64,000 nucleotides of DNA from Acidimicrobiia bacterium. Its GTDB lineage: Bacteria; Actinomycetota; Acidimicrobiia; Spongiisociales; ZC4RG35. A program made the position numbers and the translations under genes. Below, piece by piece: positions 1-64,000 of this stretch. Location: NCBI GenBank assembly GCA_965216495.1, contig OZ244163.1:96127-160126 (forward strand), read 5' to 3'. How positions within the stretch are numbered: position 1 is the stretch's first letter; each line of letters starts with the position of its first letter. The notes below the pieces were generated by a model, which ran no database searches, was not told where the DNA came from, and saw only the letters and a program-made list of their open reading frames with translations.

Positions 1-740
1 ACTGCCTTGCCTTCCATCACCGGCTTACTAGCCAAGGCTCCGATGTTGCCGAGGCCCAGTACCGCCGAACCGTTTGATACGACCGCAACCAAGTTGCCTC
101 GATTGGTGTATTTGAAAGCAGCATCTGGGTCGTCAGCTATGACCAGGCAAGGTTCTGCCACCCCTGGCGAGTAGGCCAACGTCAGGTCGTGTTGGGTCGC
201 GGTCGGCTTCGTGGAACGGATTTCGAGCTTGCCGGGACGCGGTTTTTCGTGATAGTCGAGGGCCTCGGAGAACCGAGGTTTGGTTGTCATACCATTGACC
301 TTATCGAACCCTCCCGAGTTCCCAACCCCACTTCAGAGCACGGACCTCAATCACAGGTCAAGGTGCGGAACAGACAGCTTGGTGCGACAATTGGGGCGTG
401 CTCGAGACAGACCTACCCATTCTCTCCACCAATGGATACAAGGTCCTCAACGGCTGGCGGGTAGGCCAGTCCCCCGAGGACACGACAACTCGATCCGGTT
501 TGCTAGTGCCCATCGGCACCAAGGATGGAAACGACGCGCTGGCACTTGTCGATGTAGAAACTGGCCAGCGATTCTGGGCGGTGCCCACCGGAGCGTGGAG
601 ATTCATCTGGCCACCAACGGGGCAACCCGTGATCGCCGTCCGCGAATCGCAAATCATCGCTGAAGAGGAACTCGAGCACGTCGGCGACGAGGGTCAGTAC
701 CTCTGAAATCCTCCGACATTGTCTCGAATCAGCGGCAACG

Positions 741-2099
741 ATGTGCCCACCACTTCGATCTATGACTGCTGAACATCAATCCCGCTCCCGCCGACGCCTG
801 ACAGCAACGGTCACCGACCTCGAGGTACAAGTCCAAAAGGCTTTCCTCATCGGTGTCCAGCTACCGGGCATGACTACCGACGAGGAAGAGCGTTCGCTCG
901 ACGAGCTTGAACTCCTCACAGACACTGCAGGCTCCGACCCAGTCGATCGCGAGTTGGTGAAACGAAACACAGTCGACCCGGCGACATACATTGGATCCGG
1001 CAAGGCCGACGAGTTGGCCAACCTGACGACCGCTCTCGACATCGACGTCGTCGTGTTCGACCAGAGCCTGACACCGGCACAGCAACGCAATCTTCAAAAG
1101 AAGTTCCAATGTGACGTGGTCGACAGGGAAGCTGTGATCCTCGACATCTTCGCTCAGCACGCCACATCGAAGATCGGAGCCATCCAAGTCGAGCTCGCTC
1201 TCCTTCGGTACAACTTGCCCAGATTGCGCGGCAAGGGCGTTCTCCTGTCCCAGCAGGGAGGTGGCCGCGGGGCAGGAGGCGGGATGGCCACTCGCGGTCC
1301 AGGTGAAACCAAGCTCGAAACCGACCGCCGCCGTGTTCTCCAACGCATCTCGAAACTCGAGCGACAGCTCGCTGAGTCCACCCGTCACAGAGAAACTCAA
1401 CGCAAGCAGCGGAAACGTTCGGACACTCCGCAGGTAGCCATTGTCGGGTACACCAATGCCGGTAAGTCCACCCTGCTCAACGCTCTTACCGATGCCGAAG
1501 CCCTCGTTGAGGACCAACTGTTCGCCACTCTGGACTCCACTGTTCGTCGTCTCGAGATACCCGATGGGCCCGACGTGGTTCTGGCCGACACTGTCGGCTT
1601 CGTCAGACGACTTCCACACCATCTAGTCGAGGCGTTCCGCTCCACTCTGACCGAGACAACTGAAGCCGACCTGCTGTTACATATCGTCGACGCAAGTGAC
1701 TCCGACCCGGCCGGTCAAATCTCAGCCGTTACTGAGGTTCTGGCTGAGATCGGAGCTGCAGAGATCGAACAACTGCTGGTGTTCAACAAGATCGACTTGG
1801 TCGATGAAACGCAGCGGACCCGGCTGTCCAACCTGTGGCCGGAGGCGGTTTTCATCTCCGCTCACACCGGGGAGGGCCTCGACTCCCTCTTGGAAAGCTT
1901 GTCAGATGGTCTCGCCAAAGGCCTCGTCGAGATGAGTCTGTTGGTCCCCTATCAGAACGGGGACGTTGTAGCGGCGGCACACCGCCTGGGAGAGGTGTTC
2001 GAAACGGCCCACGACGAGAACGGGACGAGACTCCACATAAGAGTGCCTGAACGACTGGTGGCGCGGTTCGCGGACTTCACCGACTCGCTGCCCGAATAG
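741..2099 (+). CDS. hflX: GTPase HflX
   Basis: G1 P-loop GYTNAGKSTLLNALT and G3 DTVGF motifs plus HflX-type N-terminal domain. The true start may be an internal Met near 762. Confidence 0.85.
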   Translation: MCPPLRSMTAEHQSRSRRRLTATVTDLEVQVQKAFLIGVQLPGMTTDEEERSLDELELLTDTAGSDPVDRELVKRNTVDPATYIGSGKADELANLTTALDIDVVVFDQSLTPAQQRNLQKKFQCDVVDREAVILDIFAQHATSKIGAIQVELALLRYNLPRLRGKGVLLSQQGGGRGAGGGMATRGPGETKLETDRRRVLQRISKLERQLAESTRHRETQRKQRKRSDTPQVAIVGYTNAGKSTLLNALTDAEALVEDQLFATLDSTVRRLEIPDGPDVVLADTVGFVRRLPHHLVEAFRSTLTETTEADLLLHIVDASDSDPAGQISAVTEVLAEIGAAEIEQLLVFNKIDLVDETQRTRLSNLWPEAVFISAHTGEGLDSLLESLSDGLAKGLVEMSLLVPYQNGDVVAAAHRLGEVFETAHDENGTRLHIRVPERLVARFADFTDSLPE

Positions 2100-2817
2100 C
2101 CGCTCCGACTATCCCAGCGTTGTTGCCCATGGTCGCTCGAACCACAGGCAGGGCAGCGTCGAGATGATGGCTGAATAGCTCCCAGCGTTTGGCGGCTCCA
2201 CCCCCGACCACGATTCGACGGGGACTGAACACACGGTCGATGTGACTGAGATAGCGGTTGGCGCGAAGTCCCCACTCATCCCAAGAGAGGTTCTCTCGCT
2301 TGCGGGCGCTGGCGGCGAAATGGTTTTCGGCCGGTACATGCCCGTCGAGCTCGATGACACCCAGCTCAACGTTCGGAGCGAGCACCCCGTCGATCACCAA
2401 GCCACTTCCAATCCCTGTGCCAAACGTGATCACGACTACCAGTCCGCTAGTGCCGCAGGCAGCCCCAAAGCTCACCTCGGCAATTGCCGCTGCGTCGGCG
2501 TCGTTGAGGACCGGAACAGTGCGCCCAAACAACTTCTCGAGTCGCTTCGCGAGGTTCACATCGATCCATGTGCGATCGATGTTCATGGCCGTCTCAACCA
2601 CGCCACGGCGCACAACCGCTGGGAAGCCCACCCCGGTCGGGCCGTGATGACCGAAGAAATCTCTCAGCTCCCCCAGCTGAGTCAGAACCGTTTCGGGAGT
2701 CGCCGGTTGGATTGTGTCAACGCGATAGCGATCGGTTACCAACTCGCCGGTCGTCGGGTCGACCAAAGCTGCCTTGATCCCTGACCCACCAATATCTATG
2801 CCTAAAACCTGAGTCAA
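2077..2817 (-). CDS. ppgK: polyphosphate/ATP glucokinase (ROK family)
   Basis: N-terminal LGIDIGGSGIK ROK/sugar-kinase ATPase motif. Size ~246 aa, divergent from gnd. Confidence 0.7.
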   Translation of the reverse strand: MTQVLGIDIGGSGIKAALVDPTTGELVTDRYRVDTIQPATPETVLTQLGELRDFFGHHGPTGVGFPAVVRRGVVETAMNIDRTWIDVNLAKRLEKLFGRTVPVLNDADAAAIAEVSFGAACGTSGLVVVITFGTGIGSGLVIDGVLAPNVELGVIELDGHVPAENHFAASARKRENLSWDEWGLRANRYLSHIDRVFSPRRIVVGGGAAKRWELFSHHLDAALPVVRATMGNNAGIVGAAIRAASR

Positions 2818-2864
2818 GTGCGCAAGGCTAAGCGGAAGCCACCAGAAGTAATAGCCTCAAGACT

Positions 2865-4274
2865 GTGAAACCTCGATCTGACATAGGGGTCATTGGCCTG
2901 GCGGTGATGGGAGCAAACCTCGCGCTCAACGTCGCCGAATCCGGAAATCGCGTGAGTGTCTACAACCGCACGACGTCTGTCACCCATGAGTTCATGGCTG
3001 GCGAGGCCTCGGAGTTCGACATGGTGGCGACTGAGAGCCTGGCGGACCTGGTCAACAGCCTGGAACGTCCGCGCAGAGTTCTCCTCATGGTCAAAGCAGG
3101 CGACCCGGTCGACTATGTGATCTCCGATCTCGTTCCGTTGCTCGACAAGGGCGACATAATCATCGACGCCGGAAACTCACTTTTCACAGACACCGACAGG
3201 CGTTATCGAGAGCTATCCGAACAGGGCATCAGTTTTCTCGGTGTAGGCGTTTCAGGAGGCGAAGAGGGAGCCCGTCGCGGACCGTCGATAATGCCGGGGG
3301 GCGACCCCGAAGCGTGGCCCCACGTCGAACAGATGCTTAAGGGGATCGCTGCCGTTGCCTCCGATGGCAGCCCGTGCTGCGAATGGGTAGGGCCTGGTGG
3401 TGCAGGCCACTTCGTCAAGATGGTCCACAACGGCATCGAATATGGCGACATGCAGGTGATCGCCGAGGCTTACGACCTGATGAGAAGGGGAATGGGGCTC
3501 GACACCGATTCGCTAGCCGATGTATTCGCTGATTGGAATCGTGACCGGCTGGAGTCGTATCTCATCGAGATCAGTGCCGACATCCTTGCCACCAAGGTCG
3601 ACGGTGAAGCTCTTATCGACAAGATCCTCGACGCCGCCGGCCAGAAGGGAACCGGCAAATGGACGGTTATCGCCTCAATGGAAGCTGGTCAACCAACAAC
3701 CCTGGTTGCCGAGGCGGTCTACGCCCGTATCGTAAGCTCGGACCCCGACCGGAGAGCACGAGCCGCCGATCTGTTTCCCTCGCCAATCGGATCCATAGAT
3801 GCCTCGGTCGAAGACATAGAGTCCGCGCTCTACGCGTCGAAGATCGTGTCGTATGCCCAGGGATTCAGGCTTCTGGCCTCAGCCAGCGAGGAGCACAACT
3901 GGAATCTCGATCTGGGGTCGATCGCTGGCCTGTGGCGGGCTGGTTGCATCATCCGGGCCGTATTCCTCGAAGACATCACCGCTGCCTACCTGGCCAACCC
4001 TGATTTGGCTGACCTGATGGAGGCCGAGTTCTTCGCCGACGCGTTGAAGGATGCGGAGCCGGCATGGCGCCGAGTCGTAGCCTCCGCCGTTTCAGCGGGA
4101 ATCCCAGCTCCCGCCTACGCAACGGCCCTCGCCTACTTCGACGGAATGCGGTCGAAGCGGGTTCCGGCCGATCTCATCCAGGCACAGCGGGACTACTTCG
4201 GCGCCCACACCTTCGAACGGATTGATCGTCCCCGAGGTGAGTTCTTCCACCACGACTGGTCTCCGGACGACTGA
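2865..4274 (+). CDS. gnd: 6-phosphogluconate dehydrogenase (decarboxylating)
   Basis: N-terminal GVIGLAVMGANLALN Rossmann motif and full-length 469 aa 6PGDH-like sequence. Confidence 0.9.
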   Translation: MKPRSDIGVIGLAVMGANLALNVAESGNRVSVYNRTTSVTHEFMAGEASEFDMVATESLADLVNSLERPRRVLLMVKAGDPVDYVISDLVPLLDKGDIIIDAGNSLFTDTDRRYRELSEQGISFLGVGVSGGEEGARRGPSIMPGGDPEAWPHVEQMLKGIAAVASDGSPCCEWVGPGGAGHFVKMVHNGIEYGDMQVIAEAYDLMRRGMGLDTDSLADVFADWNRDRLESYLIEISADILATKVDGEALIDKILDAAGQKGTGKWTVIASMEAGQPTTLVAEAVYARIVSSDPDRRARAADLFPSPIGSIDASVEDIESALYASKIVSYAQGFRLLASASEEHNWNLDLGSIAGLWRAGCIIRAVFLEDITAAYLANPDLADLMEAEFFADALKDAEPAWRRVVASAVSAGIPAPAYATALAYFDGMRSKRVPADLIQAQRDYFGAHTFERIDRPRGEFFHHDWSPDD

Positions 4275-5420
4275 TCAGGCTGGACCTTCGGTTGGTCCTG
4301 TCTGATTGGCTACATCTTCTTCCAGGAGAGTTGCCAAGGTCGCTCCGTTGGCCTTGAGCTGTTGCCTGAAGCCCTCGGCCACCTCATCAGTCCATTCAGC
4401 CTTGGCTGCGTCCCCATTGATTTGGATCCGAATCCGCAATTCGCTCCCCTTCTGGCCCAGATCAGTGAACTCGTAGGTGTGACGATGGAAACTGCCTTCA
4501 CCCAAGTGAGGGAATGAGTACTCGGTGGTCAGGTACGAAAAGGGCTGCCAATCGGCAATGTGCTCGATAATCAGGTCAGGTCCGTGCATGCAATGATTGA
4601 CTGTCCCAACCTGGATTCTTCCCGGCGTCTGTTGCTCGAAACTGTCGATCGAGGCGTTCCACAAAGCGCGCTTCGCCGGATTCGTGATGTACTCCCACAC
4701 CGCTTCTTTTGGGGCAGCGAACTGCCTGGTCTCACTCAGATCCGCGTCTGTCTCAGTGATATAGACCCGGTTTCGCTCTAGTTCGAAGGCCCATCTGTTG
4801 GCGAGGTCGGCCACGTAGACCTCGACCTCACCCACATCTGAAACGTTCTCGGTGAACTTTACGAAGCCCAGAATCTCGGCATTCATCCCGAACTCCTCGA
4901 AGGTGCGCGCGGTGTACACCGCATAAGCCGGTTGCCCGAAAGCCGAGCCAGCATCCCCCTTCATCAGGCGATGAACCAGGATCACGTCTGTTCCGGTGAG
5001 CTCCTCAGTGCCCGCAATCCGGCGCACACCGAACTCCCCGTGGTGGACAAAGTACTTGAGGTCGAGTTGGGGGATCAGAACACACGCGTCGCATTCACAG
5101 CTCGTTGCGTTGTCGATATCACGCAACCGTCGCTTGAAGGCGAAGTAGCCGGCTTCGACTGTGTCGAGGATGATCGTTGGACTGACGGATCCGTCACGGG
5201 CGTAGGCAAATGCGGCGTCTCCTTCGAGCTTCGAGAGAGTAAACGTCGGAGCCAGGGTGGCTACGAGTGTCTCTAAGAGGTCAGCCAAAACGTCCTGAGC
5301 GTGCTCAAGCTCCGTCGCCTGGAGGTAGCGCGTATATCCCGAGATGTCGGCGAGCAGCAGACAGCCACTTTCAGTCTGGGTGAGTGTTTGCACGGAATCG
5401 CAGGATAACGCTGGAGGCAA
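4275..5420 (-). CDS. hypothetical protein with C-terminal SRPBCC (AHSA1/polyketide-cyclase-like) domain
   Basis: 381 aa ORF. The C-terminal ~150 aa have the SRPBCC-like pattern; the N-terminal domain was not recognised. Confidence 0.45.
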   Translation of the reverse strand: MPPALSCDSVQTLTQTESGCLLLADISGYTRYLQATELEHAQDVLADLLETLVATLAPTFTLSKLEGDAAFAYARDGSVSPTIILDTVEAGYFAFKRRLRDIDNATSCECDACVLIPQLDLKYFVHHGEFGVRRIAGTEELTGTDVILVHRLMKGDAGSAFGQPAYAVYTARTFEEFGMNAEILGFVKFTENVSDVGEVEVYVADLANRWAFELERNRVYITETDADLSETRQFAAPKEAVWEYITNPAKRALWNASIDSFEQQTPGRIQVGTVNHCMHGPDLIIEHIADWQPFSYLTTEYSFPHLGEGSFHRHTYEFTDLGQKGSELRIRIQINGDAAKAEWTDEVAEGFRQQLKANGATLATLLEEDVANQTGPTEGPA

Positions 5421-5464
5421 AGCCTCGCTTGAAGGCCCGATTCAGGACCAGTGAGCCCGGCCTC

Positions 5465-6691
5465 TCAAGCTGGAGGTGTGCCAGGAATCTCGATGGGTGG
5501 TCCCGACACGAATTTCGGGTCGCCGGCGTCGGCCGCTTCGACGAAATCGCGTTTCACGCCCATCAAGAACAGCACCGCGTCCAAATAGGGCACCGAGACC
5601 GATGTATCGGCATTCTCACGGACAATCGGCTTGGCGTTGAAAGCGATACCAAGGCCAGCGGCCGCCAACATGTCGAGGTCGTTGGCGCCATCCCCCACGG
5701 CAACCACCTGGTCAGTAGTGATGCCTTCCTTCGCTGCAAGATCTCGGAGAAATTTCGCCTTGCGGGGGCCGTCAACCAGCTCACCGGTCAGTCTCCCCGT
5801 CAGCTTCCCCTCTACAACCTCAAGCGTGTTCGACAGGGAGTGATCAATCCCGAGGTTCTCAGCCAGCTCGTCAGCAAACTGGGTGAAGCCAGCCGACACT
5901 ATGGCCGTAGTCAGGCCCATTCGCCTGAGTGTCCTGATGAAGGTTCTCGCTCCAGGCGAGGGGTTGATCCGACGGCGAACCTTTATCAAGGCATCCTCGC
6001 CCAAACCCTGCAGTAGTGAGACCCTCTGACGCAACGACTGCTCGAAGTCGATCTCCCCTCGCATCGCCGCCGTGGTGATCGAGGCGACCTTCTCCCCAAC
6101 ACCGGCCTCATCGGCCAGCAGATTGATGACCTCGTTCTCGATCAGCGTCGAGTCGACGTCCATGATCACGAGTCGCTTAGACCACCTACCGAGACCTTCC
6201 GCCTGGATGGCAATGTCCATCGGGTTGGCCGAGGCCACGTCGATCAATGCCTTACGGATCTTTTCGATGTCGCCACCCGACACCGCCAGTTCGTATGACA
6301 CGACCGGGTATCGGGAAAGCCGAAAGATCCTCTCGATGTTGCCTTCGCCCTGGGCGATGGCCGTCGCCACTGCACCGAAATCCTCGGGCCCGATACGTGG
6401 AGCCAAGATGGTCACGGCACTTATGTTCTTGACCGGCGAGGGAACCGGCTCAACGACCTCGAAATCGATGTGAAGTCCGCGCTCCCAACCGAACATCAGC
6501 AGGTCGCGAATCGTCGCCTTCTCTCCCTCGACTCCAATCAATACGTTCAGGGTGAGCCGCCCCCTGACAACGATCTGCTCGACGTCGTAGACCTCGGCTC
6601 CGGTTAAGGCGAGTACCTCCATGAGACCAGCGGAGATTCCAGGCTTATCCGGCCCGTGGACCGAAACCAGGATCGTTGAGTGCTCAGACAC
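5465..6691 (-). CDS. serB: phosphoserine phosphatase SerB with N-terminal ACT domains
   Basis: HAD motif I (VIMDVDSTLI), DGANDL motif III, and two N-terminal ACT-like repeats as in actinobacterial SerB2. Confidence 0.85.
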   Translation of the reverse strand: MSEHSTILVSVHGPDKPGISAGLMEVLALTGAEVYDVEQIVVRGRLTLNVLIGVEGEKATIRDLLMFGWERGLHIDFEVVEPVPSPVKNISAVTILAPRIGPEDFGAVATAIAQGEGNIERIFRLSRYPVVSYELAVSGGDIEKIRKALIDVASANPMDIAIQAEGLGRWSKRLVIMDVDSTLIENEVINLLADEAGVGEKVASITTAAMRGEIDFEQSLRQRVSLLQGLGEDALIKVRRRINPSPGARTFIRTLRRMGLTTAIVSAGFTQFADELAENLGIDHSLSNTLEVVEGKLTGRLTGELVDGPRKAKFLRDLAAKEGITTDQVVAVGDGANDLDMLAAAGLGIAFNAKPIVRENADTSVSVPYLDAVLFLMGVKRDFVEAADAGDPKFVSGPPIEIPGTPPA

Positions 6692-6794
6692 ACCGCAAGG
6701 CTAGGTCGCGAGGGCCCGAAAACCCATATCGCAAGGGTCTTTCTCAACGTTTACGGGTACCATCGGCCAGCCGCAACAACGTAAGGAATCAGCC

Positions 6795-9332
6795 TTGTCC
6801 GAAAACCCGTTTCGACTGCCGAGGTTCGCTCGGCCGAGCCACTACGACATTCGACTAGATCTCGATCTCGACCACTTCACCTTCAACGGCGCGGTCGGGG
6901 TCGACCTCGTCCTCGACAAGCAGACTGATCACATCGTCATGAACGCCGCCGAGATCGACTTGAAGTCGGCAGCCTTCGCAGACGGCCCCGTCATCTCAGA
7001 GATCACCTATGACTCCGACCTCGAGATGGTGACTTTGAAGCTCGCAGAGCCAGCCGCTCCGGGCAACTATCGGCTGGAGATCGAGCACACCGGAACGATC
7101 AACGATCAGCTCAGGGGGCTCTATCGATCGACGTACACCGACCGTGATGGTGTCGAGCACGTGTTGGCAACGTCGCAATGTCAGGCCACTGATGCCCGAC
7201 GAGTCATTCCGTGCTGGGACGAGCCGGATTTCAAGGCGACCTACCAAACGACCATGGTGGTCGATGCGAGCCTCGAGGCGTACTCGAATACCTCCGAGAT
7301 CGGCCGAAGTGACCTGGGCAACGGTCGTATGGAGGTCAGGTTCGCCAAGACGATGAAGATGTCGACATACCTGCTGGCATTCATTGCAGGGCCCTTCGAG
7401 GCAACCGAGCCGCAAATCGTCAAGGGCACCCCCACCCGCATCATCGTCCCCCGCGGAAACCTCCATCTCACTGATATTGCAATGGAAAACGCGGTCTTCT
7501 GCCTGGAATACCTATCCGACTACTACGACATCCCGTACCCCGGCGACAAGTTGGATCACATCGCCATACCTGACTTTGCTGCCGGAGCGATGGAAAACGT
7601 TGGACTGATCACCTACCGCGACACCTACTTGGTCATCGACCCAGAAACGGCAAGCCAGGGAGAGAAACAGAACAGCCTCGACGTAATCGGACACGAGATC
7701 GCCCACCAGTGGTTCGGCAACTTGGTCACGATGGAATGGTGGGAGGGAGCCTGGCTCAACGAGGCCTTTGCAAGCTTCATGGAGTTGAAGGCGACCGATG
7801 CCATGCGTCCTGAATGGAAACGCTGGTTGGCCTTTGCCAATCTCGAGGTCCCCTGGGCAATGGGAACCGACCAGTTGGCGTCCACCCGACCCATTGAGTT
7901 CGCGGTAACTGCACCCGAAGAGGTCGAGCAGATGTTCGACGCCATCACCTATGGCAAGGGATCTGCCGTGCTCCACATGCTCGACGAGTTCATCGGAGTC
8001 GAGAACTTCAGGCAGGGAGTGGGCAACTATCTGCGCAAACACTCTTACTCGAACACCGTGACGAATCACCTGTGGGAGGGACTGGACGGTGCGTCTGAAT
8101 ACCCGGTGTCCGAGATCATGAACACATGGGTGTATCAGCGCGGGTTCCCCCAGATTGACGTGTCGCGAGTCGACGGAGGAGTCAAGCTCAGCCAACGTCG
8201 GTATCTGGTTATCCCAGACGAGACCGACACCACCATCTGGAAGGTACCGATCCAGCTACGAGGCGTGGCTGATGGCAAGGCGTTCTCGACACGCTTCCTT
8301 CTCGAAGACGACGAGGGAATCGTTGCGCTCGGTGACAACGTCGAGTGGGTCACCGCCAATGCCGGTGGTCATGGGTTCTATCGAACGAGATACGACGAGG
8401 GGACTTTTGCCAGGCTCCTCGACAATGTAGGCGACCTCAATGAAAACGAGCGATACGCCTTGGTTTCGGACACTCTCGGCTTCGTTCGGAGCAGCCAAGT
8501 TCCAGCGGAGGCGTTCCTCGACCTTGTATCCCAATTCGAGAACGAGGAAGAGCAGGCGATCTGGTCAGTCATAATCGGTGGTCTGGGAAATATCGAGCAC
8601 CATGCCCTGGACGAAGCGGCTCGACCCGGATTCCAAGCCTTCGTCTCGTCGCTCGTTGGTCCAGCTCTCGGTCACCTCGGGTGGGACACCAAAGAGGGAG
8701 AGACCGACCTCCAGCGCAAATTGCGCGGTGACCTCATCTCAACGATGGGGAACCTCGCCCGGGACGCGGACACCATCGCCAAGTGTGGCGAGATCGCTCA
8801 GCGACTGATCGCAGGAGAACCAACCGATCCCGAGGTTTCGAACGCCTCACTGGCGGTGTTTGCCCGCAACGGCGGTCCCGAGGAGTACGCGATTTTGTGG
8901 CAGGCCTATAAGGACGCGACAACTCCGCTGGACCAGGCGCGCTATCTCAGGTCAGTAGCAGCAGTGGCCACAGAGCCAGAGGCGTTGTCAACACTCGAAA
9001 AGGTGCTTGCCGGAGATGTCCGGAGTCAGGACTCCTTCTGGGTCTTCGCGCGACTTCTCGCCGGTGATTCAGGGCCCGACGTTTGGGCCGACGCCCGAAC
9101 AAAGTGGGACGATGTTCTCAACTCCATGCCGGGGATGACTCGCACCAGAGTGGTCGAGGGAATACCAGCACTTTCTCAACCAGAAGTGGCGGCCGACGTG
9201 AAGGGATTCTTCGCCGAGCACCCACTACATGAGGCGGCGCGTGTGTTGGAGCAGAAGCTGGAGATGCTCACCGCCAACGTCAAGCTCCGGGAACGCGAGA
9301 CCGATCGAGTCACGGCCTACTTCACCCGCTGA
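6795..9332 (+). CDS. pepN: aminopeptidase N (M1 family metallopeptidase)
   Basis: GAMEN motif and HEIAHQWFGN...E zinc-binding signature; 845 aa. Confidence 0.9.
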   Translation: MSENPFRLPRFARPSHYDIRLDLDLDHFTFNGAVGVDLVLDKQTDHIVMNAAEIDLKSAAFADGPVISEITYDSDLEMVTLKLAEPAAPGNYRLEIEHTGTINDQLRGLYRSTYTDRDGVEHVLATSQCQATDARRVIPCWDEPDFKATYQTTMVVDASLEAYSNTSEIGRSDLGNGRMEVRFAKTMKMSTYLLAFIAGPFEATEPQIVKGTPTRIIVPRGNLHLTDIAMENAVFCLEYLSDYYDIPYPGDKLDHIAIPDFAAGAMENVGLITYRDTYLVIDPETASQGEKQNSLDVIGHEIAHQWFGNLVTMEWWEGAWLNEAFASFMELKATDAMRPEWKRWLAFANLEVPWAMGTDQLASTRPIEFAVTAPEEVEQMFDAITYGKGSAVLHMLDEFIGVENFRQGVGNYLRKHSYSNTVTNHLWEGLDGASEYPVSEIMNTWVYQRGFPQIDVSRVDGGVKLSQRRYLVIPDETDTTIWKVPIQLRGVADGKAFSTRFLLEDDEGIVALGDNVEWVTANAGGHGFYRTRYDEGTFARLLDNVGDLNENERYALVSDTLGFVRSSQVPAEAFLDLVSQFENEEEQAIWSVIIGGLGNIEHHALDEAARPGFQAFVSSLVGPALGHLGWDTKEGETDLQRKLRGDLISTMGNLARDADTIAKCGEIAQRLIAGEPTDPEVSNASLAVFARNGGPEEYAILWQAYKDATTPLDQARYLRSVAAVATEPEALSTLEKVLAGDVRSQDSFWVFARLLAGDSGPDVWADARTKWDDVLNSMPGMTRTRVVEGIPALSQPEVAADVKGFFAEHPLHEAARVLEQKLEMLTANVKLRERETDRVTAYFTR

Positions 9333-9352
9333 CTCTGCCAGCCAAGATAAGA

Positions 9353-9384
9353 AAAGGGCCGGTGCGTTGCACCGGCCCTTTTCA
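9353..9384. terminator. bidirectional hairpin terminator between convergent pepN and rplL
   Basis: Perfect inverted repeat AAAAGGGCCGGTGC-GTT-GCACCGGCCCTTTT. Confidence 0.6.
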
Positions 9385-9403
9385 ATTGGATAGTTGTGCT
9401 GAG

Positions 9404-9793
9404 CTACTTCAGCTCGATCTCCGCACCGGCACCCTCCAAGGTTTCCTTGGCCTTGTTGGCGGTCTCTTCGTCCACACCTTCGAGGACGGCGACCGGGGCA
9501 CTCTCGACGAGATCCTTGGCCTCTTTGAGACCGAGGCTCGTCAGGCCACGGACTTCCTTGATCACCTGGATCTTGGAAGACCCGGCTGAGGTCAACATGA
9601 CGTCGAACTCGTCCTTGGCCTCATCAGCGGCAGCGGCATCTCCGCCACCAGCACCGGGGGCTGCGGCAACGGCGACCGGAGCGGCAGCCGTCACATCGAA
9701 CTTCTCCTCGAAGGCATCGAGGAAGTCCTTGAGCTCGAGCACGGTCATCTCTTCGAACGTGCTGAGAAGCTCCTCAGTGGTCATCTTTGCCAT
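9404..9793 (-). CDS. rplL: 50S ribosomal protein L7/L12
   Basis: [10 protein letters not shown]...LKEAKDLVE...; 129 aa, typical L7/L12. Confidence 0.95.
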
Positions 9794-9795
9794 TT

Positions 9796-10404
9796 CTATT
9801 CCTCCTCGGCCTTGCCGGCCGCGGCATCGCTGGGCTCGTCGGCGGGAAGAGTGGCCTCATCGGCACTTCCTCCACCTACAAACTCACCCGACTCTTTTTT
9901 GTCCAGTAGCTGTGAAAACATTGAGGCGGCGTTGCGGTTGAACGACGCAAACATGCCCGCCGCTTTGAACAGTGGCGCTTTGGCGCCACCGGCGATCTTG
10001 GCGAGAAGCACTTCTCGCGGCTCGATCTCAGCGAGCTTGGAAACCTCTTCTGGTGAGAGAACCTCACCCGACAGGTAACCGGCCTTGAGCACAAAGACCT
10101 CGTTGTCTTTCGAGAAATCCTTGAGGGCCTTAGCCGTTGCCACTGGATCGTCCTTGGCAAAAGCAAGTGCTGTCGGTCCGGCGAAGAACTCATCGAGCCC
10201 TTCGATTCCCGCGTCACCTGCAGCCAGGCGGGCCAGCGTCATCTTCACGACCTTGTAGTCGGCTCCACTGTTACGTAGAGCGTTCCTCAGGTCCTGAATC
10301 GCCTGCACCGAAAGACCCCGATACTCGGTGACAAACACCGCCTCGGCACCTTCCAGCCCTTCTCGAATGTCTTTTACAGCTTGGACCTTTTCTGGTCTTG
10401 CCAT
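9796..10404 (-). CDS. rplJ: 50S ribosomal protein L10
   Basis: [15 protein letters not shown]...; immediately upstream of rplL. Confidence 0.9.
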
Positions 10405-10585
10405 TGCGTCTCCCTAGACATCAATAAAGCCCCTCGCCAAAGACAGAGGAGCTTCGAAAAGCGAACCTACGCAGGCGGGTGAACCCTTTAAGACGAGCAC
10501 CGGCGGTCTTCGGCCGAGGTATTGGAGTTGCGATGGAGATTGTACTTGGCGGGCGCTGAAGGGCAATTCGGGCCATAATGTCGAC
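10405..10585 (-). promoter_or_regulatory. putative rplJ leader / promoter region (candidate L10 autoregulatory leader)
   Basis: 181-nt untranslated region upstream of rplJ. No structure was verified. Confidence 0.25.
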
Positions 10586-11389
10586 ATGATCAGCGGCCAC
10601 GCAAGCAGTGGAGCAGCGGAGCTGTATTACGAAGACGAGGGGGACGGAAGCCCCGCTCTATTCATCCATGCCGGTGTGGCCGACTCCCGCATGTGGAAAC
10701 ACCAGATGGATTTGGGGGGGGTGCGCTCCGTAGCTTTCGACCAGCGTGGATTCGGCAAGACGGCGATGGTTGAGGAGCCATATGCCGACTGGAAGGACGC
10801 CGTGGCCGTCCTCGACGAGCTGGGCATCGATAAGGCCAACATCGTGGGATGTTCTCTCGGTGGGAGCATCGCGCTTCATCTGGCGATCGCGGCTCCTGAG
10901 AGAGTCAACTCCCTGGTCCTCATCGGTGCCGCGGCCGGGGGTTGGGAACCGATCGGCGGCTGGCCCGAGGATCCCCTCTGGGACGAAGCCATGACTGCAT
11001 TCAAAGAGGGAAACCTGACAAAGGTGATCGACATTGATGCTCAACTCTGGTTGGCCGGGCCACGCCGATCGCTCGGCGACATCGACCCTGGCCTGATCTC
11101 GCTGTTCCGGGACATGGATCGCATCGCCATGGGCACAGAGGAAAGGCGAAGAGAGTTCGTAGAGCGGTTCGAGCCACCCACCAACGATCGACTCGACTCA
11201 ATCTCCGTCCCCACATTGGCAGTGGTCGGTGAGTTCGACGTGCCCGACCTCATTGAATCGACCCACTACTTGGCTGAGAAGCTGAGCGACATCCCTCCGG
11301 TCGTCATTCCAAGGGCAGCCCATTTGCCTAGCCTCGAAGAGCCAGACGTCTTCAACCAGGCACTGTTGGGCTTCCTGTCGACCGTCTGA
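10586..11389 (+). CDS. alpha/beta-fold hydrolase
   Basis: GCSLGGSIALHLA nucleophile-elbow motif; 267 aa. Lies on the opposite strand between rplA and rplJ. Confidence 0.7.
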   Translation: MISGHASSGAAELYYEDEGDGSPALFIHAGVADSRMWKHQMDLGGVRSVAFDQRGFGKTAMVEEPYADWKDAVAVLDELGIDKANIVGCSLGGSIALHLAIAAPERVNSLVLIGAAAGGWEPIGGWPEDPLWDEAMTAFKEGNLTKVIDIDAQLWLAGPRRSLGDIDPGLISLFRDMDRIAMGTEERRREFVERFEPPTNDRLDSISVPTLAVVGEFDVPDLIESTHYLAEKLSDIPPVVIPRAAHLPSLEEPDVFNQALLGFLSTV

Positions 11390-11662
11390 ACGGCCTTCCA
11401 TATTTTCCCTGGACAGGGTCTGCTCTGCGCGCGACACTTGAAGCAGTTGAAAACAGGGGGTCTCCGTATGACCAGGGCGGGTTCCCTGACCGCCCCCGCC
11501 CCGTCATCCCGGGACCCAAATAGAAGAGGGCCACGTGGCCGACCATTAGAGACCAGCCCCTACCCTGGTCCACAGACGAAGGTGTCGGCGGCGTGCAGTA
11601 GGTGGACCTGGCAGCCAAGCCCTCCGAAGAAGTGGACCCCGGAATCGGGGACCCCCGCTTTC

Positions 11663-11696
11663 AAAAAAGAAGCCCCCGGTAGTCGGGGGCTTCTTT
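11663..11696 (-). terminator. rho-independent terminator of secE-nusG-rplK-rplA transcript
   Basis: Hairpin AAGAAGCCCCCG-GTAG-TCGGGGGCTTCTT followed on the minus strand by a run of six T. Confidence 0.6.
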
Positions 11697-11717
11697 GATT
11701 CTTGGATTCGGTTTCAG

Positions 11718-12431
11718 CTAGCTGACCTGATCCGTCAAGTCTTCGAGATGGCCGGTATCGACCTTGATCCCTGGACCCATCGTCGAAGAAACAGTCATCG
11801 ACTTGAGATAGCGACCCTTAGCGCCGGCTGGCTTGGCCCGCTCGATCTCCAAAGTAAGTGCGGCGAGATTGCCGACCAACTGATCGAGCTCGAATGAGAC
11901 CTTGCCCACGGGCACGTGGACGTTTCCGTACCGGTCGTTGCGGTACTCGATCTTCCCGGCCTTGAACTCGGTGACGGTCTTGCCGACGTCCTGGGTGACA
12001 GTGCCTGACTTGGGGTTGGGCATGAGGCCGCGGGGTCCGAGCACTCGACCGAGCTTGCCGACTTCCGACATCATGTCAGGAGTGGCGATCGCAACGTCTG
12101 CATCCAGTTCCTGACCGCCTTGCAGCGCTTCAACCAGCTCTTTGCCACCAACGATGTCAGCGCCTGCCTCGGTCGCCTCGGCTTCTTTGTCGGGCGGGCA
12201 GAACACAGCCACCTTGACGTTCTTGCCAGTGCCGTTGGGAAGTGAGACCGTTCCTCGCACCAACTGGTCCGCTTTGCGGGAGTCGATCCCAAGGCTGTAT
12301 ACGACTTCGACGGTCTCGTCGAACTTTGCAGGTGCGAGTGACTTGACCAGCTCGATGGCCTCCTGGGCCTCGTAGCGGTGCTCGCGGTCGTAGCGAGACG
12401 TCGCCTCGCGGTATTTCTTTCCGTGTCCCAT
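11718..12431 (-). CDS. rplA: 50S ribosomal protein L1
   Basis: [10 protein letters not shown]... The start was taken at the internal Met of the 251-aa ORF. Confidence 0.9.
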
Positions 12432-12503
12432 GTTTCTCCTTGTGGTCCAGGCGGCCGCTAAACGACCTCCCACCTAGATGTCTCTTTGGTTCTGTGAGGG
12501 TTG

Positions 12504-12932
12504 TTAGCCGTCGACGACGATGCCCATTGAGCGAGCCGTGCCCTCAACGACCTTCATGGCGCCTTCGATGTCGATGGCGTTGAGGTCGGGCATTTTGATC
12601 TCAGCGATCTCTTTGACCTGAGCTTTGGTCACCGAACCAACCTTCTCCTTGTTCGGCTCCCCAGACCCCTTGTCGACTCGTGCGGCCTGACGAAGCAGGG
12701 CGGCTGCCGGAGGCGTCTTGGTGATGAAGGAGAACGACCGATCTTCGAAGATTGAAATCTCGACCGGGATGATCTGGCCGCGCTGGCTACCGGTGGCGTC
12801 GTTGTACGCCTTGACGAAGTCCATCAGGTTCACACCGTGTGGACCCAGCACCGTACCCACCGGCGGTGCCGGTGTCGCCTGTCCAGCCGGAAGCTGGATC
12901 TTGACTGTGGTTACCAGTCTCTTCCTACCCAT
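12504..12932 (-). CDS. rplK: 50S ribosomal protein L11
   Basis: [34 protein letters not shown] signature. Confidence 0.9.
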
Positions 12933-12940
12933 TTTCAGTC

Positions 12941-13585
12941 CTAACTCTTCTGAATATCTTCGAAACCAAGTTCGACCGGGGTATCCCGACCGAAGATGTT
13001 GACGAGCACGACGACCTTCTGCTGGTCGATGTTGAGCTCTTCGATAACACCATTGAAATCGGCGAAGGGGCCGGTGGTGACCCGAACCTGTTCGCCCACG
13101 TCCCAGTCGGGCTTGAAGCGTGGCTTGGTCTGCTCGCCTTCTTCTTCGCCTTGCACACCCAAGAACCGCTCGACTTCTCGACGAGACAGCGGGGTGGGCT
13201 TCTGGGCGTTCCCTGCAACGAATCCTGTGACCCCCGGCGTGTTTCGCACCGCGTACCAGGAGTCGTCGTCGAGAGTCATCCGGACCAGGATGTAGCCGGG
13301 AAAGACCTTCTTGGGAACGGTGACCTTCTTGCCGTTCTTGAACTCGACAACGTCTTCCATAGGTATGTGGATCTCGAAGATCCGATCCTCCATGTGCATC
13401 GATTGGATCCGAGTGGAGAGGTTGGCCTTCACCTTGTTCTCGTAGCCCGAGTAGGAGTGAATGACGTACCAGTCGCCCGGCAGGTCGTACGGGCTGACCG
13501 GCTTCGGAGCTTCGACGACCTCCTCGGTGGCTTCTTCGACAGCCTCCGGCTCGTGGTTCTCGGCGGGTTGGGTGGTCACTGTCAT
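12941..13585 (-). CDS. nusG: transcription termination/antitermination factor NusG
   Basis: NGN domain plus C-terminal KOW ([22 protein letters not shown]). Acidic N-terminal extension typical of actinobacteria. Confidence 0.9.
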
Positions 13586-13917
13586 CAGCCTCTCAATTCA
13601 ACGAGCCACAGGACGAAGCGCTTGGCGGCCACGTCGAATCCGAATACGACACCAGTGAGAACAACCGTGGTGATGAGCGTCACAGTGGTGAAGGCGATCA
13701 TCTGCTCACGAGTGGGCCATGTGACCTTGCGCAGCTCGACGCGAACCTCGTGCAGGTAATCGCGAATGCGAGCGAAGATGGACTTGCGCTCCTTGGGTTC
13801 GCCGCTGCGACTCTGCAAAGCCTGAGCCTTGCGTTGCGCTCTGCTCGAACCTTCTTGTTCCTTCTTGCGACGACGTTCTTCGGCTTCCTGAAGTCGTCGT
13901 ATCTGTCTGTTGCTCAT
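13585..13917 (-). CDS. secE: preprotein translocase subunit SecE
   Basis: Basic N-terminus, single C-terminal TM helix, and position between tRNA-Trp and nusG. Confidence 0.8.
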
Positions 13918-13956
13918 GCCTAACTAACTCTGTTAACCACTATTTCTTTACCAGTG

Positions 13957-14034
13957 TGGCAGGGGTGGAGGGACTCGAACCCCCAACCTCCGGTTTTGGA
14001 GACCGGCGCTCTAGCCAATTAGAGCTACACCCCT
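13957..14034 (-). tRNA. tRNA-Trp (anticodon CCA)
   Basis: Reverse complement folds as a cloverleaf: acceptor AGGGGTG/CACCCCT, anticodon loop CTCCAAA, T-loop GGTTCGAGTCC, 3' CCA encoded. Canonical position upstream of secE. Confidence 0.85.
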
Positions 14035-14097
14035 AGGGGGTTCGCGGGTCGTCAAAGTATAAGACCGGTCGGCTCCCTGTGGAAAGTTGAGCGGGAT

Positions 14098-14200
14098 ATA
14101 GGGGACGCCCGAACGCGGAAGCGTTCGTGCCGTCCCCGGATTGTTGTAGTGGATTAGGGGACGCCCGAACCCGGAACAAGTTCTCGCTGTTCCTTCTAGA
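14098..14200. repeat. two direct copies of TAGGGGACGCCCGAAC(g/c)CGGAA, each forming a GC-rich hairpin
   Basis: Copy 1 is a nested perfect inverted repeat GGGGACG-CC-CGAACGC-GGAA-GCGTTCG-TGC-CGTCCCC. Copy 2 is GGAACA-N9-TGTTCC. Both lie between tRNA-Trp and the upstream minus-strand gene. Confidence 0.5.
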
Positions 14201-14417
14201 TCCTCCCTGTCTGATCGTGATCAGCGTGCAGGTGTCCGAGATCTCGTCACCATTCCATATTTAACTGAACCGTGGTGTTGCGTGAGCTGAGCCCAGTGAC
14301 GAGCAGTTAGCTCGTATCTGAAGGAGGAATTGGTCACCCTCAATCGGACAGTGACGACTGGAGCGAACGAACTCGGTGCGGCTCACCTAGACGGGTGCTG
14401 CAATCTTTGGATGTTCG

Positions 14418-14918
14418 TTATGGAAGGGGTGCTTCGAGTTCAAGATCGAGCATTAGGTCTACCCAGCCCACTAGGCGAGATTTCCACTCTTCGTATTCGA
14501 CAACGGGATTTCCGTCGTACATGAAGTCGCCGACGTCCTCGCGGACCTCATCAGAGAACATCATTGCACCGCGGGTCAAGAAATCGCCAGCGTCGCAATC
14601 TGGCGTCAGGCCGGTCTCTCTCATGTGCAGGTTCGCGAGCTGGCTAACAAGGGTTTCAACATCATATAGGCGGGAGCTCCAGGACTGACCCCGAACTGTC
14701 TCAGGGCTGCCGATGACAGTGAGTACCCTCTCATTCATCTCTGTCCCCCACTCCAAGGCAACTTCCTGACACGTCGTTCCGGTGAATTCAGGCCGGTCGC
14801 TGTCGCAGGCGCCGATCGACCGGGGTAGGCCGTCGCAAGAGTCGGGACGAAGCGCTAACAAGCCAACAACGACGGCACCCACCGCCAAAAAGCTGGCAAC
14901 GATCAGAATCCGTTTCAA
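14418..14918 (-). CDS. secreted/membrane-anchored hypothetical protein
   Basis: N-terminal signal/TM (MKRILIVASFLAVGAVVVGLLAL) and several Cys. No family recognised. Confidence 0.5.
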   Translation of the reverse strand: MKRILIVASFLAVGAVVVGLLALRPDSCDGLPRSIGACDSDRPEFTGTTCQEVALEWGTEMNERVLTVIGSPETVRGQSWSSRLYDVETLVSQLANLHMRETGLTPDCDAGDFLTRGAMMFSDEVREDVGDFMYDGNPVVEYEEWKSRLVGWVDLMLDLELEAPLP

Positions 14919-14990
14919 GCCTTCAACCTTTCGAACAATCCAACCGCCTTGGGTCGGAGGAGCTGCCTCCGACCCAGGACGAACGTAGTC

Positions 14991-15600
14991 TCAACAGTCG
15001 GTTGAGATATAGGTAGCTCCACTAGTCGCGATCGTATAGGGCGCGCTGTAGTCCGACGTAGCCGTATTGGTCTCAATCTTGACTGTGGCCTTGTATCCGG
15101 CGTTGTTCGTGACGTTGAATACGGCCGAGGGGATTAATCGGCTGACCAGAACACTGGCTCCAACGTCGTATCGAGACTCGTATTTGCCCCACGTCTCAAC
15201 GGTTTTGGTTGACGGCGCATTCCATCGAAGTCGGACCTGCATCTCGAATTGGAAGTTCCCATCCGCTTTGCAGTGAGTCCTCGAAGTCGTGCCAGCTGGC
15301 AGAACTATCCAGCCCGTATCATCGCTCCACCAGCAGAGAACGCAGTCTTTCTTGCTGCGCCATTTGTATTCCAGGACACACGATGACAATCCGACCGGAC
15401 AGTCGTTCAAGATCGAGCCCGAGTCGAAGGTGACGCGTGCTGTGGATCCGTTATCTGTCACATGACCAGCCATGTTGTTGTCTCCTCCCACGACCTGCCC
15501 ATCGGCGGCCTGCGCAGGTAGCGTGTTAGCGATGAATAGCGCAGCCAGCGCTATTCCAACGACCAGCATTCTGCGTCCATTCACAAGTGCAAGGCTCATC
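14991..15600 (-). CDS. secreted Cys/Trp-rich hypothetical protein
   Basis: Start taken at MSLALVNGRRMLVVGIALAALFIANTLPAQA (signal peptide); the mature part is Cys/Trp-rich. The ORF-track N-extension was judged unlikely. Confidence 0.5.
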
Positions 15601-15795
15601 TTGTCTTCTCCTTTAGATCGTGCCTTGATGCGTTGGTGAGCTTGCGGGAGGGCTACGCAGGCGTCTATCCCCAGTTGCGGGTAAATCTGTAGCCAGATTG
15701 AGTGATTTGCGTACCCAAAACCGGGCAAGTGTCTTCTTCCAACGCTGCTGATGGTATGGCTAGGGTGGTGTCGACTGAATTCTTAGGGGGTCGAC

Positions 15796-16251
15796 GTGGT
15801 GGACATCGTGGACATCGTGCGCGTCAGTCTGGTCGTAGCAAACACGAGCCTGTTCGGGTACCTGATACTCACTGGACTCAGAGAGCGGTCGGCTAACCGA
15901 GGTCCCGGAGTTCGGTTGATGCGCAGAGCGGCGTTGGCAGCCTACGGTGCCGTCTTTGTCGGGGGACTGCAGCGCATAATCCTCCAAGGTGTCCCATTGG
16001 GACTTGTAAACGACGACGCTCTAGACCCAATACTCGAGACCTATGCTTACGTTCAGGCGGCGGTGGTGCTGAGCCTGGGGGTCGTCTGCTGGCGCTCGTT
16101 AACAATGGCTACGCACCGATTGAGGGCTTCAGACGACCTGCTTGCAGCTTTTGGGGGTGCGCTTCCGGATGTCGACTGGTCCGGAGTGCATTTGACGCCA
16201 CGAGAGCGAGAGGTCGCGGACGTTTGGGAAACGACAGCGCTACCTGAATGA
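15796..16251 (+). CDS. hypothetical protein (possibly the frameshifted 5' part of a longer gene)
   Basis: 151-aa Val-rich ORF with an internal tandem 9-mer (gtggacatc x2). It ends 1 nt out of frame with a downstream HTH-coding frame. Confidence 0.3.
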   Translation: MVDIVDIVRVSLVVANTSLFGYLILTGLRERSANRGPGVRLMRRAALAAYGAVFVGGLQRIILQGVPLGLVNDDALDPILETYAYVQAAVVLSLGVVCWRSLTMATHRLRASDDLLAAFGGALPDVDWSGVHLTPREREVADVWETTALPE

Positions 16252-16405
16252 AATTCTCCCAATTCTCACGGATATCAAACTCGAAGCTATCGCCCAAGCA
16301 ACCGGCCTCTCCCTCGGCTACTGCTCATTCATCCGGCGTGGCATCAAGACACCACATCCGAGACACTGGCAAGCTCTAGCAGCACTCGTCCAACGAGTCG
16401 GCTAG
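16196..16405 (+). other. startless XRE-family helix-turn-helix coding frame (cryptic small regulator or frameshifted C-terminus of the upstream ORF)
   Basis: Frame +1 relative to 15796..16251 translates to ...KLEAIAQATGLSLGYCSFIRRGIKTPHPRHWQALAALVQRVG*. This matches the XRE pattern L-x3-A-x3-G-x-S-x4-S-x-I-(E/R)-R-G-x3-P-x7-LA. No in-frame ATG/GTG/TTG lies between the upstream stop (16193) and the TAG at 16403. Confidence 0.4.
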
Positions 16406-16407
16406 CG

Positions 16408-16423
16408 CATATTGCCGGTTATG
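16408..16423. repeat. palindromic motif copy G (CATATTGCCGGTTATG)
   Basis: Inverted-repeat motif CATA(A/T)-N6-TTATG, 3 bp after the XRE-frame stop. Confidence 0.5.
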
Positions 16424-16498
16424 GGTTGGTGGGGGTGGATGGACAGGCCCTCTCAAAGCTGTTTCGTGACTTGAGTTCAGGGTTGATCACCCATGCGG

Positions 16499-16945
16499 TT
16501 ACGGGTTGCGAGCCCATGGCCGTTCTTCCACGACGAACCAGAGGCCTGCTACGGAAAAACCCAGGGGAAAGAGGAGTAGGAGTGATCCAAGAATGATTGA
16601 CCCGATGCCTGCGGTAGTGACGTTGGTGGGGTCAGCCGGGTCGTAGCGGACGTCTAGTACATCACCTTCGGCATCGAACGCCGACGTGGCAATCCAGGTC
16701 TCCACTTGTTGTCCGTCTGAAGTCGTGAAGGCCACGGTTGCCTCGAAGCCGGTCTGGGAACTCCCGGAAGCATCCGAGAGGAGAGTGCCTGAAGTTGTCT
16801 CCCCGCTTGTAAGCAGGCGGATGTCGGTCCACGTTTCTGCGACGTTGTAGCCGAACCATGCGAGGACGAGGATCGTTAACGCGACTGCGCCGATCCAAGT
16901 CCACCATCTCTTTAGATCTAGTTTCCGTCCCAAGCCAGGCTGCAT
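16499..16945 (-). CDS. DUF3592-like membrane protein
   Basis: N-terminal TM, beta-rich middle (GTLLSD...VRYDPADP) and C-terminal TM. The start was taken at the internal MQPGLGRK. Confidence 0.55.
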   Translation of the reverse strand: MQPGLGRKLDLKRWWTWIGAVALTILVLAWFGYNVAETWTDIRLLTSGETTSGTLLSDASGSSQTGFEATVAFTTSDGQQVETWIATSAFDAEGDVLDVRYDPADPTNVTTAGIGSIILGSLLLLFPLGFSVAGLWFVVEERPWARNP

Positions 16946-17052
16946 TCTCGCATTACGGACCCAACCAACGCGGGGCTGCTGCTCAAACACAAGGAGCAAA
17001 TAGCGGCAGATATGAGCGGCTTTGCGCACGGATCAGGCTGGTTGGTGGCTGT

Positions 17053-17448
17053 TCACGCCAGACCTGCGAGACCCCAAATCAAGAGACCAAGCCCTAGTGC
17101 CACAAGCAAAGGAACGACTAGCAGCAACGGTGAGCTCATGAGTCCACGCCCGTAGTCGACGGATGTTCCCCACCACGCTGGGCCTTGGAAGTACGAGATA
17201 TCAATCGAGTCCCCAGCTTCATGGCTGCTGTAAAGGTGCTGCCAGACTTCTACCACATGCTCGGATCCATCAGGTAGTTCAACAGTCAACAAGAAGGACT
17301 CCCCTCCTTCTCTTCCACCTAGGTCATGACGCTTTGCTTTGACCTCAGCAGCCGCTCGGCGAAACAGAGCCAGCCGGTAAACCAAAGCAAGCACAGACGG
17401 AACCAAAACAATGATCCCTAACACAACGGCGGTTGTGGGCTGCACCAC
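17053..17448 (-). CDS. DUF3592-like membrane protein (tandem paralog)
   Basis: Same TM-beta-TM architecture (ESFLLTVELPDGSEHVVEV...), 131 aa. Confidence 0.55.
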   Translation of the reverse strand: MVQPTTAVVLGIIVLVPSVLALVYRLALFRRAAAEVKAKRHDLGGREGGESFLLTVELPDGSEHVVEVWQHLYSSHEAGDSIDISYFQGPAWWGTSVDYGRGLMSSPLLLVVPLLVALGLGLLIWGLAGLA

Positions 17449-17492
17449 AGCTCAACCTATCGTCCGATCACACTTGGAGTCGGATTGGCCTA

Positions 17493-17508
17493 CATAACGG
17501 CACATGTG
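17493..17508. repeat. palindromic motif copy A (CATAACGGCACATGTG)
   Basis: 45 bp upstream of the minus-strand DUF3592 gene start (17448). Confidence 0.5.
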
Positions 17509-17622
17509 CGCCTTCAGGCACAACGCCGAGTTCCATCAGCGGACGTTGTTCCTTCGGATCGGGGCATCGGAACCTAGCGCGCAGACGCAGCCGAGGTACT
17601 GGTGTCCATGCACCTAGCTGCA

Positions 17623-17638
17623 CATAACGGCACATATG
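17623..17638. repeat. palindromic motif copy B (CATAACGGCACATATG)
   Basis: 27 bp upstream of the ATG at 17666. Confidence 0.55.
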
Positions 17639-17665
17639 TCGTGGTTGGCTGGGTAGCTTCGACGC

Positions 17666-18148
17666 ATGCCAGACGAATTCTTCTTCCTTACATTTGGTGG
17701 TCTTGGTGTTTCCCTGGCTGGGTTCGCTGGACTGATTCATGCCCTGGACCGCAGCGATAGCGCAGACAACCCTGAGACCAAGTGGCGTATCCGCAACATT
17801 GTCATGGGTGGGTTCACCGTGGCTCTGGCCGGGCTGCTCACGTGGCCGGTGTACGGGTTCACTCAGGATGTGGATACGACTGTGCGGATCGTCTCGGCCT
17901 ACTTCGTCTTAGGACTAATCCGTCAGTTCGCTGTGGATGCGAGGCCGGGACCGGCCTGGCCCAACGACACCCGCCGCAAGGTCTTCCTAGGCATCGGAGT
18001 TGCGCTTGGGGTCGTGGCCGTAATCAACGTATTTGCTGCATCAGTAGCCTTACTGGAACTGCTGTTCTTCTTGGCAATCGGGGGCCCGATCGGCACCTTC
18101 ATCAGAGCGATCGGCGATCTCCACGACCCGGCGGAGGCGAGCGCATAA
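17666..18148 (+). CDS. small polytopic membrane protein (hypothetical)
   Basis: 160 aa with 4-5 predicted TM helices. The stop TAA is embedded in motif copy C. Confidence 0.55.
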   Translation: MPDEFFFLTFGGLGVSLAGFAGLIHALDRSDSADNPETKWRIRNIVMGGFTVALAGLLTWPVYGFTQDVDTTVRIVSAYFVLGLIRQFAVDARPGPAWPNDTRRKVFLGIGVALGVVAVINVFAASVALLELLFFLAIGGPIGTFIRAIGDLHDPAEASA

Positions 18149-18159
18149 CGGCACATATG
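18144..18159. repeat. palindromic motif copy C (CATAACGGCACATATG)
   Basis: Contains the stop codon of the 17666..18148 ORF; 22 bp upstream of the EamA gene. Confidence 0.55.
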
Positions 18160-18181
18160 AGCGTGGCGTAGGGTCCTTGCG

Positions 18182-19066
18182 ATGGATGGGAGGCTGGACC
18201 GCGCCGGTCTGAGGTTGTTTCTTGCCTATTCGGTGCTGGCTGGTGGGAACGCAGTGGGGGTCCGGTTTTCTAATCGCGAGTTGGACCCTTTTTGGGGTGC
18301 GACTTTCCGGTTCGGGACTGCTGCGGTCTTGATGCTTGTTTTGATGGCAGTGCTGGGTCATCGGATTCCGCGAGGTCGAGCTCTGGCCGGTGCAGCGTTG
18401 TATGGCCTGTTGGCTTTTGGGGGTGCGTTCGCTTTCGCGTTCTACGCCTTGGTCGAACTCGAAGCTGGTTTCGGCCAGATCCTGCTCTCGGTCGTGCCGC
18501 TGGTCACCCTTCTGCTTGCATCAGCTCAGAAACTCGAACGGCTGAAAGGGTCTGCTGTTGCGGGCGCACTCATCTCGCTTGCAGGAGTCGTCGTGATGTC
18601 AGGCCTGGGCTTTCAAGGTTCGCTTCCGCTCCCGTCGATCCTTGCCGGAATCGGTTCAGCCGTTTGCTTTGCTCAAGCGTCTCTTACGATCAAACGTTTC
18701 CCCGAATCTCATCCCATCGTCGTCAACGCAGTCGGCATGGCCGCCGGTGCCGTGTTCCTCGGCCTTGTGACCTTGGTTGCCGGCGATGACATCGCCCTGC
18801 CACAACAATCCGACACTTGGTGGGCGATCGTATACATGGTGCTAATCGGCTCGATCGCGGTCTTCAGTATTTACGTGGCACTCCTTGAACGCTGGGAAGC
18901 CTCAAGAGCCAACTACGGGTTCGTGATCATCCCCATCGTCACCGTCTTGGTGTCGGCCTGGCTACTCGACGAGCCGATCAGCATTGGACTGGCCTTTGGA
19001 GGAGCATTAGTACTAGCGGGCGTGTACCTCGGAGCGCTTCGACGACCAGCCACAACCCGCCCATAA
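18182..19066 (+). CDS. EamA/DMT-superfamily transporter
   Basis: Ten-TM architecture with two EamA-like repeats; 294 aa. Confidence 0.75.
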   Translation: MDGRLDRAGLRLFLAYSVLAGGNAVGVRFSNRELDPFWGATFRFGTAAVLMLVLMAVLGHRIPRGRALAGAALYGLLAFGGAFAFAFYALVELEAGFGQILLSVVPLVTLLLASAQKLERLKGSAVAGALISLAGVVVMSGLGFQGSLPLPSILAGIGSAVCFAQASLTIKRFPESHPIVVNAVGMAAGAVFLGLVTLVAGDDIALPQQSDTWWAIVYMVLIGSIAVFSIYVALLERWEASRANYGFVIIPIVTVLVSAWLLDEPISIGLAFGGALVLAGVYLGALRRPATTRP

Positions 19067-19077
19067 CGGCACTTATG
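19062..19077. repeat. palindromic motif copy D (CATAACGGCACTTATG; perfect CATAA/TTATG arms)
   Basis: Contains the EamA stop codon; upstream of the MFS gene. Confidence 0.55.
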
Positions 19078-19147
19078 CCGCCTGGCGGATGCGTGCATAC
19101 TGCCGGTTCTCGGGCGGCGTGCCGCATTCGCTCCAGGCTGCGGGACC

Positions 19148-20413
19148 GTGGTCCGATATGGTCGTGAGATGTCGCAGTCGGATGTTCCACGTCGGGCCGG
19201 CGCAGTCATCTCTGATCCCGATGGCCGTTTGCTTCCGCTCCTCCTTCTGACGACTGCCCTTGTCTTGGGCATGTCGACCTGGTTCTCAGCCACGGCAGTG
19301 GTGCCCCAACTCACGGATGCCTGGTCCCTGTCCAATACAGGTAGGGCTTGGCTCACAATTGCGGTGATTCTCGGCTTTGTTGTTGGGGCTGTCTTTTCGG
19401 CTGCCTTGAATATCGCTGATCGAGTGCGCCCTCAGTTGGTGATGCTGGTGGGTGGGGTAGGTGCCGGGATCGCGAATCTAGGGTTGATCTGGGCTGGAGG
19501 GGCAGAGATCGGCGTGGTGCTCCGCTTCGTAACCGGCTTCTTCATTGCCGGCATCTACCCGCCTTCGTTCAAGCTGATCTCGACGTGGTATCGGAAGGGC
19601 CGGGGTATGGCCTTGGGTGTCCTGGCTGCGGGGATCGTCTTCGGTAACTCGACTCCTCACTTGGCTAACGGTCTAGGTGGCATCGACTGGCAGAGCGTCA
19701 TCTACGCCACGACGGTCATGTCCATAGGTGGGGGTGTGGTGGCGTTCGTGGTTAGGGATGGGCCTTTCGAGTTCCCACGATCGGTATTCGATCCCCGCCA
19801 GGTCGGTCTGGTATTCGCCAACCGGGGTGTGAGGCTGGCTTCGATCGGCTACTTCGGTCATATGTGGGAGTTGTTCGCCATGGCAGCCTGGTTCTTGATC
19901 TTCTTCGGCGACCACCTCGTTGCCTTGGGTCAGCCGGCACTGCCGCACGCAGCATTCGTGACTTTCGTCGTCATCGCTATGGGAGCCGCAGGCTCGTGGG
20001 CTGGTGGGTTCATCGCCGACCGATGGGGACGGACCAACTTCACCGCGCTCATGCTCACGATCTCAGGACTGTGCTCACTCGGCATTGGCCTTCTGTTCGA
20101 TGGACCAACGTGGCCAATCGTAGTTGTCGGTCTCGTATGGGGGTTCACGGTCGTGGCCGACTCAGCACAGTTCTCCGCCATGGTCACCGAGGTGGGTGAC
20201 CAGTCCTATGTGGGGACGGCCCTGACCATGCAGATCGCCATAGGGTTCACCATCTCCGCAGCAACTATCTGGATCATCCCCCTCGTGGAAGAACTCACAA
20301 CATGGAGATGGGCATTCGCGGTCCTCGCCCTAGGGCCCCTTCTAGGCATATGGGCAATGCTTCGCCTAAAACGTCTTCCGGAGGCAGCCAAGATCGCTGG
20401 CGGGCTGGGATAA
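19148..20413 (+). CDS. MFS transporter
   Basis: 12-TM major-facilitator-like sequence, 421 aa. Confidence 0.75.
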   Translation: MVRYGREMSQSDVPRRAGAVISDPDGRLLPLLLLTTALVLGMSTWFSATAVVPQLTDAWSLSNTGRAWLTIAVILGFVVGAVFSAALNIADRVRPQLVMLVGGVGAGIANLGLIWAGGAEIGVVLRFVTGFFIAGIYPPSFKLISTWYRKGRGMALGVLAAGIVFGNSTPHLANGLGGIDWQSVIYATTVMSIGGGVVAFVVRDGPFEFPRSVFDPRQVGLVFANRGVRLASIGYFGHMWELFAMAAWFLIFFGDHLVALGQPALPHAAFVTFVVIAMGAAGSWAGGFIADRWGRTNFTALMLTISGLCSLGIGLLFDGPTWPIVVVGLVWGFTVVADSAQFSAMVTEVGDQSYVGTALTMQIAIGFTISAATIWIIPLVEELTTWRWAFAVLALGPLLGIWAMLRLKRLPEAAKIAGGLG

Positions 20414-20446
20414 GTCGCACCGCCTCCTTTCCAGGAAGAACCAACG

Positions 20447-20462
20447 CATATCGGCACTTATG
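20447..20462. repeat. palindromic motif copy E (CATATCGGCACTTATG)
   Basis: Lies in the 54-bp gap between the convergent MFS and membrane-domain ORFs. Confidence 0.5.
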
Positions 20463-20467
20463 TGAGG

Positions 20468-22231
20468 TCAGGCGGTGGTCGGGCTGAGAATCGCCAATGC
20501 GAGGATGGTCCAGCCAACAACGGTTCCCATCAAGGCGACTTCCAGTAGTCGTTCGTCGATCCCCGAAAGGACAGCTCCCATCGGTAGTGAGGCGACGAAG
20601 AGCCAGGCGAGCAGTCGAGGAGCGAAGCTGTATCTCGGAAGGAGTTGATTCCGGAGCACCTGGCCGCCTATCAGGAAGAGAGTGACGACTATCGACAGCA
20701 TGGTTGCTAGGGCAGCGGGACCAAACAGACCGTCGTCCCCGTCGATGATGTAAGCCACACCGGCGACAGCACCTCCCACCGCCGCAACCCACGCAAGAAT
20801 CGTGACCAGCCGAGGAAACCTGTCGATCCGGTCTCTGATACCGTAGACCAGCAGCAGAATCGAAACTCCGAAGAACACCAGAGCAAGTTCAAACCAATAG
20901 TCGGGCTGATCGCCAGTAGCCAGAATGGCGATGCTCTTGTAAGACCACATCACCGCCCCGACCACGGCGAGCAGACCGCTCCATCGCAGCACACCACCAA
21001 CCGTGCCCTGCCACCTCATCATCAGCTCCCTGCACACGCACATAACGGCACATATCGCTCGGGCTAAATGCGATCGGGACCAAGCAAAAAGCCGCTCGCC
21101 AGTTGAGATGACCTCAAAAGAATGAAGGGCATCTGCCGGGTAAGCCAGTGGCACCCAAGAGGCCCGATCCTCGTCCCAAATCGCCAGACCAGAGCAATGC
21201 TGTGCCAGAGGTTGCCTGCCATAGGTGTGAGCTGTTGGCGAACACTCGTAGAACCGCAGCGGAACATCGGGATATGGGTTCCACCGGTTGGATTCGGGGT
21301 CATATCGCGACGCACCCATCTGGTAGTCAACAGCGATCACATCGCCTCCCAGAGCCACGCCCGATGTAGCCAGCGACGTCAAGCCGCTCGACGGCATCAG
21401 TGTCCACTCATCGATGCTGACGTCATATGCGCCCTCTCCTGTGACCACCACCAGGTGCTCATCGGCCCATACCGCTGTAGCTCTGTCATGCAGGCTGGGC
21501 GGCTCGGCAATTGGGGTGGGGTCTCCATTAAGGGGGTCAACCAAGAGCCCCTTCTCTGCGTCAATCACCTCGGAGCCGGTCCAATCCGACAAAGGGTAGA
21601 ACCCTCCGTCGAGCGGCCAATCGTCAATCACTCGCCAAGTGTTCGTTGCCGGATCCCAAGCCGCGGCGTCAGGGGCTCGGGTCCAAATGATCAGCTCCTC
21701 GCCCGTCCAGACGGACCCGTATTTACTGCTCAGGCGCACCGGGCTGTCCGTCAGCTCGCGCCACCTTCCCGTTTCCGGGTTGTAGGCGGCACCTCCACCC
21801 ACCGGAGCGCCTCCACCAAGGCGCTCGCCACCCCAGTAGACCAACTCCTGTCCGGTCCAAGCCTTGACGCCCACCCACCGAGCCGACAGCGGGCCGGGGT
21901 CCAACTGAGTCCAGTCCTCAGAAACGAGGAACTCATCTGGAACGGGCCTTCGCTGTGCAACATCGTCGATCGGGAACGGCAGTGAACGCGTGACATCCGA
22001 CGGAAGAGGCGAGACGTCGATCAAGTACTGCAAATGGTCGATCCCGTCTGCCGACTCGATCGGCGCCGTAGCCGTGCTCTCCGGTGCCGTCGGCGCGCCC
22101 GGATCCTGACCGTCGGTCAGGGCAAAGAGAACCACAAGAATCAGAGCCAGCGCTGCCACGGCCGCTGCGACCCGAGGGCCTCTCATCGAAGACCTGTTAA
22201 CCGCGTGGGCCAGGCGTTCACCGACGTGCAA
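20468..22231 (-). CDS. secreted Kelch-repeat beta-propeller protein fused (or run together) with a C-terminal 6-TM membrane domain
   Basis: N-terminal signal (MRGPRVAAAVAALALILVVLFAL) and repeated ...W..GG...YDP.TN.W... Kelch-like blades. The C-terminal ~185 aa, from MMRWQGTV at ~21023, are polytopic membrane. Motif copy F lies in frame at the junction. These may be two genes: 21060..22231 and 20468..21023. Confidence 0.5.
   Translation of the reverse strand: MHVGERLAHAVNRSSMRGPRVAAAVAALALILVVLFALTDGQDPGAPTAPESTATAPIESADGIDHLQYLIDVSPLPSDVTRSLPFPIDDVAQRRPVPDEFLVSEDWTQLDPGPLSARWVGVKAWTGQELVYWGGERLGGGAPVGGGAAYNPETGRWRELTDSPVRLSSKYGSVWTGEELIIWTRAPDAAAWDPATNTWRVIDDWPLDGGFYPLSDWTGSEVIDAEKGLLVDPLNGDPTPIAEPPSLHDRATAVWADEHLVVVTGEGAYDVSIDEWTLMPSSGLTSLATSGVALGGDVIAVDYQMGASRYDPESNRWNPYPDVPLRFYECSPTAHTYGRQPLAQHCSGLAIWDEDRASWVPLAYPADALHSFEVISTGERLFAWSRSHLARAICAVMCVCRELMMRWQGTVGGVLRWSGLLAVVGAVMWSYKSIAILATGDQPDYWFELALVFFGVSILLLVYGIRDRIDRFPRLVTILAWVAAVGGAVAGVAYIIDGDDGLFGPAALATMLSIVVTLFLIGGQVLRNQLLPRYSFAPRLLAWLFVASLPMGAVLSGIDERLLEVALMGTVVGWTILALAILSPTTA
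21041..21056. repeat. palindromic motif copy F (CATAACGGCACATATC)
   Basis: 18 bp upstream (minus strand) of the ATGATG that begins the membrane domain. It is in frame inside the 587-aa ORF. Confidence 0.5.
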
Positions 22232-22481
22232 CTCCTCAAAGGACCTTTCCCTCCACGGTCTCCGTTCTTCCTAACTGCCCCAGGGTGAGGGGGCTGAAAA
22301 AGCAGTACGTCGATTAAGACGTTGAAAAGGCTTACAGGGTTCACAGCGATCCAAACGAAGGCGAGGCAAGACTTATGAATCTTGTTTGGTCGGGCCTGGA
22401 TCGGGGGACATAATGCAAGCCATGAACCAATTTGGGGGTCACTGATCATTTGGGGAATGAAGTCCGGCTCCTCGACTGGAC

Positions 22482-22850
22482 TTGAATATCCGGGGTCATA
22501 GCTTTGCCGTCTGCGCAGCCATGGTCGCGCTGCTGGCCGCGTGCAGCAGTACCTCGATCTGCTCTGGCGAGGTAGGCCCCGAAACGGTCCATGTCGACGC
22601 CTCAGCGTGGGTCGACGAGGAAACCACCATTGTCGTCTGCCTCATGGAGCAGGCGACAGGGGCGGAATACTGTGGACAGGAAGGGTCGCCCACGGTGTCG
22701 GTCGTAGCCTCCAATGACTATCAGGTTGAATGGAACTACTACGTCACTTTCCGACAAGGGAACACCCACGTGGTTCCGTCGGCTGCTGGCGGGACGCACT
22801 CGATGAAATGCGAAGCCACGACCACGAACATCGTGCTGACCCGGGGCTAG
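22482..22850 (+). CDS. putative lipoprotein (hypothetical)
   Basis: TTG start. Signal plus lipobox MNIRGHSFAVCAAMVALLAAC-SS. 122 aa. Confidence 0.45.
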   Translation: MNIRGHSFAVCAAMVALLAACSSTSICSGEVGPETVHVDASAWVDEETTIVVCLMEQATGAEYCGQEGSPTVSVVASNDYQVEWNYYVTFRQGNTHVVPSAAGGTHSMKCEATTTNIVLTRG

Positions 22851-22932
22851 ACCACGGCTGCCTAGCGAGAACCTTCGACGCAGCGGTCGCGACCGACCGC
22901 CTCGAAGACCTCGACCTACTGGTTCACACCGC

Positions 22933-23499
22933 TCAGTGGGGAGCGACTACCTCGGCAGGCTGATGGGTGCTCGCGGGCTCGGGAATGAGTTCCAACAGCT
23001 GAGAATTGAGCAGGTAGAACTGGTGTGTGGTCAGCGAACCTTGCCCGTGACGACGGTTGATGTCCTTGAGCATCCGCAACCACCGACGGAAAGCTAGGGA
23101 AGGATCAACGCCCTCGGCATTGAGGCCCTCCTCCACTTCTTTGACCTTGGACTTCAGCTCTTCGAACCGCTCTTCTTCGATAGCTGAGCGGTTGAGTGTT
23201 GAACCGGTTGCCGCCGCCACACCGTTGGATGCAGGAGAGGCGGCAGGTTGGGCGTCGGCGACACCGAGTTCGAGAGCGAAGCGGGACGCGTCATCCACTT
23301 TGAGAATCATCTCCTCACCGTCCACCTTGATGTAGAACTCGCCGTCCTCAGCGCGGGCGACCAATTCTTCGAGCGGCCACTCGGCAATGGTGCGTTCTCC
23401 CGACATGAGGCACAGCCCTTCATCGGAAATGTCGACGACGACGCCAACAGGAAGGCGGGTCTGGCCGGGGATGCGAAGCCTGGCATCAAATGAGGACAT
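22933..23499 (-). CDS. hypothetical cytoplasmic protein (weak PilZ-like RxxxR...DxSxxG N-terminus, coiled-coil C-terminus)
   Basis: Start taken at MSSFDARLRIPGQTRLPVGVVVDISDEGLCL. No confident family assignment. Confidence 0.45.
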   Translation of the reverse strand: MSSFDARLRIPGQTRLPVGVVVDISDEGLCLMSGERTIAEWPLEELVARAEDGEFYIKVDGEEMILKVDDASRFALELGVADAQPAASPASNGVAAATGSTLNRSAIEEERFEELKSKVKEVEEGLNAEGVDPSLAFRRWLRMLKDINRRHGQGSLTTHQFYLLNSQLLELIPEPASTHQPAEVVAPH

Positions 23500-23585
23500 G
23501 TCTCTCTCCTTCACGCCTCTCAGCCAGCATCTAGGTAATCGACAGGGAGACCCCTTGGGATACCGCCATCCAGAGGATCCTTTCA

Positions 23586-23870
23586 ATGCGGTATTGTTCG
23601 GCCGTGCACAAGATCGATATCACCTACTGCGTTCCTTGAAACTATCTCCCCCGCGCCGTGAGCGCGGCCAACGGAATCCTCGCCGACTATCAACACGTCG
23701 TTGAGTCTCTGACCTTCACCACCGGCTCCAAAGGAGTGTTCGACGTAGTGGTCGATGGCGAGCTCCTCTACTCCAAGCACGAGACAGGTCGTCACGCCGA
23801 CGAAGGCGAAGTGGCCCAGCTTTTCGCGGAGAAGTATGGGGAAGGCGTCACCAAGTACGGCGACGGCTAG
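23586..23870 (+). CDS. SelW-like (Rdx family) selenoprotein with in-frame TGA = Sec
   Basis: ATG at 23586 has a GAGGA RBS 9 nt upstream. It reads MRYCSAVHKIDITYCVP-U(TGA 23637-39)-NYLPRAVSAANGILADYQHVVESLTFTTGSKGVFDVVVDGELLYSKHETGRHADEGEV... The CxxU redox motif and the G..G.F(D/E)V.V.G.L..SK motif match the SelW/Rdx fold. The ORF track reported only the 70-aa part after the TGA. Confidence 0.6.
23651..23667 (+). promoter_or_regulatory. putative bacterial SECIS hairpin
   Basis: CCGCGC-CGUGA-GCGCGG is a perfect 6-bp stem with a 5-nt loop containing GU. It begins 12 nt 3' of the UGA, the usual bSECIS spacing. Confidence 0.4.
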
Positions 23871-24033
23871 CAGCCAGGGTCCTCCTTAAACACTCTTCAC
23901 AAACAAGGAGGGCCGATCGACTTCGAGCCGACCAAAAAGCCCTCTCAGCGACCACAGTACGCGCACCCCCATTACAGTGCGTGGCGGAGGGGCAGAAACA
24001 AAATCAAGGAGAGAGAACTTGAGGAAAGTATGG

Positions 24034-24849
24034 ATGACCGCCATTGCGGTCTTCACGATCATGGCGATGGCCATCCCAGTCGGAGCTATCACCAAGGGCG
24101 GAGCGCCCGACAATGGTGAGCACCCGTACGTGGGCCTTATGGTCGCCAAGGACGCCGATGGCAACCCGCTTTGGCGTTGTTCGGGATCGATGATCTCGCC
24201 GACGGTGTACGTAACCGCAGGTCACTGCGTTTCACAGCCGGCAGCGACGGCAACGATCTGGTTCGAGGAGGACGTGCAGTCGCTCGGCTTCGATATCGCA
24301 GATCCCAACATGTACCCGAACGGCGGACCGACCACGGTCACCGGAACGGCACATCCACATCCCAACTATGACGACAACGCCTTCTTCCTATACGACATGG
24401 GAGTGGTCGTCCTGGACGAGCCGGTCTATCTGTCGTCATATGCAACTCTCGCTAGCGAGGGTGCCTTGGACGATTTGGGCAATGGTCGCAACGACGCTGT
24501 TGTCGAAGCAGTCGGCTACGGCTTGCAGAATGCCAACAAGAACCACACCGTCGCTAACCGCGTTCGGATGAAGGCTGACCTCATGGTCGTCGACACCATC
24601 GGTGTTGCCGGTCTCGGGAGACTCGCCAAGTTCTTTGAGGGCAGCGGCTCCTTCATGGTCAGCGGCGACGCAGCCCACGGTGGAACCTGCTTCGGCGACT
24701 CGGGAGGACCGATGCTCATCGGTGACACCGATGTCCTCGTCGGGGTCAACTCCTTCGGACTCAACGGCAACTGCGCCGGAGTCGGAGGCGCCTACCGAAT
24801 CGACCAGGCAGACGACCTTGCGTTCATCAACTCGTTCCTGGGTTCCTAA
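24034..24849 (+). CDS. secreted trypsin-like serine protease (S1 family)
   Basis: Signal peptide, TAGHC (His) and GDSGGP (Ser) catalytic motifs, and AGGAGAGAGAA RBS before the ATG at 24034. Confidence 0.8.
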   Translation: MTAIAVFTIMAMAIPVGAITKGGAPDNGEHPYVGLMVAKDADGNPLWRCSGSMISPTVYVTAGHCVSQPAATATIWFEEDVQSLGFDIADPNMYPNGGPTTVTGTAHPHPNYDDNAFFLYDMGVVVLDEPVYLSSYATLASEGALDDLGNGRNDAVVEAVGYGLQNANKNHTVANRVRMKADLMVVDTIGVAGLGRLAKFFEGSGSFMVSGDAAHGGTCFGDSGGPMLIGDTDVLVGVNSFGLNGNCAGVGGAYRIDQADDLAFINSFLGS

Positions 24850-24865
24850 CCCAGCCTGAACTCGA

Positions 24866-24901
24866 CAGAAGGGGCGCCCTTTGGGCGCCTCTTCTTTTTT
24901 T
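24866..24901 (+). terminator. rho-independent terminator of the S1 protease gene
   Basis: GAAGGGGCGCCC-TTT-GGGCGCCTCTTC followed by TTTTTTT. Confidence 0.65.
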
Positions 24902-24953
24902 GATCCAAACCTGGCGTCGCTCCGAAGTCCCAATACACAGCGACAAAGGAGAG

Positions 24954-25469
24954 ATGCTGATGAGGAAACTGCTCGTGTCAATGGTGGCTGTCGCAATGAC
25001 CGCGACCATGGCCCTACCAGCCCTTGCAGGCAAGCCTGCTGCCGCCGAGGCGGCCAAACCCGGCAACCAGACGATCGTGGAGATCGCTTCGGGCAACTCG
25101 AACTTCGAGGTGTTGGTGACTGCGGTGGTACGCGCCGACTTGGTCGACCTGCTCAATGGGAAAGGCCAGTTCACCGTCTTTGCCCCGACTGATGCTGCAT
25201 TCGAGGCGACCTTCGGAGCCGACGAAGAAACCATCAAGGGACTGATCAACGCCGGCGCTCTCGACGGTGCATTGGGAGACATCCTTGGGTACCACGTCAC
25301 AGAGGGTCGACGGATCTCAACCTCGGTTCTGGCAGCGTCAAGCTACGAAATGCTGAACGGTGACACGCTCACCAAGGCCGAACTAGTGGCGGCTGGAGTG
25401 GTTCCTGCCGACATCTCGGCTAGCAACGGAATCATCCACGTGCTCACGGCCGGAGTACTTCTGCCCTAA
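24954..25469 (+). CDS. secreted fasciclin (FAS1) domain protein
   Basis: Signal peptide plus FAS1 signatures (TVFAPTDAAF, GYHVTEGR, NGIIHVL). AAGGAGAG RBS. Confidence 0.75.
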   Translation: MLMRKLLVSMVAVAMTATMALPALAGKPAAAEAAKPGNQTIVEIASGNSNFEVLVTAVVRADLVDLLNGKGQFTVFAPTDAAFEATFGADEETIKGLINAGALDGALGDILGYHVTEGRRISTSVLAASSYEMLNGDTLTKAELVAAGVVPADISASNGIIHVLTAGVLLP

Positions 25470-25521
25470 CGAACAACCACTCACTGTTCGGGTCCTGGTC
25501 GTCGACTAGGGCCCGAACTCT

Positions 25522-25851
25522 CTAGGAGGTCCGTGGTCTGGCCCGCCACACCACGAGGGCGATCGCCATTGAGACACCCGCCGCGACGTAGGTGATTGGC
25601 TTCTTCCAAGAACGGCTGATCGCCAGGTCTCCTTCGAGCGAAGACATGACCTTCCATTCGAGATCTCTGGGGGCCTCGAAGTGGCCCTCTTTCATGACTG
25701 CCATCTCTTTGGCAGCCCGGCTCATAGCGGCGTAGCGGGCCTGACACTTCAAACAAGTGGCCGAATGACCCCCAAGCACGCCACCTACCGCTGACCCTTC
25801 CACCGCAGCCGTCGCTACGAACGGCACTGCCACTTCGCAAACAACGCTCAC
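25522..25851 (-). CDS. membrane-anchored ZAS-family anti-sigma factor
   Basis: C5...H29SATC33LKC36 zinc-anti-sigma motif (HxxxCxxC) and a C-terminal TM helix. Translationally coupled (ATGA overlap) to the upstream ECF sigma gene. Confidence 0.6.
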   Translation of the reverse strand: MSVVCEVAVPFVATAAVEGSAVGGVLGGHSATCLKCQARYAAMSRAAKEMAVMKEGHFEAPRDLEWKVMSSLEGDLAISRSWKKPITYVAAGVSMAIALVVWRARPRTS

Positions 25852-26426
25852 GCTGACGCCTCGAGATCTCTGGCCAAGCGGGCACGGGCACGATGGAGCC
25901 TCACCTTTGCCGCCGTGACCGATATCCCAGTCACCTCTGCGATCTCTGCGTGTGACCAGCCGTAGACGTCCTTCATGACGACAACCTGCCGCTGAGCCTC
26001 GGGTAGCCGATCCAATGCCGACCGAAGGCGGCCCCGAAGTTCCATGATTTCACCGGCGAACTCGGGACTCGTCGTGTCCTCTGGAGCGGGCAACTCAAAG
26101 TGGTCATCAATTGGGACCGCACTATGTCGCTTGGCCCGCTGTTTATGGGTCCACGCCGTATTGACCGTTATCCGATAAAGCCACGTCGACAACTTCGCAT
26201 CTCCCCGGAACTTGGGTAGGGCCTTCCAGGCGCGTATCAGGGACTCCTGTGCGATATCTGCCGCTAGATGCGGATCTCTGACCAATCGTCGAGCCAACGT
26301 ATAGACCTCGTCCTGATGCTCCCGGACCAGTGCTGCGAAAGCGGCACGGTCACCCTGTTGGGCCCTCTCAATGAGGCGGGCCTCTCTGTCAGGTTCGACC
26401 CGCTTCTTGTCGCCTGGGTTACTCAT
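25848..26426 (-). CDS. ECF-type RNA polymerase sigma factor
   Basis: Sigma-70 region 2 (YTLARRLVRDPHLAADIAQESLIRAW) and region 4 (VVVMKDVYGWSHAEIAEVTGISVTAAKVRLHRAR). The start was taken at MSNPGDKK. Confidence 0.8.
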   Translation of the reverse strand: MSNPGDKKRVEPDREARLIERAQQGDRAAFAALVREHQDEVYTLARRLVRDPHLAADIAQESLIRAWKALPKFRGDAKLSTWLYRITVNTAWTHKQRAKRHSAVPIDDHFELPAPEDTTSPEFAGEIMELRGRLRSALDRLPEAQRQVVVMKDVYGWSHAEIAEVTGISVTAAKVRLHRARARLARDLEASA

Positions 26427-27219
26427 CGGCAAGCTCGACTCTGGCCGTGAGACACTCGACCTCACCAGCTGCCAGCGTGACGGTCACCTGACCTTCTGAT
26501 TGCGCCTGCACCACGTCAACCGGAACGGCTGGCAGCAGAGGCGCTCGAAATCGTATCTTGGCACTAGTCAGCGGAGCGTCTCCAGGGCGCCTTTCAGCGG
26601 CCAACCTGAGAGCCCAACTCGCCTGAAGTAGCCCGTGGGCCACCACCCCCGGAAGCCCTGCTTCGACGGCGGCGGTGTGATCCCAGTGGATTGGGTTCCA
26701 GTCACGAGTCGCCGCCGCGTAACGGACCAGGTCTGCCCTCGAAGCAGACAGTTGGCCTGTCGCAGGGTCACCATCATCAGTCGCCGGCGGTTCTTCCCTC
26801 TCAGCGTCAGATTTGGTTGCGGTCTCGGCACCAGCGGCGAGGAACCCGGCGGAGCCAGAAGCGACCAACCGCCCCTCGCAATGCACCTCCATCTCGAATG
26901 TGATGAAGTAGACGCCTCCTCGCTCACGGGCACGTGTTACTTCGCCCGACACGGCCAGCTCCGAACCAACGAGCAACGGTTCAGTCCACTGAAACGATTG
27001 GTCGCCATGGATCACCGAATGCTCGTAGAGCAGTCCCAACAGTTCTGGCGCAACAGCAAACAACGCCACCGAAAGGAACCCCGGAGGCGCTGCGTTCACC
27101 CATCGACCGCGATCATCGCCAGTCGCCACCAAAAAATCCCTGACACCATCTGGGGATACGTAAAGAGGCTCCGGGCCAAAGGTTCGACCGGCCAGGTCGG
27201 ACAGATCCATCGAGTCCAC
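26419..27219 (-). CDS. MaoC-like (R)-specific hydratase/dehydratase, fused double-hotdog (HadA/HadB-like)
   Basis: Two hotdog-fold halves in 266 aa. The position next to rpmG mirrors the mycobacterial rpmG2-hadABC-secE arrangement. Confidence 0.6.
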   Translation of the reverse strand: MDSMDLSDLAGRTFGPEPLYVSPDGVRDFLVATGDDRGRWVNAAPPGFLSVALFAVAPELLGLLYEHSVIHGDQSFQWTEPLLVGSELAVSGEVTRARERGGVYFITFEMEVHCEGRLVASGSAGFLAAGAETATKSDAEREEPPATDDGDPATGQLSASRADLVRYAAATRDWNPIHWDHTAAVEAGLPGVVAHGLLQASWALRLAAERRPGDAPLTSAKIRFRAPLLPAVPVDVVQAQSEGQVTVTLAAGEVECLTARVELADE

Positions 27220-27254
27220 GGTAATCGGTAAACCCGAGGCAATACACTGACTGG

Positions 27255-27770
27255 GTGCCAGAGGGCAGTCGACCGATCATGGACGGATACGGAGTCAGCG
27301 ATGATGCACGCGGACTCCTGGACTGGACATGGGCGGCCAGCCGACTCGAGACAACCCGCAACTATTGGCTGGCCACCGTAACCCCCACCGGTCAGCCACA
27401 CGCCATGCCCGTATGGGGTGTTTGGCTGGCTGATCCCGACGAGTTCATCTTCTGCTGCGATCCAAATGCAAAGAAGGCCCGGAACCTTCGCGAGAACCCT
27501 CACGCTGTCGTCACGGTGGATGACACCGTCGAGGTGGTCGTTGTGGAAGGCATTGCCACCGAAACTCGGACCACCGCGATCCCAGACGTTGTGCGGACGT
27601 ACGCGAGGAAGTACCACTCGGAGAATCGCGACGACGGCCCTAGCGAAGCGGACCTCGTTGCTTTCCTTGCCGATACGTGCGCGTTTCGCATCAAGCCGTC
27701 AAAGGCGTTTGGGATCATCGAACGACCCGACGAATTCGGCACGCGCGCCACCCGCTGGGTCTGGCGGTGA
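27255..27770 (+). CDS. pyridoxamine 5'-phosphate oxidase-family (PPOX-class, probable F420/FMN-binding) protein
   Basis: 171 aa; split-barrel pattern RNYWLATVTPTGQPHAMPVWGVW. Confidence 0.6.
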   Translation: MPEGSRPIMDGYGVSDDARGLLDWTWAASRLETTRNYWLATVTPTGQPHAMPVWGVWLADPDEFIFCCDPNAKKARNLRENPHAVVTVDDTVEVVVVEGIATETRTTAIPDVVRTYARKYHSENRDDGPSEADLVAFLADTCAFRIKPSKAFGIIERPDEFGTRATRWVWR

Positions 27771-27802
27771 GATCGACGGAACGTCGCATCGTTTGAGCAA
27801 AA

Positions 27803-27834
27803 GAGAGTGGGCACCTTCACAGGCGCCCACTCTC
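27803..27834. terminator. bidirectional hairpin terminator (PPOX gene / rpmG convergent)
   Basis: GAGAGTGGGC-N12-GCCCACTCTC inverted repeat. Confidence 0.5.
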
Positions 27835-27855
27835 AGTTCTTGAACCGTTGGGGTG

Positions 27856-28017
27856 CTAGCGGGTCTCCCGATGCACCGTATGGCTGCGACAGAACCGGCA
27901 ATACTTCTTCAGCTCAAGCCGGTCCTGCGTATTCGACTTGTTTTTGGTTGTGACGTAGTTGCGACGCTTGCACTCGGTGCAGGCCATCGTCAACGGCGGT
28001 CTCTTATCTGAAGCCAT
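27856..28017 (-). CDS. rpmG: 50S ribosomal protein L33
   Basis: Translates to [53 protein letters not shown] with the Cys4 zinc ribbon. 5 bp downstream of tuf. Absent from the ORF track because it is under the 60-aa cutoff. Confidence 0.85.
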
Positions 28018-28022
28018 GTCTC

Positions 28023-29213
28023 CTACTTGTTGATTTTGGTGACTCGTCCGGCGCCTACGGTGCGGCCACCCTCACGGATAGCGAACCGGAGACCCTCGTC
28101 CATAGCGATCGGAGCGATCAACTCGACAGTCATCTCGGTGTTATCACCAGGCATCACCATCTGAGTCCCCTCAGGCAACTGGATCGACCCGGTCACATCA
28201 GTAGTCCGGAAATAAAACTGAGGCCGATAACCAGGGAAAAACGGGTTATGACGACCGCCCTCTTCCTTAGTCAACACATAAACCTGAGCTTCGAAATCAG
28301 TATGAGGAGTAATACTCCCGGGCTTGGCCAAAACCTGGCCACGCTCAACCTCTTCCTTACCAATACCCCGAAGAAGAACCCCTACGTTGTCACCAGCACG
28401 ACCCTCATCCAACAACTTCCGGAACATCTCAATCCCAGTAGCCACCGTCTTCTGAGTGTCACGGATCCCCACAATCTCAACTTCCTCGTTGACATTCAAA
28501 ATCCCCTGCTCAATACGACCCGTAACCACAGTCCCACGACCAGTAATCGAGAACACATCCTCGATCGACATCAGAAAATCCTTCTCCGTGTCACGCTCAG
28601 GATCCGGAATAAACGAATCAACCGACTCCATCAACTCCATCACCCTGTCCTGAGCATCAGAATCGCCCTCCAACGCAGCCAAAGCAGAACCACGAACCAC
28701 AGGAACATCATCCCCAGGAAACTCATACTCAGTCAGAAGATCCCGAACCTCCAACTCAACCAAATCCAACAACTCCTCATCATCAACAAGATCAGCCTTA
28801 TTAATGAAAACCACAATCGAAGGAACCCCAACCTGACGAGCCAACAACACATGCTCACGAGTCTGAGGCATAGGACCATCATCGCCACCAACCACCAAAA
28901 TCGCCCCATCAACCTGAGCAGCACCCGTAATCATGTTCTTGATGTAATCAGCATGACCCGGCATATCCACATGCGCATAATGACGAGCCTCCGTCTCATA
29001 CTCCACATGAGAAATCGAAATCGTGATACCACGCTCCCGCTCCTCAGGAGCCTTATCAATATTCTCAAACTCAGTGAACTGATTCTCACCACCAACACGC
29101 TCAGCAAGCGTCTTAGTAATAGCCGCCGTCAACGTCGTCTTCCCATGATCAATATGACCCATCGTCCCCACATTCACATGCGGCTTCGTCCGCTCAAACT
29201 TGGCCTTGGCCAT
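28023..29213 (-). CDS. tuf: elongation factor Tu
   Basis: [32 protein letters not shown]...; full-length 396 aa EF-Tu. Confidence 0.97.
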
Positions 29214-29267
29214 TCTCGGTTCCTTCCTTGCCTTCCTGTCCTTGCCGGCCCCTGCCGGCTCGATATG

Positions 29268-29341
29268 TAGCGGCGGGCAGACTCGAACTGCCGACCTCTC
29301 GATTATGAGTCGAGCGCTCTCACCAACTGAGCTACGCCGCC
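29268..29341 (-). tRNA. tRNA-Met (anticodon CAT)
   Basis: Cloverleaf on the minus strand: GGCGGCG acceptor, CTCATAA anticodon loop, GGTTCGAGTCC T-loop. Confidence 0.8.
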
Positions 29342-29370
29342 TCAGTGCAGAAGGGTATTCCCATCTGCAG

Positions 29371-29443
29371 AGCCCCGTTCCGGATTTGAACCGAAGACCT
29401 CTTCCTTACCATGGAAGCGCTCTACCAACTGAGCTAACGGGGC
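29371..29443 (-). tRNA. tRNA-Thr (anticodon GGT)
   Basis: GCCCCGT acceptor, anticodon loop ATGGTAA, T-loop GGTTCAAATCC. Confidence 0.8.
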
Positions 29444-29469
29444 TGGATTGTGGTGACGCTAGGCGTCCG

Positions 29470-29552
29470 TGCCGGGAGAAGGATTCGAACCTCCGTAGGC
29501 GTATGCCGGCAGATTTACAGTCTGCTTCCTTTGGCCGCTCGGACATCCCGGC
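29470..29552 (-). tRNA. tRNA-Tyr (anticodon GTA), long variable arm
   Basis: Anticodon stem-loop GCAGA-CTGTAAA-TCTGC, class II long extra arm, T-loop GGTTCGAATCC. Confidence 0.8.
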
Positions 29553-29640
29553 GCACACCTGGTCACAGCAAATCACCGTGACGCGGGCTGCAAAATGATA
29601 GCCACCACCAACTGGTGTGCCCAATGGAGCCCCGACACTG

Positions 29641-29690
29641 ATTACCTCCGGTAGTTAGGCCCGTATCCGGGCCTAACTACCGGAGGTAAT
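29641..29690 (-). terminator. 23-bp perfect inverted repeat (probable htpX terminator)
   Basis: ATTACCTCCGGTAGTTAGGCCCG-TATC-CGGGCCTAACTACCGGAGGTAAT, immediately 3' of htpX on the minus strand. Confidence 0.5.
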
Positions 29691-29698
29691 CGGAAGTT

Positions 29699-30556
29699 CT
29701 AGGAGATGCCCATCGCCATGTTGGTGAGGCGCTCGATGCGCTCCTCCGTCGGCGGATGGGTACTGAACCACTTGCTCACCCCGCGACCCTTGAAAGCCTT
29801 CAGCGGGTTGTCAATGAATAGCTGAGCCGTCGACTCGTTCACGCGCATCGGGATACGGGCGGTACCTCGAGAGATCTTGTCCAGGGCCGAAGCCAGCTTC
29901 AAGGGCTGCCCTGTGATCTCGGCGCCGGTGCGGTCGGCCTGAAACTCGCGGGTACGGGAGATGGCGAATCTCAGCAACATGGCTGCCATCGGTGCGATGA
30001 TGAGCGAGAGCAACACACCGACAATCCCGAGTGGGTTGTTGCGGTTGTCACCACCACCGAACCAGAAGGCCATTCGGACCAGGATGGCGATGGCCGAACC
30101 GATCATCGCCGCGATCGACGAGATCAAGATGTCTCGGTTGACCACGTGGCCAAGCTCGTGCCCCAAGACTCCTTCGAGCTCCTCGTGGTCGAGGATCTCC
30201 ATGATCCCGGTGGTCACCGCAACGGCTGCCTTCTTGGGGTTTCTACCTGTCGCAAACGCATTCGGCTGGGGCGAGTCGATGACATAGACCCGAGGCATCG
30301 GGATATCCATCTGGGTGCTGAGACGTCTGACAGTCCCGTAAACGTGTGGAAGCTCAGCCTCTGTAACCGGACGCGCCCGGCTGGCGGCTAACGCCATCTT
30401 GTCGGAGAAGAAGTAGGCAGCGAAGTTGAAAAGGACGGCGACGCCGACGGCTAGCCAGAGACCTTGCTCGCCCACCAGCGTAAAAGTGATGGTGAACAGC
30501 AACACCGCCATGAAGGCAAGGAGGCCGACTGTCTTGAAGTTGTTCATAGAGACCAT
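29699..30556 (-). CDS. htpX: zinc metalloprotease HtpX (M48)
   Basis: HELGHV zinc motif and four TM segments; 285 aa. Confidence 0.85.
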   Translation of the reverse strand: MVSMNNFKTVGLLAFMAVLLFTITFTLVGEQGLWLAVGVAVLFNFAAYFFSDKMALAASRARPVTEAELPHVYGTVRRLSTQMDIPMPRVYVIDSPQPNAFATGRNPKKAAVAVTTGIMEILDHEELEGVLGHELGHVVNRDILISSIAAMIGSAIAILVRMAFWFGGGDNRNNPLGIVGVLLSLIIAPMAAMLLRFAISRTREFQADRTGAEITGQPLKLASALDKISRGTARIPMRVNESTAQLFIDNPLKAFKGRGVSKWFSTHPPTEERIERLTNMAMGIS

Positions 30557-30576
30557 TTTATTGGGAGAATGTTGAT

Positions 30577-31008
30577 ATGAGGTTTGTCAGATTTGGAATT
30601 CTCGCCTTGGTCCTCGTCGGCTGCGGAGCGGCGGCAGACGGTGACGACACCACACCTTCGACTCAGAACCCACCCACGACCAACGCCGGCTCGGTCCCCG
30701 AGCGGGTCAAACCAGTCAACGCTCAACCACCGAACTGGTTCTCCAACGAGGACGCTGCTCCCAAAGAACTGATCGCGGCAATTGCCACCGAGATCGACGC
30801 GCAGTACCTGGGGTCAATGCAGGTGGACTGGAACAACTCCGGCATCGGATGCACCGACGGGACCACCCTTCAGGTCATCACCCCCGGCTACCTGATCCTC
30901 TTCGAGCACCCCGACGGCCTGATAAGAGTCCACACCGACATGCGCGCCAATTGGAAGGTGTGTGATCTGGCCCGCCCCTTGGAAGGCATTCCCACCGTCA
31001 CGTCTTAG
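30577..31008 (+). CDS. putative lipoprotein (hypothetical)
   Basis: MRFVRFGILALVLVGC lipobox followed by a Thr/Pro-rich linker. Confidence 0.45.
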   Translation: MRFVRFGILALVLVGCGAAADGDDTTPSTQNPPTTNAGSVPERVKPVNAQPPNWFSNEDAAPKELIAAIATEIDAQYLGSMQVDWNNSGIGCTDGTTLQVITPGYLILFEHPDGLIRVHTDMRANWKVCDLARPLEGIPTVTS

Positions 31009-31016
31009 AGCAAAAG

Positions 31017-31048
31017 GAAGAGGGGCCCCGCAGGGCCCCCTCTTCAAG
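31017..31048. terminator. bidirectional GC-rich hairpin terminator
   Basis: GAAGAGGGGCCC-CGCA-GGGCCCCCTCTTC at the convergent junction. Confidence 0.5.
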
Positions 31049-31066
31049 CTCATACCGTAACGCTTG

Positions 31067-33982
31067 CTACGGCAGGGTTACCACCTGGCTCTGATCGCCG
31101 CGCTCGTTGGCTGGGTACAGCCAGAGCATGTCGCCCGAACCAGAGGTACTCAGGTTCAGGACTCCGTTCTCCAAAGCGAAGGAGAATGGATCGGCGCTAG
31201 GTGCCGTGTTGGTGTCAACCGAGGCCTGCATGACGTCGAAGTTCGACGAGTAGTAGTCGAAGCTGTAGGCGGTCATGTTGAACACGCCGTCGCCGTCGTA
31301 CGGGAACACCAGCTCCCACTCATCGAGCAGTACACCGACTTCGTCGTTGTAATCCATGCCCGAGAAGAAGTCGAGCGGGAACGCACCCGTGCACAGGTTG
31401 AAGACACCCGTCACGATCGTGCCGGTCGGGTCGTTGCCAAGCAACAAGCCGAGGTCGGCAGCCACGATCACGGTCTCCGCACCGAACGGACCACAGGCAG
31501 TATCCGGGTCGTCATCGATGTAGATGTCGATCTCGTATGGCGAGAACGACTGCCAAGCGGCATCCGTCGCAACACCGAACTCGATGGCATTGAAGCCGTA
31601 GGCATCGTGTGCCCTCACTCCGAGCGAGTCGAAGTTGTATGGCTCGCCGTCACCAAGCAATCCCGTGCCGAGATAGGCGAAGCCTTCGGCGACACCAGGC
31701 ACGGACGCATTGTTCTTGGCTGTGACACCGTTCTTCTTCACCGACACTTCGATGTTCGAAGCGGGGTCGGCAGCAGCCATGTAACCGACGTGCAGCTCAT
31801 CCGTTCCATCGTTGAGGATGAACCAACCATCGACCTCAGACTGGCTGAAGAAGTTGTTGTCTGCAGCCATTTCGTTCGGGTTGGCCGAGAGATGGGCCTT
31901 GAATGTGGCACTCGAGTTGGCACCAACCGTCACAGTGTCCTCAGTCGTCTCGACAGTCACACCCGGCAGCGTGTGCAAGGGAACGGTGCTGATCGAGAAA
32001 GTCCTAGAGGTGCTGCTCATGTTGGTGACTGTTACGTCCATCATGATCGACGTCGGGTTGGTCGAATCGATCCGACCAAAGCTCACGCCGCCTGGCGACG
32101 CATAGCTGGTCAACCCGATTGCAGCATCAGCCTGAACGATTCCGACACCCTGACGTGCCAACGGGTAGTTGACAGCGGCTGGGGTCGTCGAGTTCTGGAT
32201 CAGGGCCTTCGCAACTACAGGATCGAGGTCTCCGTGCTTGTCAACAAGCAAAGCAGCCAGACCCGCAACGTGGGGCGCCGCCATTGAGGTACCGCTCGAG
32301 ACCGAGCCGAGCACTCCGGTACCCACGTTGGTCGACAGAATCCCGAAACCGGGTGCTGCCACGTCAGGCTTGAACGTCGTCCCGAAGCCGGGTCCACGCG
32401 AAGTGAAGTCGGCCAATGTGTCAGCCAACTCAGGCTTCGGAATCCGAATGTCCGACGACAGAGTCGCTGTCACCGTCGATCCGGCGTTGTAGGCATCAGC
32501 CATAGCTTGCCCATCGCTGTGACCTACGAACATGGATGGAATCGTGAACGTTCCGCTGCCACCCATCACCAGGACGGCGTCGCCACGAGCAGCATCGTTG
32601 AACACGATGACACCAATAGCGCCGGCTGCCTCAGCGTTGGCGACCTTGTCTACGAACGCACAGGCACCACGCTCGATCAGAGCGATGTTGCCGGCAATGT
32701 CGGCCCCGTTGGTGAGCGCGGTACAACCGTCGTTTGAGTCACCAACCGCATCCTGAGCTTCGACGACAACACCAGAAACCGGTCCTACAAGAGCCAGAGG
32801 TGGCGTGAATCCGCCTTCAGCAGCTTCGACTTGAACCGGCGCGCCACCGTCTACGGCGTACTCCAGCGCAAGCACGGCATACCCGCCATCAACCGAAGCG
32901 GCAACGTTGATTGCTCCGTCGGCAACACCAGGTGAACCAGTCACGTAGGGGCTATCGCCCTCGTTACCAGCAGAGGCAACCACGATCACACCGGCCGCAG
33001 CAGCGTTGTTGCTGGAGATGGTGCTCGGATCGTCGTGTGAACCGAAGGGTGAGCCAAGGCTCATGTTGATCACATCGAGGTGATCATCCATCGATCCGTC
33101 GCCGTTGGGGTCCATGGCCCACTCGATGGCCTGCGAGGTCACGTTGGTCGAACCAGAGCAACCGAAGACCTTCAGGGCATAAACGGTGGCGTCGGGGGCA
33201 ACACCCTTGCCGATGATCCCGGGCACGCCTACACCAGCGGCTGAGCCGCCGACGTGGGAACCGTGACCGTGACAGTCCAATGGGTCAGCATCAGGGCTTG
33301 GCGTTGTCGGTCCGTCGTCGCCAGACGCGTCGTAGTTGTCGCCAGCGAAGTCCCAACCACCGGCAACCTTGGCCGTGGGGAAGGTTCCCGCCTCGATGAT
33401 GGTGGGGTCGTCATTCAGATAGTCGTTGACGTCTCCAGACCCACCGAAGTTGGCGTGGTAGTAGTCGATGCCGGTATCGATGATTCCGACTGACACTCCT
33501 TCACCTGTGTATCCGAGTTCCCAAACAGCTGGTGCGCCGATCCACGGCACGCTCGATTCGTTGGACACCTCGAATTCAGTGACTCGCGCCACCGAAAGAA
33601 CTCCGTCGATCGAAGCCAGGTCGGGAATCGCCCGCAGCGCAGCGTCAATGTGGAAGCCGTTGGCACCCACTACGAGGCTATCGACGATGGTTCCGCCGGC
33701 AGCCTCGATGTCGCCCTTCTTGGCGTTCTGCTGTGCCTTGACCTTGTTGGCCTGAGCTTGCTGCTGGCCGCGGTTAGGCGTGTTGTTGGACTCAGCCACG
33801 AATTCGGAAACCGCCGGTACGTCCAAACGCACAAAGAGCCGGACAACCTCATCGAGATCGACCGGCCCTCTTACCGCTTCGCCCGAGACACGCTCAGGCG
33901 TACGGGCGGTGTTTCCGAATACGGGCAGAGCTGTAGCAAACAGCGTCGCAATGGACACTGCAATGATGAGGAGTTTTCTCAC
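31067..33982 (-). CDS. secreted subtilisin-like serine protease (S8) with PA/C-terminal domains
   Basis: Signal peptide; Asp (GIIDTGID), His (HGSHVGG) and Ser (GTSMAAPHVAG) catalytic motifs; 971 aa. Confidence 0.85.
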   Translation of the reverse strand: MRKLLIIAVSIATLFATALPVFGNTARTPERVSGEAVRGPVDLDEVVRLFVRLDVPAVSEFVAESNNTPNRGQQQAQANKVKAQQNAKKGDIEAAGGTIVDSLVVGANGFHIDAALRAIPDLASIDGVLSVARVTEFEVSNESSVPWIGAPAVWELGYTGEGVSVGIIDTGIDYYHANFGGSGDVNDYLNDDPTIIEAGTFPTAKVAGGWDFAGDNYDASGDDGPTTPSPDADPLDCHGHGSHVGGSAAGVGVPGIIGKGVAPDATVYALKVFGCSGSTNVTSQAIEWAMDPNGDGSMDDHLDVINMSLGSPFGSHDDPSTISSNNAAAAGVIVVASAGNEGDSPYVTGSPGVADGAINVAASVDGGYAVLALEYAVDGGAPVQVEAAEGGFTPPLALVGPVSGVVVEAQDAVGDSNDGCTALTNGADIAGNIALIERGACAFVDKVANAEAAGAIGVIVFNDAARGDAVLVMGGSGTFTIPSMFVGHSDGQAMADAYNAGSTVTATLSSDIRIPKPELADTLADFTSRGPGFGTTFKPDVAAPGFGILSTNVGTGVLGSVSSGTSMAAPHVAGLAALLVDKHGDLDPVVAKALIQNSTTPAAVNYPLARQGVGIVQADAAIGLTSYASPGGVSFGRIDSTNPTSIMMDVTVTNMSSTSRTFSISTVPLHTLPGVTVETTEDTVTVGANSSATFKAHLSANPNEMAADNNFFSQSEVDGWFILNDGTDELHVGYMAAADPASNIEVSVKKNGVTAKNNASVPGVAEGFAYLGTGLLGDGEPYNFDSLGVRAHDAYGFNAIEFGVATDAAWQSFSPYEIDIYIDDDPDTACGPFGAETVIVAADLGLLLGNDPTGTIVTGVFNLCTGAFPLDFFSGMDYNDEVGVLLDEWELVFPYDGDGVFNMTAYSFDYYSSNFDVMQASVDTNTAPSADPFSFALENGVLNLSTSGSGDMLWLYPANERGDQSQVVTLP

Positions 33983-34091
33983 CCCTGATCCTCCGTATTC
34001 TCTCTCCTAGTGGTTGGCGATGAAGATCGCCTTGAAACCGTTGGGAACCATAGCGGACTTCTAGCAAACGCGTCGAGTGACCCTCAACCGC

Positions 34092-35105
34092 TCAGTGTGA
34101 TGAGTGGAGCACCCTGAAATCGCCGAGGCCACGAGGATGCAACACGGTCTCGATGCCAACGATTTCCGATCGAATCCGCAGGGACTCAAGGTGATCGCCA
34201 TTCACGCTTCTTTCTCTCTCGGTCCGCCGCAGTTGGTCGAGGGTTTCGCCCAATCCCAGATTGACCAAGAAGTCGTCCTGACGACCGAACCACCAGTCGT
34301 CGAGATCCATCAAGGCCGAGAAATTGACGTCAGCCGTGATGTCGGTTTGGCCCGGTTCTGCCAACGGGTCAGGGCCGAGATGATGGGAGCGATAGGTACG
34401 AAGGGTCCCCGACGCCCGGCGATTGGCCAGCCCCTCCGCCGTGTCTCCGTAGTCGATCAGGACCACCGAACCTTCAGTCACGGCTGCAACTGCGGCGGAC
34501 ACCCAAGCGCGGGCCACCAACTGAACCTCGACCCATCCGCCGTCGGGCACGGGTCCTGAGAAGGTGTCCAGCCAAGCCGCTGCGTCCGGTCTTGGATCCG
34601 CGTCGACAAGCACCAGGCCGTCACCTTCGCGGCCAACCCAACGCTCACGCCATTCGCCGTCGACCATCTGGGCTAGACCCATGGGGAGGTTGTCCAATAG
34701 CTCATTCGCGATAAGCACCCCTCGAAACGACTCAGGCACTTGGTCAGCCACTTCGACGAAGCCGCTCAGAGATTCGCGAGCCGCTGGAGATCTCTCGACC
34801 GCAAGAGCTTCCACATCGCACAGTTCGAGTAGTTGCCTGAGCAACGAGCCGGAACCCGCCCCGGCCTCCACAACCGTGAACGGGTCTCCAAGTCTTTCGT
34901 ACTCGGCTTGCACCAAACGGCCCAGCGTGCGCCCGAAATGGGGGCTGACCTCTGGCGAGGTCAGGAAATCGCCAGCCCCGGTGGACCGGAGCTTCCCGCT
35001 ACCGAAGAAGCCATCAGGCCCGTAAAGAGCCTTCTCCATGAAGCGCTCGAACGGCATCGGGCCGTTCGACTCGATCTCTTGGATCAAGTGTTGAAGCACA
35101 GACAT
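34092..35105 (-). CDS. class I SAM-dependent methyltransferase, MidA/NDUFAF7 (DUF185) family
   Basis: VVEAGAGSGSL SAM-binding motif and the overall DUF185 pattern; 337 aa. Confidence 0.55.
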   Translation of the reverse strand: MSVLQHLIQEIESNGPMPFERFMEKALYGPDGFFGSGKLRSTGAGDFLTSPEVSPHFGRTLGRLVQAEYERLGDPFTVVEAGAGSGSLLRQLLELCDVEALAVERSPAARESLSGFVEVADQVPESFRGVLIANELLDNLPMGLAQMVDGEWRERWVGREGDGLVLVDADPRPDAAAWLDTFSGPVPDGGWVEVQLVARAWVSAAVAAVTEGSVVLIDYGDTAEGLANRRASGTLRTYRSHHLGPDPLAEPGQTDITADVNFSALMDLDDWWFGRQDDFLVNLGLGETLDQLRRTERERSVNGDHLESLRIRSEIVGIETVLHPRGLGDFRVLHSSH

Positions 35106-35123
35106 CAGATACCGTTGCCAACC

Positions 35124-35969
35124 ATGAAGTACGGAGTGTTCATCTTTCCCACGGATTCCTCAATTCGTCCCGACACCCTCGCAGCTGAGGTAGAGCGCCT
35201 CGGGTTCGACTCCCTCTGGTTTCCCGAGCACTCCCACATTCCGGCGAGTCGCGCCACTCCATGGGGCGGCCAGGAGGGAGCACCGCCGTTGCCCGACCAC
35301 TATTGGCGCACCCACGACCAATTCGTAGCTCTCGCTTTCGCCGCAGCAGCCACCGAGAACCTTTTACTGGGGACTGGTATCTCCCTTGTGGCACAGCGTG
35401 ACCCAATCTGGACCGCCAAAGAAGTGGCATCTCTCGATGTGTTGTCCGGGGGCCGGGTCATGTTCGGCGTTGGATATGGGTGGAACAAAGAAGAGATGGC
35501 TCAACACGGCACCGCCTACCTCGAAAGGAGGGCGGTGATGCGCGAGAAGATCCTGATGATGAAGGCGTTGTGGACCGAAGACGAGTCTGCGTTCGCCGGC
35601 GATCTGCTGACTCTCGAGCCCTCTTGGGCTTGGCCCAAGCCCAAGCAACAGCCTCACCCTCCGATCATCATGGGTGCGGCCCCAGGGCCCAAGACGCTGG
35701 CCGACATTGTCGAGTATTGCGACGGTTGGCTTCCGCTTGCCACGCGCCACGACATCGGAAGCCAGGTAGCCCGCGTCCGCCAGGCGGTCGAAGACGCCGG
35801 TCGCGACCCCGGAGCGTTTCAGGTGATCGCGTACGGCGCCAAGACGGATCGCGTAGATGAACTGGCCGCGGCTGGCGTCGACCACGCCGTGTTCTCATTG
35901 CCTCCGATGGGTGAAGACGTAATCCTGCCCAAACTGACCGAGTGGGCCGACAAGGTTGGCCTGAATTGA
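35124..35969 (+). CDS. LLM-class (luciferase-like) F420-dependent oxidoreductase
   Basis: MKYGVFIFPTDSSIRP... TIM-barrel LLM pattern. The start was taken at the ATG at 35124, not the upstream ORF-track extension. Confidence 0.6.
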   Translation: MKYGVFIFPTDSSIRPDTLAAEVERLGFDSLWFPEHSHIPASRATPWGGQEGAPPLPDHYWRTHDQFVALAFAAAATENLLLGTGISLVAQRDPIWTAKEVASLDVLSGGRVMFGVGYGWNKEEMAQHGTAYLERRAVMREKILMMKALWTEDESAFAGDLLTLEPSWAWPKPKQQPHPPIIMGAAPGPKTLADIVEYCDGWLPLATRHDIGSQVARVRQAVEDAGRDPGAFQVIAYGAKTDRVDELAAAGVDHAVFSLPPMGEDVILPKLTEWADKVGLN

Positions 35970-37057
35970 AGCAACACCGCCCTTCAATCGTCTTGGGCAC
36001 GCGCCCAGAGATCATCAAGCTGGGTCCCATCGTGTCTGCCATGGGCGGTGACGTCGACATCATCCACACGGGCCAGCACTATGACCCAGAGATGGCCGGC
36101 GTGTTCTTCGAAGCCTTCGGCATCAGCGACTTTGCTGCTGAGCTGAAGGTGGGTGGTGAAAGCCGCGGCCAGCAGATCGGTCGCGTGGTCGCAGGACTTG
36201 ACGACTACTTCGACCAGATTGGAAACCCTTCAGCGGTCATTGTTCAAGGCGACACCAACACAGCTCTGGCGGGAGCCCTCACTGCCAACGCACGCGAGAT
36301 TCCCTTGGTCCATGTTGAAGCAGGTCTCCGGTCGTTCGACCGGGCAATGCCAGAGGAGCACAACAGGGTCCTGGCTGATCACCTCTCAGATCTTTGCCTC
36401 GCCCCAACCGAGGTATCGCAGAACAACCTGCTCAACGAGTCCATCAGCGATGCCAGAATCGTGATTACCGGCAACACGATTGTAGATGCGGTCCGGGAGC
36501 TCACGAGATCATCCGATCAAATGGCCGCAATCCGGAGACGTCTGATCGAGGACGAAACCTATGTCGTGGCGACATTCCACAGGCCCGAGAACGTGGACTC
36601 GCCGAAGAACCTTCAACGTATCCTCGAAGAGCTTGGACGCATAAGTGTGCCGGTCGTGCTCCCACTTCATCCCAGAACTCGTGCCGTAGCGACGCGTAAC
36701 AAGATCGATCTGAGCCAGGGTCAGGTCAGAGCGATCGATCCACTCGGATACCTTGATTTCTTGTCATTGGTTGAGGGTTCTTCGCTGGTCGTCGCGGACT
36801 CTGGTGGACTTCAAGAGGAGGTATCCGTCCTCAAGAAGCCGATGATCGTGGTTCGGAACTCGACGGAGAGACCGGAGGTCCTGGATACCTTCTGCAGCTT
36901 GCTTTCAGTGACTGATCCAATCGCCGAAACGGCCGAGAGGCGGCTTATCGGCGACCCATATTCTCTAGATGATTTAGCACGCATGCCCTCTCCATACGGC
37001 ACAGGAGACGCCGCACTCCGTTCGGTTGAGGCCATAGGTGCTCTACTGAGCAGCTGA
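35942..37057 (+). CDS. wecB: UDP-N-acetylglucosamine 2-epimerase (non-hydrolysing)
   Basis: PEIIKLGP...HTGQHYD...VHVEAGLRS... epimerase_2 signature. The start may be the TTG at ~35966. Confidence 0.8.
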   Translation: MGRQGWPELKQHRPSIVLGTRPEIIKLGPIVSAMGGDVDIIHTGQHYDPEMAGVFFEAFGISDFAAELKVGGESRGQQIGRVVAGLDDYFDQIGNPSAVIVQGDTNTALAGALTANAREIPLVHVEAGLRSFDRAMPEEHNRVLADHLSDLCLAPTEVSQNNLLNESISDARIVITGNTIVDAVRELTRSSDQMAAIRRRLIEDETYVVATFHRPENVDSPKNLQRILEELGRISVPVVLPLHPRTRAVATRNKIDLSQGQVRAIDPLGYLDFLSLVEGSSLVVADSGGLQEEVSVLKKPMIVVRNSTERPEVLDTFCSLLSVTDPIAETAERRLIGDPYSLDDLARMPSPYGTGDAALRSVEAIGALLSS

Positions 37058-37074
37058 CTCACTCTTCGAGCAAC

Positions 37075-37106
37075 AAAGAAGGGGGCCCCGTAGGACCCCC
37101 TCCTTC
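37075..37106. terminator. bidirectional GC-rich hairpin terminator (wecB / groEL convergent)
   Basis: GAAGGGGGCCCC-GTA-GGACCCCCTCCTTC; near-identical to the hairpin at 31017. Confidence 0.45.
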
Positions 37107-37125
37107 AATGTCTTGTGCGACAGGA

Positions 37126-38763
<1,638 letters not shown>

Positions 38764-38771
38764 TCAGCTCC

Positions 38772-39062
38772 TCAGTTGACGATTGCCAGAATGTCGCGCT
38801 CGCTGAGGACCAGGTATTCACCGGTGTCGAGCTTTACCTCGGTGCCGGCGAACTTCGAGTAGAGAACCTTGTCCCCTACCGAAACGTCCATAGCGATACG
38901 ATCGCCGTCGTCGTCCCGGGCGCCCGGTCCAACAGCGATGACTTCTCCTACTTGGGGCTTCTCCTTGGCGGTGTCGGGAATGACCAGACCTGAGGGGGTG
39001 CGGGACTCCGCATCCTCGGTTGGCGAGACCACAACACGATCGCCGAGAGGTTGAAGCTTCAT
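38772..39062 (-). CDS. groS: co-chaperonin GroES
   Basis: [12 protein letters not shown]... The start was taken at the internal Met (96 aa). Confidence 0.95.
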
Positions 39063-39120
39063 ACGTAGCTCCTCCTTGAGCATCTACGTTCGTGCCTTAC
39101 CCGTCGTTGCTTGACGACGG

Positions 39121-39147
39121 TTAGCACTCTCTTGTTTTGAGTGCCAG
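39121..39147. promoter_or_regulatory. CIRCE-like element 1 (HrcA operator, imperfect)
   Basis: TTAGCACTC-N9-GAGTGCCAG versus the consensus TTAGCACTC-N9-GAGTGCTAA. Confidence 0.7.
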
Positions 39148-39153
39148 GCAAAT

Positions 39154-39180
39154 GTAGCACTCTCCGGAAGAGAGTGCTAG
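39154..39180. promoter_or_regulatory. CIRCE element 2 (HrcA operator)
   Basis: GTAGCACTC-N9-GAGTGCTAG, near-perfect CIRCE upstream of groES. Confidence 0.8.
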
Positions 39181-39243
39181 CCAAGACCCCTTGGACCTGA
39201 GTCAAGACGACTCAACAAACATCAAATGGTTAGGTGAACACCT

Positions 39244-39882
39244 TCAAGCCGGCCAAGACTGAATCAGCCAGAACACCCCTACCGCAATGGCTCCCAAGCC
39301 AAACACCGTCATGACCGCCCTGAGGACCCGGTCGCCACGATCAGCCACGAGTTTGCCGAGAATCCAGGCAAAACCAGCCATCGCAGCCACCGCAGCTATC
39401 AGGTAGAACGCCAAATACGCCACCGCCTGCCCGGTAGGGAGCCCCAACGCTGGAAGAACACCAAACAGGTGCCCTGTGCCCGCCATACCGTGAAGAACAC
39501 CGACGCCGAGGGGAGCGTGGCGATGAGAACCACCGTGGGCGTGGACGTGGGCGTGGACATCACCATCGTGGTCATGGGTGTGGGTATGAATCTGCAGCGT
39601 TCGGGCACGCCAGATGGCCCAAAGCCCAACACCGATCAGAAGAAATCCGACAGTGAACTCCGCCCATTCCGAGATGGATTCCATGTCGATCAAGCCGCGA
39701 AGAGCCAGCCCCACCCCCGCCACGATCCCGGTTCCGATGCCGTGCCCGAGGCCCCATTTCGCCCCGGTGAATCCGGCCCGCTTGGGGTCCTCGACCGCCA
39801 GGGGCGCAAGAGCAGCCAGATGGTCGACACCAGCCACCACATGCAAGGCCCCGGCCGCCAGGCCAGCGAGTGCTTCGATCAC
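39244..39882 (-). CDS. HupE/UreJ-like Ni/Co transporter with His-rich loop
   Basis: Duplicated G.LH...G.DHL / G.LHG.AGTGHL motifs in TM helices and a central [24 protein letters not shown] loop. Confidence 0.5.
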
Positions 39883-40880
39883 AGCATCATCGAGGGGTCA
39901 ACGGACTCGGCCCAGTCTGAGAGTCGGCCCTGCGATAGCCAGTGAGCTCCAGCCACGCCAATCATGGCGGCGTTGTCGGTACACAGCACGGGGTCGGGAA
40001 GAGCCAACTGCACTCCTCTTTTGTCGGCCTCTTCGGCAAACCGATATCGAATTCGACGGTTTGCCAGAACCCCTCCTCCACCACCCACGACTCGGGCGTC
40101 GGTGGCATCGACGGCGGCGAAAGTCTTATCGACCAGCACATCGACAATCGCCTCTTGGATCGAGGCTGCAACGTCAGCGCGAGGCGCGAGGTCTCCGGCG
40201 GCATGGGCCTTCTCAAGATAGCGAATAACCGACGTCTTTAGGCCCGAGAAGGAGAAGTGGTAGGGCTTGTCAGGCAGAGCCCTTGGGAAACGGACAGCAA
40301 GCGGATCGCCGCCTTCGGATTCCTTATCGATCGCCGGGCCACCGGGGAAACCAAGACCCATCACCCGAGCCAGCTTGTCGAAAGCCTCGCCAGCGGCATC
40401 GTCGATAGTGTGCCCCAGAGTCTCGTACTCGCCCCAATCCGACACATGGACGATCTGCGAATGACCCCCTGAAGCCAAGAGCACCACCGCTGGTGGGGCG
40501 AACTCTTCGAACTGAAGGCGGGGCGCCATCAGGTGGCCCTCCATGTGATCGACTCCCACGAACGGAATCTGACGTGCCCACGCGGTCGCTTTGGCAAAGG
40601 AATGACCAACGAGAAGTGCGCCTATTAGGCCGGGACCCGCCGTCGCTGCCACGCCGTCTAGATCAAAGGGATGCACTCTGGCTTCTGTCAGAGCCTGGTG
40701 GGTGAGATGTCGAATGGCCTCTACATGGGCCCTGGCGGCGACTTCGGGAACAACGCCACCAAACCGTGCGTGCAGCTCCACCTGCGAAGAAAGGACGTTG
40801 GAAAGCGCCTCGGTGCCGCGCACCACAGCGACAGCGGTTTCGTCGCAACTTGTCTCGAACGCCAAAACGGTTGGCTTCAT
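39879..40880 (-). CDS. tsaD: tRNA N6-adenosine threonylcarbamoyltransferase TsaD
   Basis: [14 protein letters not shown]...; Kae1/Gcp family. The start was taken at MKPTVLAF. Confidence 0.9.
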
Positions 40881-41338
40881 CGCCGGACCCCCACGCTTTG
40901 ATCGATGTCGTGTTTCCACATGATCAGGGCGTCGTCATCTCCGTAGTAGCTAGGACGCATCCCGACTGGAGCAAGCCCAAATGAGGCGTATAAGCGACGC
41001 GCCGCTTCGTTCTTGCTTCGCACCTCGAGGGTGAGATGTTTGGCACCGGATCGCACTGATTCAGATATCAGAGACTCCAGCAGCTTCGAGGCCACCCCTT
41101 TCCGGCGACGTCCTGGTGCCACCAGGAGATTGGTGACATGCGCCTCGTCATCCACAAGCATCACACCACCAAACCCAGCGAGAGCCTCGTCGATGGCGGC
41201 GAGATAGATTCGGTCGTCCCGGCCCAACTCGTTCTCGAAGACGTCTCTTGACCATGGGCGTTGCTGTTCGGCCGACTCGAGTTGAGCCACGAGATCAAGG
41301 TCATCTCTCTGCATCGTTCTGACAACCAAGGTCTTCAT
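40877..41338 (-). CDS. rimI: ribosomal-protein-alanine N-acetyltransferase
   Basis: GNAT fold between tsaB and tsaD; conserved operon context. Confidence 0.75.
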
Positions 41339-42039
41339 CCCCAAGGACCAGCCTTTCGGATCTTGTCCCAATTGATGGTGACATCCGCATCGCGCAGATA
41401 CATAGGTCGAATGTCGTCGGGAGCCGGGTACTCGTCCCGCTGATACTTGCCAGCGCCGATTTCGGCGAGGGCGACTGCGTAGGGGTACCGGGGACGAGCA
41501 GACTTGGCGCGAGCGATGCCTCGAAAGAAGCCTTCGCCCAGAGCAGCCACTTCACCCACAACCAGGCTGTGCTCGACGGTGGCTTCGAGAACGGCCCTGA
41601 ACCGTTCGGGGGTCATCAGCTCAGCCGAAGACTCTTTGACCACTCCACCTGGAACCGGCCGATAGCGAGCAACAGCAACATCACCGCGTCGGACGTCGAC
41701 CACCGACCAGATCATTCGGTGACCAGTCTTGGCTTCGAGCGCTAGCGCGTCCAGTGACGTCGCTGGAATTATTGGGATGCCGAATGCTGCGGCCAGACCC
41801 TGAGCTGTGGCGAGCCCAACTCTGATGCCGGTGTAGAGACCGGGGCCGATGTCGACTACCACCGCATCAAGGTCCTCTGGATTCCAACCAACCTGGTGGA
41901 AGCTGAAGTCAATTGCTGGGACCAGAAAGCTGGCATGGCCCCGGCGATCGATCCGAGACGCTGCAGCCAGGGTGCGGCCGTCCTCAACCACGGCAACCGA
42001 AGAGCCAGGAGTCGCGGTCTCTATCGCCAGCAGCTTCAC
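41335..42039 (-). CDS. tsaB: tRNA threonylcarbamoyladenosine biosynthesis protein TsaB
   Basis: VKLLAIETATPGSSVAVV... YeaZ-like; probable GTG start. The N-extension in the ORF track was judged spurious. Confidence 0.7.
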   Translation of the reverse strand: MKLLAIETATPGSSVAVVEDGRTLAAASRIDRRGHASFLVPAIDFSFHQVGWNPEDLDAVVVDIGPGLYTGIRVGLATAQGLAAAFGIPIIPATSLDALALEAKTGHRMIWSVVDVRRGDVAVARYRPVPGGVVKESSAELMTPERFRAVLEATVEHSLVVGEVAALGEGFFRGIARAKSARPRYPYAVALAEIGAGKYQRDEYPAPDDIRPMYLRDADVTINWDKIRKAGPWG

Positions 42040-42488
42040 AACAAATCCTCGAGAGAACGTCGGCACCAGTCCCCGGACGGGACGAAGGAGACAAGACGAG
42101 AACCGTCCTCGCTGACTTCTAGCTCCACCCGCAGATGGTCTTGGGGGACCATTGCATCCACGGCCTCGCCCCATTCGATGACAACCACCCCTTCAACGCC
42201 GGCGTCAAAGACCTCAAGATCCTCGAACTCATTGAGTGACCCGAGCCGGTAGACGTCGAGATGGACCACCGGCATGAATCCGGTGCGGTACTGACGCATG
42301 AGCACAAAGGACGGGCTGAGGACCGGTTCTTCGACACCGAGTCCAATGGCGAGACCTCTGGTGAAGACTGTCTTTCCGACGCCAAGACCTCCGGCGAGCA
42401 CTACTACGTCGCCTGGACGCAGACTGGCAGCAAGCCGACCGCCGAGGGCTTCGGTGTCGGCCTCCGCCGGACAACGAACCTCCATCAT
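42036..42488 (-). CDS. tsaE: tRNA threonylcarbamoyladenosine biosynthesis protein TsaE
   Basis: P-loop VVLAGGLGVGKTVFTRG, YjeE family; 150 aa. Confidence 0.8.
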   Translation of the reverse strand: MMEVRCPAEADTEALGGRLAASLRPGDVVVLAGGLGVGKTVFTRGLAIGLGVEEPVLSPSFVLMRQYRTGFMPVVHLDVYRLGSLNEFEDLEVFDAGVEGVVVIEWGEAVDAMVPQDHLRVELEVSEDGSRLVSFVPSGDWCRRSLEDLL

Positions 42489-43066
42489 CCCTCGTCCGCC
42501 TTTTCGTCAAGGGCAGCTTTGGCCAGGTGAAAGTCCTTTGACATGTCGTCTTTGACCGACGGCCTGCCTCGCAAAGCCGCGGCTGGATGGAACGTGGGAA
42601 CCAACGTGGCGCCGAGCCACCAGCTGTACCGCTGGCCGCGCACTCGGGTGATGCCGATGTCGGTGGGCATCAGCAGTTTGGTGGCGAAGTTGCCGAGAGT
42701 CATCACGACAGCCGGCTGAATTGTGCGAATCTGCTCACGCAAATACCCCTTGCAAGAATCGATCTCCTCAGGCTTCGGATCTCGGTTGCCCGGTGGCCTG
42801 CACTTGAGGACGTTCGCAATGTAAACGTCTCGGCGCTCGACTCCGATTTCTTCAAGGAGTTGATCCAGGAGCTTGCCGGCCGCCCCAACGAATGGCTCGC
42901 CCTGAAGATCCTCGTTCCTTCCCGGCGCCTCACCGACCAGCATCAAGTCGGCATCGGGGTTACCGGCGCCAAAAACGACATTCGTGCGTGTCTCGGCCAG
43001 ACCGCATTGGACACAGGCGAGAGCAGCGTCTCTCAGGTTGGCGAGTGGCAGGGGGTTGGACGTCAA
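42485..43066 (-). CDS. uracil-DNA glycosylase, family 4
   Basis: GEAPGRNEDLQGEPFVGAAGKLLD motif A and an Fe-S Cys pattern. Confidence 0.8.
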   Translation of the reverse strand: MTSNPLPLANLRDAALACVQCGLAETRTNVVFGAGNPDADLMLVGEAPGRNEDLQGEPFVGAAGKLLDQLLEEIGVERRDVYIANVLKCRPPGNRDPKPEEIDSCKGYLREQIRTIQPAVVMTLGNFATKLLMPTDIGITRVRGQRYSWWLGATLVPTFHPAAALRGRPSVKDDMSKDFHLAKAALDEKADEG

Positions 43067-43119
43067 ACCAATCCCATTGTGGCAAGTGCCGGGCCTACCC
43101 GCAGCAATATCACAGGCAC

Positions 43120-43899
43120 CTAAGGCTTAGTGCAAAAGAGAACGTTTTCATCGCGCAGCAGCCCATAGCGGTCAACAACTTCGTCAGAGAGATCCTCCGC
43201 AAGGTCGAGGTCAACGGTGAATCCGGCGGCTTCAATCCGATCCACGACATCAGACCCATACCACCGAACATGACTGGTTTCACCAAAAGCCAACCTTCGC
43301 TCCTCCGGGTCGACGACCCCGGGATCCTCATATGTCAAAGATCCAAGCCTCAAGGGAACCGTTATCAGCGCCCACCCTCCGGACCTCAGGACTCGGTACA
43401 TCTCAGACATTGCCTCACGATCGTTCTCGACATGTTCAAGCACATGTATGCACACCAGAGCATCGAAGGTCTCCGAAGTAAAGGGTGCCGACGCGAGGTC
43501 AAAGATGACGTCAACCAATGGATGCTTTTCGATGTCGCTAGCTACGTACTGGATGTTTCGCTTCGACCTGAGTCGCCTTTCGATGCACCTTCGCGGTGAC
43601 AGGTGAAGCAGTCGCAGATCCTGGCCGCCAAGGAGGTCAGCGCGTTGTTGGAGGAACAGCCAATCACGACGATGACGAGCCTTGGAGTTGCATCTTGGGC
43701 AATGCCCCTTCTCCCGGGCCTTCATCGAGCCTCCGGCGGCGACAAACTGTCTCACCCTCCACCCACAACACGGGCACTCGTACCGACGGCCTACGAAGAA
43801 GACGGCCCTGAGAAACAAGAAGGAGTCAGCCAGGTCTAAGCCGGTCCGGCTTTCGATACCAGCTAGCAGGCGCTTGAGGTGATTAGCAAGCCTGGACAT
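43120..43899 (-). CDS. class I SAM-dependent methyltransferase with N-terminal Cys4 zinc ribbon
   Basis: CPCCGW...CPRCN zinc ribbon plus a methyltransf_11-like core (DALVCIHVLEHV). Confidence 0.55.
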   Translation of the reverse strand: MSRLANHLKRLLAGIESRTGLDLADSFLFLRAVFFVGRRYECPCCGWRVRQFVAAGGSMKAREKGHCPRCNSKARHRRDWLFLQQRADLLGGQDLRLLHLSPRRCIERRLRSKRNIQYVASDIEKHPLVDVIFDLASAPFTSETFDALVCIHVLEHVENDREAMSEMYRVLRSGGWALITVPLRLGSLTYEDPGVVDPEERRLAFGETSHVRWYGSDVVDRIEAAGFTVDLDLAEDLSDEVVDRYGLLRDENVLFCTKP

Positions 43900-43906
43900 T
43901 CTTCAA

Positions 43907-44995
43907 TCAGAGGTGATCCACGACCGATTGATATCGCCGTGGCACCCGCGGACCGATCGAGCAAACCACCTCGTAGGAGATTGTATTGAGCGCGCCAGCC
44001 CAGTCGTCGGCGGTGACCTCCGCAGAACCTTGGCTACCGAGTAACACGACCTCATCACCGGGTTGGACATCATCATCACCAACATCAATCACGATTTGAT
44101 CCATCGTGACGGTTCCGGCCAACGGGTACTTGTTGCCGCCTATCAGCGCAACGCCTCCGCTCGTCAAGCCGCGTGCGAACCCATCCGCGTAGCCCACAGG
44201 AGCCGTGGCCATATTGGAGTCGCTGTCCAACTCGCGGACACGTCCATAGCTGGGGCGCGCTCCCGCCGACAATCGCTGAACGTGCGAAACATGGGTGATC
44301 ACCCGCATTGCCGGTTCGAGATCGACTACTGACCGAGTTTCCTCGCACGGGTGCAAACCGTAGGTTCCGAGGCCAATCCGGCACATATCTCGCCGGGCTT
44401 CGGGGAACAGGATGGCGCCGGCGGTGTTCGCTGTGTGACTGAGTGGTGCCGCCACTCCGAGGGCGTCGAATAGCTCTAGTTGAAGCCTCGTGAAGTCGGG
44501 GTCTTCATCAGCAACCGAAAAGTGAGTCCAGACAGCCTCCAGAGTGACCAGTTCGGACTTCTCAATCTGGCGGGCCAGATCGCGTGCAACGTCGGGAGTT
44601 GCCCCAACTCGGTGCATTCCTGTGTCCACCTTCAAATGTGCGTCGGCGCGGATGCCGGAATCGATCAAAGCCTCGACGAAGCCAAGCGTGTAGACAGTTG
44701 GCTTGAGGTCCCACTTTTCCAGCACGGGAAGACTCTCCGGACCAGGTTCGGACAGAAGGAGAATCGGGGCTTGGATCCCGGCCTCTCGAAGACGAACACC
44801 TTCCTCCACAAGCGCAACAGCGAGATGAGTTGCGCCGTGAGCCAACGCCGCCGAAGCGACAGGCACATCGCCGTGGCCGTATCCATCGGCCTTGACGACG
44901 GCGCAGAATGCAGCTGGCTTGATCAGTTCGGCCAACCGGGAAACGTTGTTCCCGATGGCGCCCAGGTTGATCTCGGCGTAGGTAGGCCTCACCAC
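43907..44995 (-). CDS. alr: alanine racemase
   Basis: AVVKADGYGHG PLP-lysine motif; 362 aa. Confidence 0.9.
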   Translation of the reverse strand: MVRPTYAEINLGAIGNNVSRLAELIKPAAFCAVVKADGYGHGDVPVASAALAHGATHLAVALVEEGVRLREAGIQAPILLLSEPGPESLPVLEKWDLKPTVYTLGFVEALIDSGIRADAHLKVDTGMHRVGATPDVARDLARQIEKSELVTLEAVWTHFSVADEDPDFTRLQLELFDALGVAAPLSHTANTAGAILFPEARRDMCRIGLGTYGLHPCEETRSVVDLEPAMRVITHVSHVQRLSAGARPSYGRVRELDSDSNMATAPVGYADGFARGLTSGGVALIGGNKYPLAGTVTMDQIVIDVGDDDVQPGDEVVLLGSQGSAEVTADDWAGALNTISYEVVCSIGPRVPRRYQSVVDHL

Positions 44996-46353
44996 GCCAG
45001 GGACGCTATCGCGTGACTCAACTCCGGTGCGGTGACCGTCCCGCTTTCTCGAAGCCTCGATCCGGCAATTCCATGCCAGTAGGCACCCGATACCGCAGCA
45101 TCCATACCGTCGAGACCACGAGCCATCAAGGCACCAATCATCCCTGCCAGGACGTCACCGGTACCGATGGTCGCGAGTTCTGGACCGCCGGTACCCACCA
45201 CCACCGGCACCCCGCCGTCAGTGACCATCGTCGGGTTGCCCTTTCGAAGCCCAATGACGCCAGCGCTCCTCGCATAGGCCCGAATGGCAAAGGTGCCCAT
45301 ACCCGAACCGGCGATCCGCCGGAACTCGGCGTGATGGGGTGTGACCACGACTTCAGCGTCATTGGTCCGAGCTGCTGCAACCAACTCGGGTACGAGACCC
45401 CCGGCGTCGAGAACCAGCCGATCAGCCTTCTCCACCAGAGGTAGCGCGCCCTCAATGTCAGCCTCGGCCAGGCCGGGGCCGGCGACAACGACGTCGAACC
45501 GGTCGACCGCTGGATCATCCTCGAGCGAGACAGTCGGGAGTGCATGAGAAATCTGATGGATCGCATCCGGCTGACTAGAGGCCACGACCACCGATCCGGC
45601 GCCAAACCGAAGGGCACTCTCTCCGGCAAGGACAGCCGCCCCGACCATGCCCTGAGACCCACCCACGACGAGCACCGAGCCTGCTGACCATTTGTGAGCC
45701 AATCGATCCCGACTGGGCAGCTGGGCATCGGACTCCTCAGCCAAGATGAGGCTGGGGTTGCCTCCATGAATACCGATGTCGGCGACGGTGACACTTCCAC
45801 AATGCTCAGGACCACGTCCCATTACGTGGCCAGTATTGATGGTCGAGAAAGTGATCGTCTCCACGGCTACGAATGCTCGCTCGTCGGCTGCGCCCGTGTC
45901 GTGATCGAGTCCTGTTGGGAAGTCGACCGAAATCACGGGGGCCTTAGTCGCCATCCAATCGAGGATCACCTCGGGAAGTCCACCGCGCGCTCCTCCCCCA
46001 AACACGGAATCGATGACCAAATCGGTGGGTACCGGCGATCCCATCTCGACTACCGAAACTCCAACTCGAACTGCGTGCTCTCGGGCTGCTCGGCTGAGTT
46101 CGGTCTTCGGGTGACCTAAGGCGTGGACAGTCACCTGGCATCCACGCTGCTTCAGGAATCGTGCAGCGACGTAGCCGTCACCGCCGTTGTTTCCGGGACC
46201 AGCCAAAACCGACACCCGGTGGCCGTAGCCGTAGCCCATTCGAGTCGCTGCCAGCGCCACGGCATGACCAGCTTTCTCCATGGCGGCCGCTAGGTCACCC
46301 TGGTACGCCTTGTCCACGCGCCGATACTCAGAGCCGGTGAGGATCGGCTTCAC
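44989..46353 (-). CDS. nnr: bifunctional NAD(P)H-hydrate epimerase / ADP-dependent dehydratase
   Basis: N-terminal YjeF-N (GPGNNGGDG) and a C-terminal carbohydrate-kinase-like domain; 454 aa. Confidence 0.85.
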   Translation of the reverse strand: MKPILTGSEYRRVDKAYQGDLAAAMEKAGHAVALAATRMGYGYGHRVSVLAGPGNNGGDGYVAARFLKQRGCQVTVHALGHPKTELSRAAREHAVRVGVSVVEMGSPVPTDLVIDSVFGGGARGGLPEVILDWMATKAPVISVDFPTGLDHDTGAADERAFVAVETITFSTINTGHVMGRGPEHCGSVTVADIGIHGGNPSLILAEESDAQLPSRDRLAHKWSAGSVLVVGGSQGMVGAAVLAGESALRFGAGSVVVASSQPDAIHQISHALPTVSLEDDPAVDRFDVVVAGPGLAEADIEGALPLVEKADRLVLDAGGLVPELVAAARTNDAEVVVTPHHAEFRRIAGSGMGTFAIRAYARSAGVIGLRKGNPTMVTDGGVPVVVGTGGPELATIGTGDVLAGMIGALMARGLDGMDAAVSGAYWHGIAGSRLRESGTVTAPELSHAIASLAW

Positions 46354-46730
46354 TAATCGTGCTCTCCCACCGCAACCGCCATCACCAAGGCTGAGGTGTC
46401 AGTGTGGGTGATAGTTACGAGAATCTCGGTGACACCAAGCATCTCCGCCCGCTGCGCCGCCCGGCCAGACATTCTGACTGTGGGTTTCCCCCCACCGGTG
46501 ATCTCGATGTCTTTCCACCGGATACGCCGCCAGCCGGTTCCCATGGATTTCATTACGGCTTCCTTGCCCGCAAAACGAGCCGCCAATCGGCGCTCCGGCT
46601 TGGTGAACCTGAAGGCATACTCACGTTCGTGCTCGGTGAAGCATCGCTCAGCGAACCGGGGGTATTTCTCCAAGACTCGCCCAACGCGGTCGATGTCTGC
46701 GAGGTCCACGCCAAGTCCGAGGATGTTCAT
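46353..46730 (-). CDS. acpS: holo-[acyl-carrier-protein] synthase
   Basis: MNILGLGVDLADIDR...GKEAVMKSMG 4'-PPTase signature. The start was taken at the internal Met. Confidence 0.8.
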   Translation of the reverse strand: MNILGLGVDLADIDRVGRVLEKYPRFAERCFTEHEREYAFRFTKPERRLAARFAGKEAVMKSMGTGWRRIRWKDIEITGGGKPTVRMSGRAAQRAEMLGVTEILVTITHTDTSALVMAVAVGEHD

Positions 46731-47143
46731 GAGTTCACTTTGAATTGGTCCGACTAATTTCAATCCGGTGCTCGGGAGAATCTAGAGCTTCCGGGGTCGA
46801 AGGCTTGCGACAGATAGGTATGTGTTCGTCTCGTTTCAGCCCGTGCATTGCAACCGCCAGATCGTCGAGGCCGGTTGCGTCCTCCATCGCGACCGCAAAG
46901 CCAACACAGCGAAGCCGGTCCATTGCGTCTATGCCATTCCACCCGACGTGGCCGGCCTTCTCGCTCGCTTCCACACTCGCGGTAGGGGTCACAATGGTTG
47001 GATGCCCGAAAGTTTCGGCGTCAACAAAAGAACGCCCGCGGCCAGAAAAGTCATCTGGCTGTTGAGCCTAGCCCTGACCTCAAGGACCGCATCTCGTCGG
47101 ACCCGACCCGAGGGACCTTTCAGATGACAGTTACGATCGCACC

Positions 47144-48751
47144 GTGCAATCACGCCCAGAGTTCGCAATTATCACAGAGCGAGGCCGCATTCAGCGTTGG
47201 CAAGCCGACTGGCTTGAGGGTTGCATTGCTTCTGGGTCGGTGCCGGTGGCAGTTTTGGACCTCGCACCTAAAGCGCAAAAGCGCGGCGTTGCCCAACTAC
47301 TGTGGCATCTCTACAAGAGGTTCTTCATCCAATCAGGCGGGCAAGCACTCGAGCCGGTTCGCCTCGAAAGCTTGAGGACAGTCAGAACCGTCACAGTCGG
47401 CGTCTCGACGAACGACTTCAGCCTCGACGATCATGCCCTTGATTTCCTGGAAAGGGCCGGGTGTTCACGTCTCCTAAACCTCACCAGCCGGAAGCTTTCA
47501 ATGCCAAGAACTGGGGTCCCGACCCAGGGGATCTGGGAGTTTGAGGCACTGGTTGCCCCGGAGTGGAGCGTGTCAGGACCGGAAGTCGCGCAAGTCCAAC
47601 TCAGGCTGGTGCACTCCACCGCTACCGGCAAAGTGGTCAAGAGAGCCGGAACAGTCAATTGCGTTCCGAAGTCTTTCGCCCAAACCGTCGATCGAGCGTA
47701 CAACTCCATGCGACCCTGGCTTGACTGCACCTTCAACGGATCACAAACCGAGGCACCACTAGAAGGAGACGCGCTCGACCGAGTATCCGAGCCCTTGACT
47801 TCGACAGCTCAGCTAGGTGTGCTTCCTCGCTTCGCGGCAAACCGATTGAAGTGGTTTGCGACCCGACTCGCACTACAGGAGGAATGGCATGTCGGGATAG
47901 TCAACCAGCCAATTGAGGAGGTCTTCCGAGCAGGGACTGTCGAGGATGTGACCTGGATCGCAAATCCACCTCGCCAGTATCTCGCTGACCCGTTTGGCGT
48001 CCCTAACAGCAGCACGTTGCTGGTCGAAAGGTTCGACATGATTTCGAGTCGCGGTGATATCGCTGCCACTGATCTGCAAAACCCCGAGCTGACATTCCGA
48101 CAGGAGCTGTCAACGAACGGTCACCTCTCGTATCCCTTTCTGTTCCAATCGGAAGGTTCGCTCTACTGCCTTCCCGAAATGATTGATCAACGAAGGCTTG
48201 CCCTCTTCAACTGGGAAACTTCCCAATCTCAATGGGTCGCATGGGCCGATATTGAGATCGACGTCAAGGCAGTCGATCCGACAATGATCCACCATGACAA
48301 TCGGTGGTGGCTGTTCTGCACGGATGCTCTCGCAGGCGAGAACAGCCACCTCTTCGTTTTCCATGCTGACGACCTTGCCGGACCATGGGTTCCACACGTT
48401 CTCAACCCTGTGAAGGTTGATGTAAACTCATCCCGCTCTGGAGGTACGCCATTCCGTGTCGGCAATCGCCTGATCCGCCCAGCGCAGCAGCACCGGCGCG
48501 GGTACGGGAGCGGCATCGTCTTCAACGAGATATTGACACTCACCGACCACGAATTCGTCGAACAGTCTGTAGCCACGCTCTCCCCGCCCAATGGCCCCTA
48601 CCGTCATGGACTGCACACGGTCAGCGAGTGGGGCAACCGGACACTGGTTGACGGGAAGCAGACCCGGTTTTCGGTGTCCAGCCTCATCGGTACGGCCGTA
48701 GGCTTGGTCCGCCGAGGCTGGCAGAGTCGGGCCAGCACCCGCGACCGCTGA
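47144..48751 (+). CDS. two-domain hypothetical protein (C-terminal GH43/GH32-like beta-propeller signature)
   Basis: 535 aa. The C-terminal half has ADPFGV...W...D pattern elements typical of the 5-bladed propeller GH-J/GH130 clans. The N-terminal domain was not recognised. Confidence 0.4.
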   Translation: MQSRPEFAIITERGRIQRWQADWLEGCIASGSVPVAVLDLAPKAQKRGVAQLLWHLYKRFFIQSGGQALEPVRLESLRTVRTVTVGVSTNDFSLDDHALDFLERAGCSRLLNLTSRKLSMPRTGVPTQGIWEFEALVAPEWSVSGPEVAQVQLRLVHSTATGKVVKRAGTVNCVPKSFAQTVDRAYNSMRPWLDCTFNGSQTEAPLEGDALDRVSEPLTSTAQLGVLPRFAANRLKWFATRLALQEEWHVGIVNQPIEEVFRAGTVEDVTWIANPPRQYLADPFGVPNSSTLLVERFDMISSRGDIAATDLQNPELTFRQELSTNGHLSYPFLFQSEGSLYCLPEMIDQRRLALFNWETSQSQWVAWADIEIDVKAVDPTMIHHDNRWWLFCTDALAGENSHLFVFHADDLAGPWVPHVLNPVKVDVNSSRSGGTPFRVGNRLIRPAQQHRRGYGSGIVFNEILTLTDHEFVEQSVATLSPPNGPYRHGLHTVSEWGNRTLVDGKQTRFSVSSLIGTAVGLVRRGWQSRASTRDR

Positions 48752-48755
48752 CAAC

Positions 48756-49907
48756 ATGAAGGTCCTTCAAATCCACAACCGATATCGGCTGTCGGGCGGT
48801 GAAGACTCAGTCGTCGACAACGAGGCAGCAGGATTACGAGAAGCTGGTCATGAGGTGTTCCAGTTCGCTGCGACCAATCCGACGAGGCCGGTCTCGACCG
48901 CAGCAAAGCTGCTCGCCTCGCCGTGGAACCCGCGACAGTTCCAGGCGATTAAGAGACAGGTAATCGATAACGATTTCGACATAGCCCACGTACACAACAC
49001 TTGGTTCTCTATCACTCCGTCGGTAATCGACGCTATTGAGAGACAAGGCATTCCAATCGTCATGACGGTTCACAACTTCCGACTGGTTTGCATCAACTCG
49101 CAACTAACCAGAGATAGCCAGCCATGCACTGCCTGTGTTGGCGGTAGCCCATGGCGCGGGGTTCGATACAGCTGTTACCGAGGTTCCCGGGCGAGTTCGG
49201 CAATAGCGGCAGGCGCACTATCGGTTGGTCGCAAAATGCGGTTGTGGGACAACGTCTCGAAGTTCATCGTGCCAAGTCAGTTTGTGCGCGGCGTGCTCGC
49301 ACAGGGCGGAATCGAGCAAGACCGTATGACGGTACGACCTCATTTCGTACACGATCCGGGCCAGCGGACTGCGCCATCGTCGCAATCCAACACCGTGCTC
49401 TTTGCCGGAAGAATCGAAGAGGCAAAAGGCGTTTGTCTTCTGCTCGAAGCCTGGGACGACGCTGATACCGGTCACCTCCAATTGGAGCTTCTCGGGGATG
49501 GTCCCTTGAGAAGGGAACTAGAACATCGGTACCCAGACGTCACCTTTAGCGGAACCGTCCCCCAGGCCGAAGTAGTCAGGAGAATGATGACGGCGCGGGC
49601 GCTCGTGATCCCATCGCAGGTCCCAGAAACAATGGGACTTACGGCCCTCGAGGCCTTCGCTGCCTCACTGCCTGTCGTCGCATCGGACATTGGAGCACTG
49701 CCAGAGATCCTCGCTGGTCAAGGCCCCCAATGGAACGTCGGTGCTGACGATACGGCAGGATGGGTGTCGGCGATCGAACTCCTGAAGGACGACGCACTCG
49801 TAGATGAGGCAGGAACCAGAAATCGCGCGACATATCGAGAGAGATACTCTCCCCGGACTGCAATCCCCAGTCTGGTATCGGTTTACAACAAGGTTCGGGC
49901 CGGCTAG
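48756..49907 (+). CDS. glycosyltransferase family 4
   Basis: GT-B fold; C-terminal E-x7-E-like region (GLTALEAFAASLPVVASDIGALPEI). Confidence 0.8.
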   Translation: MKVLQIHNRYRLSGGEDSVVDNEAAGLREAGHEVFQFAATNPTRPVSTAAKLLASPWNPRQFQAIKRQVIDNDFDIAHVHNTWFSITPSVIDAIERQGIPIVMTVHNFRLVCINSQLTRDSQPCTACVGGSPWRGVRYSCYRGSRASSAIAAGALSVGRKMRLWDNVSKFIVPSQFVRGVLAQGGIEQDRMTVRPHFVHDPGQRTAPSSQSNTVLFAGRIEEAKGVCLLLEAWDDADTGHLQLELLGDGPLRRELEHRYPDVTFSGTVPQAEVVRRMMTARALVIPSQVPETMGLTALEAFAASLPVVASDIGALPEILAGQGPQWNVGADDTAGWVSAIELLKDDALVDEAGTRNRATYRERYSPRTAIPSLVSVYNKVRAG

Positions 49908-51217
49908 GACTCGACCAACTGCTCTACGGCTGCCCGATATTGACGCCAAGCGACATACCAGCGGACAGAGTTGGCGAGAACAAAAGCCATCACAAACCCG
50001 ACAAGTCCAATGATGGGTCCCAACAACGCCGACAGTGCAAGAGCCACTATAGCTCCGGCCGCCTGCGAGATAAAAGCGTCCCGAGGTTGGTCCATGGCTT
50101 TCAAGCCGATGGTGTAGGCGGATATCCATGCATGCGGAATAGACCCAATCGAAAGACCGGCGGCCAGCCATCCGTACTGAACAAACTCTGGACCAAAAGC
50201 TAGGCCCATGATCCGGTCTCCGGTAACGGTCAACACCGCAGCGAAAGCCACTGAAACGAAAGTCAGAGCCCAGCCTATGACTCTCACATAACGATGCATT
50301 CCGTCCGTCTCGTGCTCCCCAAGGACACGGGTGACAATCGGGATATAGGCGACCGAAATACCCACAAACAGGACCCCGTAGGGCCTCAATAGAACCTGGC
50401 CAGCCCGAAAGGCGCCGGCGGCAGCCAGACTAATGAACAGGGCCGACACGGCGGCAAGTCCGTAGTTGACGATCCAAGCGGAACCCTCGCCGGCCAACAG
50501 CCACCGGCCGAACTTCCAATGGTTCCGGACGGTCGGCCATTTGCCGCCCTTCCTGTTAACCCAACTGAAGTCGAGGCGGAGTAGATAGGTCATGACAAAT
50601 GCCTGAATCGCTCCACCGACGCCGAGCGAGGCGATTGCGAGTCCCGCAGTCATGCGTCCAGACCCCTCCAAGAGCAGAAGCGAGGATATGACAACCGCCG
50701 AGTAGACGAACGTTCCTGCCAGCGCAACGCCCTGTCGCTCGGCGATATATGCAATTCGCCTAGTCGCCCAACCTGCGAAAACAGGTGGCGCGACCAAGAG
50801 CCCGAGTCCCACTGTCCGTGCCACATCAGCTGCACCGTGCTGGACCAGTAACAGACCACCAACAGCCGCAACACCACCAAGAAGAACCGTCGCCACCAAG
50901 AGACCCCCTGCGTAGCCAGGCATCTCATCGTCGTGATCCCTCGGACCAATCACTCCTGCTGGCTCGAGCACCAGGCTGTTAACCAAACTCCCCACGCCGT
51001 ATAGTGTCGCCGTCCCCACAGTGAAGACACCGAGTCCGATGGCACCGAGATAGCGGGCGACGAGAGCCGCGGCAATGAAGGAAGTTAGAGAAACGAGGGC
51101 TTGATCAATGATTGCAGGGCTGAACCTCCGGGCCTCGACACCCAACCCACCCAGGTCGTTCCCGCCGCCCGCTAGGCGATCAGACTCCTTCTCAGGCCCC
51201 GCCGGCGGCCGCATCAA
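49904..51217 (-). CDS. polysaccharide flippase (Wzx/MOP-superfamily, multi-TM)
   Basis: 437 aa with ~12-14 TM segments and a PST-family-like profile. Confidence 0.6.
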   Translation of the reverse strand: MMRPPAGPEKESDRLAGGGNDLGGLGVEARRFSPAIIDQALVSLTSFIAAALVARYLGAIGLGVFTVGTATLYGVGSLVNSLVLEPAGVIGPRDHDDEMPGYAGGLLVATVLLGGVAAVGGLLLVQHGAADVARTVGLGLLVAPPVFAGWATRRIAYIAERQGVALAGTFVYSAVVISSLLLLEGSGRMTAGLAIASLGVGGAIQAFVMTYLLRLDFSWVNRKGGKWPTVRNHWKFGRWLLAGEGSAWIVNYGLAAVSALFISLAAAGAFRAGQVLLRPYGVLFVGISVAYIPIVTRVLGEHETDGMHRYVRVIGWALTFVSVAFAAVLTVTGDRIMGLAFGPEFVQYGWLAAGLSIGSIPHAWISAYTIGLKAMDQPRDAFISQAAGAIVALALSALLGPIIGLVGFVMAFVLANSVRWYVAWRQYRAAVEQLVES

Positions 51218-51270
51218 CTCAGGAGCCTTGCCGAGCCTTCAAGCAGTGAAGCCGGGCCGGGTTTGACACC

Positions 51271-52452
51271 TTGAAGATTCGCCATGTCCTCAGAGGGCGC
51301 TGCAACCCAGACAATGCCGATGGGATCATCAGGCACTGCTACCAGATCGCCCACGCACAACTCCAGTCCGGCCATGACGTTGCAGTCTACGGCGTTGAGA
51401 GCAACTCCGAGGTGCCTGAAAAGATCGACCGTGATGGACTGACAGTGCACGCCTTTCCCAAGACACGCTGGCCATTCTCGCCACACCCTGCGCTGGCAAC
51501 CCACCTTGCTGAGCTCGACCTCGATACCGAAATAGTGCATTTTCACATGCCTCACGATCCGGCTGGTTACGCCGTATCGCGCCTACTGAAACGACTCAAT
51601 GTTCCCTATGTGATAGCCCCACACGCCATGTGGGAGCCCACCGCATTGGCCAGGAACGCTGTCAAGAAGAGGGCCTACAAGACGCTGATAGACGATCGGA
51701 TGGTGCGTGGAGCACATGGGGTCATGGCGACCGCTCGCAGCGAAATCGCTTCGATCGCGAGGTACGCCCCGGACACGAGGGCGTTCGCAATTCGCAACGC
51801 GATAGACATTGAGTCGACGGTCGTCGACCTACAGAATGCCGAGCGTTATTGGGCTCACATCAAAACAAGCGACGAAACACTCATCTACACATTCATGGGT
51901 CGTCTCGACCCATATCAGAAGGGGCTAGACATTCTGCTCGACGCATGGGGACGATCAAGATCGAGGGGCTTGGACGCAAAACTCGTCCTAATGGGTCCGT
52001 ATTGGCGGGGCAGTCGAGAGCCCCTTCAGTCTCTAGTAGACGAGCACCAGATCTCAGACTCCGTTCACTTCAGTGGACCGTTGTTCGGCGTCGATAAGTA
52101 CACGGCTCTAACTGGTAGCGACATCTTCATCCAGCTTTCTCGTTATGAAACAACGCCTTACTCGATTCAAGAAGCCATGGCTTGCCGGCTTCCTGTCCTC
52201 TTATCCGCCGACACCAATTTGTCGGGCGTGGCTGAAAGGTATGGCGCCGGATGGGAAGTGGCACTGGGCGCTGAGCAAGCGGCCGAGGCCATCCTCAGAG
52301 TGTCCGAGCTCTCCGATGACGACCGGATCTCTCACGGACAAGCGGCGCGGCGCCTGGTTGAGGAGCGACATTCGATTCAGCGGGCTGCCACACGCATGGT
52401 CGCGGCGTACGAAAGCGCCCTCACCGGAAGTCAGTTCGATCACGATGATTGA
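51271..52452 (+). CDS. glycosyltransferase family 4
   Basis: GT-B fold with conserved ...TPYSIQEAMACRLPVLLSAD... C-domain. Confidence 0.8.
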   Translation: MKIRHVLRGRCNPDNADGIIRHCYQIAHAQLQSGHDVAVYGVESNSEVPEKIDRDGLTVHAFPKTRWPFSPHPALATHLAELDLDTEIVHFHMPHDPAGYAVSRLLKRLNVPYVIAPHAMWEPTALARNAVKKRAYKTLIDDRMVRGAHGVMATARSEIASIARYAPDTRAFAIRNAIDIESTVVDLQNAERYWAHIKTSDETLIYTFMGRLDPYQKGLDILLDAWGRSRSRGLDAKLVLMGPYWRGSREPLQSLVDEHQISDSVHFSGPLFGVDKYTALTGSDIFIQLSRYETTPYSIQEAMACRLPVLLSADTNLSGVAERYGAGWEVALGAEQAAEAILRVSELSDDDRISHGQAARRLVEERHSIQRAATRMVAAYESALTGSQFDHDD

Positions 52453-52465
52453 GCCACAAACTGCG

Positions 52466-53506
52466 TCAGTGATTGTCGATGAAACGGCCGACAACCTGTC
52501 CACACGCCTCGTTTAGGTCCGACTCCAGAACGACAGAGGATCCCCCCCACTCCCGATTACTGAACTCAAACTCAGGATGAGGCGTCACGATGATGGCGGC
52601 ACCCGCCTTACTCACTCGCCTGGCCGTGTGCTTCCTTAGAGAGCGTTCTACGGGACCGTAGACCACGCCAACAGTAAGAAACATCGTGTCGATGGCGGAG
52701 CTGACTCTTGCCGCGAACTCGGGTTCAGTGGTTATGGCGACGACCCCACACCTCGCCGAGGCCGCACCAACCCGATCCCACAGGCGCCGCAGCACTCCTA
52801 TTGCCGACTCACGCGAACGCAAAACATGGGTCAGACCGAAAGCAGCCCTCTGTTTCCGCATCAACTCGGCAACCGATCCTCTGTCGTTAGCCAGCAGACT
52901 ATTCACGACTCGATCCGCGACCTTCTCGTCTCCCAGAGCTTCGGCGAGATCAAGCGTGAATGACTGCTGGTGAGCCGAAACGTAGGCGAATGTCTCATCC
53001 CAGTACTCCTTCTTCATCTCTGATATCTGCCCAGAGAACCCAAACTGGAGCACGCGTTGGGCCGCCATATGAGATTCTGAAGCGACCCAAACTCCATTCG
53101 CTGCCAGAGTTCGGTCACGCAGAAGATTCTCGGTAGAGACAAGGGACAACCCAGCCCAACGAACTCGGGTGAAGTGCAGCTCGAGTTGCTCGATGACACA
53201 TCCGCTCTGGTTCAGGAAATAGAAACTGGTTCCCTCATGGTGACCAGTGCAACGAACGAGGTGATCCCACCCGAAACTCAACCGGACTTGCCCCAATACA
53301 TCCGCGATCCGGGATATGTCAGCGTCGTGGGCAGCCATGTCAACATCGCGGCCCGGCTCTTCGTGGAGCCGATCATGATTGCGGAGGACGCAATGTTCGA
53401 TACCCGCTGATTCCAGGGCCGCGAGAGAAGCCATTGTGGTTGCGGCCCGCAGTGAAGCTCCAGTTTCAGCCATCGGGTTGCGATCCAACTGCGTCGCGAT
53501 ATACAT
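52466..53506 (-). CDS. hypothetical protein in polysaccharide locus
   Basis: 346 aa, cytoplasmic, no motif recognised by eye. Confidence 0.4.
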   Translation of the reverse strand: MYIATQLDRNPMAETGASLRAATTMASLAALESAGIEHCVLRNHDRLHEEPGRDVDMAAHDADISRIADVLGQVRLSFGWDHLVRCTGHHEGTSFYFLNQSGCVIEQLELHFTRVRWAGLSLVSTENLLRDRTLAANGVWVASESHMAAQRVLQFGFSGQISEMKKEYWDETFAYVSAHQQSFTLDLAEALGDEKVADRVVNSLLANDRGSVAELMRKQRAAFGLTHVLRSRESAIGVLRRLWDRVGAASARCGVVAITTEPEFAARVSSAIDTMFLTVGVVYGPVERSLRKHTARRVSKAGAAIIVTPHPEFEFSNREWGGSSVVLESDLNEACGQVVGRFIDNH

Positions 53507-54683
53507 CCACCATTACCTCAGTTAGCTTCCGATCCGCCGGGACAAGACTTGACGGGATAGGTGCCGGGTTCTCGATGAACGAACCGACTGCCTTAGCCAG
53601 AGCGAGCACAACTTCATCACGGGCTGCAACGTTGACCGCAACACTGGGAACAGTTGACCAAAGAGCCGTAATTGCACCTGGACCACCATGGTCGAGACAG
53701 ACCACTGGCAGCCCCAAACTCAACGACTCAGAAACGACAAACCCTGCAGAGTCGTGAAATGACGGGAAGAGCAAACATGAGGCTGACCGCATCATCCTCA
53801 ACAGCTCCTCACGTGGTATTGGACCCTTGACATCGATACGGTTCGCAACTTTGGACCGCGTCGCCGCGCGACGGAGACGGCCGATATCCCGACCGCCTCC
53901 TACAAAAACCAGGCGAGCATGAGGGTCGGCCACCAACTCAAATGCCTCGATCGCTAGGAGGATCCCCTTCCAAGTCACGATCCGACCCGCAAAGAGAGCG
54001 ATCTTGTCGCGTCGGCTGGTCTCACCCAGAGCCGTGGAGTCGACAGGTGGTTCAGAAGCATGAGGGTGGACAACAAGGGGGGCAGCACCCAATCCAAGGT
54101 TTCGGCGGGCGAAAGACTCCATCTCTCTGTTCTGACAGAGAACCCGTGTTGCAGTCCGCCAGCGCCGTCTCGTTAATCGAATCGCCAGAGCAGCGGAAAC
54201 TTTCCTCAGCAAATCCTTGAGTCGGCCAGCCGTCCCTAGGTATCGCGTCAAGGAGGGTGGTGTGAAAGTGCCCCCAGAGATGGGGCCGATCACTTGCGCA
54301 GGTCCTTTCAACCGGCTCACACCCATGGGCATCCAAAACCCGCTCATCGTGGCGTGGTGGACGACATCAAAGGGCCCATCAGATATCGAGAGTTCGCGCG
54401 CCCTTCGCAGGGCTTCGCGTTGCCAAACGAAGTTGTAGAACGTCACGATTCCGAACCGCTTCTTCATTCGGAGCGCCCAGGAATGCGCCTCAAGAGGTAC
54501 GAGATGAACGGGATGAGCAGTTGGGTTTCTTGCTAGTGACGCCCGCAAATCGGGTACGTTGTTAGCCCTCGTCAGCACCCAGCATTCAGCTATTGACGCT
54601 GCAGCGCGAACAATGCTGTAACCGGCTCCACCCTCGGACCCTCGGTTTGGAGCGCAACCGTAGGCGGATATCAAGATCTTCAC
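53466..54683 (-). CDS. glycosyltransferase family 4/GT1-like
   Basis: GT-B C-domain (LLFPSFHDSAGFVVSESLSLGLPVVCLDHGG). Confidence 0.7.
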   Translation of the reverse strand: MKILISAYGCAPNRGSEGGAGYSIVRAAASIAECWVLTRANNVPDLRASLARNPTAHPVHLVPLEAHSWALRMKKRFGIVTFYNFVWQREALRRARELSISDGPFDVVHHATMSGFWMPMGVSRLKGPAQVIGPISGGTFTPPSLTRYLGTAGRLKDLLRKVSAALAIRLTRRRWRTATRVLCQNREMESFARRNLGLGAAPLVVHPHASEPPVDSTALGETSRRDKIALFAGRIVTWKGILLAIEAFELVADPHARLVFVGGGRDIGRLRRAATRSKVANRIDVKGPIPREELLRMMRSASCLLFPSFHDSAGFVVSESLSLGLPVVCLDHGGPGAITALWSTVPSVAVNVAARDEVVLALAKAVGSFIENPAPIPSSLVPADRKLTEVMVDVYRDAVGSQPDG

Positions 54684-55963
54684 TTCGACTCCGGCGGATT
54701 GGATAGATCGACTGATGAGGCAACCAGACCAAATGCCCCAGTCTCAGCCACTGACAACCAGGCAATGACCAGAGATGCGATGGTCAGTAGCAATCCTGGA
54801 CGTGCAATCGAGCTAGCGGCCACACCATAGATGACCATAAGTACCCCGAAAGCCCCTACCAGGTCGGCGTCGGGATCATTACGAGTTCTCGACCGCCACG
54901 CCATCGACAACAACCGCGCCAGAATCCAAGTAATTGCAACGACTCCGACCAGACCTAATCCGACGCCTGCTTCTATCCAGAGATTGTGGCCTTCACCAGC
55001 CCAAGGGACGCGTTGGAGCAGCACCAAACGACTGGCACCAAACCCGAAGCCGACTATCGGACTCTCCGAGATCGCATCGATCGCGTGGCCCCACAAGAAC
55101 GTTCTGCCGGTCAGAGTGGTCAGCGTCTCCACATCCCCACCCCGCAGGACAAACCCAAGTGTCTCGCCAGGCCAAATGAGGATGATACTTACAAGCATTC
55201 CGACCAAGCAGAGAGTAAGAAAGACACGATCGCTGCCTCGTAGCTTCCGCGTCAACAGAATTAGAACGAGCAACGCCACAAGGAACGAGAACATCGCCGA
55301 ACGCGTGACGGTCAGGAACACGGCCACTCCAAAAAAGATGGACCCAGCAGCGAAGTATCGACTCCTCGCTCTCAGCTGTCTTCCCTTGGCATCAAGGGCC
55401 AACGCAGCCGAGACGAGGCTGGCCACCGTGAGAAATGCAGCCGAGCTGATGGGATGTTGCCCAGGCCACGCAAATCGATCACCTGTCCCAACCGCCAGCC
55501 CAATAAGAGTCACAGCCGCGCTGACAATGACATACCAGATCCATATCCGACGCCAATCGGTAAAGGCGCGTTCTTGATCTTTGTACCAAATCTGAACAGT
55601 CGCGTACACGACCAACGCCAAAATGAGGACTTGACCACCTCTCACGAGAGAGAACAGGGGAATCTTCGACCAAGCGGCTGAAATCATTGCGAAGGTGCCA
55701 TACACCACCAATAGATTCACAGTAGGCACGCTGATTTGACGCCGGATCTTCGGCAGGTAAGGAACAACCAGCAGTCCCACGAACCCGTAGAAAGCGAGCT
55801 CGATCAGGTTTTCGATTGACGCGACGCCAGCCGAGGCTAGAGACGGGTCGCGCGATCCGGTCAATCGAAATGACGACACGAAAAACAAGGTCACCCAAAC
55901 TGCAGGCAGGCGAGCGCCCTTTTCTAACGCGCGCCTCGTTGCCATCGGCTTGCTAATCAACAC
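54680..55963 (-). CDS. O-antigen ligase/polymerase-like (Wzy_C) membrane protein
   Basis: ~10-12 TM segments with a large periplasmic loop; Wzy/WaaL-like. Confidence 0.6.
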   Translation of the reverse strand: MLISKPMATRRALEKGARLPAVWVTLFFVSSFRLTGSRDPSLASAGVASIENLIELAFYGFVGLLVVPYLPKIRRQISVPTVNLLVVYGTFAMISAAWSKIPLFSLVRGGQVLILALVVYATVQIWYKDQERAFTDWRRIWIWYVIVSAAVTLIGLAVGTGDRFAWPGQHPISSAAFLTVASLVSAALALDAKGRQLRARSRYFAAGSIFFGVAVFLTVTRSAMFSFLVALLVLILLTRKLRGSDRVFLTLCLVGMLVSIILIWPGETLGFVLRGGDVETLTTLTGRTFLWGHAIDAISESPIVGFGFGASRLVLLQRVPWAGEGHNLWIEAGVGLGLVGVVAITWILARLLSMAWRSRTRNDPDADLVGAFGVLMVIYGVAASSIARPGLLLTIASLVIAWLSVAETGAFGLVASSVDLSNPPESK

Positions 55964-56598
55964 CCGAGCCGCTCTCGGAGCTTCTCAACTGCCTGAAGGG
56001 CGAGACGGTCAGGCTCAGCACCAGTATCGAGATCCAACTGCGGTAAGAAATCAAGAGTCTTCCAGAGCCCAATCTCCGTTCTGATCTCGGAGATGCTCAA
56101 CTCAGCTTTGCGATGAGCAATCAGTTCCGGACCTGCTGATAGACGAATCAAGAGATCTGGCTTCGGCGCGAACCTGACTCCTACCTTGGCAAGCCAGGAC
56201 GGTCCGTAAAACCGAAGACTGTATGGCTGGCCTACATAGCCGTACACCCATCGGTCACCCACGACGATTGCCCCCCTTCGCACCCGCGGCCTGATGTGCT
56301 TCCAATAGGCGAACCAAGAGCGGATGACATTGCGCAGAATCCGAGCCACACCCATGACTGGGTTGCCGTTCCTAGAAGGTTTTGGTTGGGGCACCTGCGT
56401 CTCGTGCACCACCCCAGGGTCAGAGATCATCGAGTTCTCAGAAGTTGGGAGGAAGTGAAAGTAGCTGACCGGGCCGTCCCACGCCCTCATCAGCGAAGTC
56501 GCCAACGTGGTCTTACCCACTCCATCTGGGCCCACGACAACCACGAAACCCCCAGGACAAGTTCGGCTATCCCGCCGCTCCCACGTGTCAACTTCCAT
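55957..56598 (-). CDS. P-loop NTPase (nucleoside/nucleotide-kinase-like fold)
   Basis: Walker A VVVGPDGVGKTTLATSL; 213 aa. Confidence 0.45.
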   Translation of the reverse strand: MEVDTWERRDSRTCPGGFVVVVGPDGVGKTTLATSLMRAWDGPVSYFHFLPTSENSMISDPGVVHETQVPQPKPSRNGNPVMGVARILRNVIRSWFAYWKHIRPRVRRGAIVVGDRWVYGYVGQPYSLRFYGPSWLAKVGVRFAPKPDLLIRLSAGPELIAHRKAELSISEIRTEIGLWKTLDFLPQLDLDTGAEPDRLALQAVEKLRERLGC

Positions 56599-56663
56599 CG
56601 CGACCGGAGCCTACCGGCGGGCCTGCTCTACGGCCTCGCGCCAACCAATCGTCGAACTTAGGC

Positions 56664-58109
56664 CTACTTGAACGATCCGTTTGGATCGTTACCCGCCTCC
56701 TGCCACTCCGACCACGACATCGTCGACGGGAACTTGAAAGTCGTTCCGGAGTATTGGTTTCGGTCGAACACAACCCTGGTGTCGGCCGGGTCGTAGATTG
56801 CCCCAGGATCACTCACGTTGTGCTCATAGACCCCAACAGAGCCACCCGAGACTGTGTTGGCCTCTAGTCGGATGTTCGAAAGGGTCCAGGAACAGTTGCT
56901 ACCCGAGCCCCTGTTTTGGTGCCAAACCTCAATGGCTGTGGCGTTTCCCCTGATCACGTTACCGCTGAAGGTTGCTCCCTGTGAAGCCACGATCATCAGG
57001 CCAGCTTCACCGTTTCGTTCGATTTTGTTATTGCGAATCGAACTCGAGCAGCTGACCTCAAAGTGGAGACCCTTGTGGCGGTTATCTGACACTGTGTTGT
57101 TCTCAACCACAGCGTTGATATTGTCGCCATCGAGCCAAAGGCCATTGTTGTAGTTGCTGTGGAAATGGTTCGATTTGATGGTCAGGTTCTTTCCACCCAC
57201 CCACTTCGCGCCGGCCGAGTTTCCCGACATTTGTGCTGCCCCGTTGCTCCACACCTCATTCCCGGTGATAACAGAGCCATGCGCTTTATAGCCCACGATC
57301 CCAACATTGGAGTTGTGATGAATGCTGTTACCTGAAATTGTGGTGGAGCTTCCGTGATAAAGGCCTACGCCCTGATTGGAGTGAATCTCCGAGTTTCGGA
57401 TTACCCAACCGCTCGCTGCCTTGATTGCTCCCATGCCACCCTCGTTTGGCACTTTGAAATCCCTCACGACCAACCCATCCACCGTGACGTTCTTCACATG
57501 GCCACCGGAGTCAAACGCCATCGGCAAGCTACCACCGCCACTAATGACAGCTGAACGACTAGACACAGCTCGGAATACCTGGCCTTCATGCGGTCGGATC
57601 GGGGCATCGAGAGAATACGTGCCGGCTGTGAAACAGAATGTTATGCCGGCGCCTGCTCCATCGACTACCGCCTGGATGTTGTCACTGGACGACACAAGAA
57701 CGCCGTCACACTCGCCGGTAGACGGCGGAGCGGTCGAAGTGGTCGTAGTGGCTTCGGTCGTTGTTGTGGTTTGGGGCGCAGTTGTGGTGGTCGTCTCGGC
57801 AATCGTTGTGGTTGACAACGCGATTGTGGTGGTAGTCGATGAGTCTGGAACCGTCGTTGTTGTCTCGGGAATTGTCGATGTTGACGTACCTGCTCGTCCC
57901 GATGCCGTAGCCCCGTTGCTATCGCCTGACTTGCCCTTGCTCTTTGGCTTCTTCGTTGAGTTCCGGATCAGTTCACTTTCATCAACCTCGGTTTGCTCAG
58001 CCGACAGATAGACGATGTCCTTCTCCGGGGGCTCAGGCTCAACACCGACAGAAACGGCAGCAAACGTTGAGGCGGAAACCACGGCACCGGCCAAGAAGCG
58101 GATCAGCAT
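56664..58109 (-). CDS. secreted right-handed parallel beta-helix repeat protein (polysaccharide lyase/hydrolase/epimerase-like)
   Basis: Signal peptide, Thr-rich linker, then repeated N..I.GN / H.N beta-helix rungs (NSNVGIVGY..., SNHFHSNYNNG..., RNNKIERNGEAG...). Confidence 0.7.
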   Translation of the reverse strand: MLIRFLAGAVVSASTFAAVSVGVEPEPPEKDIVYLSAEQTEVDESELIRNSTKKPKSKGKSGDSNGATASGRAGTSTSTIPETTTTVPDSSTTTTIALSTTTIAETTTTTAPQTTTTTEATTTTSTAPPSTGECDGVLVSSSDNIQAVVDGAGAGITFCFTAGTYSLDAPIRPHEGQVFRAVSSRSAVISGGGSLPMAFDSGGHVKNVTVDGLVVRDFKVPNEGGMGAIKAASGWVIRNSEIHSNQGVGLYHGSSTTISGNSIHHNSNVGIVGYKAHGSVITGNEVWSNGAAQMSGNSAGAKWVGGKNLTIKSNHFHSNYNNGLWLDGDNINAVVENNTVSDNRHKGLHFEVSCSSSIRNNKIERNGEAGLMIVASQGATFSGNVIRGNATAIEVWHQNRGSGSNCSWTLSNIRLEANTVSGGSVGVYEHNVSDPGAIYDPADTRVVFDRNQYSGTTFKFPSTMSWSEWQEAGNDPNGSFK

Positions 58110-58214
58110 GTCAGGAACCTCGCGAGTTAGGGGCAGATCAAAGGTCCGAAAGGGGACATACGACTAAGTCGGTCGGTATTTATAGGTCTTAAGGACTTTT
58201 TTCCAAGAGGCAAT

Positions 58215-59957
58215 TCAGGCCTCATCAGCCTTTCCCAGAATGTTTCTCATCGACCCGGAGCGCTCGGTTAGCTCAGAGCGCTTCGGCGCCATGTTGTACA
58301 CGTACCCGACAAGTGGGACGCCGAGCAACTCGAACCGATCGGCCAACTCCGATTGGGGGGATACTTTGCTGTTATGCGGAACAACCGGTACCGCTCCATC
58401 GGTCAATCCCAAAAGAGAAGAGGCGTAGGACACCTGGAGAGCAGGCGGTGTGTCGACTATCACGGCGTCGTAATTCTTTCGTCCCCACTGCAGCAGTTCC
58501 TTCGCAGCTGAAGTCCCAAAGAAGTCACCGGCCCGAAGCGAGGCTGTGCCTCGTGTAATCAGGTCGAGTGAGCGACCCTCTTCGACCTCGACGGGACTAA
58601 CAACACTTCGAAAGTTTCCGGAGCCTGAGTTCACATCTGTCAGCCCGAGATGACCATTCGGGTTATCGAGCAGCAGTCGTGAGAGCGCCAGGTCACCGAA
58701 ATCACCGTCGATCAGGAGAATCTTCTTTCCCTGGCCCGTCAACGCCAAGGCCGTGTTCGCGGCCACTGCCGTCTTCCCCGCCCCGAGATAGGCAGAAGTC
58801 ACAGCAAGGCAATTTCTCCTCATCTTGCCGGTGCCCTCAAGCTCTGCAATCCGGGCAAGAACCGCATTTCCTACAAAACGAAAGGCCTCGGCAGGAGGAG
58901 AAGTTGGATGGTTCAAGACCACCAACCGATCGACGTCTGTGCTGACGGAGTATTCGGGGACCTCAGAAAGGAGGGGAACGCCCAAAGCTGCCGACGGCTC
59001 GAGCCGATGGCCGAAACGTCGATTGAAGCTGGCAACGAAGTAGGCGGCAACTGCTCCCAGAATTGATCCCATGATCAACCCCACTAGGCCCAAGCGAACC
59101 GAACTTGCTCCGGCCGAGGCCGTCGTGGCCTCCGCTATTGCAGCTATTCCGGTACTAGCGAGTCCGGCTTCGACTCGTAATTGGTCGCGTCTGATCACGA
59201 GCTGTGATCGCCGATCGATTATCTCACGCCTGAGGTCGAGTAGGAGAGCGAGATTGGGGTCCTGAATCTCCAGCACACGGAGGGTTTGCAGAGTCTGCAG
59301 CTGCTGCAACACCTGTGCCAGTTCTGCAGCGGTGGGTTCACCGTTCGTCGCCCGTAGGAAGTCGGCGACGGCAGCCTCCAACTGGCCCTCCAGCTCTGAG
59401 CTTGCGAGATCTGCACGCAAGGCATCAATATCGACATCGATAGCGGCGATTTCCGCCTCAACTTCACCAATCGACTTGTCGAGGCCCTCCAACGCCTGCG
59501 TGAATGACTGAAGCGTTTGGGTCTCTCTGTAGCCTTCATAGGCTCTTGCCAGCGAGTTGGCCAACAGGATGGCTGTGTCACCATCTGGGTGTTTGAAGTT
59601 GATGGTGAGCAGACCCGACTCCGCCGCTACCTTCACATCTGCCCGGCTCGCCACTTCAGCAGCAGAGGGAGCCTGGCTGCCGGCAATGGCCCGCGCATCT
59701 TCAATAAGATCTGGAGACTCGATCAGGGAAGCCTGCGCGTTCAGAAACCGATCGGTAAGAATCAGGCCACCTGTGTCGAAAACACGGTTGTTCCCAGGAT
59801 CGTCGAGAAGAACCTCTGCAGAGGCCACCGACTCGTCGAGAAACGTCTCTCTAAACGCAACGAATCCTACCGTGGTCACGAGTGCGCACACTGCCACGAG
59901 CCACCAATATCTCTTGGCGGCAGCAAAGACCGACATTTGGAGGGCTTCGTTATCCAT
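58215..59957 (-). CDS. polysaccharide co-polymerase / BY-tyrosine kinase (Wzc-like)
   Basis: N-terminal Wzz-like periplasmic domain between two TMs, coiled coil, and a C-terminal Walker A (GAGKTAVAAN), A' (ILLIDGD) and B (VIVDTPP) kinase domain. Confidence 0.75.
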   Translation of the reverse strand: MDNEALQMSVFAAAKRYWWLVAVCALVTTVGFVAFRETFLDESVASAEVLLDDPGNNRVFDTGGLILTDRFLNAQASLIESPDLIEDARAIAGSQAPSAAEVASRADVKVAAESGLLTINFKHPDGDTAILLANSLARAYEGYRETQTLQSFTQALEGLDKSIGEVEAEIAAIDVDIDALRADLASSELEGQLEAAVADFLRATNGEPTAAELAQVLQQLQTLQTLRVLEIQDPNLALLLDLRREIIDRRSQLVIRRDQLRVEAGLASTGIAAIAEATTASAGASSVRLGLVGLIMGSILGAVAAYFVASFNRRFGHRLEPSAALGVPLLSEVPEYSVSTDVDRLVVLNHPTSPPAEAFRFVGNAVLARIAELEGTGKMRRNCLAVTSAYLGAGKTAVAANTALALTGQGKKILLIDGDFGDLALSRLLLDNPNGHLGLTDVNSGSGNFRSVVSPVEVEEGRSLDLITRGTASLRAGDFFGTSAAKELLQWGRKNYDAVIVDTPPALQVSYASSLLGLTDGAVPVVPHNSKVSPQSELADRFELLGVPLVGYVYNMAPKRSELTERSGSMRNILGKADEA

Positions 59958-60124
59958 CCATCCCCATCCTCTCAGGAAGTGATATGAAGGCTAAGGGTCG
60001 TAAATCATGCACCCCCCAAACCCACAACTTCTGTACGCATCGTAAGCGTATTCACCGTACGGCTCTAGTCGAACTGCGTTCGTTGTTGATCTTGCGAGGC
60101 CTAGAGCTACATTCGAAGCACTCG

Positions 60125-61051
60125 ATGAACTCGCACAAGAGCCTTCCACCTGATCACCACCTCTCGATCCCTCTAAGCTCAAGGGCAGCCTCCAAAGCCG
60201 GGCTGACCCTTTATGCAGCCTGTACGCGGCCCGCTCTAATTGCGCAGCAACTCGCATCTCTCGGAGTTCAGGTCATGGGAGGCAAGATCCTTCCGGGCAA
60301 ATCAACGAATCTGGACTTTTCTTCGGAGTTCACCGGATGGAGCGACTTGCTGTATCAGTGGCACGATTTGGTCGGCGATTTCGACGATTTCGCTGTTCAT
60401 ATGCGACGTCCGATTGATCGATCTGGCATCTCCCTGCTCCTTCTTGACCGAGGCAAACCCAAGGCGTTCATAAAGCTACGCCCCGGTGACGACAACTCCC
60501 TTGCCCGTGAACAGCAAGCATTGGATGCCCTAGCCGCTGAGAATGGCAAGGTGGAGACGCCTTCTGTGCTCGGGGCGGGCAAGGCAGAAGAATGGAAGTA
60601 TCTAGCGATTTCGCCACTGCCGCCAGAAATTCACCGGATACATCGTGGCCGACCGGACGAGGTCGTGGCGGACTACTCAGCGCGCCTGGCCAAGAGCTGG
60701 AAACGCCCAGAAGGCGTTCCCTCTTCTTGGGCTCCCCTCCACGGAGACCTAACCGCGTGGAATTTGCGAACCATCAAACCCAACCGGGCGATCCTGTTCG
60801 ACTGGGAGGATTCAGGGTGGGGACCCCCGAACGCCGACCTCCTTTGGTATACGACAACCTCTGCCATCAAGGGACTCCGAGTGGCAACGCCAGCCACCCC
60901 CCCAACCGAGGAAGTAGTGCTGTTCTGGATCGATCGGCTCGAGGAGTCCAATCCTCCGGAACGAAGTCTCGCTGGATTCGTCCTCCGGACCCTCAAATCC
61001 GGGGAAACGAAGAAACCTCGCAATAACGGCGGAGGCATGCCCGATAACTGA
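60125..61051 (+). CDS. protein-kinase-like phosphotransferase (APH/ChoK-like)
   Basis: Brenner/APH motifs LHGDLTAWNL and ILFDWEDSGWGPPNADL. The start is uncertain (candidate Mets at 59984, 60125, 60266). Confidence 0.5.
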   Translation: MNSHKSLPPDHHLSIPLSSRAASKAGLTLYAACTRPALIAQQLASLGVQVMGGKILPGKSTNLDFSSEFTGWSDLLYQWHDLVGDFDDFAVHMRRPIDRSGISLLLLDRGKPKAFIKLRPGDDNSLAREQQALDALAAENGKVETPSVLGAGKAEEWKYLAISPLPPEIHRIHRGRPDEVVADYSARLAKSWKRPEGVPSSWAPLHGDLTAWNLRTIKPNRAILFDWEDSGWGPPNADLLWYTTTSAIKGLRVATPATPPTEEVVLFWIDRLEESNPPERSLAGFVLRTLKSGETKKPRNNGGGMPDN

Positions 61052-61075
61052 CAGAACCGACCCGAAGGAAGAAGC

Positions 61076-62212
61076 TTGCAAGTAGCGGTTGCCACATCAA
61101 CGCACCATCTCCGCAACGAGACCATCCAACAGTGGGATCGATTGGCAATACACTCCGACCAGCCATTCGCTAGCCCTCACTGGCTGTTGCCTTGGTGGAA
61201 GCATGCGAGTCCGAGATCCGCTGGGCTTCGCATCGTTACTGTCAGCGACCAGGATCAATTGGCTGCAGTGCTACCTTTGTTCGTGGAGAAGACCGCTCTG
61301 GGGCAGCGCTATCGATTCTTGGGGTCTGGGGCGTCGCCAACGGTCGACATTGTCGCAAACGAACATGCAATCAACGACACCACGTGGCTAAGGAAGGCCA
61401 TGGCAGCTCTTCAGCCCTCGCCCCGAGCTGTGATTTGGGATGGGACGCCTGAGGCATCTCCGTGGCCAGACCAGATGAAACACCAGTGGGAGGGGGGCGG
61501 CGCGCTATCCGATGAGTTCGGAATGAGAATCCCCCGGCTCACGCTCAGTTACCCGAGTTTTGATGACTGGTACCAGTCGAAGAGCCGCAACTTTAGACAG
61601 AAGACAAAACAGCAGAGCAAACGACTCAGCCAGTCCGACGCCAGGTTCGAACTCCTCGAACGCCCAGCCAGTTGGGCTGATGAGATACAGACGTTCGCTC
61701 AACTTCACCGAGCTGTGTGGGACCGGAAGGGCGGGTCGAGTGTCCTTCGCCCCGGCATGGAGGCGGCCCTTGTCGATGCTGCGGAAGCCCTCGCCCCCCA
61801 TGGGCGGTTCTTTGTCTGGAAATTGGTGTTTGGTGAGCGGGCCGTCTCGAGCGCGATCTTTTTCGCTGCCGGTCAGGTGCTCAGCTATTGGCTCGGCGGC
61901 TACGACCCAGAATGGGCTCGATTTCAACCAGGCCTGATGACGTTGATACGTGCCATCGAACACGCCTACGACGGTGACTACGAGCTGCTCGACCTCGGAC
62001 CTGGAGCCCAGTCCTACAAATACCGGCTGTCAGACAACGAAACCAGAGCAACGTGGCATACGACGAGCCAACACGGTTTTGGCCACCAAACTCAACGCCT
62101 TCACCTCGCCAACTCTCGGGCAAGGATGGCCCTCGCCGACACCCTGCCGGAGGACTTGAAGAACAGATTGAAACGCATTAGACGGTGGACGGCTGACCGG
62201 CAGTCACACTGA
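61076..62212 (+). CDS. CelD/BioF2/FemAB-like GNAT acyltransferase (Acetyltransf_6-like)
   Basis: 378 aa. The C-terminal GNAT-like fold with ...YWLGGYDPEWARFQPG... resembles the cellulose-biosynthesis CelD-like family. Confidence 0.5.
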   Translation: MQVAVATSTHHLRNETIQQWDRLAIHSDQPFASPHWLLPWWKHASPRSAGLRIVTVSDQDQLAAVLPLFVEKTALGQRYRFLGSGASPTVDIVANEHAINDTTWLRKAMAALQPSPRAVIWDGTPEASPWPDQMKHQWEGGGALSDEFGMRIPRLTLSYPSFDDWYQSKSRNFRQKTKQQSKRLSQSDARFELLERPASWADEIQTFAQLHRAVWDRKGGSSVLRPGMEAALVDAAEALAPHGRFFVWKLVFGERAVSSAIFFAAGQVLSYWLGGYDPEWARFQPGLMTLIRAIEHAYDGDYELLDLGPGAQSYKYRLSDNETRATWHTTSQHGFGHQTQRLHLANSRARMALADTLPEDLKNRLKRIRRWTADRQSH

Positions 62213-62222
62213 TGATCAGGCT

Positions 62223-63320
62223 CTAACCAGCGAGCTTCAAGACTTCAGCCACAATCCTATCGATGGTCTCGGGGCGAAGTTCTTGATGGACCGGGAGAAT
62301 GACTGTCGAGCCGCGGAAAGAGTCAGCCACCGGATATTGGTCAACTGGAAACGTTGGGTGAGGAAAGGTCCAAAACCGGATGCAATTGACGTCCTTCTCG
62401 CGTAGCCGTGTCACCCATTCGTCCACGCGGGGGGCGGTAATTGGGAAAGCAAAAGGCGATGCGCCTTCAGGCAGCTGCTCAAATGGTCGAGGGACCAAAT
62501 GGGCCAACCCCGCCAAGAGCGATCGATAGTTGTCTCGACGCCTGCCCGTTGCTCGTTCATCAAGCGTTCGATGCAGCAAGAACGAAGTTATGGTCGAGGG
62601 AGGGGTAGACGGATCGCCAAGAGCGAACTCCTTTTCGTCGTCTTGTGTGTCACCGGTAAGCATGCGCTTACGCCTAACAGCTCGCTGAAGTCCTGACACC
62701 GACCTCGAGAACTGACCGAGCCAAGCTCCGTGTCTCAGTGCAGCCTTGCGAAACCCGAGCCCACCTGTGCTGCGCACCGACACCGACCCGTGCGAAGAAA
62801 CAAGAGCTGCTCCATCGGGAAGGCCAAACGATTTGTAGAGGCAGAATATCGCTAAGTCACCCATCGATCCGACGGGGACGCCCGCACTTTCAGCCATGAA
62901 CGCCTGAGCCGCATCTTCGATCAATGCGATACCTCGTTGGTCACACCACTTCCGCCACCTCTTGACGTCTTGGGGGAACCCCAAATAGTGAATCAAGTGG
63001 AGCGCGGCGACATCACCATCCACCAGGTCGTCAAGAGCGCCCAAATCGGGTTCAAGACCAGGAGTCAATGGGTAATAAACACATCTCATCCCCGCCTGGA
63101 TGAGCGCCTCAACCTCCGAGCCGTGGTGCAGAGACGGAACCAATACCGACTTGCCCGCCAGTCCGTCAATCGAGCGGACTCCATTCCACAGGGCGTGGCG
63201 CCCCAGGCTGAAAAGGGTGCACGAAGGATCGCCCAACGGGAACGGGACTTCCCGAGCTTTTGGCGCCAGGTATCGGCGAGGGTCAAGCGAGGGCCAAACC
63301 CCAGCGTGAAAGGTTTTCAA
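62223..63320 (-). CDS. DegT/DnrJ/EryC1/StrS-family PLP-dependent sugar aminotransferase
   Basis: Candidate PLP-lysine motif FCLYKSFGLPDGAALVS; 365 aa. Confidence 0.55.
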   Translation of the reverse strand: MKTFHAGVWPSLDPRRYLAPKAREVPFPLGDPSCTLFSLGRHALWNGVRSIDGLAGKSVLVPSLHHGSEVEALIQAGMRCVYYPLTPGLEPDLGALDDLVDGDVAALHLIHYLGFPQDVKRWRKWCDQRGIALIEDAAQAFMAESAGVPVGSMGDLAIFCLYKSFGLPDGAALVSSHGSVSVRSTGGLGFRKAALRHGAWLGQFSRSVSGLQRAVRRKRMLTGDTQDDEKEFALGDPSTPPSTITSFLLHRTLDERATGRRRDNYRSLLAGLAHLVPRPFEQLPEGASPFAFPITAPRVDEWVTRLREKDVNCIRFWTFPHPTFPVDQYPVADSFRGSTVILPVHQELRPETIDRIVAEVLKLAG

Positions 63321-64000
63321 CGGAGTGGCCCCCGAACTCGTGCTAGAGCGGTCCGGAGGCGCCTCCGAGTGTTGCTGTTCAGCTTGTCACGGGCCCACGC
63401 CACAGCCTTGGACCTAAGGTCCATATGAAGTCGGTCCACTCGTTGGTAGATCCACCCGGAGATGCTGGCGTCATATAACACGAGCCGTATCAACTCCAAC
63501 GCATCATCGGCCCAATCAGATTTCCAATCGTTGTGCCCTCCTTCATCTGTGCCCATGAACTCGTAGGACGATATGCCGGAGTTGAAGCAGCGCTCAATCA
63601 TCTTCATACGAAGAAGCTGCCCCGGACCGAACCGTCGGAATTCAGGAGCAAAGCCGGTCTTGAGGAGGTAGTGACTGTCGTCCGTCTCGAGAGACAAGTC
63701 CGCTGCGATTGTCGTTCCGTCCAGGCGCAGGGTGGCAATGCGAAGCCAACCCTGGTCGCGAGCCCACTCTGCGAGCGATTGATAGAACCGAAGCGACTCG
63801 CCTCTTGAGGCTATGGCCGTCCCCTGATCTGCCTTCCAACCAGATGATTCGATCCGAAGAAATTCCGAGAGGTGCTCATTGAGATCTCCCTCGCCCTCGA
63901 AGACAACCAGACCCAAGCTTCCCGTTTCAGAAAGCCGTCGCTCGCGCCGACGGATCTCGCTTCGGCGGCGCGATGGCACACGCTCAAGGAAGGTGTCCCA
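63317..64000 (-). CDS. CelD/FemAB-like acyltransferase, C-terminal part (gene runs off the window end)
   Basis: The reading frame stays open through 64000. Conserved ...SYEFMGTDEGGHNDWK... region. Confidence 0.45.
   Translation of the reverse strand, partial: WDTFLERVPSRRRSEIRRRERRLSETGSLGLVVFEGEGDLNEHLSEFLRIESSGWKADQGTAIASRGESLRFYQSLAEWARDQGWLRIATLRLDGTTIAADLSLETDDSHYLLKTGFAPEFRRFGPGQLLRMKMIERCFNSGISSYEFMGTDEGGHNDWKSDWADDALELIRLVLYDASISGWIYQRVDRLHMDLRSKAVAWARDKLNSNTRRRLRTALARVRGPLR

What the first reader, a model, noticed from the sequence alone, without database searches (positions are those of the whole stretch)
23586..23870. Missed selenoprotein: SelW/Rdx-family gene with in-frame TGA in a CxxU motif and a SECIS-like hairpin 12 nt downstream
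The ORF track starts this gene after the TGA, giving 70 aa. Extending upstream gives ATG(23586)-RYCSAVHKIDITYCVP-TGA-NYLPRA..., which recreates the beta1-CxxU-alpha1 redox motif of SelW/SelT/Rdx proteins. Immediately 3' is a perfect 6-bp stem, CCGCGC-CGUGA-GCGCGG, starting 12 nt after the UGA with a GU-containing loop. This matches bacterial SECIS placement. It implies a Sec-decoding organism and a redox protein placed near an ECF sigma / ZAS (thiol-sensing) anti-sigma pair.
Basis: partly seen in the sequence, partly recalled or inferred. Interest (0 to 1): 0.65.

Follow-up and report, generated by a model that had tools for sequence, protein, structure and literature searches.

The report
Mis-annotated SelW-like selenoprotein gene
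This is a small redox-protein gene whose in-frame TGA almost certainly encodes selenocysteine, so gene callers cut it to 70 residues; the catch is correct, but it belongs to the most common bacterial selenoprotein family already described.

Summary
Window 23586-23870 (+) reads through one in-frame TGA (23637-23639). It encodes a complete Rdx/SelW-like domain with the motif C15-V-P-U18. With U written as C it scores 62 bits on Pfam PF10262, against 33 bits for the annotated 70-aa ORF. All 80 related genomic loci, mostly Acidimicrobiia MAGs, have TGA at this codon, and the coding sequence is conserved on both sides of it. The hairpin CCGCGC-CGUGA-GCGCGG (23651-23667) meets every constraint of the published bacterial SECIS model. 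It shows compensatory changes in 5 of 6 pairs. Synonymous variation collapses at its apex (0-0.4 bits, against 1.1-1.9 bits elsewhere in the gene). TGA is an ordinary stop for other genes in the window. Not verified: selA, selB, selC and selD are absent from the 64-kb window and the rest of the genome could not be read. The start codon is ambiguous (ATG 23586, or GTG 23604, where relatives start). The proximity to the ECF sigma/anti-sigma pair is collinearity seen only in the closest relative sampled at ±10 kb, not a family-wide association. SelW-like CxxU proteins have been described since 2004-2008 as the most abundant prokaryotic selenoprotein family in marine metagenomes. This is a new member of a known kind, of modest interest.

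The parts
23586..23870 (+). Full SelW-like/Rdx selenoprotein CDS: 94 codons including Sec18, stop TAG 23868-23870
   Evidence: Searches give the sequence and translation. Pfam PF10262 scores 62 bits over residues 9-79, profile positions 1-71 of 74. TIGR02174 scores 47.9 bits against a cut-off of 34.2.
23572..23577 (+). Shine-Dalgarno-like AGAGGA, 8 nt upstream of ATG 23586
   Evidence: Read directly from the sequence. It supports ATG 23586 as a usable start. This is an inference.
23604..23606 (+). Alternative start GTG, giving M-H-K-I-D-I-T-Y-C... and an 88-codon product
   Evidence: In L001, L002, L004, L005 and L013 an ATG lies at exactly this homologous position, and in L013 an in-frame stop closes the frame immediately upstream.
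23628..23639 (+). Redox motif C-V-P-U: TGC GTT CCT TGA, with the Sec codon at 23637-23639
   Evidence: It aligns with YCTQC of the solved Cys homologue 3DEX and YCTQC of 2FA8. TGA is present in 81 of 81 sequences.
23651..23667 (+). SECIS upper stem-loop: 6-bp stem CCGCGC/GCGCGG with apical loop CGUGA
   Evidence: -10.2 kcal/mol. 83.6% of cells are paired across 68 distinct sequences, 5 of 6 pairs show compensatory change, and 0 of 500 shuffles reach the covariation score. Synonymous sites of codons +5 to +8 are nearly invariant. It meets the bSECIS model constraints quoted in PMC13188914.
23631..23677 (+). Possible extended SECIS with a lower helix that includes the UG of the UGA; weakly supported
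   Evidence: It appears in the minimum-free-energy fold. The lower helices proposed from relatives are only 35-100% paired per pair and differ between lineages.
23658..23870 (+). The 70-aa ORF from GTG, as gene callers and public databases annotate it; an artefact of reading the TGA as a stop
   Evidence: P0001 is 70 aa and matches at 99%. It matches only Rdx profile positions 21-71, at 33 bits.

Best explanation
The locus encodes one small (88-94 residue) thioredoxin-fold redox protein of the Rdx/SelW-like family. Its active-site motif is Cys15-Val-Pro-Sec18. During translation the UGA at 23637-23639 is decoded as selenocysteine. The inferred route is that the elongation factor SelB, carrying Sec-tRNA(Sec) and GTP, binds the apical part of the mRNA hairpin at 23651-23667 (loop C-G-U-G-A on a G/C stem, 11 nt after the UGA) and delivers Sec when the UGA reaches the ribosomal A site. 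The inferred function of the protein is thiol/selenol oxidoreduction. Sec18, at the start of helix alpha-1, would be the reactive nucleophile. It would cycle through a selenenylsulfide with Cys15, re-reduced by a cellular thiol system. Shown here: the reading frame continues across the TGA, the gene belongs to the family, the TGA and the hairpin are conserved, and selection acts on the hairpin at the RNA level. Inferred: SelB-dependent decoding, selenium incorporation, and the redox chemistry and its substrate.
For: Extending across the TGA raises the Pfam Rdx score from 33.1 to 62 bits and fills profile positions 1-20. NCBIfam TIGR02174 'CXXU_selWTH' passes its cut-off. Solved Cys-type homologues align from residue 7-9 with their CxxC opposite CxxU (3DEX E = 2e-8, 2FA8 E = 1.4e-5). 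The search patterns used to fetch the 80 loci encoded Cys at this position, so they did not favour TGA. Even so, all 80 loci carry TGA there, with I-x-I-T-Y-C-V-P conserved upstream and synonymous variation in the Val and Pro codons. Across 68 distinct sequences the hairpin is 83.6% paired, with compensatory C:G to U:A and G:C to A:U changes in 5 of 6 pairs and 0 of 500 shuffles reaching the covariation score. Third-position entropy falls to 0.38, 0.0, 0.11 and 0.32 bits at codons +5 to +8. It is 1.1-1.9 bits at the other four-fold degenerate sites of the gene except the Pro codon at -1 (0.99 bits). The hairpin satisfies the published bSECIS constraints: 5-nt loop, G followed by U at loop positions 2-3, 6-bp stem, 17-nt spacing, -10.2 kcal/mol. 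More distant SelW-like genes (L073-L080) carry a different hairpin at the same place, most of them with a G in the first two loop positions (for example GGUCU). TGA ends Pfam-verified genes elsewhere in the window, including 6PGD, M1 peptidase, TsaD, alanine racemase and the ECF sigma factor, so there is no genome-wide reassignment. Some JGI records already name homologues 'selenoprotein W-related protein' or 'predicted Rdx family selenoprotein'. A preprint reports selA, selB, selC and selD in all 84 complete Actinomarina genomes; Actinomarinales is placed in the class Acidimicrobiia from my own knowledge.
Against: No selA, selB, selD or tRNA-Sec lies in the 64-kb window or in any of the 86 fetched loci. 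The Sec-decoding capacity of this genome is therefore inferred, not shown. No Rfam SECIS model matches, although the Actinomarina preprint describes bacterial SECIS as poorly represented in Rfam. The local fold energy is not exceptional against shuffles (z = -0.82). The hairpin overlaps the conserved peptide R-A-V-S-A, so part of its conservation is protein-level. There is no experimental evidence of selenium incorporation. The physiological substrate of any bacterial SelW-like protein is unknown.
Confidence: 0.9

Rival explanations
1. The annotated 70-aa ORF (GTG 23658-23870) is the real gene. The TGA is an ordinary stop, and the upstream similarity to the Rdx N-terminus is fortuitous or a relic.
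For: Gene callers produce this model here and in nearly all of the 120 listed database relatives, which are 67-78 aa. The truncated ORF still passes the Pfam threshold at 33 bits.
Against: The truncated product lacks strand beta-1 and the whole CxxU/CxxC active site (profile positions 1-20). The upstream codons are conserved at the amino-acid level with synonymous variation in all relatives. The GTG at 23658 is the Val codon inside the hairpin loop and is conserved as part of R-A-V-S. Most relatives carry an in-frame ATG or GTG 8-10 codons upstream of the TGA.
Confidence: 0.03
2. It is a pseudogene: a Cys codon (TGC or TGT) of a CxxC Rdx protein mutated to TGA in this genome.
For: TGY to TGA is a single-base change, and Cys-type Rdx proteins exist (3DEX, 2FA8).
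Against: TGA is present in 81 of 81 sequences, whose protein identity to the window ranges from 81% down to about 45%, with the frame intact on both sides. A structured element under RNA-level selection follows the TGA.
Confidence: 0.01
3. The UGA is read through, but not as selenocysteine. Possibilities are near-cognate insertion of Cys or Trp, or another recoding signal for which the hairpin is a read-through stimulator.
For: The Sec machinery was not found in the accessible sequence.
Against: The codon aligns exactly with a redox Cys of a family whose Sec forms are documented across bacteria and eukaryotes. The hairpin fits the SelB-type SECIS model in spacing and loop G-U. Sec machinery is reported as universal in one order, Actinomarinales. 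TGA terminates other genes in the window.
Confidence: 0.05

Closest known systems
Prokaryotic SelW-like (SELENOW-like) selenoproteins, Pfam PF10262 Rdx / TIGR02174 CXXU_selWTH
   Same: Same domain, with both profiles above their cut-offs. Same CxxU motif, a single Sec, a small size of about 75-95 aa, and a SECIS inside the coding region just after the UGA. Like the family in general, the Sec form dominates over the Cys form: 427 Sec against 56 Cys in GOS, 48 against 7 in the Sargasso Sea, and here 81 of 81 Sec.
   Different: This Acidimicrobiia clade has its own sequence signature: YCVPU(D/N)Y...RAVSAA, then YSKHETGRHA..GEVL. Its SECIS apex is nearly invariant (GCC-GUG on a CGCGC stem). The SelW-like genes of other phyla (L073-L080) instead carry loops of other sequences (for example GGUCU) on longer stems. 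It scores below the cut-off of the Campylobacter-type equivalog NF041051 (77.8 against 88).
Cys-type bacterial Rdx proteins with solved structures: SAV_2001 (3DEX), Atu0228 (2FA8), and 2OKA, 2OBK, 2OJL, 2P0G
   Same: They are homologous over residues 7-79. The motif I-x-Y-C-x-x-C-x-(W/Y)-L-x-R-A aligns with I-T-Y-C-V-P-U-N-Y-L-P-R-A.
   Different: They have Cys where this protein has Sec, so they need no SECIS. Sequence identity is modest (E = 2e-8 to 0.04).
Escherichia coli fdhF-type bacterial SECIS, and the bSECIS consensus model
   Same: A stem-loop within the ORF, and a small apical loop with G followed by U. The spacing to the loop is 17 nt, within the model's 16-37 nt. The upper stem-loop starts 11 nt after the UGA; from my own knowledge, this is the distance required for the minimal fdhF element. 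The model constraints are quoted from PMC13188914.
   Different: There is no sequence similarity to fdhF. The conserved stem is short (4-6 bp). No conserved bulged U is seen in the window's version; one sub-clade may have a bulge. SelB binding is untested.
Eukaryotic selenoprotein W (SELENOW)
   Same: Same Pfam family and CxxU motif.
   Different: The eukaryotic SECIS lies in the 3'UTR and has a different structure (PMC1088965 figure 7 legend; PMC13188914). The window protein's own PDB matches include human C17orf37 (2LJK, E = 1.3e-4) but no SelW chain at E up to 1.

Membership tests
Rdx / SelT-SelW-SelH family (PF10262, TIGR02174) | Profile match above the curated threshold over the whole domain | tested here: met
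   PF10262 scores 62 bits against a cut-off of 22.6, over profile positions 1-71 of 74. TIGR02174 scores 47.9 against 34.2, over positions 1-71 of 74.
Rdx / SelT-SelW-SelH family (PF10262, TIGR02174) | CxxC/CxxU motif near the N-terminus, aligned with the redox Cys pair of characterised or solved members | tested here: met
   YCVPU aligns with YCTQC of 3DEX and 2FA8.
Rdx / SelT-SelW-SelH family (PF10262, TIGR02174) | Thioredoxin-like fold with the motif between beta-1 and alpha-1 | not tested
The fold is inferred only from sequence homology to solved Rdx structures.
Rdx / SelT-SelW-SelH family (PF10262, TIGR02174) | Redox activity of the CxxU pair | not testable with these tools
   This needs biochemistry.
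NF041051 SelTWH_Campy (equivalog) | Score at or above the equivalog cut-off of 88 bits | tested here: not met
   77.8 bits. The gene is related to this equivalog group but is not a member of it.
Bacterial selenoprotein gene (Sec-UGA plus bSECIS) | In-frame UGA aligned with Cys in homologues, with coding conservation on both sides | tested here: met
   TGA is present in 81 of 81 sequences.
Bacterial selenoprotein gene (Sec-UGA plus bSECIS) | bSECIS model: 3-9 nt apical loop, 4-16 bp upper stem, G in the first two loop positions, 16-37 nt from the UGA to the loop, MFE at or below -7.5 kcal/mol (PMC13188914) | tested here: met
   The loop is CGUGA (5 nt, G-U at positions 2-3). The stem is 6 bp, the spacing 17 nt and the energy -10.2 kcal/mol. 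Under a strict contiguous-stem test, 61 of 78 relatives pass. The others have an interrupted stem or a loop predicted without an early G.
Bacterial selenoprotein gene (Sec-UGA plus bSECIS) | Evolutionary support for the RNA structure beyond coding constraint | tested here: met
   Covariation is exceeded by 0 of 500 shuffles and 5 of 6 pairs show compensatory change. Synonymous-site entropy is 0-0.4 bits at the apex against 1.1-1.9 bits elsewhere. The lower helices are not well supported.
Bacterial selenoprotein gene (Sec-UGA plus bSECIS) | Sec machinery (selA, selB, selC/tRNA-Sec, selD) in the same genome | not testable with these tools
   None lies in the 64-kb window or in the 86 related loci. 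The rest of the 2.3-Mb source contig could not be fetched. The only indirect support is the report of machinery in all 84 complete Actinomarina genomes.
Bacterial selenoprotein gene (Sec-UGA plus bSECIS) | Selenium actually incorporated | not testable with these tools
   This needs 75Se labelling or mass spectrometry.
Rfam SECIS families | Covariance-model match | tested here: not met
   There is no SECIS hit at the gathering threshold or at E up to 10. This carries little weight, because the preprint read describes bacterial SECIS as poorly represented in Rfam.

The most novel reading that the evidence does not exclude
This is a clade-specific SelW-like subfamily that is Sec-only in this sample (81 of 81 sequences, no Cys form seen) and is spread across Acidimicrobiia. 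It has an unusually invariant SECIS apex. Public annotation truncates it to about 70 aa almost everywhere. If it is the main selenoprotein that keeps the Sec-decoding trait alive in this abundant aquatic actinobacterial class, then selenium use in the class is widely under-counted. It may also correspond to the unassigned 78-aa family reported as the most common selenoprotein in Actinomarina.
Probability: 0.3. Interest if true: 0.4.

Novelty: new member of a known kind. Interest (0 to 1): 0.25.

Why it matters
The annotation should be corrected: the real product is 88-94 residues with a CxxU active site, not a 70-residue fragment lacking it. The gene also marks its host, an Acidimicrobiia-like bacterium, as a probable selenocysteine user. 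The same truncation affects nearly all of the 120 best database relatives listed, so selenoprotein counts for this class are under-estimated by standard pipelines. The conserved hairpin (CGCGC-CGUGA-GCGCG, 11 nt after the UGA) gives a clean, lineage-specific SECIS signature that could be used to search Acidimicrobiia genomes for further selenoproteins. None of this changes what is known about Sec decoding or about the SelW-like family, whose substrate remains unknown.

Tried and rejected
- **Rfam:** searched at the gathering threshold on the whole window and at E up to 10 on 23560-23760. There was no SECIS or tRNA-Sec hit.
- **tRNA-Sec:** ARAGORN on the window and all loci found none.
- **Sec machinery in the window:** Pfam scans of 40 window ORFs, including all 27 of at least 340 aa, found no SelA, SelB or SelD. 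The 396-aa GTPase at 28023-29213 is EF-Tu, not SelB: TIGR00475 scores 187 bits against a cut-off of 242.
- **Source contig:** exact look-up of the source contig through P0001 found nothing on record. The cluster look-up gave no accession or name.
- **Other selenoprotein genes in the window:** I scanned all in-frame TGAs with a Cys within three residues (C/U motifs). The only striking case was 14993 (-), with a -30 kcal/mol hairpin. I rejected it because it is a normal stop between a secreted protein and a membrane protein.
- **Conserved partner gene:** none of the window's neighbours recurs within 3 kb in the 80 loci, apart from one weak case in L006. ORF clustering found only clade-specific neighbours, and the spurious ORFs these sequences yield made it noisy.
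- **Extended lower SECIS helices:** they are only partly paired and differ between lineages, so I do not claim them.

Full report
**Observation.** ATG is at 23586 and the Cys codon TGC at 23628-23630. The in-frame TGA is at 23637-23639 and the TAG stop at 23868-23870. The translation is MRYCSAVHKIDITYCVP*NYLPRAVSAANGILADYQHVVESLTFTTGSKGVFDVVVDGELLYSKHETGRHADEGEVAQLFAEKYGEGVTKYGDG*. The mechanical ORF list contains only the 70-aa ORF from GTG 23658. The public protein collection holds exactly that truncation (P0001, 70 aa, from a 2,316,925-bp contig). The hairpin is CCGCGC (23651-23656), CGUGA, GCGCGG (23662-23667). Eleven nucleotides separate the UGA from the stem and 17 separate it from the loop. 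A 71-nt fold of this region is not unusual for its composition (z = -0.82). A single sequence would therefore not prove anything, and the case rests on comparison.

**Protein family.**
- With U written as C, the 94-residue product matches Pfam Rdx (PF10262) at 62 bits over profile positions 1-71 of 74. The 70-aa ORF reaches 33 bits and covers only positions 21-71. The 17 codons upstream of the TGA thus supply the missing N-terminal third of the domain.
- NCBIfam TIGR02174, named 'CXXU_selWTH', passes its cut-off at 47.9 bits against 34.2. The Campylobacter-type equivalog NF041051 does not (77.8 against 88).
- Solved Cys-type homologues align from residue 7-9 onward. In SAV_2001 (3DEX, E = 2e-8) and Atu0228 (2FA8), IEYCTQCRWLPRA and IRYCTQCNWLLRA lie opposite ITYCVPUNYLPRA. 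The second Cys of their CxxC is opposite the TGA.

**Relatives.**
- A scan of one genome per species returned 80 loci, most labelled Acidimicrobiia, Acidimicrobiales or Ilumatobacteraceae MAGs. A few came from other phyla. The peptide patterns used for that scan encoded Cys at the critical position, so they did not favour TGA.
- Every one of the 80 loci nevertheless has TGA there (78 shown, the remaining three). I-x-I-T-Y-C-V-P is conserved upstream and (D/N)-Y-x-x-R-A-V-S-A downstream.
- The Val and Pro codons just before the TGA vary synonymously, at 1.81 and 0.99 bits at the third position. That is the signature of a translated region.
- The 120 best protein-database hits are nearly all 67-78 aa, so the same truncation has been made nearly everywhere. 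Some JGI records nonetheless name them 'selenoprotein W-related protein' or 'predicted Rdx family selenoprotein'.

**SECIS.**
- I aligned 68 distinct Acidimicrobiia-type sequences from 6 nt before the TGA to 48 nt after it (A1). In this alignment the six-pair hairpin is 83.6% paired.
- Five of its six pairs show compensatory changes, for example CGCGC/GCGCG to CGUGC/GCACG or CGCAC/GUGCG. None of 500 column shuffles reaches the observed covariation score. Sliding the 3' arm by 1-3 columns lowers pairing to 14-69%.
- The hairpin codes for the conserved peptide R-A-V-S-A, so I compared synonymous sites along the gene. Third-position entropy is 0.38 bits (Arg), 0.00 (Ala, GCC in 68 of 68), 0.11 (Val, GUG in 70 of 71) and 0.32 (Ser) at codons +5 to +8. 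It is 1.1-1.9 bits at the other four-fold sites of conserved residues except the Pro codon at -1 (0.99 bits). This shows selection on the RNA itself, centred on the loop and the closing pairs.
- A 2026 review gives the bacterial SECIS consensus as follows: 3-9 nt loop, 4-16 bp upper stem, a G in the first two loop positions usually followed by G or U, 16-37 nt from the UGA to the loop, and MFE at or below -7.5 kcal/mol (PMC13188914).
- The window's element meets all of these: 5-nt loop C-G-U-G-A, 6 bp, 17 nt spacing, -10.2 kcal/mol.
- SelW-like genes from Deltaproteobacteria, Spirochaetes and other phyla (L073-L080) have an unrelated hairpin at the same position, most of them with a G in the first two loop positions (for example GGUCU). 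The element is therefore maintained by function rather than by descent of sequence.
- Lower helices that would extend the structure down to the UGA are only partly paired and differ between sub-clades, so I do not claim them.
- Rfam has no matching model. This is weak negative evidence, because the preprint read describes bacterial SECIS as poorly represented in Rfam.

**Alternatives.**
- Genome-wide reassignment of TGA is excluded. TGA ends about half of the ORFs, including genes with full-length Pfam matches: 6-phosphogluconate dehydrogenase, M1 aminopeptidase, TsaD, alanine racemase and the ECF sigma factor.
- A pseudogene is excluded by 81 of 81 conservation across relatives whose protein identity to the window ranges from 81% down to about 45%.
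- The 70-aa model would lack strand beta-1 and the whole active site. Its GTG start is simply the Val codon inside the SECIS loop.

**What could not be shown.**
- The Sec machinery is not in the window. There is no tRNA-Sec and no SelA, SelB or SelD among the 40 ORFs scanned, which include all 27 of at least 340 aa. The GTPase at 28023-29213 is EF-Tu.
- The machinery is also absent from the 86 related loci, including 10-kb flanks in six of them.
- Indirect support comes from a 2026 preprint reporting selA, selB, selC and selD in all 84 complete genomes of Actinomarina, together with about five predicted selenoproteins per genome. Actinomarinales is placed in the class Acidimicrobiia from my own knowledge.

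**Start codon.** ATG 23586 has AGAGGA 8 nt upstream. In L001, L002, L004, L005 and L013, however, an ATG sits exactly where the window has GTG 23604 (M-H-K-I-D/E-I-...). In L013 an in-frame stop lies immediately upstream of it. The product is therefore 94 or 88 residues. Either way it contains the Sec codon.

**Context.**
- The gene is monocistronic in appearance. It is flanked by a divergent 188-aa gene of unknown family (22933-23499, -) and a trypsin-like protease gene (23977-24849, +).
- The ECF sigma factor (25848-26465, -) and the 109-aa protein with an H-x3-C-x2-C motif (25522-25851, -) are real (sequence). They lie 1.65 kb away on the other strand, beyond the protease and a fasciclin-domain gene.
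- In the closest relative (L081, 81% identity), the block of anti-sigma, ECF sigma, MaoC, EF-Tu and tRNAs is collinear with the window. The genes between it and the Rdx gene are different there: FtsX/ABC transporter and PadR.
- In another clade the Rdx gene sits divergently beside the ATP synthase operon. No window neighbour recurs within 3 kb in the 80 loci, apart from one weak case.
- The proximity is best read as local collinearity between close relatives, not as a functional unit.

**Mechanism.**
- Shown: one continuous reading frame across a UGA, followed by a selected hairpin that fits the SelB-type SECIS model.
- Inferred from established knowledge of bacterial Sec decoding (summarised in PMC13188914): SelB with GTP and Sec-tRNA(Sec) binds the hairpin apex and delivers Sec to the A-site UGA.
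- Inferred from family knowledge: Sec18, at the start of helix alpha-1, acts as the nucleophile and forms a selenenylsulfide with Cys15. Supporting sources are the Rdx fold of 3DEX/2FA8, the CxxU motif taken as a candidate redox motif, and the glutathione interaction reported for SelW (PMC1088965). The substrate is unknown for every bacterial member.

**Comparison with what is known.**
- They were also the most abundant in the GOS data, with 427 Sec and 56 Cys forms, and were the most widespread family together with SelD (PMC2398784).
- They occur in sequenced Deltaproteobacteria and Clostridia, and in Symbiobacterium, which that paper lists under Actinobacteria (PMC1794560).
- They are listed among 'predicted with high confidence' prokaryotic selenoproteins in the 2026 review, under PF10262 with motif CxxU.
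- Mis-annotation of selenoprotein genes by gene callers that read the UGA as a stop is a recognised problem. The finding is therefore a correct identification of a new member of a known kind.
- What is mildly new is the clade-specific picture. The Acidimicrobiia subfamily is Sec-only in this sample, has its own nearly invariant SECIS apex, and is truncated in nearly all of the database entries listed.

**Verdict.** Confidence that this is a genuine SelW-like selenoprotein gene is about 0.9. Interest is 0.25.

Noticed in passing
window 25522-25851 (-) and 25848-26465 (-): An ECF sigma factor (Pfam Sigma70_r2/r4_2/ECF) overlaps by 4 nt a 109-aa ORF with no family hit. That ORF carries H-S-A-T-C-L-K-C (HxxxCxxC, the zinc anti-sigma motif) and a C-terminal hydrophobic segment. 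The pair, followed by MaoC, EF-Tu and tRNAs, is collinear in the closest relative L081 (76% and 58% identity).
   Followed up: partly
window 28023-29213 (-), 29267-29552 (-): EF-Tu (TIGR00485, 723 bits) lies directly downstream of a tRNA-Tyr/Thr/Met cluster. A spurious 340-aa ORF on the opposite strand (28248-29270 +) covers the same DNA and has no family hit.
   Followed up: yes
window 14418-15728 (-): Two same-frame ORFs are separated by a single TGA (14991-14993), which is preceded by Cys and followed by a -30 kcal/mol hairpin. It looked like a second Sec candidate. The first ORF, however, ends a secreted-looking protein and the second begins with a membrane segment, so I judged it an ordinary stop with a strong hairpin. 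I ran no homology check.
   Followed up: partly
window 47144-63979: A large cell-envelope polysaccharide cluster. It holds three GT4 glycosyltransferases, a Wzy_C O-antigen-ligase-like protein and a weak MurJ-like flippase. It also holds a beta-helix/NosD protein, a P-loop (AAA_31/ParA) protein, a DegT-type aminotransferase and two GNAT/FemAB-like acetyltransferases.
   Followed up: no
window 22933-23499 (-): A divergently transcribed 188-aa protein with no Pfam or NCBIfam hit, with AAGGAGAG before its ATG. Its only homologue among the 80 loci (L006, 44% over 84 aa) also lies next to that genome's SelW-like gene.
   Followed up: partly
L083-L086 (JGI metagenome contigs): In another Acidimicrobiia-type clade the SelW-like gene sits divergently next to the complete F1Fo ATP synthase operon and is often followed by a NIPSNAP-domain gene.
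   Followed up: no
window 37126-39083 (-), 39879-42174 (-), 43907-46353 (-): A housekeeping block. It holds GroEL with a 103-aa ORF upstream (probably GroES, not scanned), TsaD with a second TsaD-family (TsaB-like) protein, alanine racemase, and NAD(P)H-hydrate dehydratase/epimerase.
   Followed up: no
window 9330-9390 (+): A perfect stem of about 15 bp (-31 kcal/mol in a 60-nt fold) lies directly after the TGA stop of the M1 aminopeptidase gene (6795-9332). It is probably a terminator or a repeat element.
   Followed up: no
L021, L022, L024, L025, L029, L031, L037 and others (Ilumatobacteraceae-type loci), about 15-40 nt after the TGA: In this sub-clade the codon after the stem is GCU rather than GCG, so the predicted SECIS has a single bulged U in the 3' arm. 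It also has a longer lower helix (GAGAC...GAUCUC) that reaches the UGA, an architecture different from the window's.
   Followed up: partly
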